Assembly (NCBI GenBank): GCA_964016885.1
Contig: OZ024741.1
Span: forward strand, 84,692,001-84,756,000
DNA length: 64,000 nucleotides
Direction of reading: 5' to 3'
Source: Eledone cirrhosa
Taxonomy: Eukaryota
The position numbers were made by a program, and so were the translations under genes. A model generated the notes under the pieces. It was not told where the DNA came from. It saw only the letters and a list, made by a program, of their open reading frames with translations, and did no database searches. Each line of letters opens with the position of its first letter. Position 1 is the stretch's first letter. Of the stretch, positions 1-64,000 are shown piece by piece.

Positions 1-3000
1 CCATTTTTGCCACATTCACCCACTTTTCAGCGAATTTACTGGGGTGTAGCACCTCTCTCTCCACTCTCACCTTCCTTCTGAAGTGCTCCTTAATGAAGGG
101 GATAAGTTGTTGTCCGGAGAGAAAGGTGTTTGCTCTCAGTCCTTGTAACCTCGTCCACCATATTACCTCTTTTGCCATAGCCACCAGGCAGAGGAAAACC
201 GCCTCACCTTCGTTCTTAAATGAAGGCGGCGGGGTGATCCTCACGATGGACTCGGCTGACAACTGGATGCGTCCCACACGTGACAGCAGCTGTTTGACAT
301 AATTCCACAGGTCGGTCACCCCTGCGCACTGAACAATTGCGTGCAGAACGGTTTCGATGTCCTGCTCGCATCTTGGACAGATCCTTTTGGCAGGATCTCT
401 GCCAGGGCGTCCGTGCCTGTAGATTTTGTCTCGAACTGGTAGAGCTCCTCGGTAGCACTGCCAAGCCAGAGACACCTGGAAGTTATCCATAGGCCCTGGA
501 CGGAAAGTCCTCTCGAACAGTCTGGTCAGTTCGTCCTCTTCGATGCCTAGAGTTTCCCCGAGAACGTCGTCGCACTTATCTTCCACTAATCCCCTATAGA
601 ATGTCGAAGTAGAGTCTCCGCTGATTTCCGTTTCCGCTTGGTAGATGGCTGTGAGCACCTGTAGGCATTCGAGGTGCAAGGCACCCATTTTCGGTCTTCG
701 CTTGACCCAGGACTTCAGATCTGTTAGTGAGACGAGTTGTGGAAGAGCTTGTCTCACAAACGGCAGCCACACCGGTTCACCGGTCAGGAATACCTGGATA
801 TGGCGTAGCCTCAGCGCATGTTTGCGCATAATCAGCCTCGGCATGCCCAGCCCTCCATTAGAAGGGTGTTGACAGCAGATGGATCTCCTCACCAATGGAG
901 CCTATTTCTTCCAGAGGAACTTGAAGAGTAGACGTTCCATTTTGGTAAAGTATTCGAGGAGGCAAAGCGCGACTGTCAAGCGGTAGTAGATGACGGACGC
1001 TATGTAAGTGTTCGCCACCTCAGCTCGACCTTTCAATGAGAGTTTGCAGTCAGCCCACTTCTGGGTGAGTGCAAACACCTTCGCCGTGACCTCGTTCCAG
1101 TTCTTGTCCACCTGGAGGTCTGGACCAAACCAGACCCCGAGCAATTTCACCGGTCCTTCCGTCCAGCATCCGACGACACTGTCGGAAGGCATCGGTTTGG
1201 CTCTCCATGTGCCGAGTTGCAAACCGACAGACTTGTTTGGGTTTAGTATTGCTCCTGTCAACGTTTCGTATTCCTGTAATAGGTTGCCGATTACCCTGAT
1301 GTCCGAGGTTTTCGACATCATTACGGTTATGGCGTCAGCATAGGCTGACGCTGCTTTCCGCAGTCCCGGTTCGATCGGGATGCCTTGCAACAGCTCAGTT
1401 TCCGCAGTAACGGCTCGAGAGTCAGAACATACAGAATGAAGAAGAGAGGGCTTCCCTGACGGATGGAACGCATGATTTGGAATGTCTCTGATAGGTAGCC
1501 ATTCACCTTGACTGTCGAGCAGATGCTGGTGTGCATGGCAGCGATCCAGCCTCTGAAGACGGGACCGAAGCCGCCCGCCTTGAGAACTGCTTCCAAGTAT
1601 TGATGGTCGACCCTATCAAATTCCTTAGACTGATCTAAATTGATCAGAGCCCCACCAAAGCCAGGTTTACACCCTACTCTCTCTATGATGTATCGCATGA
1701 GGTGGAGGTTGTCGTGTATGGACCTGGTCGGGATTGCACACGTTTGGGCTTCCCCTACCAGGTTCTCAACGACAAGCGCCAGCCTTGCTGCTAACACCTT
1801 CGGCAAAATCTTTAACTCTGTGTTGAGCGGAGTTATGGGCCTGAAATTGTTTATCTCATCCCCCTTGTTCTAATCTTTCCTGATCAGCGTTACTACGCCT
1901 CTGCCTACAGAACTGGAAATCCTCCTTTTCTGCCGCCAGTTGCAGTAGACCGCTTCGAGGACGCCAGAGAACAAGTCTGGCATGCCTAAGTAAAACTCAT
2001 AGGGTATACCATCTAAACCGGGTGATTTACGTTTCCCGCAGCGGCCTAGGACATCTTCTATTTCGCCCGCTGTGATCGGCCTTTCGCAGCTCTCCGCATC
2101 CGAGCTCGAGAGTCGCGGTACGCCGTCGAGGTAGGAGCTGAAGTCCATCACCTCGCTCGATGTACCGCTTTGTCCGGACATTTGTGCAAAATGCTGCTGG
2201 AAGGCCGCGCACATCTGCTTGGATTCAAGTATAATGCGTCCATATTTGTCTTGCAAAGACCGAATTGTGGATTTGTTGCCACTTTTCGCCTCTGCCACTC
2301 GGGCCCAGCTAACAGCTTTGGCTCCCTCGTTTCTTAGATAACGTGTTCTACATCTGACAATACAACATTCGTGTTTCACGTTGAAGAACTGGTCTAGAGC
2401 CGTTCTCGCCGCTAGCACGTCAACTGTACTGCCATTCCTAAGTGCCTCTTCTATTTTAGCTACCAGTTCCTTTTCAGTTTTGTTTTTTTCTAAAGCTACT
2501 TCCTTGCTAAATGCTATCGATTCTATTATAATTGCTCTCTTCAGAAAGCTCCACCACCTGTTGTTGACGATCGCCCCCGTCAACTAGCACTTAACTAAGG
2601 TGCTAATCTGTTTACTTTAGGCCTTACGCGCCGGGAGCGACATGTTTAGCTTCCAGTATCCGGGTCCCTGTCTATGTGTTCTATCAAAGTTGACTACGCA
2701 GGTGACTAATTTGTGGTCTGAATAGGGAACCATGTGCATTTGTGGACAGCTTAATGTTTCCTTATCATTCTGTCTAATTAAAAATCTATCTAAATACGAT
2801 CTAGAAGACTCAGTGCGGTTGCTCCACGTCCACAGTGGTGCACTTGGGAAGTCTGGTCGATATCTATCAGCCAGTTGGAATTGGCTAATGAGATTTTTGA
2901 GGCTATTACACCCCCCCCCCCTCTATTATCACAAGCTCCTACATAGTCCCAACGTGCGTCTAAGATGCCATTCCAGTCTCCCGCTAACACTAAGGTGGGA

Positions 3001-3058
3001 GACGTTCCTAGGAATGGCTCCAGACGCTTGAAGAACTCTGGTCGCGATGTCCCAGTCG
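1..3058 (-). mobile_element. Tx1-like (L1 clade) non-LTR retrotransposon copy C: ORF2 only (part of APE endonuclease, RT, C-terminal CCHC), frameshifted, runs off the window start
   Basis: Minus-strand ORF pieces 2790-2990 (LAGDWNGILD, APE), 1870-2583 (KSPGLDGIPYEFY), 1327-1806 (LINLDQSKEFDRVDH, RQGSPL), 902-1390 (YADA, mutated YADD); CPRC..ETVLHAIVQC near 330-385. Colinear with copies A and B. Confidence 0.9.
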
Positions 3059-3065
3059 ATGTCCC

Positions 3066-6000
3066 AGATGACGGATGCTATGAAAGTGTTCGCCACCTCC
3101 GCTCGACATTTCAAGGACAGTTTGCACTCTGCCCACTTGAGCGCAAACACCTTTGCCGTGACCTCGTTCCAGTTTTTCTCCACCTGGAGGTCTGGACCGA
3201 ATCAGACACCGAGCAATTTCACCGCACCGTCTGTCCAGCGTCCAACGACGTTGTCGGACGTCATCGGTTTGCCTCTCCACGTACCGAGTTGCAAACCGAC
3301 AGACTTGTCCGGGTTTAGTTTTGCTCCCGTCGGCGTTTCGTATTCTTTCAGTAAGTTGCAGATCACCCCGATATCCGAGGTGCTCGACACCATTACCGTC
3401 ACGTCGTCGGCATAAACCGACGCCGCTTTGCGCAGTCCCGGTTCTAGAGGGATGCTCTGCAGCAGCTCCAATTTCCGCAGTACTGGCTCTAGAGTCAATA
3501 CATACAGAATGGAGGAGAGAGGGCATGCCTGTCGAATGGAACGCGTGAATGCGAACGGCTCCGATAGGTAGCCATTCACCTTGACTCTCGAGCAGATGAT
3601 GGTGTGTATCGCCTCGATCCAGCCTCTGAAAACGGGACCGAAACCGGCCGCCTTGAGAACCGCTTCCAAGTATCGATGGTCGACCCTGTCGAATGCCTTA
3701 GACTGATCCAAATTCATCAGAACCCCACCGAAGCCGGGTCTACTGCCCACCCTCTCTATGTTATATCGCATGAGGTGGAGGTTGTCGTGTATGGACCTGG
3801 TCGGGATTGCACACGTTTGCGCTTTCCCTACCAGGTTCTCGACGACAAGCGCCATGCTCGCCGCTAGCACCTTGACCAAAATCTTTAACTCTGTGTTGAG
3901 CAGAGTTATGGGCCTGAAGTTGTTAATTTCGTCCCCCTTGTTCTCGTCTTTCCTGATCAGCGTTACTACGCCCTTGCCTGAAGAACTTGGAATTCTCCTG
4001 TTCTGCTGCCAATTGTAGTAGACGGTCTCGAGGACGCCAGAGAACAAGTCCGGCATGCCTATGTAAAACTCATAGGGTAGGCTATCTATACCGGGTGACT
4101 TGCGTTTCCCGCAGCGGCCCAGAGCGTCTCGTATCTCAGTGTCCGTGATCGGTCTTTCGCAGAACTAGGCGTCCGTGTTCGAGAGAAGCGGCAAGCCGTC
4201 GATGTATGAACTAGAGTCCATTGCCCTGTTCGGCTTACCGTCGTTCTGCTCAAACAGTCGCGCAAAGTGCTGCTGAAAGGCCGCGCACATTCGCTTGGGG
4301 TCAAGTAGGACGCGTCCGTTTTGGTCATTCAAAGACCGAATCGTGGACTTGTTGCCACTTTTTACCTCCGCCACTCGGGCCCAGCTGACAGCTCTCGATC
4401 CTTCACTTCCTAGAGCACATGTTTTGCTTCTGACCACGCAACCTTCGTGTTTCGCGTCGAAGAACTGGTCTAGCCACGAAGAAAAATCTAGCCGCGTTGC
4501 CACTTTTAAGTGCCTCCCTCTACCTTGGCTACTAGTGCTCTTTCTATTTTGTTTTTCTCTAAGGCTAACTCTCTGCTAAACTCTATCGATTCTACACTAA
4601 TTGCTTTCTTGAGAGAGTACCACCATCCATTGTTGACGATGGCTCCCGTTAACTGTTGCTTGACTAGTCTACTTATCCGTTCACTGTAAGCTTTACGTGC
4701 CGGCAACGACACGTTCAGCTTCCAGGACCCGGGTCCCTGTCTATGTATTCTATCACGGTTGACTAAGCAGACGACTAATTTGTATTCTGAGTAGGCAACC
4801 ATGTGCATTCGTGGACAGCTTAACATCTCCTTGTCCCTTTCTCTAATGAAGAACCTATCTAAATACGATATAGATGTCCCGCTGCGGTTTGCCCACGTCC
4901 ACTGTGGTGTAGTAGGGAAATCCAGTCGATACCTATCGGCCAGTTGGAATTGGCCGATTAAAGTTTTAAGGCTGTTGCACCCCCCTCTACTGGGACATGC
5001 TCCCACATAGTCCCATCGTGCATCTAGGATACATTCCAGTCCCCCACTAAAAGTAAGGAGCGAGATCTTCCCAGAAAAGTCTCTAGACGCTTAAAGAAGT
5101 CTGGTGGTGATTGCGATTTCCCGGTCGGGGCATAAACAGCCACCAGTCTGAAGGCTCCACCTCCAATACTGTTCACGTCTAGGACTACCAGTCTACCTTC
5201 CGGGTCCAAGTGTACTTGCTGTACTTCGACGTCCAGGTTCTTCCAAAACATGACAGCCACTCCCCCTCCACCTCCTGGCTGACAGAGAGTTGCGTAGATC
5301 TCAAAGTCGTCGAAGATGGGGGTTAGCTGCTGCCTGTTGTGGATCCTGGACTCGGTGATGGCTATCACATCCATACCGTGTGACCTAAGGTCGTTTAAAA
5401 GTTGGCCCTGTTTCCAGGGCATGCCTAGGCCACGCACATTCACGCTTCCAACTCGTAAACTAGCCATGTTGGTGGAGAAGAGTTGACGAAAAGGAAGAAA
5501 AGCTGCACTTACCTTTTCGTTTCCTGGAGATCGGGTTGTTCAATCTCCATTTCAGTTCTGGTGGGGCTGTTGGGTGGAGTGGGGAAACATTTTAATAAGA
5601 CGCGGTTTATAGGTTTTTGACAGGGGTTGCCAACATCCTGCGAAAATTGTTCTTTCAATTTCTGATAAGTTTCTATCGAAACCCTTATTAGTTTTAGGTT
5701 TAGAGACGATTCTGCTTTGACGAAAGTTTTGCCCTCCGTTTCCACCTTGGGGTTTTGGGAGATGACCTACATCAAACTCTTGTTGTTTGTGTTGATGTAT
5801 GCGTATTGTTGTTTGTGTTTTTGTTGTGTTGTTTTAGTTTGTTGTTCGTCCGGGAGTTTTCTTTTTATGGTGGGTGCTTGTGTTTGGGGTGGTGTTGGGT
5901 GTTGGTTTTGCTGGTAGGGGGATGTTTGACTGTGGTGTTCTTTGTGTTGTTGTTTGTGTCTGTTGTTGTGTGTTGGTGTTGGTGATTGGAGTTTTGGGGA

Positions 6001-7757
6001 TTTTGTGGTGTCTCTTTTTTTGTTTTTTAGATTTCCGAGGCTCTCCTTCTTCACTTAAAGAAGAAGCCTAAACTGTTTGTGAATAATCATCGAGTGTGGG
6101 GTAGGGGTATGTTGTGTGGTGGTGGTATTTCGGTGTGTGTGTTTGTGGTAGTGTTTGATGGAGTGGGGATGGGGTGGGGCTGTGTTCTTCAGGGGTGTTG
6201 TCTGTGTTTTTTCTGTTGTTTTTGGTTGAGTGGCTATTTGTTTTTGGTGTGTTTGCTTGTTTCGTGAGTTGTTGTTGTGGTGGTGGTTGTTTTGGTGTTG
6301 GTGTTGGTAACAGTGTTTTCTTTTGTATTGTTTTGGTTCAGCGTGTTTGTAAAGGGCAGGAGGCCTTTAGGTGTGTTGTACTATTGCAACGAAAGCAATG
6401 TGGTTTTGATCCCTCCACCGAAATGTTTATGTGGCTGTTGTTGTCCACCAGCACTTTTTCTGGTATTTTGGAGATTCTTTCTGGGCTCATTTGCACCAGA
6501 ATTTCTAAATTTGTACCAGACCAGGTGTGTCTGGTTGACTTTTTGATGGAGAGAATAGTGTCTTTTCTCTCCTCTAAAAATCCTGCCAATACCCACCAAA
6601 TATTAATATTTGGTGGTATGTTTGAAACTCTAATTTTTTGTGTCTTTCTTCCCAGGTATGTAGGGAAAAAGGTATATTTGTGTGACAGTATTGGCGTCAC
6701 TGAGTATCTTTGTGCAAGGGCCTCGCTTTTGAGGAGTACCGAAATACTCCCGTACTGTTTGGCCCTCTGCATAAAGTCAATGTCTGGCAATATCTCCTTC
6801 AAGGTTGCCTCAATTTCCCCTTGGCTGAGGAATGCTGGTCGTTTTGTTTCCTTTGAAACAGTTCTGAAGGTTTGTCCTTCGAAATGTTTCCTGACGAATT
6901 TCTGGGGGTGAGTTTATCTGAAATCCACCGTTTTCACCGAAAGTGATAAACTCCTTTGCTTCAGAGAGCATCTGTTTCGCATTGGAGATATCGATATCCT
7001 TGAACTCTTGTGTCTTGATGACTGTTTGCGCAAAAGTTTTTTTGGTGTTGTTGTTATCGTTGTTGGTGTGGTTGTCGGTTTTTTCCGTTTGTAGTTGTAT
7101 CAATGGTTTTATTTTCTGTTGTTGTTTGTGTTGTTTTGGGGTGTCTGTTGTACCATCATGTGTGGTTCGATCTTGTTTATATTTGTGTTGTCCATATTGG
7201 TTTCCATGGTGAAGCCAATACATGCAGAGTTAGAGGTAACGTTATTATTATTTGTGACTGTTTTCGTAAAAGTTATTTTTTTGGTAGTTGTTGTTGTGGT
7301 GGTTGTCGGGTTTTCCGTTTGTAGTTGTGTCAATTGTTTTTTCTGTTGATTTTGGTGTCTGTTGTACACTGTGTAGTTCACTGTGCGATTCAATTTTGTT
7401 TGTGTTGTCATCTTCACACGTTACACAAAACTTTGTTAACTACATCGATACAGGCAAAGTTCTTAACAACGTTAAAGTCTATTTCTTCTTTCCTTTTTCC
7501 TTCTTCAATGTTCGTTAGCGTTCTTTGAACGCTTGCCATAGCTGATGGCAAAATATTAAACATTTTTAACAGTTTTCAAATTAATTTCAAATTAAATTTT
7601 CGCCCTTGTGGGGGCGAAAAATGAGATTGCCACCCAGCTGACAATTCAGCCTGGGGATTAATCTACAAAACAATGTGTTTTTTTTAAACAAGAATTTCTG
7701 TTTTTTGTAAATAAATTGACAGAAACTTACCAGCAAAATTGTGTGCGTGCCGCTACT

Positions 7758-7758
<1 letters not shown>
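3066..7758 (-). mobile_element. Tx1-like LINE copy B: 5' end, ORF1 and ORF2 (APE + RT), 3'-truncated
   Basis: ORF1 pieces 7109-7417, 6810-7223, 6338-6802 (zinc knuckle CFRCNSTTHLKASC), 5509-5745; ORF2 starts 5467 (MASLRVGSVNVRGL, LLVGDWN, SYLDRF), RT 3202-4056 (DQSKAFDRVDH, YADD). 5' end abuts (AGAT)n at 7759. Confidence 0.9.

Positions 7759-7795
<37 letters not shown>
7759..7795. repeat. (GATA)n microsatellite separating Tx1 copies A and B
   Basis: agatagat... about 9 units. Confidence 0.95.
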
Positions 7796-7796
<1 letters not shown>

Positions 7797-10700
7797 GTTT
7801 CTATTTATTTGCCACGAGGGCACAAAATAAGAGGACAAATACAAGGGGAGGAATTTACGTAAAGGAACGAGTAAAAAACAAATAACAAATATAAAATTAA
7901 CAATACAGTCCTCAATAGGGAGGAGGCGTTTTGGGAGTTACACACACCCCCGAAGAAGTGTGTAACCCTTTTCCTTAGGAGCACAGAGAGGGGGTGCTCC
8001 TTTGAACTTCCACCTTTCCACCTACAGGCTGATAAAGAGAGAAGGCCCATTCACACGGGCCATTTACGCTACTTTCACCCACCTTTCATATAACTTGCTG
8101 GGGTAGAGCACCTCTCTCTCCATTCTAATCCTTCTCTTAAAATGGTATTTAAAGAAAAGGACCAGTTGTTGGCCAGAGAGAAAGGTATCCGACCTCAGCC
8201 CTTTCAAACGTGTCCACCATACCACCTCTTTCACCATGGCTATTACACAGAGGAAGACCGCCTCTCCTTCATTTTTGAAGGGGAGAGGCGGCTTGATCGT
8301 TATAATGGACTCGGTAGTCAACCGGATTGGTCCCACCCGTGACAGCAGTCGTTCGACATAGCCCCACAGATCGGCAACGCCCAAGCAGTGTACCAATGCG
8401 TGCGCAACGGTTTCCTCGTCGCGCACGCATCTGGGACAGATCTTCTTCGAGGGGTCCCTATCCGGGCGCCCGTGTCTGTAGAGCTTTTCTCGAACGGGCA
8501 GCACCCCTCGGTAGCACTGCTAGGCCAGGGACCTCTGGAAGTTGTCCATAGGTCCCGGGCCAAATGTCCTGCGGAATAGGCTAGAAGGTTCGTCTTCTTC
8601 CATGCCTAGGGCTTGTCTGAGGGCGTCGTTGCACCTACTAATCACCAGCCCTCTATAGAATGACGAGGTGGAGTCTCCACCGACAGCCGGGTCCGCCTGC
8701 CAGAGAGCCTTGAGCGCCTGGGCACACTCGGTGTGCCAGGCGCCTAGTTTTCTCGGTCTTTGCTTGACCCAGGACTGCAGCTCGGTGAGCGACACGAGTC
8801 TCGGAAAGGCTCGCCTCACAAAACGGGCCCACACCGGTTGACCGGTGAGGAATACCTGGAGGTGCCGTAACCTTAATGCGTGTTTACGTATCTCCAGCCA
8901 GGGCATCCCCAGCCCTCCTTTTGAAGGGTGTTGACAGCAGATGGATCTCCTCACCAAAGGGGCCCGCTTCTTCCAAAGGAAATGGAAGAGTGCGCGCTCC
9001 ATTTTCGTGAGCGTTTCCCTTGGGCAAGGCACGATGGTCAGGCGGTAATAGATGACGGACGCTATATAAGCGTTCGCCACCTCTGCCCGACCTTTCAGGG
9101 ATAGTTTGCACTCAGCCCACTTCTGCGTCAGCGCAAACACCCTGTTCGATACCTCACTCCAGTTCTTCTCCACCTGGAGGTCTGGCCCGAACCAGACCTT
9201 GAGCAACTTCACCTGGCCCTCCATCCAACGTCCACAACGCCGTTGGAGACCATCGGTTTGCCCCTCCACTCGCCGAGTTGCAAACCGTCTGACTTGTCCC
9301 GGTTCAGCTTAGCCCCTGTAAACTTTTCGTATATCTCCAGTAAGGTGCCGATCACTCCGATTTTCGAGGCGGTTGACAGTATTACTGTCACGTCATCGGC
9401 GTAGGCCGACACCGCTTTCCGCAATCCCGGTTCTAAAGGGATGCTCTGTAAAAACTCCAACTTCCGCAGCAGTGGCTCTAGGGCCAATACATACAGAAGG
9501 GAGGAGAGAGGGCATCCCTGTCGGATGGACCGCGTGATTTCGAATGACTCGGAGAGGTAGCCTTTCACCTTGACCCTAGAGCAGATGCGGCTGCTGTGCA
9601 TGGCAGTGATCCGGCCCCTTAAAACGGGTCCAAAATCTGCCGCCAGTAGCACCGCATCCAGGTAACGATGGTCGACCCTATCGAACGCTTTAGATTGATC
9701 CAAGTTGATCAGGGCCCCACCAAAGCCGGGTCCGTTCCCAACCCTCTCTATGATGTATCGCATGAGCTGGAGGTTGTCGTGAATGGACCTGGACGTGATG
9801 GCGCATGTCTGCGCATCTCTCACCAGGTTGCCCACGACAAGCGCCAACCTCTTTGCTAACACCTTGGCCAAAATATTTAACTCTGCATTTAGCAGAATTA
9901 TGGGCCTAAAATTATTTATTTCATCCTCCTTGTTCTCGTCCTTCCTCATTAGGCGAGACTATGCCCTTGGTCACAGAACAGGGAATTCTCCCGTTCTGTT
10001 GCCAGTTGCAGTAGACCGCCTCAAGGAGATCGAAGAACAAGTTCGGCATACTTAAATACAGTTCGTATGGAAGACCATCGAAGCCCGGAGATTTGCGTCT
10101 GCCGCATTGGCTCAGCACGTCCCCTATTTCAGCAGATGAGATTGGCCTCTCGCAGGACTTCACCTCCTCGTCCGAAAGACGCGGCAGGCCGTCGAGGCAT
10201 GGACCGAGGTCCATATCCCCATCCTGCCCCTCGCCCCTCCGACCAATCGGGAAAAGTGCCTTTGAAAGGCCTCGCACATCTGCTTAGGTTCAAGGATCAC
10301 TCGTCCATCCTGGTCTCGCAAAGACCGGATAGTGGATGTAATCCCACTGTTGGCTTCTGTTTCGCGGGCCCAGCTAACAGCTTTGGTACCCCCGTTTACC
10401 AGAGCACGTATTTTGCTTCGGACAACGCAGCCTTCGTGTTTCGCGTCGAAGAACTGGCCCAAGGCCGTTCTCGACGCTAGCACTCTGGCTACGTCGCCGC
10501 TTCTAATTGCCTCTTCTACACTATCTACCAACTCCCTTTCCTTCCTATTTCTATCTGAGGCTAACTCCTCACTGACTCCTATTGAAGCTACTCTAATCTC
10601 TCTTTTGAGAGAGCCCCACCACCTGCTGTTGACGATGGCGTCCGTCAGCCGCTCCCTAACTAAAGTACTAATCCGGTCCCTGTAAGCATTACTTGCCAAT

Positions 10701-13628
10701 AAGGACAAGTTGAGCTTCCAGTAACCGGGTCCCTGTCTATGCGTTCTATCAAGGTTGACCATGGAGGTCACTAATTTGTGGTCTGAATAGCCAACCATGA
10801 GAATTTCTGGACAACTTAAAAGTCCCTATCTTTATTTCTAACTAAGAACCTATCTAGGTACGATCTAGATTGACCGCCATGGTTTGCCCAAGTCCATGTT
10901 GGCACAGTCGGAAAATCTAGTCGATATCTATCGGCCAGGTCGGATCGGCCGATTAACCCTTTGAGGCTGCTACAACCCCCTCTATCAGGACATGCTCCTA
11001 CATAGTCCCAACGTGCATCTAGGATACCATTCCAGTCCCCCGCTAAAAGCAAGGAGCGGGACGTCCCTAGAAAAGTCTCCAGACGTTGGAAGAAGTCCGG
11101 CCGCGCTGACCCAAAAGGGGCGTAGTCGGCGACCAGCCTAAAGGCTCCGCCTTCACCACTGCCAACGTCTAAAACCACCAGTCGACCCTCCGGGTCCAGG
11201 TGTACCGTCTGTGCGGCGAGACCCAGATGTGTTTGTAGTAGAACGACAACCCTACTCCCATCTCCGGGTTGACAGAGAGATGCGTGCATCTCAAAGTCGT
11301 TAAAGGTGGGGCTAGCTGGCGCACGCTACTGATCCGGGCCTCGCAAATGACCATCACATTTATACAGCGTGACCTGAGGTCATTTAGAAGTTTTGCTTGC
11401 TTCCAATATGAGCCCAGACCACGCGCATTTAGACAAGCCACTCTCAATACAGCCATGTTGGTGATAGAGAAAATGGAGGCACCTACCTCTCTGCGTCCCG
11501 GAGACCAGGCCGCACAATTTCCATGGTGGTGGAGGAGGGGTTGCTGGGTGGTGTGGTGGTTTGTGGTGGTGTGGGGACATCAGAGTGTGGTGGGGTTGGG
11601 GTATTTGGTGTGGTGTGGGTGTCTGGGGTGGGGTGGGGAAATTTTTCAAGAGGACTCGTTTCATTGGTTTTACACAGGGAGGGGGTGCTCAGGAAAATTG
11701 TCTTTTAGTTCTATATAAATGTCTATCGGAGTTTTAATCATTTTTAAAGAAGGGTTCTCTGTGGCCCTCGTGAAATTTGGCCCCTCGGTTTACACCGAAG
11801 GGTTTTGTTCAATTTTGTTTACAAGTTTTATATTTTTTGTGTTGAAGTATGTGTATAGTTGTATCTGTGTAATTTTTGTTGGTTTTTGTTCTGTATTTTT
11901 TTTACTTTTGTTTTGGGGAGGGGTTATTTTCCTTTGTGTGGGTGCGGTGTGTTTCCTTTTTTTTCGCTTTATTTTTTGGAAGGGTTCCCCCTCGTCTTCT
12001 GACGTTAAGGGATCCTCTTCCATGTTGGAGGGTAGGGGTATATTTTGGGGTTTTGTTATGTATGTTGTTGTAGTTGTTTTAGGTGGGGAGGGGTTGGGTG
12101 GGACCGTGTTCAGTTTTTTGTTGACTTGTTGTGTTTGTTGTTTTGGGGGTGGTGGTGGTGGTGGTGGTGATTGTGTTTTTGTTTGTGGCGTTGTTATGGG
12201 GTGGAGGGTTTGGGTGGGTCCATGTTCAGTTTTTTGTTGACTTGTGTTTGTTGTTGTCGTTGTGGTGGTGGTGGTGTTGTTTTTGGAGGTGTTGGCAGTA
12301 AAGGTCTTTTAGTTTGTTGAGGACAGGCAGCCCTCAGGTGACCTCTGCCTCCACAGAAGTAGCAAACGGGCCACCTACCCTCAACTGCAATGTTCATAAT
12401 TTGGGAGCCTTCCAGGGACACTCTTTGGGGTATTCTTGCGATACGTTCTGGTTTCATTCGAACCAGACCCTGTATGCCTATACGGCCAAAGTGGCCCCCG
12501 GTGGCTTTGCCTATATCAAGGAGTTCATCTTCGTCGTCCAGTATCCCTCCTAGTATCCACCACATATTGTATTTGGGTGTATACCGGAGATTGTTATTTT
12601 TTGAGTTTTCTTCCCCATATAGGTGGAGAAGAAAGAGTACTGTTTGGTCACAATTGGCGACACAGAGTATTTTTGGGCCACCAATTGGTCCTTCATCAAA
12701 ATTGTCAGACTCCCATATAACTTCCCTCTCTCAATAAAAATCATGTCCTTCAACGCGTCTTTTAACACCAGCTCAATTTCGCTATGCGATAATTGAGCTG
12801 GTTTTTTCGACGCATTTGATATAGTTCTAAAATTAATTGTCCTTAGGACCGTGTCTCTTTTAATATCCTTAGGGGAGATTATGGTGAATTCACCGTTTTC
12901 ACCGAAGCTCACCTGTTTTCTCCCCTCTTTTAGCAATTCCGCTGCATTACTGATGTCAACTGGGGTGAAAGTTTCGGTCTCCTTAACGACCTAGGCAAAG
13001 GATATTCGTGTAGTGGGGTCTTTGTTTGTGTTTCGTTGCTGTTGTTCTTGTTTTCTTGGGTGTTTGCGTTTTGGTTGTTGTTGTTTGCGGTACAGTTTTG
13101 GGGGTTTTCACACATTTTTAGGGGTTTTGAGTTCACATTTATGTTGTTTTCTTTGTCATTGTTGCTGCTGTTTTCGCTTTTGTGTGTGTTTGTGTTATTT
13201 TCTTTGTTATTTGTGTTGGTGTTGTTGGTGTCAGTGTAATTTATACATTCTTTCAATTTGGTGTTTCCAATGTTTGGGTTATTACCTAAGTTTTTAGAAT
13301 TGTTCGCCAAATACACTTCCATACGCGCATGCGAAAGCGAGAGAAGGGTAGCTTCAGTAGGTTGAGTTACTTGTTACTCTTTATCCCTTTCCGTGAGGGG
13401 CGTGGCAGTTGTGTTTTCATGTATGGTGTCCATTATTGTAAGTTGGTATACACATTTTTCAAAGAAGTTTTTACCCCCAAAAAGGGGTAAAAATAAAATA
13501 ACCACTCGTCTGCAAGTCCAGGCGGGAGGTTAGGTTACACAAATAAAGCAAATGAAAAACAAACTCAGTCAAAAACGTAATACAAATCCAAAAGGCTGCA
13601 GCCGAAGTAACACACGTCTACTATCAGC
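7796..13628 (-). mobile_element. Apparently full-length but decayed Tx1-like LINE copy A (ORF1 + ORF2 APE-RT-CCHC)
   Basis: ORF1 13322 to ~11480 (CYFCGGRGHLRAAC); ORF2 11456-8064 in frameshifted pieces (CLNARGL, LAGDWNGILD, RQGCPLS, YADD, CPRCVRDEETVAHALVHC). On the minus strand AATAAA lies just before the (TATC)n tract. Confidence 0.92.
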
Positions 13629-13660
13629 GATAAATAGATAGATAGATAGATAGATAGATA
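13629..13660. repeat. (GATA)n microsatellite at the 5' end of Tx1 copy A
   Basis: gataaatagatagatagatagatagatagata. Confidence 0.95.
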
Positions 13661-15267
13661 CATAATCGACACTCATATTGAACTGGTATCGTATCGATTT
13701 AGAAAGGATGAAAATATTTTATCTGGCGTTCTAATGATTCTGCCAGTCCACCGTCTATTTGCTTTGATTACAATAATGAAACAATGGAATGTCAACTGTA
13801 GAGATAATCTTTAGAGAGCACTAGCTCATATATCATAATAAATATTGATTTTTGTTTTTGATATTCCACCCCAACTCCACCGCCTCTTCCCCTACCTTCT
13901 ATCTTTTTTCTTTTCTATGACGTTCCATAATAAAAGCTGTCTAAATAAGTGGTTTTCTAAACTATAGGGTGTCATACATTTCTATTTTCATCCCAGGTTG
14001 GTAAAGAAAAAAGAAACGAAACAACTAAGAACCAAACAGGAAATACATAAATTTCAGTTAAAAGAATACATATATATGTGTGTCGGGGGGGGGGGGGGTA
14101 TGTGTGTGTGTACAGATTATAAGATTAACAGTACGATATACTTGGAATTATGTATTGGATCTTAACACGTAATATAATGTGTTTTAACATGAATTATTAT
14201 TATTCAACACGTTTTCATATCTTACCTGGTTTTAAATAGAACGGTTCAGAACATACGTGGTGGGAACATTTTTCAAAGGTACAGTAAACCTCTTATCGTT
14301 CACATGCTCCCGTATTACAAAATGTGAGAAGGAAAATTCAACAACGATATCTCAGTCACGAGAAAGCTTGACGATATACCTCCTCCAAAACATCGATGTA
14401 CATAAATATATTTCTATAAGGGTCTTGAACATACGTGGTTCTTTTAATAAGGTAGAACTCTGAGGAACCTATTCATCGCGTAAGATATGGGTTCAGCGCC
14501 AGCAGTCGTGTCGACTCTGGAAAATTATTAATAATTATATATCTTGTATATATTCGGTGAGTTTCGTTGTCACCCCACTTACATTCTTTTTTATTATTAT
14601 TACGCGTTGGTTCTGTCATAATGTCATTCTTTAAAATTGGCAATTTACACAATCATTAGGTTTTAAGCTTTCTTCCTCTATCGTGGAATTTCTCCTTGCT
14701 TTACCTACGTTTATCATCTAAATAGCTTTGTCTTTCTTTTTCACCATAATGCCTCATATGATTTTCAATTCATTTTCTTTGTTAAATAATTGCCACTTGT
14801 GAATCAAACTATTTTATCTTAAGTACCATGCCACGAATGTTATATTCGATAACGATTTTTATACTCTTTTTATTTCGTTAAAAACTACTAACTCATATTG
14901 TTACAAAGTAATCCCTAAGTACATCAATTCTTTTGTGCTTTAAACAATATTTAAATGATCCATGAATATTTATAAAGAAATTCACATTCGTCTTTTGACT
15001 ATTTATTTAAGATAGAATCAGATTAAAATAGTATCACTCCATATTTAATTTATTTATAATAAGCATTAACATTATTAATCATAATGTTTCAAACATATCG
15101 ATGTTCTGCTATTACTATTGCACAAGAATTGCTTGTTTAATTTCTAATCTAACTTTTCCCAAGATAACTTTATCTTATCGTTATTATTATTGAATTTTAT
15201 ATAAAGATGGTGCTTTATTGATTTTATTGTAATAATTTAGTCTGCTATTATAACCGAACAGGGAAGG

Positions 15268-15325
<58 letters not shown>

Positions 15326-15563
15326 TATATATGGGTGATGCGGTGTATGTGGGTGCGCGTGTGTGCATGTGTGTGCTTATGCATACATACATATATATAT
15401 ATACGTACATTCATGTATAGACACATATATATGCATATATATATATGTGTGTGTGTGTGAAATTTCGTATTTCTAAAGAAATACGGTTTTAGGAAGCCGT
15501 AGCTATGCAAACACAGGGGGGGCTAACGCCCTCTGGTGGTGTCCAGCAGAAGCAGGGGGACAA

Positions 15564-15605
15564 CCGTCTATGCATCTCAGGCTTGACTGGCCTTCGTCAG
15601 GACGG
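15564..15605 (-). ncRNA. Type I hammerhead ribozyme motif (GAAA mutated to GAGA)
   Basis: Reverse complement: CCGTC-CTGACGA-AGGC cagtcaa GCCT-GAGA-tgca-TA-GACGG. Confidence 0.75.
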
Positions 15606-16052
15606 TCCCGCCCATTGCTTGCTACTTCTGGACTTGCAAACAGTCGAGAATATAAAGTTTTCTCGTCTGTGTAAATGAGGTGATTAATCTCATTTGCATA
15701 AGTTGGCTCAACTTATAATAGAAAAGAAATAATATTTCGCTTCAAGCATAGCTTTATACATTATGTATAATAATTTCGTATTTTCAAAGAAATACGGTTT
15801 TAGGAAGCCGTGGCTATGCAAACACCGGGAGGCTAACGCCCTCTGGTGGTGTCCAGCAGAAGCAAGGGGGACATTCTATACATATTGTATAAAGCTATGC
15901 TTGGAGCAAAATCTTATTTATTTTCTATTATAAGTTGAACCAACTTATGCAGCTTCATATGCAAATGAGATTAATCACCTCATTTACACAGACGAGAAAA
16001 CTATATATTCTCGACTGTTTTCAAGTCCAGCAGTAGCAAGCGGTGGGAGGGA

Positions 16053-16094
16053 CCGTCCTGACGAATGCTAGTCAAGCCTGAAATGCATAGACGG
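16053..16094 (+). ncRNA. Minimal type I hammerhead ribozyme motif
   Basis: CCGTC-CTGACGA-atgctagtcaagcct-GAAA-tgca-TA-GACGG; stem I CCGTC/GACGG, palindromic stem III typical of PLE dimeric HHRs. Confidence 0.85.
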
Positions 16095-16906
16095 ATGACC
16101 CCTTTGCTTCTGCTGAATACCACCAGAGGGCGTTAGCCCCCGGGTGTTTGCATAGCTACGGCTTCCTAAAACCGTATTTCTTTAGAAATACCAAATTTCT
16201 ATACATATTATATAAAGCTATGCTTGAAGCGAAATCTTATTTCTTTTATATATATATATATATATATATTCATTTCCAGAAGGAGCTGTCTAGCGTGAAT
16301 TATTTATTTGCCTTCAATTTTGGCTAAATTACATAAACAATATATTCATAGAACAATTCAGCTTCTTACTATTTCATACCATTTTAGATAATAACTACAT
16401 TTGTTGTTTGTCTCAAAGGGTAACGATACACATTTATTACCCTTTACTTCTCCTTATAACACTCTTGACAATGTAATTACTACTAATACTTATGGGAATA
16501 TAATGTTATCAGCCACCTCATCTCCATTTTTCATTTAAAGATTAACTTAAAATCTCATAATCTAAAATTTTTATTTAAAATTTCTAAAAGCATGAATTCA
16601 TCTGAAAGAAGATGCCTCTTGTTCATTCATGAATATACCCATAGTCAGTAAACGCTGATATCATAGGACGGTGACCAATGTTCATTGGGTCTTTCGGACT
16701 CAAACCATACCTCTGTCTTGTTGGTGAATCAGCAACGGTAACCTGGCGTCCAGTTTATTTCCTATTTCTTGCTCCATAACCAACAAGAGGCGCTCTCTGC
16801 TGCCTTTCCCAGCCTGCGAACTACTGATGTCTTTCTTCCTGTCATCCCCTCTTAACAGAGAATCCTCTGCATCACCCTTGACTGGAAAAAATATATAAAA
16901 CCGGCA

Positions 16907-17740
16907 AATTTACAAATTCGAATTACATCATCAATAATAATATTCATAATAAAATTGCTTGACAGACACTTTCCAATTTACAAATTCGAATTACATCATC
17001 AATAATAATATTCATAATAAAATTGCTTGACAAACACTTTCCCTAAAATTCATAAATATCATAAAATCTTTAATAGAAAAACTATCAAACTATCATACTC
17101 CACTGCCAACAACATAGAATCGCACATACATAAAATTAACTATAAAAGAATTTATAATTCAAGTTGCCCGCAAATAAGTACCATAACACCAAATACAAAT
17201 CATAAGCATATAACATCATCACAACGAAACACACGTCAGAACACATCACCACAATACATCAACAAACACAATTATCAGCCCATACATAGCAACCTACAAA
17301 ACCATATCGAAGAACCGGCACATAGAAAAGCATCTAAATGTAACTGCCATCTACCTCACAAATGCCCTTTACAAAATAGATGCCTAGAGACAAATATAGT
17401 ATACCTATGTACTATAAATTCAGGTAGCTTAGCATGGCATTACATTGGCTCCACAGCTGGAGAGTTTAAGGAAAGGTGGTACATCCACAGACACTCTATG
17501 ATTAATAGGAACCTCTTAATCTCTCGCCAGTAAAATCTTGCAACTCAAGGATGAAAACATGGAATATAAAATCAGCTGGACGAAGCTATCAAAAGCAACC
17601 GCCTATCAGATTCGTATGTCCCATTGCGGTCTCTGTAATTTGGAACTTTTCCAAATTTTAAATTACAACAAAATGCTTCTTAACTATTTTCTGTCGGCAT
17701 AAATCGGCCACCAAATTTGAGAACTTTAGACCAGCTTAAT
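16907..17740 (+). mobile_element. 5'-truncated Penelope-like element (Naiad-like): RT thumb/linker, zinc finger and GIY-YIG, degenerate
   Basis: ORF 17027-17533: KIFNRKTIKLSYS, CNCHLPHKCPLQNRCLETNIVY..WHYIGST; 68-bp tandem duplication at the 5' end (16907/16975). Confidence 0.85.
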
Positions 17741-18244
17741 TTCATCTTATCTATTCCATAACCCACTTAGATCTATTATAATATCACATCATCATCATCA
17801 TCATCATTATTATTATTATAATTGTTATCATCTATCAATAAACAACATCAAAACCTCTTATATTTACATTCTTATTTTATATATCTCTATCTTTCTCTCT
17901 CTATCTTTATATTTCTTTCCCTAAATATATTTCATCTCTGGCATTTTATTTTATCATATAATATAACTTACAACTAATTTATTCATTTATTTATTAAAAT
18001 AACCAATACACACATAAATATATTTAACAATATCATATTTATACCTTCGTGTATCTATATGTATATATCTCTATATTGTAGCCATTCTCAAAAACTACTC
18101 TCAATAATCTTAATATGTTTAAATTTTCTACGCATATTTTTACTTTTTTACTTATTTATTTTAATATTTCATTTTTAATTTTTTGCATATTTTCATTTTT
18201 CGTTTTTCACATTTTATACCATTTTATATCATATTAGATATAAT

Positions 18245-18275
<31 letters not shown>

Positions 18276-18620
18276 TATATTTATTATTATTTTTATTTTT
18301 ATTTTTATTTTTATTTACATTTATTCATGTATTAATGTTTATTCATTTATTGCTGATATCATTACTTTTCCCTCTATTTTTCTTTCTCTCCTACGTTATT
18401 TCTCCTTATGTTTTTCTCTCCTCTTTATACCATAATTTTTCCATATATTCTCTTCTCTCTATATTTTTCCCTATACTCATTTCTCCTTTTTCCTCTTCTT
18501 TCTCTTTTACTTTTTCTTTTTCTCTTTTTTCTTTTTCCTTTTCCTTCCTTTCTCTCCTGTATCTATCTCCCTTTCTGTCTCTTTCTCTCCCTATATCTTT
18601 ATTATTAATATTATTAATGA

Positions 18621-20291
18621 CTAGCAGCAGTACCCAGCGTTGCCTGGGTAGGAAAAATAATATCTGCTTTGATGAAAAGGTGTTGATCTTAGCGACTGCT
18701 TCTCGAGGACTCATCTATGGTCACACACAGTTGCCCCTGAACATTAAATGTAGGCATGAAACTGTCTTCCTTAACAATGTTTTCTCCAAACTATGCCATC
18801 TGAAAGCCGCAATTGTATTTTCGGATTTTTTCAAGGAAGTGTTTAGACTCCGCTATTTCACCTGCCAGATGCGTCTTCAATGGCTCAGGTGGATCAAGGA
18901 GGAAAGGTAAGCAGACCTTTCCATTCGCGCAGCACATCCCAGATGGTTCACCTGGCCACTTCATGGCATTGCAGTAGGTGCAAATGGTGGACATATCGCC
19001 AATGATCACGTCAGTATGGGTGGCATAATTGAAGGTTGGGCTATATTCTAACGCCTTAAGTAACCATCGCGAACTGGAAGGCTTTGAAAGGCCATTTCTG
19101 GAAAGGCTTCTTTGAAGATTACTCTGCAACTGATCACACCTTTCGGATGATGTCTACGTAGCCCGTGCTGTGGCCGTCGACATTGCGTTTCTTCTTTGTC
19201 TGCGAACGCGCTGACCCTCATTTTCAGAAGCTCATGCACTGGCCTTCGACACAGCGCCTCTTGTCTGTCCGCGGACGCGCCGATCCTCCGTTTCAGCAGC
19301 GCGTGCAGCGGCCGTGGACATTGCGTTTCTAGTTTGTCTTATTTCGGCATTTTATAGTGGCTCACTTGCTCGTCTATTTGTCATACTTCTGCCTCGCGCC
19401 GTTTCCGACCAATTTTGTTACTCTGTTTTCGGAGTCATTATCTAAAGAGTAGTTTAAGCACATCTGGAATAGTACCCATGAAAGAGTTAATGCATAGAAC
19501 AGTATAGCCGGATTATACAAATTTATCGCAGACTTAAAAAGTGAAAGAATTATCGTTGACACTCGGTTCTAGTAGAGGTCAATAGTCTGAACTGAGATTG
19601 ACGGAGTCCAGGTAGGAATAAAACCTGGTTGGAAATTCATGAGCTGGCAAGTTTCTTGAAAATCAGTCGTAAGGTGTAGCAAATGGCGAAATGTTGAGTG
19701 AAATTGTATATAATTGTATATACAGTATATAGAGATATATATAAAATAGAGAGAAAGATTATATATAGATAATAGAGAGAGAGAGAGAGAGAATTAACAT
19801 ACAAATCGATGTAGGAGTGTAGATATTAAGTGATATCGTCTGCTGAGTTAACGGTGAAAGTTTATATGGATTGACGATTTCTCCTACATTCGTTCTTTTT
19901 CATTAGTAGTGTCTGATGATAGAATGGTGTTGATGTTTCTTAAGATGATTTTACATATTTTTTTCAATGTATTTTTAGCTGGTAGAGCGACCAAGAAGTC
20001 ATTTGTCATTGTGTGGCAATTGTTTTAACCGATTAGAGTAATTATCAACGGGAAATAATCCTTCTGTCCTGCTTCTTAGGTATCAATATTTACTTCCCTT
20101 TAATTTGTTTTAACTAAGATTTTGTGTATTTGGTTGACTTATTTTTTAATATTTAATGACCCCGGAATAAAAAAAAACGATACGCTGATATATAGAAAAC
20201 ACTCCCCGATGACTAATATATGAGCATGTAAAGTTTCATGAAAATCGTTACCCAAAGGTAATACACAGACACACACACACATACTTAATTT

Positions 20292-20300
<9 letters not shown>
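18621..20300 (-). mobile_element. Internally deleted Helitron with Rep N-terminal fragment
   Basis: ORF 18791-19129 CTYCNAMKWPGEPSGMCCANGKV..PPEPL..FLEKIRKYN (Helitron Rep zinc finger). Minus-strand 3' end TACCCAG-gcaacg-CTGGGTA hairpin then CTAG|T at 18650-18620. Helitron-like 5' region (tatatataaaattaagtatgtgtgtg..gtctgt) at ~20300. Confidence 0.8.
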
Positions 20301-20356
<56 letters not shown>

Positions 20357-20630
20357 ATATATATATATATATAGTTACTTTTCTCCTTCCCTCTTCTCTT
20401 CTCCCTTTCTAACACCTTCTCATTTCTCATCTCAGTCTTTAGAATCTATTTCTTCCTTTCTCTCCCTCACTCCGTTCAATACATGGTTATATCTTAAACC
20501 AACTTTTTCCTATACACATAGTATTCACTTGTTCACGGCTACCCTTCCCGCATAAGGGTGCTACAAGTTTACGAAAATGCATACACGTACACTGATCACT
20601 TCAAACTTTTTCAATTAATGCATTTATATA

Positions 20631-20738
<108 letters not shown>

Positions 20739-21754
20739 TGTGTGGTCCCGTAAATCCCCAGGGAGTCGTAGGAGCACTGTATTGCCATACAGCGTTTCTT
20801 GGACATTTTAAAATATATATGTAGTCGACAAAGAGGATGATATAAATAGACATGCCATACAAACCAAAACATATAGACCCATACATTCAATAAAACACAT
20901 ACCTGCACATACACACACATACATATATATATATATATACACAAACACTCACACACAAAACACATACAGACATACACACATTTGTAACTAATTGTTTCTA
21001 AGTTAGAAACCGATTCTCTTTCTCTCACTCCCTCTCTATATCTCTCTCTCCCCTCTCTCTCTCTCTATTCGTTAAAATCTATAAAATAGTGAAAAAATAT
21101 GCATACATACACAAACACATACATCCATGCATACACGTATAGATATCTACATCCATGTATATCAAGATACATACGTATATATATAGTTCTCTCTGTTTCT
21201 CTTACCTTCTTTCGCCCCCTCTGTCAGTTACACTTTCTCTCGACTGACCTCTTCCTCGCACTTCCACTCACTCACTCTCTGTTTCTCCCCTTCTCACTTC
21301 CTCCCGTTCGCTAGTAGTGGGGTTCCTTCTTTCTCACACCGCATTCACGGCGTACGGTCTGCTTCTCTGACCGCTCATGAAATTCACCCAGCTAATGCTG
21401 ATCGGATAACTATCATGTGCTTGCTGTTTTTCCAACCTTCGGTTTGCTTTTCCTTCTGTTGTTTACTTGTCTCACTCGCTTTACGCGTTTCACTTGTCCC
21501 AATAGTTTATTTTAGTTATTGCTCGCACCAACCTGAGGTATCTGATTTTTAATGCGATGAAATACCAATGATGGTTGGCAAATCACTGATGAGGGACTCA
21601 TTTTATAATATGTAATCCATGTGCAACCATGCAGTATTCTTATCCCCTTGTTTTTCATATATATATATATACATATAACGAAGAAAATGTGGTAAGGAAC
21701 TAGGTGGACCATAACGCACCAAAGTACTCAATACTTAGGGTAGTAGAGTGGGTA

Positions 21755-21865
21755 ATAGGAACGAGTAGGACCCCGACGGCTGAGCTCAAGCCGTTTCGAC
21801 GGCTAATTCAGTCCAGAATTAGCCGTCGAAACGGCTTGAGCTCAGCCGTCGGGGTCCTACTCGTT

Positions 21866-21870
<5 letters not shown>
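21755..21870. repeat. Perfect palindrome (55-bp arms, 6-nt loop) containing the 3' half of a hammerhead
   Basis: ataggaacgagtagg..ggctaattc agtcca gaattagcc..cctactcgttcctat; right arm reads GAAA-CGGCT tgagctc AGCCG-TC-GGGG. Confidence 0.9.
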
Positions 21871-21908
<38 letters not shown>

Positions 21909-22005
21909 GTTATTCCGGGTTGAATCGGAGGTAACCACAGTAAGTAAGGTACTCAATACATAGCAGAGTATAACAGTTTTAATATAGATGAGATTCTACA
22001 GGACT

Positions 22006-22050
22006 TTCCTGATGATTTCTATTGAATGAAACAGTTCTAGTCCTGTAGAA
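22006..22050 (+). ncRNA. Type I hammerhead ribozyme motif in a small fold-back insertion
   Basis: TTC-CTGATGA-tTTC tatt GAAt-GAAA-CAG ttctagtc CTG-TA-GAA; 24-bp inverted repeat 21982-22005 / 22039-22062 followed by (TA)n. Confidence 0.7.
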
Positions 22051-22055
22051 TCTCA

Positions 22056-22126
<71 letters not shown>

Positions 22127-22610
22127 GCGTATTTACATACATATATGCATACATACATATATTGATGCATACATGCCTATATACCTACCCATATATAGAC
22201 AAGTACACATACAAGAGTGCACATACACAATTTGTCACACTGTGAAATGCCTTGCCGTTTCTCACATTATGTCTACCCATCTCTCCTCATATTTCTCTTT
22301 CTCACTCTCTCTCCCCGTCTCGCTCACACATACATTCGAACACATACATACGGAAACACACATACAAAATTGTGAATTTACACCAACAATCGTGTCTTGG
22401 CTACGACGAATATGACATAATATTTCTCAATTGAAGGATGAAAAATAGGCTGAAGCTTCTAAATTTTTTTGTTTCAACCGTTTGAAGTGAACATTTCCCT
22501 TCTGCGTCACGAAGCCAGATTCCATAAGAAAAAATGGCAGCCCCGGAGTTAATGATCATAATTTCTTCCGTACCCTTCCTTTTTTTGCATCCATTTTCTA
22601 TACTCCCCCC

Positions 22611-22711
22611 TCTTCTTCTTCTTCTTCTTCTTCTTCTTCTTCTTCTTCTTCTTCTTCTTCTTCTTCTTCTTCTTCTTCTTCTTCTTCTTCTTCTTCTTCT
22701 TCTTCTTCTTC
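22611..22711. repeat. (TTC)n microsatellite
   Basis: About 33 TTC units. Confidence 0.97.
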
Positions 22712-23189
22712 TGCAACAGGTGCATACATTTCTTATCCTTCTTCATTCTTCTTCTATTAAAATATATATTTATTTATTTTTCTAAACATATTCTTGAAAT
22801 TGATCTTGACGAGGATTATGTAGTTTTGGTACCAATATATGTTGAAGTATGAAATGGTGAATACTGTAAATTCGCGGATAATTTTTGTCAGAACTAGATG
22901 TTGACTCATACTTCTGAGGGAACCCGTTAGGTATTATGTATAATTCTCGCTATATGCATATTAAGGATTTCAAGCTACCTATATAGGTGAAGAAGCGACG
23001 ATAAGTAGTTGCACAAACGTGAGATATTTGCGTTTTTGATAGACATAGTTAGAAATAGCGGTGATAATCCCTTCCTCAACAGGGTTCTCATTAACAGAGC
23101 TCTCCACAACACAACTGAACCTAATGTGATCCGCGAACGCAAGACGGCCTATACCCTGTGAAGGTCCACCCCCTCTCCCCTCCGGCTAG

Positions 23190-23540
23190 CTCGAGAGGAA
23201 GTTAAAACGCCAGACGGCATGACAATCTCTCTTCATATGGAATGCTACCTGCTCTGTTATATTCCCTGGTCGCAAGCGGGTGCGTTCGGCTACCAGCCCA
23301 GGCTCTGCTGCCCTCCAGGCCGAAGACGGCAAATTGTTCAAGTGTCGGCCATTCTCTGATAAATTTGTGGTAGAGCCTATAGCAATGGAAACTTCCGGCA
23401 TTCATTGCCTCAGACCTTATCCCTGCTCACTGCTATCGGAGCGATGTTGGCTACTTGCAAGATTGGTTGTTCCAGCACGTCCCCTGCGCCGTTCTCCGGG
23501 CCATCCTGTCGGGCGAGACCAAGAGGCGGAGGGTAAGATA
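23190..23540 (+). mobile_element. CRE-like non-LTR retrotransposon 3' fragment (restriction-like endonuclease)
   Basis: Broken frames read KRPDGMT-like..WNATC..SATSPGSAALQAEDGK..KFVVEPIAMETSG, matching the RPDG..WDATC..AA..AE..K..P.A.ET.G pattern of RLE domains. Confidence 0.6.
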
Positions 23541-23671
23541 GATAGGTGTGGGGGATACTCGTTCGGACGTCATACATATAAACACATACTCAACCACTTA
23601 TACAGTCTTGTATATATATAGACCTGTGATGTATTTTCCATTTATTACTATTATATATATATATATATATC

Positions 23672-24208
23672 AATTACAGAATAATCAAAACTACGTTCAA
23701 AACATTTTATTGCTGACAATCGTTTCTTCTAAACTTTCGTTTGGAATCATCGGAGCATTAGCAAAGTTTAGACATATAATTAACCTCCTATTCCATAGAA
23801 CAATCGTAAAGAAACGTAGATAATACTGTTGTCACTAACGGTGTCATATTTAAAGAGTGAATGTGATGTGGTTAGTATCAGTGGATGCGACAAAGATTAT
23901 AAAAGTATAATACAACAATTATATAAGAATTAAAGGAGAAAGTTATTCGCAAAATGAGGACTTTAGCCGTAAAGTCCTCATTTTATTTGGTGCATCTACT
24001 GATACTAAGCACATCACCTTCACTCTTTAAATATGACAACGTTTATGACAACAGTAATATCTACGTGCCTTTACGATTGTTATGTAGAATAGGAGGTTAA
24101 TTATATGTCTAAACTTTGCTAATTCTCCGATGATTCCAAACGAAAGTTTTGAAGAAACGATTGTCAGCAATAAAATGTTTTGAACATAGTTTTGATTATT
24201 CTGTAATT
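23672..24208. mobile_element. Inverted pair of ~220-bp PLE pLTR-like segments, each with a variant hammerhead
   Basis: 23672-~23890 is the reverse complement of ~23990-24208; HHR-like GCT-CCGATGA-TTCCAAAC gaaa GTTTAGAA-GAAA-cgattg-TC-AGC at 23712-23756 (-) and a near-identical copy at 24124-24168 (+). Confidence 0.75.
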
Positions 24209-24399
24209 TATATTCCTGCTCTGTAAGACATCTGATGTATTTACATTGAGCTATTTTTCATACTGGTATTAAGGTGGTAAAATAATACTGACCTTTCCTG
24301 TTTATAATTATATATAGTGTATATATAAGTATAAATAATATTATTATTATTATATATATATTTATTTATTTATTTATATATATATTTATATATATATAC

Positions 24400-24431
<32 letters not shown>

Positions 24432-25059
24432 TTGCGTGTATGTGCGAGAGTATGTGTGTGTGTGTATGTATGTTCGTGTTTGATACAAAGTTTTGTCGTT
24501 GCTTGTTTCGTGAACATGCAGGAAAATTGAATAAATTATCAACAAAGCTCCTATTCATGCCTTATCGGGATACACTACGGCTGGACAACCCCAATAGAAT
24601 ATTGGCAAAATTAGAAAATGAAATTCTGCTGAGATATTAATTTAGAACATGTGCTGAACCGAGCGTAAATCAAGTTGAAATCTAATACTTTATTTAATAT
24701 ACAAATTATACGTATTCATAATTCACTTGGATAAATATAGGAAATGAAGAGAAAATAGAATAGACAACAAAATGAGTAGGATGTAAGTAATTTAGCTTCA
24801 AACAAAATTTCTGTTTATTTTTAAATCTTAAATCTTTCCTCTCCAGATATTTGTACGAACATTTTAAACCTCACATTTACTCAGGACTAGTATTGTATTG
24901 TAGACGTCTAATCAGGCGGAAATATTGATATGGAGATATAGACTGCTAAATCGTTATAAAATTATTGAATTTAACAAGTTCTTTTATTAAAAATGTCATG
25001 AAGATATTGCGATTACTTGTTCTTTTCCTATGCAGATCTATACAAACACGCACACACTC

Positions 25060-25130
<71 letters not shown>

Positions 25131-25732
25131 CATATATATATATACTTATATATGTGCGTATATATATATTTATATATAAACATGTGTGTCTGTGTGTATG
25201 TGCGTGCTTGTGTACGTAAGTACATAGATATATTTATTCAAAAATTTGTTTACAAATTGTCTCGTCTAGTTAAGGCCTTTTGTTGACAATTTAATACATT
25301 AATGGCTACTGCAATTATTTACTCACATATTTAAACACGAACGTGACTCATCTAAGAACAGAGACTACTTTCAAAATGTTTATAGTCTGGATTGTATGTG
25401 CTCTTCTGAAAAATGTGTTGTATATATTTTATAACAAAATTAAGCTTTATTACATTTCTTTCTTACCGATTTTAACATGAGAAATATATATATATTTAAA
25501 ACTATTAAATATTATTACTTTAAATGTTTGCCAACTACCGCAATGTATGTTCTGATATCAAAATTATCAATAACACAAGTGCAGCAAGATTCGGAATAAG
25601 GCATTTAGGAACCCATACGACATATTTTTATGTGAATATGATATGCTGTGATAACGTATTGTGTATGAATTCATATATTCCTCTATTCTAAACAATACTT
25701 TGTTAGTACTATCAATAATTAATTGTTTCTAC

Positions 25733-25816
25733 GTTAGGCACAAGGCCAGCAATTACCCAGTGTATTACTGGTACTTTATTTTATCGACCCCGTAAGGATG
25801 AAAGGCAAAGTTAACC
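25733..25816 (-). mobile_element. SINE 3' fragment
   Basis: Reverse complement of ttaactttgcctttcatccttacggggtcgataaaataaagtaccag..ggccttgtgcc, same family as 34759. Confidence 0.75.
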
Positions 25817-26949
25817 AAAATTAATATTAGTGAGTCAAGCTCGTTCTATATGTAAATACGTTTTCAAAAAAGTAATTTGTTTACAAAATCTATGACCATG
25901 AGATTTCAAATTTCTTCATACGTTAGTAGCTCGGTGCAAATATGCGACAGATGATGAATAGTAATACTACTGAAATACATATTTACATCACTATTACACT
26001 GATACCGAGGTATTGATGTTAGGATCGGAGCTTAAATGTGTCACAGCGAGATTAAATTTATGTTTTTATACATAAACATATTGTCTCTATACACATTTAT
26101 TCTTATACAATATAATGGATTTATAATTTTGAATTAATAAAGCATCTCTATACGAAATTACAATCATCCTCAGACCAGCTCTCATCACATAGACCATTGG
26201 GAAAAGTTGTTCCATCTATAAGATCTGTTAGAAGATATTTCAATAAACCTTCTTACTGTGGTTTATACCTTCTTGGCTTATTTCTGAATCTACAAAACAC
26301 ATCTATATTGATTTCTGTCAGAATCATAAAATCTAAATTGGAAATCAAGAAATATAAGGGGTGAAAGAGTTATATATTTTGTTCTGTCTCAATCCATTAG
26401 GGACATTCTTGCATTTCAATAATTCATAGATAGAAATCATTTTACTTATACATTTATGATCTTTTTTTCAGTTTTAACATTATATTTGAAAATTTCCTTT
26501 CATATTTTATACTGGTAAGCTGTCAAAATGTATAGAAAAAAATATTTATCTGAAAGAAAATACAGATTTTTCTGATTGATTATATAAAACTATTCAAAAT
26601 GTATTTCGCCTTACTCAAAGTGTTAGGATTTTAAACGAATTTTGACTTCAGCATAACGGTAGTTCTTAATCTTTTAATGCTCGAACTAGCTTTTAACTGT
26701 TTAAAAAATTTGATTTGTGTACCATACCTAAATAAGACCGTAACTGATTTCTTTTCCTTCTAATGTTACCATGAATTTTCAAATAATAATGATTTCTTAC
26801 ATAGGCATTCTGTCAAAGATTTTATAGTAAATGCTAGTGAAAAGTCGTGATGTAGGTGGCTGTTCAGAATTAATGCAGGATTTATGTTTTCATGTATTTG
26901 AGCATACTTTTAAAAAATAAACACCTACGTAAGTTGTGTAAAATTATGG

Positions 26950-28045
26950 ATCAGGTTTAAGCTTATGTGATGCTCCTCCTTTTTTTGTAAGCCAAATTAA
27001 ATATAAATTGCATTTTTGCCAATTTTTCAGATTTTTGAATTTAAGACGTATAAAAAGTATTTTCGCTAAATGTATTTTTTTTGTTTAGTTTAAACTCGGC
27101 CGCTGTACAGCACGAACGGCTAGAAACTTCAATGATGGAGTGTTGTGAGGAGGTGTTAATGTATGCACAGTGAAACTTTGGTTTCAATAAATCCTCCATA
27201 GTGAACTTACTTTTGGAAGTAAACAGGATCTTTGACGTAATTCTGCCATCAGCAGAAGGATTTTGTGGAGGTAAGTCCTCACACATCAGTCTTATGGGAG
27301 AGCTAGATGTAAGCATTAGAATGGTTTCTGAGTATTTGGACCGAATTCGGAAAAAATTCGTGCCACATGAATTGAAATACCTCCAGGAAAACCATCATTG
27401 TGAACACTGTTGGTTGCTTATTTTGAGATGCAAAAACGTCATATTTCTTAATCATATTATGCTGATCAGTGGATATTGTACAAACGTTGAAGATGTACAG
27501 CACAGTGGTTAGACCGAGATGAAATTCCTAAACACTTTCCAAAGATGAATTTGCACCAAAGAAGGGTATGGTAAATATTTGGTGGTCCGCAACTTGATTA
27601 ATCTATTATAGTATTCTTGCTACAGGGAATACCATATTACAGTAGAGCAAACATTTCAGCGTATGTATCCATCATTAGTCAATAGAAAAGATACAATTCT
27701 CATGCAGGACAGCGCTCGGCCACACACTACACAATCAACGATACAAAAGTTGATTGGTTTGGGCTACGAAACTCTGCCTCGTCCAGTATACTTAGCGGAT
27801 CTTTCAGCAAACTACTAGCATTTTATCAAACATTTCGACAAATTCTTGCAAGCAAAAGTTGTCAGCAACCAGATATTCGCCAAAAAATGTAACTGGAATA
27901 AATAAACACGACACTTGTTGGCAACGGTGTATAAATTCTAAAGATTTTGTTTTTATTTTCACCAATAATTTTTATTCTGGACTGAAGTATGTCGTTCTAA
28001 AGTTGATGTATAAAAACCTAAAATAATTTCTGAACGATCTGATAG
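26950..28045 (+). mobile_element. Degenerate mariner (Tc1/mariner) transposase relic
   Basis: Broken frames: FKLGRCTARTARNFN..TVKLWF (HTH), ELDVS..VPHEL, KGMVNIWWS, ILMQDSARPH..IQKLIGLGYETLPRPVYLADLSA (HDNARPH / YSPDLAP equivalents). TIRs not clearly recognisable. Confidence 0.8.
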
Positions 28046-28727
28046 TTACCTTCTTTCAAATATAATACTAACATGAATTTAGAGAAAACGTTTTAACCTA
28101 AAATTAATACCATGGCACCAAACACAGCACCGAGGTAATTTTCCTCTTACTCTATAAACGGTTCAGAAAGAATGCTTACCACGGCTTCCAAACAAGCCAA
28201 GCTTTCTAAGTGGACTTTGGTAGCCAGAAACGTATCCGAGGAATACTCAGTTACTCAGACGTTCGGTTGATCAAACAACTGCATGCTCATCGTCGGAAAC
28301 GATGGAGGACCCATCCAATAATATAATATTCATGATAAAACTGCTACAAACTTGTGAATCCTTTCTGCAGGTTTTAATAGGAAGCCGAGAAGCATACTTA
28401 ACGAATGTCTTACACACAAATTGAAATAGCAAAATGGATAATGAATTTTAATCTGTATGTCTTTTGTTTTTGAAAATGATCATGTAATGTTAAACCATTG
28501 GCGATTGGAATATAACACTTCGTCTGAGGTGATATTCACGAAACTGACACAGATGCAGGTACGCATACATTCGCACATACACAGATACTCACAGACACAC
28601 AGACATACAACACACAAACATACACGGACACAGGCAGAGACATACACAAATACATACCGGCACACGCAGATACACTCACAGATAGACACACAAAACAGAA
28701 CACTCTCACGCACACACATATGCATAC

Positions 28728-28812
<85 letters not shown>

Positions 28813-30169
28813 TTACAACAGTCACGTCATTTTCGTGCGCAGTTATGAAAAATACAAGTGTCTTTGTGTGAATCTCCGTGCTCGTCTCGTCGCTCCGTTG
28901 AAAAGTGACAGATTTAATTAAAACTACGGTTAAGTCAGGTGTAAGTGTTGTGTTTCTTTGGGCAGCAAGCACACCGGAGAACATGAGTAAAGGACAGATT
29001 GGCAGAAAGATGTAGACAGGAAAGAAAGAAAGAAGAAACTCTAACTAAAGACAACATGGTAAAAGCATTTACAAAGTGTGTACCTGTAACGGCATGTGTG
29101 TGTGTTACCTATTGTGCACGTATGTTACTGGATTGTCTATATTATATATGGATTGACTGTGACATTGTAAACTAGTGTCTACCACCCATATACACTATCA
29201 GAAACGCTCATACGCTCAGCTTGACAGGCATATATGAATATATGCACTCATATGTTGTACTTGTGCAACCTGCTACTAATGCAGGAAGGTAACATTGAAG
29301 AGAGAAAAATTAATTTAAAATGTCGTTATCAGGGTAGAATGGAATTAAAATAAGATACTCCGGCTAAACAAAGGCATACAAACACTTAGGAATGGATGGA
29401 ATAGACAGTGTAAAATATATACAAATGAAATAAAAGACTTGGAAGGAATAATGTAAGTGCATTAGAGTAATACCGAAAACGTATTAATACTCTGTACCAG
29501 TAATAAGTTAAAGTTCCAATATACATAATGACGACGGCATTTAGAATATTCCACTCAAAATACAATATAGTTCGTTTTATTCATCATAAAATACAGGAAA
29601 TAAGAGTCTTATGCAATTACAAATATTTTATGAAATACCCACTGCATGACTAAATAAATATCTAGTTACGACTAATGAAAAACTCATAAATATATCCACA
29701 AAACACGAACAAAAAATATTTTCTGTTTTGAAGGAAGACAACAATTACATGACAGAGACTGAAATCAGAGATAATTATGGGAAAAGGCCGAAGAAAACAA
29801 CAGAATTTGTAAAAGGCCTAAAATCTATTTAAAAAATCGGAATATAGAATGTCAAGCTAAAACAACATTTACAACCATTAAATCCGGCATTCGTTTGGCA
29901 AGATATATAGTAGATGTCATTAACAGTATTGTTAAAATTATTCACATTGAAGGCTTTTGAAGGTTAAAATATCATTATCATTTAGTGTATATACCATACA
30001 GAAATGTAATGAAATTGAATTTGTTCTTTTACCATTCTTACTAGTCGTGTTTCTAGCTCTCACTCGGAGAAAAGTGAGGGCTGGTCTTTCTATAGTGGAA
30101 AACATTTTGAGATAGATGTAAAAGAATTAAAGAAAACATAAGTTTTGTAATATATACATACACACACAC

Positions 30170-30210
<41 letters not shown>

Positions 30211-30212
<2 letters not shown>

Positions 30213-30321
30213 AACGAGTAAGACGCCGACGGCTGAGCTCAAGCAGTTTCGACGGCTAATTCTAGTCCAGAATTAGCCGTCGAAACGGCTTGAGCTCAGC
30301 CGTCGGGGTCTTACTCGTTCC
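30211..30321. repeat. Second copy of the hammerhead half-palindrome, flanked by (TA)n on both sides
   Basis: ggaacgagtaagacgccgacggctgagctcaagc..aattct agtcc agaatt..gagctcagccgtcggggtcttactcgttcc; near-identical to 21755-21870. Confidence 0.9.
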
Positions 30322-30665
30322 TATATATATATATAAAGTAAGTTAAAATAAACACGACATTCACGCCCACACATATTTTCTCTCTCTCTCTCACGCACAC
30401 ACACATAGGCTCTCACTCACATCCACAAACATAGAAGTGTAGAGTTGGGAGAAAGATGAGAGAGCTATATAGTGATGTTTAAATGTATTTCCTGGATGAA
30501 ATGTTCTTGGACAGTTTGAATGAGATAGACATTATATTTGCGATATTTTTCTCTTACAACCTATGTAGCTTCTAAAGACTCGTCCATTTATTAAGTAATC
30601 TCACCAGCAACTGTTTCATTTCTCAGACATTATTCATCATATTCCATTCACCTCTTAATATTTAG

Positions 30666-31148
30666 GGTGGTGGATTGGCAGAAATCCTTCAGCGCCAGAT
30701 AGAATGGCATTGCGGTATTTGTTCTGATTCTTTACATTCTGAATTCAAATTCCACCAAGGTCAAGCTTAATTTCCATCATTCAGGGATTGATTAAGTATA
30801 GTACCCGTCGATTACTATACTTAATCAATATTACCCTTCTCCCTAATTTGCTGGTCTTGTGCGAAATTGAAATCAACATTTAGATACATTTAAAAGCATT
30901 TATAGAATTTATAGTCCTTTCCAATACTGCTTTCTTTTTTGTTTTAAATTGTACTTGTAATATATTCAATTATTAGAGCGTCAGACACCATACTTTGAAT
31001 CATAGAGTTATTACCCTTTATGTTCTGAGTTCAAATCCCGCCGAGGTTAACTTTGCCTTTCATCTTTACGAGGTCGATAAAATAAAGCACTAGTAATGCT
31101 CTGGGGTAATTGCTGGCCTTGTACCAAAAGTAGAAACAGTTATTATTA
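30666..31148 (+). mobile_element. Two SINE copies (30666-~30880 diverged; ~31005-31148 5'-truncated)
   Basis: ggtggattggcag head, gagttcaaatcc B-box, aactttgcctttcatc..ggtcgataaaataaag central domain. Confidence 0.7.
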
Positions 31149-31149
31149 C

Positions 31150-34100
31150 TATGAATTTGATATCTAAGTCATTGTTATTTAACCGGAAAATTTGACCTAA
31201 CCAACATTAAGCCGCTACCTTCAGCTTCAGATATTCCGGACATATCGGCAAGTCCTTACTGTTCCAGTAGGATACATTTTAAAGTATTACAAAAAGAGAG
31301 GGCTGGGCTAATGTCTTTACTCAGCCTTGGAAACTCTTTAAGATAGTAACTATTGCTAATGTGATGATTGTATGACCTTGATTTCATGACAGTCGAAAAT
31401 CCTTTCGTAAAGTTCCCACTTTAAATCCTAGTACCTTTTAATTTTCTCCTTCTCCTTTTTTGCACTCTTTTGTCAAAGGGGCAATCTATATCTATATTCA
31501 AGCAGATCTTGTTTCCTTGTCAAAAATTACTAGGTCAGGCCTATTGTATTCTAATTCTTTGTCTGTTTTCATCCTGAAATCCCACAGCCCTTTCACCAGA
31601 TCCTTTTCTAACACCAGCTCTAGCAAATGATCATATCATTTCTCAGAATGAGTTAAATTAATCAGTTTGCATAAATGCCAGTGTATCACTTTTCCCGTGA
31701 TACCATGCATACATCCTTTGTAGTGAGTCTTGGCTAGGTACTTACACTCGGATACAATGTGAGCTATAGTGTCCTCTCCCTCCGCAGATCCTACAGAGCG
31801 GGATAGACTCTCCATTCTGAATATGATGTTTCATCCACTTCGTTCTAAAGGCCTGTTCCAAGGAAGCCAGTACCATTCCCTCTTCGGCTTTTTTAAGCTT
31901 CCCTTTCTTCAACCAGTTCCATGTCTGCGGATCTCTGAATTCAGTTTTCTTTAAATATATGCTATGAAGGGCTTTTTAATTCAGAATATTCTTCCTCTTT
32001 GTTGGAAATCCCCTGGTCTATTGTCTCCTCCTCCAATACGGCCTTAAGCATTGGCTTGTTACTCTCAGACACATATTTGTGTAAACGGCTCTTCTCTATC
32101 TGAACACAGTCCTCCACGCTGATATGACTTCTTCCACCTGCAGATTTCTTTAAGTACAGTATATCAACATCAACTCTCGTATGAAACATACTGTAGTTAA
32201 TTAGTAATTTCCTTCTCTTTCTATCCAGTTCATTTTGCTCGTTTACATTCCACTTAAGAACTCTATCTAATAATGGAGACCGCTCGGGAATGTACTGCAC
32301 TTATTGCATTTCTACTATTCAGCTGTGATTTTAGTATGTTACTTACTCTTCTTGTGTATTCAGATCTTATATTCTCTTTCATATTATTGTCCTTGATATC
32401 ATCTGTCTCCAGAACACCCAAATACCTATATCCCTTCTCAGTGTCGAGTTTCTTTATCATCTCACTCATTGGCAGATCGATTCCTTTGCTTCTCTTCAAT
32501 TTACCTACACTTATTAACACAAAATTCCGATGCATATATTGCTGAAAATACGAACAGTGTTAACAAGTATATCCACTTCCTTGCTTTTGCCGAAGAGATT
32601 TAGGTCGTCCATAAAGAGGAGGTGGTTGGTGGTCAGTTCTCTCCTTTCCATTCGTATTCTGCCTTCACTTATCGCAATACGAGAGACATTGGGATGAAGG
32701 TAAGGATAAACAATGAAAGGTACAGGCTAATTCCTTGGAAGATACCTCATGGAAGATTCTCCACTTGATGTTATATCCGTCTCTCACGTTTCGTGCTATT
32801 ACTAATTAGCAGTCTGATATTGTCCGACATCTTAAAGATTTTCAGACACTTGGTTATCCGATAATGCGGAAATATGTCGAATGCTTTCTTCTAATCTATC
32901 CATCTATGGAACGACAAGTGTGCCTCTTACTGCAGTTCCTTACCACCTTGTCAATAAGTAACTGGTCTTTTTTACCACGGGACTTCTTTTGGCATTTTTT
33001 TATGACAGGGGGTGGTAGATTTCCTCAGACCTAACGCTTGTTAGCAATTTCCAGACTATGGACAGGCATGTGATAGGCGTATGGTTGCTAACGTCATTTT
33101 CCTTGTTTTGGTATTTCATTATTAGAACCGTGGTAACATTTGTCAACCACTGCGGTACTTCACCCGACACCAAACAGTCAGTTTCAGGTGGAGAGAGGTT
33201 ATTCCAATATCTTTACACACAATTCGGGCCTTGTGATTTCCAGCTGGTTAATTTATTGGCCTGCCTTTTAAGGGTTTCAACCGAGAAACTCATATCATAC
33301 TTTTGGTGTGCTTGTTCATTAACCTCCTTTTTAAATGTCTCAATCCACTCTGCCCCGCTATTACGCTGATCATCCTGCTCTAATATCCCTCTCCAAACTG
33401 TGTTAGTCAATTCAACCTCAGGGATGCCTCTTTCTTTCCCTTGAAGCCGTTAGAATAATATTTACTGGTTGTTGCCGAACATGTGGCTTTGTCTATACTG
33501 GCTAACTCTGCTCTGATATCTTTTGAGTTTTGCTTTAGTTCCTCTACTATAACATTTACCCCTTTTCCGTTTGTGTTGTATTTCTTTGTCTATCTATGAT
33601 TAGTATCTACATGTTGTAATGTCCCGTTTGATAAAGACTCACGTTTCCCGATGTACTTTCTCATTTTCTTTGATTTGACCATTCAATCGCTTCCATCAAT
33701 GTTCTATCCTTTAACGTTTGTTTTCCTCGGTCTGATATCATGTTTTTCATCACATTTGCAGTTGCTTTGTGAATGTTGCTTTGGAGAAGATTTTTTGCCT
33801 CATGGCATGGGATGACTCTGTTTACCTTATCTGTCGTTTCTTTTAACTTTTTTTCGATCTACAAATCTTAGATACATAGGTTTCCCAATATCATAATTTA
33901 TTTCCTCCACTATTCAATTCAGAATGTTAACAAAATTTGGCCCTATCCCATCAGCGTTCATTTACCCAATGACCGTATCTTTATTACAGATGTTATTTAA
34001 TTCAACAATTAGGGCATTGTCTTCTTCGGTTACTTCCTCATGTCTCCCAAACAATTCAACCTCATTTTCTACTGGTTCATTTGTCTGGTTCACTGCGTTT

Positions 34101-34260
34101 TCTACAGGCTTATTTGCCCGATTTACTCCACTTTCTATTCATCGCTTAATCTCTTAGCTCCCCCGATTCCAACTCGTTTATCTATCCATTACTTCTTATT
34201 ACATGAGCCTGATCCGATTATTTTTGTTCACTTCATTTAAATCGACCAGATTTTATGCAT
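31150..34260 (-). mobile_element. R4/Dong-like non-LTR retrotransposon (RT, CCHC, restriction-like endonuclease), decayed
   Basis: Minus strand: NHLLFMDDLNLFGK (~32600), YRYLGVLE, ELDRKRRKLL..DVDILYLKKSAGGR, CRICGEGEDTIAHIVSEC, LWDFRMKTDKELEYNRPDLVIFDK; ends in a short taa-like run. Confidence 0.85.
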
Positions 34261-34758
34261 TCGTTTCCTGGGATCACTTTTCAGATAACATTTCATTACA
34301 ATTTTTTTCAATTGAGCACCTAAATATTCTAAGGCAAGGTTGAAAGAATAAAGATAATATTTTCTGTGTGAAGGATGATGTCTGGTTTCCAAAATCAGAG
34401 CAGGTTTCTTGCCTCACAAAAAACGTAAATATTAAACCCTTGTAAAAAAAGGTAATATTTGTTACCGTCATGCGTCAACGAGAGACTACATAATATATGT
34501 GGCGGCGGTGGGTGCAGTTTTATGTTTGTGTATTGTGTGTGCTTATATCCCCGCATTTTTAAGGTTCAACAAATGAAATACCAGATTTAATCAAATAAAA
34601 TCGATTAAATTCATTCATGATTGTGAAGAAGGATAGCCACAGTCTAATGATTGAAACAAGTTAACGATTAAAAGAATATATGAAATACAATTTATCTTTT
34701 TCACGTGAAAACATATTGGAAATTAACGAAACGGAGCCACACACCAATCAATATTATA

Positions 34759-34948
34759 CGGTGGATTGGCAGTATCGGTAGAGGATCGGACGCCATGCAT
34801 TGCAGCATAGAGTTACAGCCCTTGCCATTCTGAGTTCAAATCCCGTCGAGGTTAACTTTGCCTTTCATCCTTACGGAGTCGATAAAATAAAGTACCAGTA
34901 ATGTACTGGTTAATTACTGGCCTTGTGCCAAAAGTAGAAACAATTATA
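34759..34948 (+). mobile_element. Complete tRNA-derived SINE with a Meta-domain-like core
   Basis: A-box-like tggcagtatcggtag, B-box gagttcaaatccc, core gcctttcatccttacggagtcgataaaataaagtaccag, tail ggccttgtgccaaaagtagaaac; many copies in window. Confidence 0.8.
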
Positions 34949-34999
34949 ATAGGAATGTTTAAACTATACAGCATCTACTGATGTATATATGCATGTTCT

Positions 35000-36360
35000 G
35001 AAATCCTCGAGGTGCATCTGGGAACGATGACAAATCACTCGAAAAGTGGTAGGACGGCTGGGGAGGATGAAATTTGTCTCCAGATGTTAAAGTCCTTGAA
35101 TATCTCAATTGTGACCAGATGATATCCGTCTCGAGATATTGAAAGCCTTACATTTGGACGGTATTCTCTGGTTGATTCATGTGTGCCGGATGACCTGGAT
35201 CTCTGGAAATGCACCTAGATAATGGCAATCGGGAGTGATAATCCCAATTTTCAAAAAGGGAAGCAAGAGAGATTTCTCCAATGACAGAGGGATCACCTTG
35301 TTAAGCCTCCTAGGGGAAGTCTATGCTAGGTGTCTGGCAAAGAGATGTAGGGAGATTGATGAGTCTAATCTAGCTGAAGAATAGTACGGTTTTCAACCGG
35401 GACGCAGCACTGCCGGCAGAATATTCACACTGTGGCAGATCTTTCAGAAATCAGGTGAGTACTGCTGAGTGGTGTATTCTTCATTTGCAGATCTCGAAAA
35501 GGCATATGACAGCTTTCATCGGTACCTGCTGTGGAAGGATCTGCAGGATTATGTGATGGATAGTCAGCTTCTGGTTAGCGTGAGGTCTCTATACGAAAGC
35601 CTAAATGTTCGTGTTCGGAATAAAACGGTGCTACGTCGACGACATTCGTGGATTGGCAGTATCGGTAGAGGTTCTGACGCCATGCTTTGCAGCATAGAGT
35701 AACGGCCCTTTACGTTCAGAGTTCAAATCCCGTCGAGGTTAACTTTGCCTCTTATCCTTGTGGGTTCGATAGAATAAAGTACCAGTACTACACTGGGGAG
35801 ATTGCTGGCCTTGTGCCAAAAGTAGAAACAATTATATCACTTAACTCGTCAGCAGGTAGGTTTCTTCAGCAATCGTTAATGGGAAGAAGTGAAGTAGATC
35901 CCAAACCCCAAATCGCTATCATTAAGTCGGTATTTGTGTCAACACTTTCCTATTGTTATGAATCTTGTCTAATAACCAAAAGAATACGATCGCGAATATA
36001 AGTGGCCGAAAATGGAGTTCCTCCAAAGGGAGTTAGGAGTAACGTTACTCGCTAGAGTGTGTAGTTCAGAAACCAGGGAGTCGCTCCAGGTGGAGCCACT
36101 ACTTCTCCGAATTGAGAGATCAGAGCTTCTGATAGTACGGACATGTGCCTAGAGTATTTTAGGTAAGAATCGCTAGATGTTACGGGCAAAACCAACCAGC
36201 AGGAGGCCCAGGGGTAGACCCCGAGCAAGATAGATAGATAACATCCATGAGTTTATTTGGTCTCGCGTGGGGATCCAGCCGGATCAATTGGAGACCATTG
36301 TTTCTGACAGAGCACGCTGGACGGAGTGTTTGAGGACGCTGCCCCATGAGCCTCTCAGGA
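35000..36360 (+). mobile_element. RTE-clade LINE fragment (RT region), interrupted by a SINE
   Basis: AGEDEICP.MLK, VIIPIFKKG..RGITLLSL.G.VYAR, YGFQPGRST..IFTL, FADLEKAYD, LSYCYES, RRPRGRPR; followed by (GGA)n(GAA)n at 36389-36484. Confidence 0.8.
35648..35835 (+). mobile_element. SINE nested in the RTE fragment
   Basis: Near-identical to 34759-34948. Confidence 0.8.
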
Positions 36361-37584
36361 ATAAGTGGGAGCAGGAATAAGTGGGACTGGGAGGAGGAGG
36401 AGGAGGAGGAGGAGGAGGAGGAGGAGGAGGAGAAAAAGAAGAAGAAGAAGAAGAAGAAGAAGAAGAAGAAGAAGAAGAAGAAGAACGGCTAATTATATAG
36501 AGATTTTGATATTGGTTGCTGAAATAATCAATCAGAAATTAATTACCCAGACTATTTAAATGAGATGAAATAGATTCAGCGGGAAAATTATATTTCCTCG
36601 GATCCAAAATGAACAACATAAAGAAATAAATTTACACCTCCCACCTATGTAGGGTTAGTTGACCTACTATGAGTTTGCATTTCCGGCGAGCTCTTCGTTA
36701 TATCATAAAAAGAATCGCTGTACAGGAATACCATGCGTCATCTGATCCAAGAATTGAACTTAACACCTTACGATCATGCGAGCAGTCTTCTAACCCACCT
36801 TTCCTAGTAAGTGAGGCAAATCACTATAGAAATTGGATATAAATTCATTTTTAGACATCTGAGACATGTCGCGAGGCTTGTAGTTATTCGTGTTAGATTT
36901 AAGGTCAAATCAAAAGAAATTCATATCTCTAACCTACATATCAGTTGTTCACTAGACATTTTCAAAACACAATTCAATTTACTAATAATCAATTTCCTAT
37001 ATAATTTCCTCATTTGCTATTTAGCCAACACTTTATCTCCGCGTCTTCTGAAAGCCCCTATAGATTGTAATAAATGTTTCGTTCTGAATTTCGGAAATAT
37101 ATACATACATATGTATGTATAACTATATATATGTGTGTGTGTGTAATGAGAGGGAGAGGGAGAGAGAGTGAGAGAAAGTTAGGGAGAGAGAGCGAGAGAA
37201 GGAGGGATAATCATATTATTGCAGTCAAAGTAATATACAACTTCAAATTTCTTCTGCAAAGATTTTGCAAATTGTCATTATAATATTCTATAATAGAATT
37301 TTCCTCTATCTCTATGTAAAAGAATGACTTTTACACATACATATATATATGGGGTGGGGATTGTGTGTGTATAATTTGAGTCAAGGAATCTGAACGTGGT
37401 AGCTGGTGAAAACTTCACTCAATCAACGCTATCGTCTCAATTTCAGACATCATCATCTTCCATACTGGCTGAAAATTCTCTTCCATACCGTACAACCGCG
37501 CATTACTTTCCACAATACACCAAGGATAAATCATTTTTCGACACTTGATATTTTCAAAGGGCTTCCATATAATAATTAATGAAA

Positions 37585-38100
37585 TTACTTCCCTGCCCTC
37601 CCTAAAGCAATGGTTGCAAACTGGGGCCTTTTCTGTTTACGTCTGAGTGATATTGAACGTAGATATACATAGTTTGTTTGTCTGGTTGGATGCGACCACC
37701 AGCTTAGATTCTTCCCTCTTCTGAATACGGTGATGTATGTGTCATTTGGACGTTTTTCTAAGTGAGTGGGGAGTGACCAGGTTTCTGAAGCACATAGGAG
37801 AATTGACTCATTTAATATCTGAATGACTTTGATTTTTAAGGAGTTTTGATTTTCAGATTTTATCAAGTTGCTTAAATGCTTCCCGCGCGCCAAAGATTTC
37901 CGGATCTTAAAGTCTTTTTGTGCGTCCAGGATATGTTAACACTGGCTTTATTTTTAATATGCAAATGAGGCTACTCAGCCAATGTGTACTTAAGAAAATA
38001 CTGTTCAACAGACTGGTAGAGGTCTACATTTCTGATGAAAGGTAATGACCTAGAAAAATGTTGATTGTTCCTCAAAGCCACTGTTGAAGAAACAGGTGAT
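37585..38100 (-). mobile_element. RTE-clade LINE 3' fragment
   Basis: ORF 37585-37893 LKIKVIQILNESILLCASETWSL..LEKR..TY..NLSWWSHPT (LLYG.ETW motif). Confidence 0.65.
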
Positions 38101-38178
38101 GATCTGTCACGGGCACGGCACAATTTCAAATCGGGCCGTTTGTTTACAAACGAATCGAGCATTATTATTAATGTTCGA

Positions 38179-38250
38179 GGGCGGCGGATTGGCAGTATCG
38201 GTAGAGGATCGGACGCCATGCATTGCAGCAAAGAGTTACGGCCCTTTATG
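38179..38250 (+). mobile_element. SINE 5' head fragment
   Basis: ggcggattggcagtatcggtagaggatcggacgccatgcattgcagca, as in 34759. Confidence 0.7.
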
Positions 38251-38530
38251 TACGTACATACGTACATATTTATATGTTTATATGTGTATGTATATATATA
38301 TATATATATATGTGTATGTGTGTGTGTGTTTGTTTGTTTGTGTGTGTGCGTACGTGTGGGTACTTCCATTTATGTATCAGCTGTGCTAGGGAGAGAAATA
38401 AAATTCTAATTATATTTATATATATATATAAATATATGTCTGTGTGGTGTGTGTGTGTGGTGTGTGTGTATGTGTGTGTGTGTATGTGTGTGTGTGTGTG
38501 TGTGTGATTGTGTCTGTGTGTGTACATACA

Positions 38531-38567
<37 letters not shown>

Positions 38568-38942
38568 GCAACCACACATAAATACATGCAAATATACATA
38601 CATTATCGATTTCTATGTTAGTTCATTTCTTTTTTACATGTTTATCATCATTTCACCATAAAACAAAACAAAAATAATCTTGTTATTCATGGTTATAACC
38701 CGTCTTGGTATTTGGTATGTATAATCCCTCAGCAAAACACGTATATCGTCATTATTTTGAAAGGATATTCAATCTGAATGCAGGTAATGCTTTCCAACAA
38801 AACATAAAGAATATTTATTTAAAAGAAAGTGGGGGAAAATATTTTCTACAAATCTTGTATCGTCTATGGCTTCTTATACAGATTACTACACAGGCATCTA
38901 AGGTTTCTGTGTCTACCAGCAATTTCTCTCTCTCTCTCTATC

Positions 38943-39004
<62 letters not shown>

Positions 39005-39049
39005 TGTATATATATATATATATTTAAATATATATATATATATATATGC

Positions 39050-39095
<46 letters not shown>

Positions 39096-39098
<3 letters not shown>

Positions 39099-42000
39099 TA
39101 TAGACATAGAATATTCGAAAATATTCTGTATGTTTATAATAAACATTTTGAAGACCTAATCGCTATAGAATAGAATACGTCACGTATTACAATTAGATTC
39201 TCGATAAAAGCAAGGGAAGTAAGTCTACGCGTTTCATTCTCGTTAGAAATCGTCAGGACTACATATCCAGTGCTTTCATCGAGAATGACACAGCTAGAGA
39301 CTTATAGAATACTTAGCTGTGTACAGGAACTGGTTTGAAAGAGCGGTTGCCGGTCCGGCAGAAATTAGAAATTGGAATAAATGCTCTGAAATAGCGATAT
39401 ATATGTGAATATAGACATAGAATATTCGAAAATATTCTGTATGTTTATAATAAACATTTTGAAGACCTAATCGCTATAGAATAGAATACGTCACGTATTA
39501 CAATTAGATTCTCGATAAAAGCAAGGGAAGTAAGTCTACGCGTTTCATTCTCGTTAGAAATCGTCAGGACTACATATCCAGTGCTTTCATCGAGAATGAC
39601 ACAGCTAGAGACTTATAGAATACTTAGCTGTGTACAGGAACTGGTTTGAAAGAGCGGTTGCCGGTCCGGCAGAAATTAGAAATTAGAAATTGGAATAAAT
39701 GCTCTGAAATAGCGATATATATGTGAATATAGACATAGAATATTCGAAAATATTCTGTATGTTTATAATAAACATTTTGAAGACCTAATCGCTATAGAAT
39801 AGAATACGTCACGTATTACAATTAGATTCTCGATAAAAGCAAGGGAAGTAAGTCTACGCGTTTCATTCTCGTTAGAAATCGTCAGGACTACATATCCAGT
39901 GCTTTCATCGAGAATGACACAGCTAGAGACTTATAGAATACTTAGCTGTGTACAGGAACTGGTTTGAAAGAGCGGTTGCCGGTCCGGCAGAAATTAGAAA
40001 TTGGAATAAATGCTCTGAAATAGCGATATATATGTGAATATAGACATAGAATATTCGAAAATATTCTGTATGTTTATAATAAACATTTTGAAGACCTAAT
40101 CGCTATAGAATAGAATACGTCACGTATTACAATTAGATTCTAACGAGAATGAAACGCGTAGACTTACTTCCCTTGCTTTTATCGAGAATCTAATTGTAAT
40201 ACGTGACGTATTCTATTCTATAGCGATTAGGTCTTCAAAATGTTTATTATAAACATACAGAATATTTTCGAATATTCTATGTCTATATTCACATATATAT
40301 CGCTATTTCAGAGCATTTATTCCAATTTCTAATTTCTGCCGGACCGGCAACCGCTCTTTCAAACCAGTTCCTGTACACAGCTAAGTATTCTATAAGTCTC
40401 TAGCTGTGTCATTCTCGATGAAAGCACTGGATATGTAGTCCTGACGATTTCTAACGAGAATGAAACGCGTAGACTTACTTCCCTTGCTTTTATCGAGAAT
40501 CTAATTGTAATACGTGACGTATTCTATTCTATAGCGATTAGGTCTTCAAAATGTTTATTATAAACATACAGAATATTTTCGAATATTCTATGTCTATATT
40601 CACATATATATCGCTATTTCAGAGCATTTATTCCAATTTCTAATTTCTAATTTCTGCCGGACCGGCAACCGCTCTTTCAAACCAGTTCCTGTACACAGCT
40701 AAGTATTCTATAAGTCTCTAGCTGTGTCATTCTCGATGAAAGCACTGGATATGTAGTCCTGACGATTTCTAACGAGAATGAAACGCGTAGACTTACTTCC
40801 CTTGCTTTTATCGAGAATCTAATTGTAATACGTGACGTATTCTATTCTATAGCGATTAGGTCTTCAAAATGTTTATTATAAACATACAGAATATTTTCGA
40901 ATATTCTATGTCTATATTCACATATATATCGCTATTTCAGAGCATTTATTCCAATTTCTAATTTCTGCCGGACCGGCAACCGCTCTTTCAAACCAGTTCC
41001 TGTACACAGCTAAGTATTCTATAAGTCTCTAGCTGTGTCATTCTCGATGAAAGCACTGGATATGTAGTCCTGACGATTTCTAACGAGAATGAAACGCGTA
41101 GACTTACTTCCCTTGCTTTTATCGAGAATCTAATTGTAATACGTGACGTATTCTATTCTATAGCGATTAGGTCTTCAAAATGTTTATTATAAACATACAG
41201 AATATTTTCGAATATTCTATGTCTATATTCACATATATATCGCTATTTCAGAGCATTTATTCCAATTTCTAATTTCTGCCGGACCGGCAACCGCTCTTTC
41301 AAACCAGTTCCTGTACACAGCTAAGTATTCTATAAGTCTCTAGCTGTGTCATTCTCGATGAAAGCACTGGATATGTAGTCCTGACGATTTCTAACGAGAA
41401 TGAAACGCGTAGACTTACTTCCCTTGCTTTTATCGAGAATCTAATTGTAATACGTGACGTATTCTATTCTATAGCGATTAGGTCTTCAAAATGTTTATTA
41501 TAAACATACAGAATATTTTCGAATATTCTATGTCTATATTCACATATATATCGCTATTTCAGAGCATTTATTCCAATTTCTAATTTCTGCCGGACCGGCA
41601 ACCGCTCTTTCAAACCAGTTCCTGTACACAGCTAAGTATTCTATAAGTCTCTAGCTGTGTCATTCTCGATGAAAGCACTGGATATGTAGTCCTGACGATT
41701 TCTAACGAGAATGAAACGCGTAGACTTACTTCCCTTGCTTTTATCGAGAATCTAATTGTAATACGTGACGTATTCTATTCTATAGCGATTAGGTCTTCAA
41801 AATGTTTATTATAAACATACAGAATATTTTCGAATATTCTATGTCTATATTCACATATATATCGCTATTTCAGAGCATTTATTCCAATTTCTAATTTCTG
41901 CCGGACCGGCAACCGCTCTTTCAAACCAGTTCCTGTACACAGCTAAGTATTCTATAAGTCTCTAGCTGTGTCATTCTCGATGAAAGCACTGGATATGTAG

Positions 42001-42508
42001 TCCTGACGATTTCTAACGAGAATGAAACGCGTAGACTTACTTCCCTTGCTTTTATCGAGAATCTAATTGTAATACGTGACGTATTCTATTCTATAGCGAT
42101 TAGGTCTTCAAAATGTTTATTATAAACATACAGAATATTTTCGAATATTCTATGTCTATATTCACATATATATCGCTATTTCAGAGCATTTATTCCAATT
42201 TCTAATTTCTGCCGGACCGGCAACCGCTCTTTCAAACCAGTTCCTGTACACAGCTAAGTATTCTATAAGTCTCTAGCTGTGTCATTCTCGATGAAAGCAC
42301 TGGATATGTAGTCCTGACGATTTCTAACGAGAATGAAACGCGTAGACTTACTTCCCTTGCTTTTATCGAGAATCTAATTGTAATACGTGACGTATTCTAT
42401 TCTATAGCGATTAGGTCTTCAAAATGTTTATTATAAACATACAGAATATTTTCGAATATTCTATGTCTATATTCACATATATATCGCTATTTCAGAGCAT
42501 TTATTCCA

Positions 42509-42510
<2 letters not shown>
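39096..42510. repeat. Tandem array of a 311-bp hammerhead-containing unit (retrozyme-like) with an internal inversion at ~40140, embedded in (TA)n
   Basis: Left-arm unit starts at 39096, 39407, 39725, 40036; right-arm CTGACGA cores at 40441, 40759, 41070, 41381, 41692, 42003, 42314; minus-strand cores at ~39250, 39561, 39879. Confidence 0.95.
40437..40475 (+). ncRNA. Minimal type I hammerhead ribozyme motif (representative of 10 apparently identical copies)
   Basis: AGTC-CTGACGA-tTTCT aacg AGAAt-GAAA-cgcg-TA-GACT; intact core, palindromic stem III (ACGCGT), predicted cleavage after GUA. Confidence 0.88.
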
Positions 42511-42551
<41 letters not shown>

Positions 42552-42950
42552 TATACACGCATACATAAGTACATACGTAGATACTTGTATGCATGCCTAC
42601 GTATATACATATAAATATGTGCGTGTGTGAGAGAGGGAGTACATTTTACCATTACAAACCAGAAAAAGTGTACTCAATACGTATCTAGAGCACATATTTA
42701 ATTTCATTAGTTGAAAATACTAAGAGGATTATACATAGCTTACATTTCCCTCCACAGTGGTTTGTTTAATATATTAATGGGTGTTTTGCTACTCTAGTCT
42801 ATAGTGTTGAGAATCTCCCGTAATATTTGCAGCTAATCAGGGAGATTAAATATTTACATTTTTACATATTAACATATGCTTTCCCCATTTTTAAAAACAA
42901 ATTTATTTATATATATGTAACTCACACATACAAACAGACGTGCACAGACA

Positions 42951-43028
<78 letters not shown>

Positions 43029-43166
43029 TTTTTATTAAAATTACAGATTAAAGTTTAAGCAAAGAATCGTTGCTTTCACCCTTAACGGGATCTTCAAATT
43101 TATTATTATATATATATATATATATACATATGTGAGAAAAACCACAGACCCTCCATCTCAACTCTA

Positions 43167-43202
43167 CTTTTGAAAAGCAGAAGAACTGCGAAACCGGTAA
43201 AG
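43167..43202 (+). ncRNA. Degenerate hammerhead motif between (TA)n tracts
   Basis: CTT-TTGAAAA (decayed CTGAAGA)-GCAG aagaa CTGC-GAAA-ccgg-TA-AAG. Confidence 0.5.
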
Positions 43203-43344
43203 GAACCAAATAAATATATATATTTAAAAAAAAAATAAGACTCCAGTTTCATTTTCGATTTCATCTTTTTTTCTTTATACTTTCACTCGTGTAGGACAAC
43301 TCGTTATTTTTCATTTTGTAAAAAAACCTCACTTTCTAATATGT

Positions 43345-43481
<137 letters not shown>

Positions 43482-43568
43482 CGTGTGCGTGCATGTGTCT
43501 TTGTATGTGTGTATGTATATATATATACATATAAATAAATATATATATATATATTTACAAATATATAT

Positions 43569-44300
43569 GGAAAAAATGAAATTCTCACTCTTAGTACGGC
43601 TGATACTTAAATATAAGTATGTATACGTACATACATATATGTATACAGACGTAGAGTAGTATGTATATACATACATGCACACATATATATATATGTACGT
43701 ATGGGTTTACCGAACATTTATTATAATGCTCGGTTTGTTTTTAAACAAACATCCCGAATTATAGTCGTACAGTGTTATGTATATACATGTGCATGTATGT
43801 ATATATATACATACTACTGTACGTCTGTATACATATATATGTATGTACTTATACATACTTATATTTAAGTATCAGCCGTACTAAGAGTGAGAAATGAAAT
43901 TTCATTTTTTCCATTTATCGTTTTCAGTAAGCCCGGGCGACTACCTTACTCGATATGCAAATTAGGCTGCTCAGCCGTTAATATGCATAAGGAAAGTATA
44001 TACTTTCAAACCTTCAATCAACTGACAAGAAGGTATACGGTGGTGACGACAGCTAATAAGCTAGAAACTAGTTCATCGTTCCTTTGTCAGTGTTGAACAA
44101 ATAGGGCAGCGATGGTTGCCGAACACTGTACGGCTAATAATTCGGGCTGTTTTGGTTTACAAACAAACCGAGCATTATAATAAATGTTCGGTAAATCCAT
44201 ACGTACATATATATATGTGTGTGCATGTATGTATGTATATACATACTACTGTACGTCTGTATATATATATATATGTATGTACGTATACATACTTATATTC
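43569..44300. mobile_element. ~432-bp unit with a degenerate hammerhead, partial tandem repeat plus an inverted partial copy
   Basis: gcatgtatgt..catactactgtacgtctg at 43791 and 44223; 43569-43776 is an inverted copy; HHR-like CGGTG-GTGACGA-cAGCT aata AGCTa-GAAA-ctag-TT-CATCG at 44038-44078. Confidence 0.7.
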
Positions 44301-44324
44301 AAATATATATATATGTATATGTGT

Positions 44325-44409
<85 letters not shown>

Positions 44410-44449
44410 TATATGTGTGTGTGTATGCGTGTGTAGCGTAGCGTCTTGA

Positions 44450-45400
44450 TATTATTGCGGATTTTTACTGATTTATAAGCATAGCTCTGTGTACTTCGGG
44501 TACATCCAGAATTGTTTGGGGGATTTTATTTTATTGTATTGAGAGTATTCCTTGTAATATATTTCCAATGCCTAGTTGTGCTATTTTCTGTATGCTATGT
44601 ATATTCGTAAGTCATGTGGATTTAGTTATGTATCAACTTTTTTTAATATTCATAGACCATCTATTATTATAGGACATTTGTCTGTCTTAATCATCTACAT
44701 TCCGTTTATTTCTATTTCCAGATCTTAACATGTGGATAATTTCTTTATTTCTTTAATAGCCATATTGTCGTATGTGGGAATATATAAATCAATTAGTGAA
44801 CATATTTTGTAATCTTTGACTGTATTACACAGTCGATTGGTTTTGATCTCCCTGTCTGTGTGTATGCCACATCCCAGACTATGATTACTTTGTCATGCTC
44901 TTGCAACTTTTGTGGTGTATGTTTGTACCCCTTTTATCTGTTGGTATTCTGCCGTGTAGGCTCACCATACAGATACACTATGGAGAGGTTGAAACACACA
45001 GCACCACAAAACCAAGCTAGTTGTTAAAATATAATATTGATCGCCCTTCGCTACGTCTGGAATATTAGACGTCAGCTTTTCGAGACAAACATTGAAACCG
45101 ATCATTAGCACTGCCTGCAACATGAATGCAAATGTTATTTGCATGATGGTATTTGGTCGTCTATGATGTCGCTTTCTGCGTTGCTTCAATCCTAACGCCA
45201 TCTTTTGTATCCGGACCAAGTCCATTGTGAGAACGTGGAGTAACCATCCGATACCCTGGCATATTATTTCATACTTTTACAACCAATTATGCAGTGTAGG
45301 TCCTCAATTGTTCTTAGAGTGATTTCTTGATACCAAAAGAGCATATGTCTTAAGGTGTTTAAAGATACTGATGTTCCCTCATCTATAGTATTTTATCAGT
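44450..45400 (-). mobile_element. Second R4/Dong-like 3' fragment (RLE region), highly decayed
   Basis: Minus strand YKHTPQKLQEHDKVIIVWD..TDREIKTNR near 44830-44930. Confidence 0.6.
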
Positions 45401-47844
45401 TTTGTTAGAATATATATCTGCCTGACTGAAGGCACGTAAATTGTGCGTAGGGAGCACTCAATATAGGACGTTAACGAAGTATGAAAGGCGTGCCACCTAC
45501 ATATTAGTGTGTGTTTGTGTATGCATGTGTGTTTTTTATGGTTGTACGTGTGTGTGTATATACATGTCTGTGTATTTGTATGTGTTTGTGCGTGTATGTT
45601 TGTATGTGTGTAGGTATGCGCGCGTTTATCTGTGTAATATCATGTGGGTCATTTATGTACTAAAGAAAGAGTGTGAAAGATACAAATGAAGTGTGAAGAG
45701 AATCGGAGTTGATAAAATGAAGTTGCAGTGACATGGTATAGTATAAACGGGACTTAAATCACAGAGATCGTACAGCTTGAGCTCACAATAGGACAAAACG
45801 TTGCGGAAGTCGTTTCTTATATCATGGGCAACGGGTATTCTTTCGTCGTTGAGTTTCTCAAATTTAGAAGGCAGCTTGTAAGGTCTTTAGTGGATGCGGT
45901 TCTTTTGAAATCATACTGGGGTTCACTGAATCGGAGAGACGACTCAATGAGGTAATGTAATTTGTCAGTGATATTTGAGTATGTCACAAGTAATTTCGTC
46001 CGTAAATTATTTCTATTCTAGGAGACAGAAATATAAAGACTTTTAAAACTTTTATATTGAGTGAAACTGCATATTCTCTTTTACAAGGACGTTTCCCTAA
46101 TTTTCTGTGATAGGAAAAACTAGCAACATTCAGAAGATAAAATAAGAAAACTGTAGAATCTTCAAATGCGTCTTAGATTCTTGATATCTTCTTTATAAAA
46201 TTACTGTACAACAATATAATCTCTACGCTCAAATTCGTGGAACAAATCGAATTATGTACCAAAAACTAATCATTTGATGTTGCAGTGAAAGCCTTTAAGA
46301 TGAAGTTAGATGTTTTCTGAGGTCAGCTACTGAATGTGAATTACATACCCCATATTTCTCACAGCCTATTCCTCAGAGAAAACACACTGAAATAGACGAA
46401 GAAGAATGTAGATAGCAAATTGATCTTTTGATTGAAGAATTTGACAGATTTACTTGGACTATAAATGCCAAAACGTTTACAGTTGGAGTTTATTCAATTC
46501 CAAGGCTCGGCAGTGAATCAAAATAATTTCCCTCTGAACGAAAACATGTGAGATATCGCCAAACTTTTGGAGATGTAAACTAGTATTACCGTTTCAAATG
46601 TAACATATCTGAGAACATACTCGAAATAAAATAAATGATTGACATTCTGTAGGAGTCATTTTGGTCATGCGAAGTTACATATAAATACAATTAAATTCAA
46701 TTTACATTCATCACTTTGACAACTACGAATACAGTATAAATTTAAGGGGATTTTTTTTTTTTCGAGTGGCTAAAATAATTCTTCCATCATGTGGTTGCTT
46801 TTGTTTCAACCGATGGTCACAGATCAAATCACTTGTTGGGCACATACTACTAGGCAATACATTTTCAAACTACTAACTGAAAATTTTGAGATGAAGAACA
46901 TTGCAATACATACATTTGTGTTTCAGCTGGTTTCCCTGCAATCAGACCCCAGAGAAATTGTATAATATTATTAGAAACAAATCATCTTATGGTCAGTAAG
47001 TCATTAAAAATCTCGAATGCATAGAAAGAAAAACGAAACAAAAAACAAAAACTTTATGTCTCCGACGCACTTCAAAATTGATTTGACAAGCTACTTACCT
47101 AAAAGAGAGATAATTTTTCGTGCATTTGTAAAGTGTTTTTAAAATAATTGATTCTTTAAACAGAATAATATTTATATTCTCGTTTATATGAATATTCATA
47201 TTTTAGTTTATTCATAAATCATTCATTTGTTTCTTGCGTTCGATCAAAAAGAAACGGAAAAATATTTATTTGAAATATTAGAGCAGGGCGGAATGACTGA
47301 TCGGGTTTAGGAGATCAAGAAAGTATTCTCTCCACCTCGCGAGGATACATCGTCCTAAACAGAAGAGAACTCCAGGCGCATTTCTGATAGTAGGCGTAGA
47401 GGAGGCTTCATATTACGAAGACGGCGGATGTTCGGCCAAAATATGAATAAATATGAATAAATTAAGGCAATAGAAAATTAATCCTCCCTCCCCCCGTTTT
47501 CTTCTTTTCTCTTCTGTTGTGACAGTCACAACAAAGCCATTAGCAGAGAAGGATAGACAGACAAAATGACTTTCTTCTTTGAAGGATCACGTATGTGAAA
47601 ATGAACTTTTCTTCCCCTCTCTATATTTTTGTTATTATCATTATTTTCACTATTTGTACAAATATGCAACTTAACAATATTCTGCATATCCGCAATTGAC
47701 AATGCATTTAATGCTGAAACCGCTATTGTAAATAAATTAATGCTTTGAAATTTCACTAAAAATATCTCTTCAACATTTTCTACAGAAAAAATCTTTTTCC
47801 TTTCTACTTTTATATATATCAAGTCGTGTGTTACTTTTCTACAT

Positions 47845-47924
<80 letters not shown>

Positions 47925-47927
<3 letters not shown>

Positions 47928-48658
47928 GGAAGCAGAAAATTGCTTATTGTGATCCAGTTCGTTGTTAAGAAAGCCAGTTTGATGGATGGTTTCAACGTAC
48001 GGTTAGGCGTAACTCCACAAGTTTGTAAGAATTCCGTTCAATCTTGGAGTATAAATTATAGAAGAGAAAACACAGGTAAGCATTAAGAGAAAGATTTTAT
48101 CCAGGTATTTACGACCGTTTCATTGGTAAGTGCAACCTTATATTGCTATACTGCAAATAGCAGCTACTCAATTATAATTGTTGTTCACGTCCAAATTTTC
48201 AAAATAGTGAGTAAGTTACTCTTGAAATAGTTCTTAATATATAGAGAAAAATATTTTTTTGGAATTGAGTTTTAGTTTTAAGTTTTTACCGGTTGCGCAT
48301 TTCTGATGCTTTTCAAAAATAATTTTGAGATAGAGTGCTCGTGATTTTTGCTCTAATCTGATCAGTTTTGGAAATTCTTCCTGTTTTATGTGAAAATAGT
48401 GGTTTGGGAGGTATTAAGATTTGGTTGGTTGTTGAATGTCACGTGAATAAGCACTATAAATTTCGCGCCAATTCGTGTGCAAGAATTCTTGTAGTCAAAC
48501 AATTTTCATTGGTCGATAGAAGTCACGTGAATGTTTAAATTGATTTTAGCGCGATCTGGTTCCGCGCCAAATGTAGGTTTGTCGAAGAGTGTCCTTTTCC
48601 GCTTGATTGAGTTGCAGTCATGTTCAGAGGTCAACAGTTCAGGTGTCTATTAAGACAA

Positions 48659-48692
<34 letters not shown>

Positions 48693-50360
48693 CAAAGTGG
48701 TTCATTTTTGTGATAATGGAAATAAATCGGTGAGTAGGAATGTGTGTGTGTGTGTGGGGGGGGGGGGGTTATTTTAACATGTTGAAACATATTTTCCAGC
48801 TGTCTTATACGGAGAAGTGTGTGTGAGTGTGTGTATGTCTGCTTGTGTGTTAATGTTCACGTGTGGTATGCGTGCGTGTATGTGGGAGTGTGTGTGTGTG
48901 TGTGGATGGAGCAGTATTTTTGTGGTACTGGCAAAAATGGCGTACATTATTCGATAGTTTCAGTCATTTGCACAAACGATTCTCTCAAAAGAACATCAAT
49001 AACATCAATAATAAAAGATGTGAAATGATGTATAGTATTGTCATAACAACAAGGCGTGTGTGAGTCCAGATTGTACGTACTGCAAGGGGAATCCATTAGG
49101 CCCTGCCGTATGGGATACTTGTATACAAATATGTATGCACCCATCAATGTGCAATACATGTGTGCGTATGTGTATGTATGCGTGTCGGCACGTGTATATC
49201 TATAAACATCAAAAGGTATGCGAATTTGTGTATATTTGTGTTACACCATAGAACATGTGTGTTTGCACATGTCATTGTGTTTATATGTAGATAGAAATGT
49301 ATGTAGGATGTATGCTGATGTAGGTATGTATGTCAACGTGTGTATGTTGTGGGTTCTCCTTAGGAAGAAGTGTTTAGACGGGGTCCGTATTTGTTAATAA
49401 AGTGAGATTCCTTGCTGATGCGCTGGGTGTGGGTGGCATTATCTTTAAATTTTGAGAGGGGAAAGATTCTAAAGTTTGGAGGATTTGAGGCGGCACAGAT
49501 ATCAATGTGTTCACTCAGTGCTATTTTTCTGTATTCCCGTATGATTTGGGATCCCGTTTTGGGTTCCCGTTTATTTTGGGATCTATGGCCAGTCATGCAT
49601 TGGCGGATGCTGTTCTAGTCTGGCCTATGTATTGTTCTTGACAACCTGAGCAAGTTAATACATATATTAGGTTTTCTGATGCGCATGTGAAATTGTGTTT
49701 TACTATAAAACGTTGTCCTTGTTTGAAATAGAATTCTAAACCCTCTATTAGGTTGATCCATATACCACAGTTGAGTCTATCGCATTTTTTTTACTGTGGA
49801 CTTCGTTGTTGTGGTTGGCATGTGTTAGGCTGTTTTTCATTTACTTAGATTGTCTTTTGCTCTTTATGATATCGTGTGTTCAAAGAATTTGGTTCATTCT
49901 ATTGTCCTTTTTTAATACAGGGATGTTTTGGAGGATGGTGTCAAAGGCCTCATTGTTGAGGGGGTTGTGTGTGGAGATGTATGGAAGAGCTAGTTTCGGT
50001 TGATTAACTTTAGGATGTCTAAGGTCCTGGGTACTGAGTATTAGATCAGGTTGGATTCCATTGTCAATTAGTGATGGAGGGTAGTCCCTGCTTACGAGTG
50101 TGTCCTTTTGTTCTTGTAGACGTAAGTAACAAGTGTTTTTATTGGAAACTATAGTACAGATTATCTTGGCTAAGTATTAGGGAATATTAATTTTAACGTG
50201 TCTAGGATGGCATGTATTAAAAGGAAGATATTGCTTGGAGTCTGTGGGCTTGTAGTATATGTCCGTTTCTATGTTTTTGTTATGAATCTTAATGAGGATG
50301 TCGAGGAAGGGGAGTTGTTGATGGCTGTATTCCATTGTAAAATTAATATTCTTACTCAAT
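47925..50360 (-). mobile_element. 5'-truncated Neptune-like Penelope element (RT C-terminus, zinc finger, GIY-YIG) with microsatellite-rich 3' region
   Basis: 50177-50359 INFTMEYS..LPFLDILI..TDIYYKPTDSKQYL..CHP; ~49790-49620 KCDRLNCGI..FTCASENLIYVLTCSGCQEQYIGQT; 49360-49596 RISKESHFINKYGPRLN. The 3' boundary is approximate. Confidence 0.8.
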
Positions 50361-50545
50361 ACTAACTAATACTTATTACTAATTTATACTTATTCCTATT
50401 TAAACTATTTTTCACTGGGTAAAATTTGTCAGCATTTTCTTTTCCTTTTTACTAATATATCACAACTCGTGTGTCTCACTATTTTAAAAATATATATATA
50501 TGTATACTTGTATCAGTGTTTATCCCTATTATATATTCATTTGTT

Positions 50546-50607
<62 letters not shown>

Positions 50608-50757
50608 TGTATACATGTTTAATTATATGCTTATGTATATATATATATATACATAAACATATATATTTACATGTATAGATATATATATATATATAAATAT
50701 ATATATTATATAGATATATGTATACACACACATATATGTGTGTTTTGTGTATCCTTC

Positions 50758-50804
<47 letters not shown>

Positions 50805-51381
50805 ATCTCTCCCTCTTTCTCTTTCTCTGATGGAAGGTTTAATATAAATATGAATATTTTGAAACTAGTATTTTCTTATCATAAAACCAAGGCCAAATTT
50901 GGGTGGTTTGGTAGATTCAGAAGTTTTAAGTCAGACCTAGCTGTACTAATATGTGTATTTACATAGTAGCTCTAGACTTAATAAATTTGTCAGCTGCTGC
51001 GACAGATGATAGCAGTGGTAGATTCGTGCATCATAACCTAAAATATGAAAAGACGAAAACGCCATTACGAATAACAGCAGTAAATCGTGATTTTAATATG
51101 CACTAAAAGAAGAGAAGAAAGAATGTTCATATATTTTCTTTTACCTCGTATACATATATTCGTATACATATATACTGTATACATATATTCGTATTGTACA
51201 GTAATTTTTATTATATTTCCGTCTAAAGTTCTACTCGTATATCTTAGACATCTATCTGCAAAATGTTATATATATTACACCCACAGACATATCTTCGTTT
51301 CATTCAAATGAGAATACGCACCCTCCCACACACACGCGCGCGCCCGCATGTACAGATTATATTTACATCTATACACTATAT

Positions 51382-51913
51382 ATGCCAACATAAGAGCAAG
51401 AATGAAGGGTTCATTCTACTGATATGGCTATAAAATCGAATGTTATTATTAATATTCGAAAAACTCAAATTACATTTATTGTATTGAGGCATGTAGAGCG
51501 AAATTTTCTATTTTATTTGAATTTGGCAAAGCCGGCCATTTATCGCTCGTATACAGGAAACTGACTGACCAGTCTACTGATATGCAAATCTGGTGATCAG
51601 TGGATCTGCTAATATGCAGATCTGACTGATCAGCCAGTCTGCTAATATGCAAATCAGGCCGATCACTCACTGTGTATTTTTGAAAATAACATATATTTTC
51701 ACTAGCTCTGACAGTTTGGCAGGTGAACAGTGAGCTGTACTGATGAAGGGTAATACCCAGAAACATTAGTTTCTGCAGTTCTGTTCGCATGCCAACATAA
51801 GAGCAAGAATGAGGTGTTCATTCTACTGACATGGCTATAAAATTGAGGCTTGTTTGCATAATTGCAAACGAATCGAATGTTATTATTAATATTCGAAAAA
51901 CTCAGATTACATT

Positions 51914-51915
<2 letters not shown>
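51382..51915 (+). mobile_element. ~407-bp hammerhead-bearing unit, 1.3 tandem copies, ending in (TA)n
   Basis: tgccaacataagagcaagaatg at 51383 and 51790; HHR GAACAG.GAGCTGTA-CTGATGA-aGGGT aat ACCCa-GAAA-cattagtt-TC-TGCAGTT.CTGTTC at 51725-51786; internal ~30-bp repeats with ATGCAAAT. Confidence 0.75.
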
Positions 51916-51961
<46 letters not shown>

Positions 51962-52047
51962 ATACGTATATACATATATATGTATATATATATATATACA
52001 GATACACATATATATATATGTATATATATATACATATATATATACAT

Positions 52048-52139
<92 letters not shown>

Positions 52140-52141
<2 letters not shown>

Positions 52142-54280
52142 AATACACAGGTATCAAAGTTATGTTTAAAACATTTAATCGCTGACAATTGTTTCTTCCA
52201 AACTTAGGCTTGGAGTCCTCGGAGCATTATCAATGTTTGTACATATGATTAACCTCCTATTCAACTGAAGAATCATACAGATACATATATATTGATGTTG
52301 TGGACAACAGTTTCATGTTTACAGTGTGGAATGGATGCGACGTATATTATATTATACGAGAATTGTACAATAATTCAAATTAAGATTAAAATTAAAATTA
52401 AAAGCATAGGGTGGAATACATGCGTCAGATAATACAGATAATACAAGAGAATAGTCTAATAATTAAATTAGAGAGATAGTACATGCGTTAGTCATATATA
52501 TAGGAACGGAACAAGCAAATGTATCATGCATATATGAGTACTGTATGGAAGGCTATTATATAAAATACAAGCACTTTAAGCGAATATGTTAGTGTATTAT
52601 GGTGGGTGCAATGTGAGGATATTTTCTGTATAGTTCAAATTTGTATGTGTAGAATATGAAAGTTACAGATTTCACATCCATTACATAAGTTAAGATATAT
52701 TTGTATTGAATGTTTGTTATAGTAATGGATTGTTATTAGTGTTATTTAATCCATATTTATACATTAGAGTTGTTTAACTGCGGGAATTTTCAACGGTTTA
52801 ATATCCGGAAGTGGATATGGAATTAAGGGGAGCTAATGTGTAAGGAGAGATAACTAGCTCATTATAATAATTACATTTCTTGCTCTAATATACATTATAT
52901 AGTGCCTCAATTGTATCCCTTATATAAAAAGTTATATATTTATATTTAATTTTAAATACAGTCTACTCTCTCATAATATATTAAAGGTTTCATTAGATTG
53001 TTGTCTACCCAATATTTGGTAAGATATGGAATAACGTATAGCTGTTTGCATGATAAACTAGGTACATCTCTTGAGTAAATCAATTAATCCTTTATATACA
53101 TTGTTATTAATTTATACATCTAATTATAAATGTATATATAATTCATTGTTCCATATTACATTTAAGTTAGATAAATCCCTTATGTTAATAAATTAATTCT
53201 TTATATACAATGTTATTAATTTATACATTTAATTATAAATGTATATATAATTCATTGTTACATTTATAATATAAATTTAATATATATTGTATTATAATTC
53301 AATCACTATATAATTATAAGTAATCTAAAGTAATTATATTAAAAGGTGGTGACTATAAGAATATTTCTAGAGTATAAAGTTGTAGATAAAAATGATTTGT
53401 GTAGAGGAAAGGGGGGGGGGGCTCAAAGAGTGTGACACAGCTGTGGAAGGTAAGTCTTAGAGGTGAAGTGCTAATGGTGGTGATGAGTTCAAATCTGACA
53501 TTGTTATAAAGCTGTTTAAAGCTATGGAATGAGTGTCGGAAGCGGTGCTGGCACGATGCAAACACTTCCGATTTTTTATTTAGGAGGTTAAGATTCGAAA
53601 AGATTATAGTATGGGTCTCTAGGAGACAGAGGTTACAAAATGTATTAGGTGGTTTATACGATGCAGCCCTACCTACTACTTCCCATTGAAGTGTATATGG
53701 TCTATTCCTAGTTTTCAGATAGTGTATGTAGCTAGATAGTGAAGTGGAGTTGGCTAGATTGAGTTTTTTGAAAGAGTGGAGGTGCGTGTTGTATTTCGTC
53801 TTGAAGCAGTTCGAAGTAGAGCCTATATATGTTTTAGAAGAGTTGTTAGTGTTGACCGTGCAGGAGTAAATGATGTCTTTGATTAAGCAGATTTTACCTA
53901 AAGGGCAGGTTCTATTTGATCTACAGTTACATTTATTTTGGATGTTAACTTGTCGGTTATTATGTTGTGTAGAAGTCTGGTTGCTAGGGATAGTATTAGG
54001 GCTATGATGGTTGTCGTTCCTAGTGTTATTGATTTCATTAGTGTTATTACTATTATTACTATTGCTATTAGGGTGTGTAGTTATTATGTTGTTCTGAAAG
54101 TTTACCTCCTGCTGTGTTTTAATTTGTTGAAAATAAGTATTAATCTTTCTTTTATTACTACTAACTATATGGTATGCTATGTTAGGTGTGGTAGAGTAAG
54201 AGATTTTAATGGTGTTTTTATTTATAAGATTATGGTACTTGTGGCCAGATGGGAAGTTTTTTTCTTCTAAGGTAGAAATA
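52140..54280 (-). mobile_element. 5'-truncated Naiad-like Penelope element with 3' pLTR and hammerhead variant
   Basis: Minus strand NKCNCRSNRTCPLGKICLIKDIIYSCTV..KTYIGSTSNCFKTKYNTHLHSF (~53940-53770); HHR-like GCT-CCGAGGA..GAAA-caattg-TC-AGC at 52181-52225, then (TA)n. Confidence 0.8.
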
Positions 54281-54461
54281 AATTATTGACCTTCCCTGTT
54301 TATAGTTATTTATAGTATATATATACATAACTATAAATAGTATTTTTAATATTTTATATATATATATATATACAAAAGTTTTATTTAAATTGTTGGGATA
54401 CAACAAGCAAATATTTTTATAACTGATATAAAGCACTCGACAAATATTTGGAGTAGATATA

Positions 54462-57400
54462 TGATATTAATAAATGGAAACTATATTTATAAAACCATAT
54501 TTATTTCATTATATATATTTCAAGGATACCAAGTTACATTATGGTATGCCTTCATCAGACAGAATACAATATATAACAGTTTTATAAATAGACTTTGACG
54601 TACCCCTTTTAAAAATTGACCGTTGTTTTTGGAGGCCATCAGGATAGTGATTTGTTTACTTTAGAGAGTCATAGTGTTAAGAGTAAGTAAAACGATGGAG
54701 AGAGAGAGAGAGAAACGTGGAGAAAAGAAAGGGAGAGATAGATAAAGAAAAAGAAGAAAACAAAAAGAAAAGAGAACAGAGGAAAATTAACGGGGAGATA
54801 TCAAACCATCAGACAGAGAAAAAAATCCAGAGAGAGATATATAGAGATAGAGAGAGGGGGGAGAGAACGAAAGCCTTAAGTTATGTCATATTAAGTTGAG
54901 TTAACAATTGGGATGAAAAGCATAAATAAAATTAGAAATATTAAAATTCATGAATGGAATATAGATATATATGAGAAATTACACATTGTTTAATTATGAT
55001 TAGATATTTAGTTTAAAATTGAGATCAATATATTAAAAGTTGGAATTTAAACATTATAAAATATATAATTCGCTAGAGAGATTATCTATCGCATATTACA
55101 GACACATAGGCAAAGGTACATAAATATATATATATACACACTCACTCAGAAAATACACATTATATCTACTCCCGTACATAATATATATATACAAAGCATA
55201 AGTGATTTTTTGCCATACATTCCCTGTGTTATTAATTAAAAATTAAAAGTTTTTAGTATATATATATAAATATATAGGATTTACTTTCATGCATTTATGG
55301 CTGTTAAGTTATGCATATCTGCAATCAAAAACTGCATGTGTAAGCCTGTACATTCACATCCATAATTCTTAGCTATACATGAATAGATATGTGTGTGCAT
55401 CTTCAATTGGTATACACGCGTCACTCATGCATATATACAGACAGACATATAATCATAAAAAAGCATATAACACATGTATATGTATGTCAACACACACATA
55501 TAGATACATTAGCCGTATATAGATATAATCAACATATAACATATACATAGTACAATTGAGTATATAAAATATAAAATACAAAAGGATTATATTTTGGAAA
55601 TATAATTATATCAATATAACTTAAAAAGCAAACGAATTCTACAAATATCAAAATACTAAAATATCCCAAAATATTATAGAATATTTTAAGTTAAAATAAT
55701 ATGTTTAATATATTTAGTATAGAAATTAATCTTACGTATATTTTAATCAAGATATTGAAAGGACAAACTTTTGAAAATTATGAGAAGCTATCAGAATAAA
55801 AAATAAATCTAATAAAAATTATGAGAAGCTATCAGAATAAAAACAAATCTAATAAAAACAAATCTAATAAAAATAAAAAATAAAATGAATCTAATAAAAA
55901 ATAAATAAAATGAATCTAATAAAAAATAAAATAATATATCAATATAACTTAAAAAACAAGGATTCTACAGATGTCAAAATATTAAAAAGTTTAAAATAAA
56001 AATTAAAATAAAAATAAAAATAAAAATAAAAATAAAAATAAAAATAAAAATAAAAATAAAAATAAAAATAAAAATAAAAATAAAAAATAAATAAAAAATA
56101 AAAAATAAAAATTAAATAAAAAATAAAAAATAAAAAATAAAAAATAAAAAATAAAATTTAAAAAAATTGTTAAAATTTTTTTTAAAATTTCAAAAATTTT
56201 TTTTTAAATCTTTAAAATTTCAAAAATTAAAAAAAAATTTTTTTAAATTTTAAAAACTCTTAAAATAGAATATTTTAAGCTAAAATATGTTTAGTATAGA
56301 AATTTATCTTACGTATATTTTATTCAAGATATTGAAAGGATAAACTTTTCTAGAATAGTTTATTATATTTATAATTATATTTATGAAGAAAATTTATACT
56401 TGGGTACTTAATGAAAGAAAATGAAAAAGGTGAAGGAATCTATATGATTTATCGACAGGTTAGATATTTTAACTAAATTACTTAATTAATTAAACTACAT
56501 TTTAAATTTATATTTATATTTAAACGTTGAGTTCAATCTATGTCTGCAGGAACTGAATAAATTATTCCTTAAATTAAGGGAATTTTTGGTCTTTAATATA
56601 AAAAAAAAATATTTCCTCTATACAAAGGTCACAATTTTCTGAAGAGGAATTAAAAGGAGTAGCTTTCTGAAATAATATTCCAAATCAGCGAATATTCAAC
56701 ATTATCTCGTTTTAGGTCCCATAATAGGCTAGATAGCGAAGTTGAAGATTTTTTGTTTGGATCTGTAAAAGAATTTTTATGATTATTGAAGCGGGATTTA
56801 AATTCTGTAGAGGTAGAACCGACATAGTTAAATGAATTTAAATTAGTTTTAACATTACAATTATAAACTACATTTTTAGCTAAGCAGTTGTTATTTAACG
56901 GACAATTGGATTTATCTCTACAGTTACAGTTATTCGATTGAATATTGCTTGGGTTATTATTGGTATTTTGGTTAGGTTTTAAATTTCTATTATTAATTCT
57001 ATTAATATTTTGCGCTAAATTTTTGGTGGAAGAGTAGGTTAATTTTATAGTATGTCTATTAAAAATTGAGTAATATTTATGTGTTCTAGGGAATCGTTTG
57101 TCAAGAGCTTTAAAGAATAGTTTAGCAATAGGGGTTTTAATATTTAGTGAGAAAGGGGGAGCGAACCATAATATATTCCTAGTTCTATTTCTTTTTCGGC
57201 TTTCGGAGTTATAGTAATATTTTCTATTATGGTTGTTGAAATTGTTACCATAATTAAAGTTGTTATTATTTTGGTTATTTTGTATATTATTATTATTATC
57301 GATGTATTTAATTTTATTTCTATACCCAGCTCTACCTAACGCTTCGTTGTAATAATGCGCTTTTTCCTCAAATATATTCTTATTAGATGAAATTCTTGAA

Positions 57401-57920
57401 ATTCGTTTTTGAACAGAGTTCACTATAGTATTTTTAACGGATCTGCGGTGATTAGAGTTAAAATTGTCATAATTTAAGTTCTCATTTAGTTTGTGAAATG
57501 GATAATGAAGATGTGTTGAGATTTAGTGTTACATCTAGAAAATTGACTATTTTATGGTTATTCTCTATTTCTACTTTTAGATTAAGGTAATTAAAAAATT
57601 GTATTTGTTTTCTTTTTCTATTTAGTTCACAGCTATTATTTTCTATAAGTAAAAGCATGTCGTCACGATATAAGCCTCCGGTTACATCTGGAATTTTTCT
57701 ATGTAGAGAATTAATTATAAATAGGCCCACAAGGTCCGTTACCTGAGCTGAGTCTGAAGATCCCATAGTTATGTCGAAATTATTATTTCTATCTGCCCTA
57801 GTCCAGAGTTGGTTATTAAATTCTATTAATGTTTTCCGTGCCGATAATATAATGTGCATTTCATTGCTAGTTAGGTCTGTATGTTTAAATGCGTAAGTTA
57901 GTGCCTTATTCAGTAGATTA
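54462..57920 (-). mobile_element. Inverted left arm of the Penelope element (copy of 58319-61989)
   Basis: ORF 56650-57423 ILWFAPPFS..IKLTYSS..CNCRDKSNCPLNNNCLAKNVVY..NYVGST; near-perfect reverse complement of the right arm. Confidence 0.92.
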
Positions 57921-60900
57921 TTGAAGGAACTAAGGAAGAAATATAAAGTAGCAAATAAGGACGAACTTGAAAAACTGAATACAGATGCCTCTTGTATAAT
58001 GCATGAACTAGACATTGTAAATACAATACAACCCTTCATGCCAAGGAAACCTAAGATCAATATGAAGGATCATAAAAGAAACTTTGAAAATGATTTACCA
58101 GTCAGATTAATTGCACCATCTAAATCTGGCCTGGGCAGACTTAGCAAAAATATTCTAGACAGAGTTATACAACAAATTAAGAATTGACCTAATTTATCTT
58201 ACTTAAAATTATGGAAAGGGACTAGTGAGCTTATCGACTGGTTTAAAGAAATTAAATATAACTATAATAATAAGTTTATTCAGTTGGATATTGCTAACTA
58301 CTACTCATCTATCACTCCTAATCTACTGAATAAGGCACTAACTTACGCATTTAAACATACAGACCTAACTAGCAATGAAATGCACATTATATTATCGGCA
58401 CGGAAAACATTAATAGAATTTAATAACCAACTCTGGACTAGGGCAGATAGAAATAATAATTTCGACATAACTATGGGAACTTCAGACTCAGCTCAGGTAA
58501 CGGACCATGTGGGCCTATTTATAATTAATTCTCTACATAGAAAAATTCCAGATGTAACCGGAGGCTTATATCGTGACGACATGCTTTTACTTATAGAAAA
58601 TAATAGCTGTGAACTAAATAGAAAAAGAAAACAAATACAATTTTTTAATTACATTAATCTAAAAGTAGAAATAGAGAATAACCATAAAATAGTCAATTTT
58701 CTAGATGTAACACTAAATCTCAACACATGTCTTCATTATCCATTTCACAAACTAAATGAGAACTTAAATTATGACAATTTTAACTCTAATCACCGCAGAT
58801 CCGTTAAAAATACTATAGTGAACTCTGTTCAAAAACGAATTTCAAGAATTTCATCTAATAAGAATATATTTGAGGAAAAAGCGCATTATTACAACGAAGC
58901 GTTAGGTAGAGCTGGGTATAGAAATAAAATTAAATACATCGATAATAATAATAATATACAAAATAACCAAAATAATAACAACTTTAATTATGGTAACAAT
59001 TTCAACAACCATAATAGAAAATATTACTATAACTCCGAAAGCCGAAAAAGAAATAGAACAAGGAATATATTATGGTTCGCTCCCCCTTTCTCACTAAATA
59101 TTAAAACCCCTATTGCTAAACTATTCTTTAAAGCTCTTGACAAACGATTCCCTAGAACACATAAATATTACTCAATTTTTAATAGACATACTATAAAATT
59201 AACCTACTCTTCCACCAAAAATTTAGCGCAAAATATTAATAGAATTAATAATAGAAATTTAAAACCTAACCAAAATACCAATAATTTACCCAAACAATAT
59301 TCAATCGAATAACTGTAACTGTAGAGATAAATCCAATTGTCCGTTAAATAACAACTGCTTAGCTAAAAATGTAGTTTATAATTGTAATGTTAAAACTAAT
59401 TTAAATTCATTTAACTATGTCGGTTCTACCTCTACAGAATTTAAATCCCGCTTCAATAATCATAAAAATTCTTTTACAGATCCAAACAAAAAATCTTCAA
59501 CTTCGCTATCTAGCCTATTATGGGACCTAAAACGAGATAATGTTGAATATTCGCTGATTTGGAATATTATTTCAGAAAGCTACTCCTTTTAATTCCTCTT
59601 CAGAAAATTGTGACCTTTGTATAGAGGAAATATTTTTTTTTTATATTAAAGACCAAAAATTCCCTTAATTTAAGGAATAATTTATTCAGTTCCTGCAGAC
59701 ATAGATTGAACTCAACGTTTAAATATAAATATAAATTTAAAATGTAGTTTAATTAATTAAGTAATTTAGTTAAAATATCTAACCTGTCGATAAATCATAT
59801 AGATTCCTTCACCTTTTTCATTTTCTTTCATTAAGTACCCAAGTATAAATTTTCTTCATAAATATAATTATAAATATAATAAACTATTCTAGAAAAGTTT
59901 ATCCTTTCAATATCTTGAATAAAATATACGTAAGATAAATTTCTATACTAAACATATTTTAGCTTAAAATATTCTATATTTTAAGAGTTTTTAAAATTTT
60001 TAAAAAATTTTTAAAATTTTTGAAATTTTAAAGATTTTTTTTTTTAAATTTGAAATTTTTTTTAAAAATTAAAAAAAAATTTTTTAAATTTCTTTATTTT
60101 TTATTTATTTTTTATTTTTTATTTATTTTTTATTTATTTTTTAATTTTATTTTTATTTTTATTTTATTTTTATTTTTATTTATTTTTATTTTTATTTTTA
60201 TTTTTATTTTTATTTTTATTTTTATTTCTATTTCTATTTTTATTTTTATTTTTATTTTTTTTATTTTTATTTTTATTATTTTTATTTTTATTTTTATTTT
60301 TATTTTTATTTTTATGTTTATTTTTATTTTTATTTTTATTTTTATGTTTATTTTTATTTTTATTTTTATTTTTATTTTTATTTTTATTTTTATTTTTATT
60401 TTTATTTTTATTTTTATTTTTATTTTTATTTTTATTTTTATTTTTATTTTTATTTTTATTTTTATTTTTATTTTTAATATTTTGACATCTGTAGAATCCT
60501 TGTTTTTTAAGTTATATTGATATATTTTATTTTTTATTAGATTTATTTTTTATTAGATTCATTTTATTTATTTTTTATTAGATTCATTTTATTTTTTATT
60601 TTTATTAGATTTGTTTTTATTCTGATAGCTTCTCATAATTTTTATTAGATTTATTTTTTTATTCTGATAGCTTCTCATAATTTTCAAAAGTTTGTCCTTT
60701 CAATATCTTGATTAAAATATACGTAAGATTAATTTCTGTACTAAATATATTAAACATATTATTTTAACTTAAAATATTCTATAATATTTTGGGATATTTT
60801 AGTATTTTGATATTTGTAGAATTCGTTTGCTTTTTAAGTTATATTGATATAATTATATTTCCAAAATACAATCCTTTTGTATTTTATATTTATATACTCA

Positions 60901-61989
60901 ATTGTACTATGTTATATGTTGATTATATCTATATACGGCTAATGTATCTATATGTGTGTGTTGACATACATATACATGTGTTATATGCTTTTTTATGATT
61001 ATATGTCTGTCTGTATATATGCATGAGTGACGCGTGTATACCAATTTAAGATGCACACACATATCTATTCATGTATAGCTAAGAATTATGGATGTGAATG
61101 TACAGGCTTACACATGCAGTTTTTGATTGCAGATATGCATAACTTAACAGCCATAAATGCATGAAAGTAAATCCTATATATTTATATATATATACTAAAA
61201 ACTTTTAATTTTTAATTCATAACACAGGGAATGTATAGCAAAAAATCACTTATGCTTTGTATATATATATCATGTGCGGGAGTAGATATAATGTGTATTT
61301 TCTGAGTGAGTGTGTATATATATATATTTATGTACCTTTGCCTATGTGTATGTAATATGCGATAGATAATCTCTCTAGCAATATATATATTTTATAATGT
61401 TTAAATTCCAATTTTTAATATATTGATCTCAATTTTAAACTAAATATCTAATCATAATTAAATAATGTGTAATTTCTCATATTATATATCTATATTCCAT
61501 TCATGAATATTAATATTTCTAATTTTCTTTATGCTTTTCATCCCAATTCTTAACTCAACTTAATATGACATAACTTAAGGCTTTCGTTCTCTCCCCCCTC
61601 TCTCTATCTCTATATATCTCTCTCTGGATTTTTTTCTCTGTCTGATGGTTTGATATCGCCCCGTTATTTTTCCTCTGTTCTCTTTTCTTTTTGTTTTCTT
61701 CTTTTTCTTTATCTATCTCTCCCTTTCTTTTCTCCGCGTTTCTTTCTCTCACTCCATCTTTTTACTTACTCTTAACACTATGACTTACTAAAGTAAACAA
61801 ATCACTATCCTGATGGCCTCCAAAAACAACGGTCAATTTTTAAAAGGGGTACGTCAAAGTCTATTTATAAAACTGTTATATATTGTATTTTGTCTGATGA
61901 AGGCATACCATAATGTAACTTGGTATCCTTGAAATATATATAATGAAATAAATATGGTTTTATAAATATAGTTTCCATTTATTAATATC
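57921..61989 (+). mobile_element. Naiad-like Penelope element, 5'-truncated: RT + GIY-YIG, long AT-rich 3' region, terminal pLTR
   Basis: One frame 57921-59312 with a single TGA at 58185: KDHK..VRLIAPSKSGLG, QLDIANYYSSI, FDITMG, GLYRDD, VNFLDVTL; frameshift ~59290 before the GIY-YIG; (TTTTTA)n tract ~60080-60476. Confidence 0.92.
61886..61950 (+). ncRNA. pLTR hammerhead motif (mirror copy at 54502-54566, minus strand)
   Basis: TATTTTGT-CTGATGA-AGGcATACCA taatgtaact TGGTATCCTt-GAAA-tatata-TA-ATGAAATA. Confidence 0.65.
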
Positions 61990-61990
61990 G

Positions 61991-62100
<110 letters not shown>

Positions 62101-62954
62101 GTGTACGCATATTTAAGAACAATTGTTACATTTTCCTATCTGCAGTTTTCCCTACGGTCTGTGACAAATTAGCAAACTTAGGATAATTCTGTAAAATGTC
62201 AAAATAATGAAGAGAAGAAAATATGTTGTGGAACCGGTAATGAAACATTTTCCCCGGCTTTAACCATTTTCTGGTGATTAAAACGGTTTCTAATTTTGGT
62301 GTATTACCAGTATTTTAATGAGAAGGGAAATTCGTTTACAATGACACATGCACCTGAGAGGTAATGTATTTATTGGCTATTAGAGGATGACACAAAAATT
62401 TAATCTTTGTCAGTCTTGAACTAAAAGTATTCTTTCCGGCATTGTAAAGAAATTGTTATTCGGCCACCTACAATATTGGACAGAACGGTAGACAACAATA
62501 GAACCTTCAATCTTTTGAACACTAAACTCCTTTCATTACCTTTATACTAAGGCAAACTGACATACTCGTAATTCATAATTATGATGAATTCTTCAGTTTC
62601 GACAATAAGCAATCAGTTCCTTGATCAACTAAATTTTCAACGCATGACTTAACCTGTATGTGGTTGAAGCATGACCCTTCCAATAATTTTAAAGCCAAAC
62701 CAGCCTGATATGATATGTGATAATATTGGACCTTTGAATTGCAAGTACAACCCAACGACAGATTTATATACAGTTTCCGTCTATCCAGGTTCGTATAAAG
62801 GCTTGGATTGAGCGGGGTTACAGTAGAATCTTTTGTCCATGAGTAAACATTGTACCCGGCATTATACCCGTAATCACCTGATTGTTTTACGAAACTTAAT
62901 CATTGAGTCATGTCTCCATCCACTATTTATGATAATAATCATAGTCTAAATACT

Positions 62955-63910
62955 TTTGACGCAAGGCTAGAAATCTAAGGAGAAGGGAAAGTCGATTAAA
63001 TCAGGCCCATTAATTGAATGTTACTTTATTTTATTGACCTCGGAAAAATGAAAAGCAAATTTGTCCTCTGGATTTGGCCAGAGAACGTAAAGAACCAGAA
63101 CAAATAATACTAAAAGTTGACCTCTGTTAGATTTAAATCCAGAACGTAAAAAACCATACAAATACTACTAAGCATTTGTCCGACGCTTCAGTACCCATCC
63201 ATTGCAATTAAATATTTATACTTTATCAATTTATCGGGAGGGGAGTGTCGAGTTTATCGAAGCCAGTACTTTACTTCAGCATCCACAGGTGAATATAACC
63301 TCGGTGGAATTTAGGCTCTTGTAAAGTATGTATCCCGTAAGGATGAAAGGAAAGCCTAAGATTGGCGGATTTGAAATCATGACGTAAATGTAAAGTACCC
63401 AAACAAATACCCCAAAGGCTTCTTGTCTTATAATACCAGTGTACCATCTTTCAAATAATGATTTCAACTTTAAGCACAAAGCCAGAAATTTAGAGGAAGT
63501 AAAAGTCGATTAAATCGACTCCAATACTTGACTGGTATTTAACTTTATCGACAGCTGGAAGAATATATGGCAAAGTTGGCTTTAGTGGGATTTGAAATCA
63601 GAAAGTAAAGAACCGGAAAAAATACCACGAATTATTTTCTTCAGTGTTTTAACAATTCTGCCTGGCCACCACCTTTTTTGTAAATCATAATAATAATTGT
63701 CTCTACTTTTAGCATATGACCAAGGAAAGAGAAAAGTCGATTAAATCGATCCCAGTGGGTTTCTGGTACTTTATTTTATAGACCCCGTAAGGATGAAAGG
63801 AAAGCCTAACCCTGGCGGATTTGAAATGATGACGTAAAGAACCGGAAGAAATTCAACGAAGTATATTCTCCAATGCTCTAATAAATCTGCCAAGCAACCA
63901 ACGTTTGCGT
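62955..63910 (-). mobile_element. Cluster of about 4-5 diverged head-to-tail SINE copies
   Basis: Recurring gtcgattaaatc..ctggtactttattttat.gacc..aggatgaaagg..ggatttgaa..acgtaaagaacc blocks (reverse complement of the SINE core). Confidence 0.7.
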
Positions 63911-64000
63911 TATTCATAATAATAAAATATTGATAACATACATATTCCGCTTATTTTATAATACAAATCAAAGGAAAAGATGTAGCCTGTATTATTATCC

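Follow-up and report, generated by a model that had tools for sequence, protein, structure and literature searches.

The 311-bp tandem repeat described here is probably a non-LTR retrozyme that is copied into the genome by the reverse transcriptase (RT)/GIY-YIG protein of a Penelope-like element (PLE), with priming on both strands of the target. The repeat lies in a 64,000-nt stretch of the genome of Eledone cirrhosa (contig OZ024741.1 of assembly GCA_964016885.1), referred to as the window, and it is part of the same best explanation, in which we have moderate confidence, that the locus is a single recent insertion of a non-coding tandem hammerhead repeat with two divergent arms. All retrozyme features that can be assessed from DNA were found, and the insertion signature of PLEs is present.

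Structure of the array

The original prediction, made from the bare DNA, described about 11 near-identical units of 311 bp that form one homogeneous array without a protein-like open reading frame and are inserted in (TA)n. Tandem Repeats Finder returned two 311-bp arrays, at 39086-40141 (3.4 copies) and 40138-42512 (7.6 copies), in total 11.0 units. Measured from cut to cut, seven of the nine whole units are identical 311-mers and the other two are 318-mers carrying a 7-nt duplication. Unit number, near-identity, the lack of a protein-like frame (the longest stop-to-stop frame within the array has 59 codons, making it non-coding) and the (TA)n on both sides were thus as described, but the single array has to be replaced by two arrays of opposite orientation. 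The complete hammerhead motifs are divided accordingly between the strands, with three on the minus and seven on the plus strand, and since the left arm lies on the minus and the right arm on the plus strand, the ribozyme-sense 3′ ends face outward (Table 1). The unit, with 311 bp and 35% GC, is within the range given for retrozymes (tandem repeats of ~170-400 bp, GC under 45-50%), and the monomer RNA is predicted to fold with -72.9 kcal/mol (z = -4.04; 0 of 100 shuffles as stable).

Table 1 Features of the two-armed array, in window coordinates. Unit position 1 is the first base after the predicted ribozyme cut.
Feature	Position	Strand	Remarks
Left (TA)n target tract	38973-39095		
Left (tail-less) arm	39095-40141	-	~3.4 units; outer end at about unit position 131
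Right (tail) arm	40138-42512	+	~7.6 units; outer end at unit position 166-168
Arm junction	40138-40141		4-nt microhomology (unit 289-292 vs unit 25-28); arm offset 47 nt
Tail, PLE-type, right end only	42476-42510	+	35 nt; unit 132-166
Right (TA)n target tract	42512-42548		Target-site duplication not resolvable here
Reference monomer, cut to cut	40790-41100	+	311 nt, 35% GC; predicted self-paired RNA
Right-arm hammerhead motif 1, type I	40435-40478	+	Predicted cut after 40471
Further identical right-arm motifs	40753-40796, 41064-41107, 41375-41418, 41686-41729, 41997-42040, 42308-42351	+	
Right-arm predicted cuts	after 40471, 40789, 41100, 41411, 41722, 42033, 42344	+	
Left-arm hammerhead motif	39848-39891	-	Predicted cut after 39855
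Identical left-arm motifs	39530-39573, 39219-39262	-	
Left-arm predicted cuts	after 39855, 39537, 39226	-	
Half hammerhead	40138-40167	+	Cut off by the junction; without CUGACGA core
7-nt duplication stretch, left arm	39666-39697	-	450 nt from the junction
Same 7-nt duplication stretch, right arm	40629-40660	+	497 nt from the junction; mirror position

The hammerhead motif

Ten copies of the motif have the complete layout AGTC-CTGACGA-stem II-GAAA-CGCG-TA-GACT, which agrees with the ten hammerheads of the original prediction, where 'intact' holds in the sense of a complete motif only. The assignment to type I was borne out by a descriptor that matched none of 5000 dinucleotide shuffles of the unit. 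A search of Rfam at E ≤ 1 returned no hammerhead match and only microsatellite-driven miRNA noise, and the motif call therefore rests on the descriptor and on comparison. Stem I (GUAGUC/GACUUAC) contains a one-base bulge and the core reads CUGACGA...GAAA; stem II consists of four pairs over a U-U mismatch at its base, and stem III of a single A-U pair closed by CGCG. Owing to this architecture of stem III, the ACGCGU palindrome would be able to pair between two motifs, and a duplex of -7.5 kcal/mol is predicted for this contact. In folding predictions the monomer prefers another structure, with the hammerhead fold 3.6 kcal/mol above the minimum, and the stem II pair probability in the dimer is ~0.1; the modelled energies suggest a weak monomer ribozyme and possible activity as a dimer.

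All 10 hammerhead haplotypes with at least five copies (403 of 413 copies at 40 loci picked by their ends) keep the catalytic core, and variation among them is found at N7, at position 10.1, in loop II and in stem I. The change from U to A at position 10.1 closes the stem II mismatch, and the stem I variants either lose the bulge or gain a G-U wobble. Judged from sequence, this constancy of the core suggests selection for function, and ribozyme activity is predicted.

A young family of dispersed two-armed insertions

The retrozyme family that had been proposed was recovered in the genome-wide search: the 3.0-Gb genome contains 12,718 copies with the CUGAUGA core and 387 with the CUGACGA core, thus at least 13,105, counted as exact core matches with N7 = A copies outside the count. 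The family is young and occupies over 1,000 dispersed loci, and the claim that the insertion in the window, which falls in the minor CUGACGA group, is very young is supported by the genomic evidence.

We fetched 76 other loci, 36 of them chosen regardless of their ends and 40 chosen as paired ends. Among the former, two arms were present at 32 of 36, and in 28 of these 32 the outer ends fall at unit positions ~124-140 on one side and ~161-174 on the other. Throughout the genome, 1,006 tail ends (166) and 1,245 tail-less ends (131-140) adjoin (TA)n, and the genome-wide search for ends at the ribozyme cut gave 0 matches, which rules out priming at the ribozyme-made 3′ end. Along the first 218 Mb of C1, an outward-facing tail-less partner was present within 20 kb for 54 of 78 tail ends; 23 further tail ends lacked a partner among the matches listed, one had another geometry, and the same stretch held 0 tail-tail pairs and one pair of tail-less ends. 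Insertions with paired ends have a median size of 2.4 kb. At L127 and L118, which are inserted in targets other than pure (TA)n, target-site duplications of ~14-15 nt can be read.

A sister retrozyme family of ~315 nt (L129-L158) is roughly 70-78% alike and has the same two ends. Its hammerhead differs in sequence, with the same U-U and a palindromic stem III, and compensatory changes, stem II included, separate the two families. The sister family is older and mostly has one to two units per arm. In three sequencing runs labelled as other organisms (X4, X5 and X6) we observed one 340-nt contig each, corresponding to a closed 310-nt variant that is ~99% alike; because tandem DNA assembles alike, these contigs were not used for circularity.

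Link to Penelope-like elements

PLE insertions are described as having an inverted truncated copy, a tail of 30-40 bp at one end only and a bias for (TA)n (PMC8557442). The array matches this signature by its inverted arm joined at the 5′ side, its one-sided 35-nt tail and its (TA)n target. A PLE protein nicks AT-rich DNA and extends both strands, and it starts reverse transcription at two positions inside the RNA between which the tail lies (PMC11167929); by analogy, the 35 nt between unit positions 131 and 166 would be consistent with two PLE RNA start sites. Young elements with RT and GIY-YIG domains and a CX2-5CxxC linker of the Neptune type are present in the genome, and coding PLEs of this kind show outward tail/tail-less pairs in (TA)n at 8 loci from 4 families, two of which end in TTTCYAAT, resembling the TTCCAAT of the retrozyme. 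The proposed mobilisation in trans by a PLE is therefore supported by the insertion ends together with the ends of coding PLEs in the genome. A LINE-type (L1) insertion was rejected, given that there is no poly(A) or simple-repeat tail and that both ends are internal unit positions.

For a coding partner we combined a GIY-YIG scan, local alignment against shuffles, an RT search and an inspection of the PLE neighbouring L125; of the 150 GIY-YIG loci listed from 10,597 candidates, 40 were covered. These 40 loci, with 8 endonuclease clusters, yielded no coding PLE that carries a homologous pLTR. The matches at L046, L065 and L079 turned out to belong to the sister retrozyme family, and those at L070, L074 and L083 to another pLTR with a similar stem II, so that these six were dismissed as partners. 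The latter is a pLTR-like element (L070:133-843, L074:7495-7705, L083:3100-3326) with a hammerhead core and stem II that nearly match those of the retrozyme; it often forms a short palindrome in (TA)n and has a tail of ~70 nt. The original prediction had itself named the occurrence of the unit only as the terminus of a coding PLE as one observation that would speak against it; at none of the 36 flanked loci does a PLE frame continue into a unit through readable sequence. PLE matches at 7 loci sit in the flanks; at L125 the matching element is separated from the unit by an N gap and terminates in a different pLTR. With no homologous pLTR at the 40 loci and no contiguous PLE frame at the 36, the retrozyme appears to be mobilised in trans.

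Formation of the arms and fate of new variants

Arm lengths are uncorrelated (rho 0.06, n = 65), the tail-less arm being the longer one in 25 of 65 loci and by over one unit in 20, and junction offsets are uniform (KS p = 0.70, n = 70). Among the 70 junctions, 44 have an overlap of 1-16 nt, 7 are blunt and 19 contain inserted or mismatched bases. Together, arm lengths and junctions speak for two cDNAs that were made independently and joined at microhomologies, rather than for a fold-back copy. The original prediction of a multimeric cDNA insertion hence stands as far as the multimer is concerned, but the insertion comprises two cDNA arms instead of one, which diverge and have outer ends that are fixed and differ from each other.

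Whole units equal the majority of their locus in 576 of 653 cases, and 29 different monomers occur over 68 loci; this identity within and diversity between loci imply that new variants go through a one-unit bottleneck. A>G changes (RNA strand) that are fixed locus-wide recur on 4, 4, 2 and 2 backgrounds (sites A21, A260, A277 and A219, at paired positions), and G260 of the window is one such change, which it shares with three loci of the same background. Among fixed changes we counted by hand 15 A>G origins versus 5 T>C (p = 0.011; the backgrounds may be recombinant), whereas single-unit changes run in the opposite direction (4 A>G versus 12 T>C); counted per site, the excess is not significant (A>G 7 versus 5, p = 0.40). 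The pattern of fixed A>G changes is suggestive, as it would be expected of A-to-I editing of a monomer template (circle).

The two arms of the window share the 7-nt duplication, which is present in 4 units genome-wide, 2 of them in the window at exact mirror positions. Because of this placement of a rare duplication, the two copies must share an origin, either by fold-back synthesis at this locus or by later arm-to-arm correction in the palindrome with its 47-nt spacer; within a palindrome, one arm can later be corrected from the other. The 39 other variants in mirrored zones are all private to one arm. Two further loci carry variants that are shared in register from the outer ends: in L178 (G000:C1:136719417-136725988) the first two units of both arms are of one haplotype and the following ones of another, and in L170 one variant is common to both arms. 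These two loci suggest that the template was multimeric and mixed, that both arms switched template in a joint jump, or that the element re-inserted into an array that was already older. In the same register, 63 of 65 loci are without a shared variant and 44 variants are private. The mirror test excluded the noisy loci L204 and L041 as well as L115, in which the junction is duplicated, and L038, which has a very short arm; loci without a whole unit were also dropped, and the count of arm lengths excluded L199 and L201 (atypical or cut ends).

Proposed mechanism and alternatives

The copied template is likely a unit-length RNA, probably circular, and the array likely stems from a rolling-circle template. 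In the mechanism that we propose, read-through transcription from either side would yield multimers of hammerhead sense, as there is always one arm directed away from the centre. The hammerheads, probably acting as dimers via the palindromic ACGCGU of stem III, are predicted to release monomers of 310/311 nt, which would be ligated to circles. A PLE endonuclease would make a staggered cut in AT-rich DNA, and from the observed ends an RT, presumably that of the PLE, would start at ~166 from one target 3′ end and at ~131 from the other, the latter probably helped by the AUAUAUAU stretch at unit positions 132-140; neither start is at the ribozyme cut. Each RT would then circle the template a variable number of times, and the two cDNA ends, the junctions of which are observed, would be joined by a repair route that uses short microhomology. 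At the locus in the window, one arm likely served as the template for the other, at least across the unit that bears the 7-nt duplication, during synthesis or later. A more specific version, in which a PLE RT dimer copies one ADAR-edited, ribozyme-made circle from both ends of the break and two-armed arrays are born whole, is put forward tentatively, as close to an even call. Two independent rounds of copying from a pure monomer circle do not account for the shared variants at three loci, that of the window included.

The shared variants bear most directly on a related explanation that we regard as unlikely, namely the same PLE double priming on a linear or multimeric RNA, uncut or re-ligated, with both RTs starting in one unit. 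It would accommodate the variants common to the arms of L178 and L170 in outer-end register as well as the predicted weakness of the hammerhead, but the 63 loci without such variants and the 44 private ones argue against it, a monomer bottleneck is required for a new variant to become fixed in every unit of both arms, an 8.4-kb arm would require ~27 uncut hammerheads, and L178 may alternatively result from re-insertion into, or conversion of, an older array. The mirrored duplication in turn raises the idea of a fold-back, which we consider rather improbable, where a single cDNA begun at the tail start would fold its 3′ end on microhomology and copy itself, and the second arm, a DNA copy, would join the target at the AT-rich stretch 132-140. 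The locus in the window, with its mirrored rare duplication, 47-nt loop, 4-nt microhomology and shorter tail-less arm, is well accounted for in this way, as is the position of the tail-less end on a (TA)-like stretch. As a general model, however, fold-back is ruled out by arm lengths, an excess of more than one unit in the tail-less arm (20/65 loci) being impossible for a copy; in addition, junction offsets have no bias to short loops, the arms of L178 do not mirror each other, among the variants in mirrored zones 39 are private and only the pair of the window is shared, although private ones may postdate the insertion, and later arm-to-arm correction gives the same mirror.

We judge it very unlikely that the unit represents the pLTR of a coding PLE that escaped detection, or that it began as a satellite dispersed in monomer form and later amplified locally in DNA. 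The partner search covered the 40 of 150 listed GIY-YIG loci given above, from 10,597 candidates, and the sister family mostly has one to two units, both of which lean towards such an origin; yet none of the 36 flanked loci has a PLE frame entering the unit, and unequal crossover yields neither inverted arms with fixed different ends nor the same new variant in both arms. That the inverted arms or the mirrored duplication are artefacts of assembly or of reads is hardly credible: no short-read contig among the matches listed spans the junction in the window and some loci are visibly noisy (L204, L041), but artefacts would not produce two different fixed ends per locus, target-site duplications and templated junction inserts, and in run X1 the short-read contigs include, at low depth, 11 joints that connect a left-arm with a right-arm position. 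Copying of a retrozyme RNA by a PLE protein that primes on both target strands is thus the reading that we retain.

A route by which animal retrozymes return to genomes has been proposed in the literature, and the mechanism of tandem and inverted PLE insertions was named as an open task (PMC8557442). The present family ties the two together through insertion structure, provides the exact predicted RT start sites (unit positions 131 and 166) and argues for arrays that arise in one event rather than by local amplification; the 311-nt unit and the young, intact-looking PLE proteins of the same genome constitute a substrate and candidate enzymes. If this is true, over a thousand young copies form a natural record of tandem and inverted insertion by PLEs, in which the mirrored duplication, the window locus' own contribution, and the haplotype switch of L178 would expose second-arm copying and template switching.

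Neighbouring elements in the window

Several other elements were noticed in the window. A PLE with RT frames is located at 54372-61991, 12 kb from the array, and consists of two divergent arms of ~3.5 kb each that end in a hammerhead with a palindromic AUAUAUAU stem III. Its frames are broken, a tail of ~90 nt on the left arm only results in an outward tail/tail-less pair like that of the array, and its Atlas neighbours carry HTH_animal; by its motifs it is presumably Hydra-like. A PLE endonuclease-like frame of 309 codons without a Pfam match (53353-54282, minus strand) adjoins its left arm. At 43130-43340 (plus strand), 600 bp from the array, a solo pLTR fragment with a tail, of Neptune-type family A, lies in (TA)n and has a variant hammerhead with a UUGAAAA core and an ACCGGU stem III. 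The minus strand also contains, at 49372-50359, a remnant of a Neptune-type PLE (broken 3′ fragment; about 57% to family A) and, at 900-13373, two degraded copies of LINEs in which frames for AP-endonuclease and RT and, in one copy, a zinc knuckle are present. A short GC-richer stretch at 38170-38250, possibly a SINE as judged by eye, is like pieces in the flanks of L077 and L082.

Comparison with known systems

In literature searches, with subscription papers and supplements outside their scope, retrozyme arrays with two arms and a one-sided tail did not turn up in any paper. The Eledone family resembles the metazoan non-LTR retrozymes (PMC7229834) in its tandem, low-GC, non-coding units of 170-400 bp with a type I hammerhead each, in its dispersed loci and in its self-paired monomer. 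The one-pair palindromic stem III is also seen in HHR_Amex1 and the basal U-U of stem II in HHR_Amex2, and axolotl retrozymes with these features cleave weakly as monomers and well as dimers (PMC7229834). Cleavage and circular RNA were demonstrated there, while both are predicted for the Eledone unit; conversely, two arms, fixed ends and a tail are features of Eledone that do not appear in the passages of PMC7229834 used for the comparison, and the word 'inverted' is absent from its main text. The same work proposed PLEs as mobilisers of retrozyme circles (Cervera and de la Pena 2020, PMC7229834), and a recent preprint regards animal retrozymes as derived, non-autonomous forms of PLEs (Li, Clavereau and Pollet 2026, 10.64898/2026.07.22.740005) on the evidence of co-occurrence and pLTR similarity, leans towards local amplification of the tandems and reports that one of nine Xenopus retrozyme dimers cleaved in vitro. 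In contrast to that preprint, the evidence from Eledone consists of insertion structure and favours arrays born whole, and pLTR homology was not found in the loci examined. With EN+ PLEs of the Neptune type (PMC8557442, PMC11167929) the family shares the inverted truncated copy, the one-sided tail, the (TA)n targets, a hammerhead with palindromic stem III and internal RT starts. Unlike these elements, it is without an ORF, and both of its arms are multimers of one short unit. Twin priming of L1 likewise uses two primers on one insertion and results in an inverted arm joined by microhomology. The Eledone arrays differ from L1 twin priming by the lack of poly(A), by two starts that are both internal and fixed, and by the fact that either arm may be the longer one.
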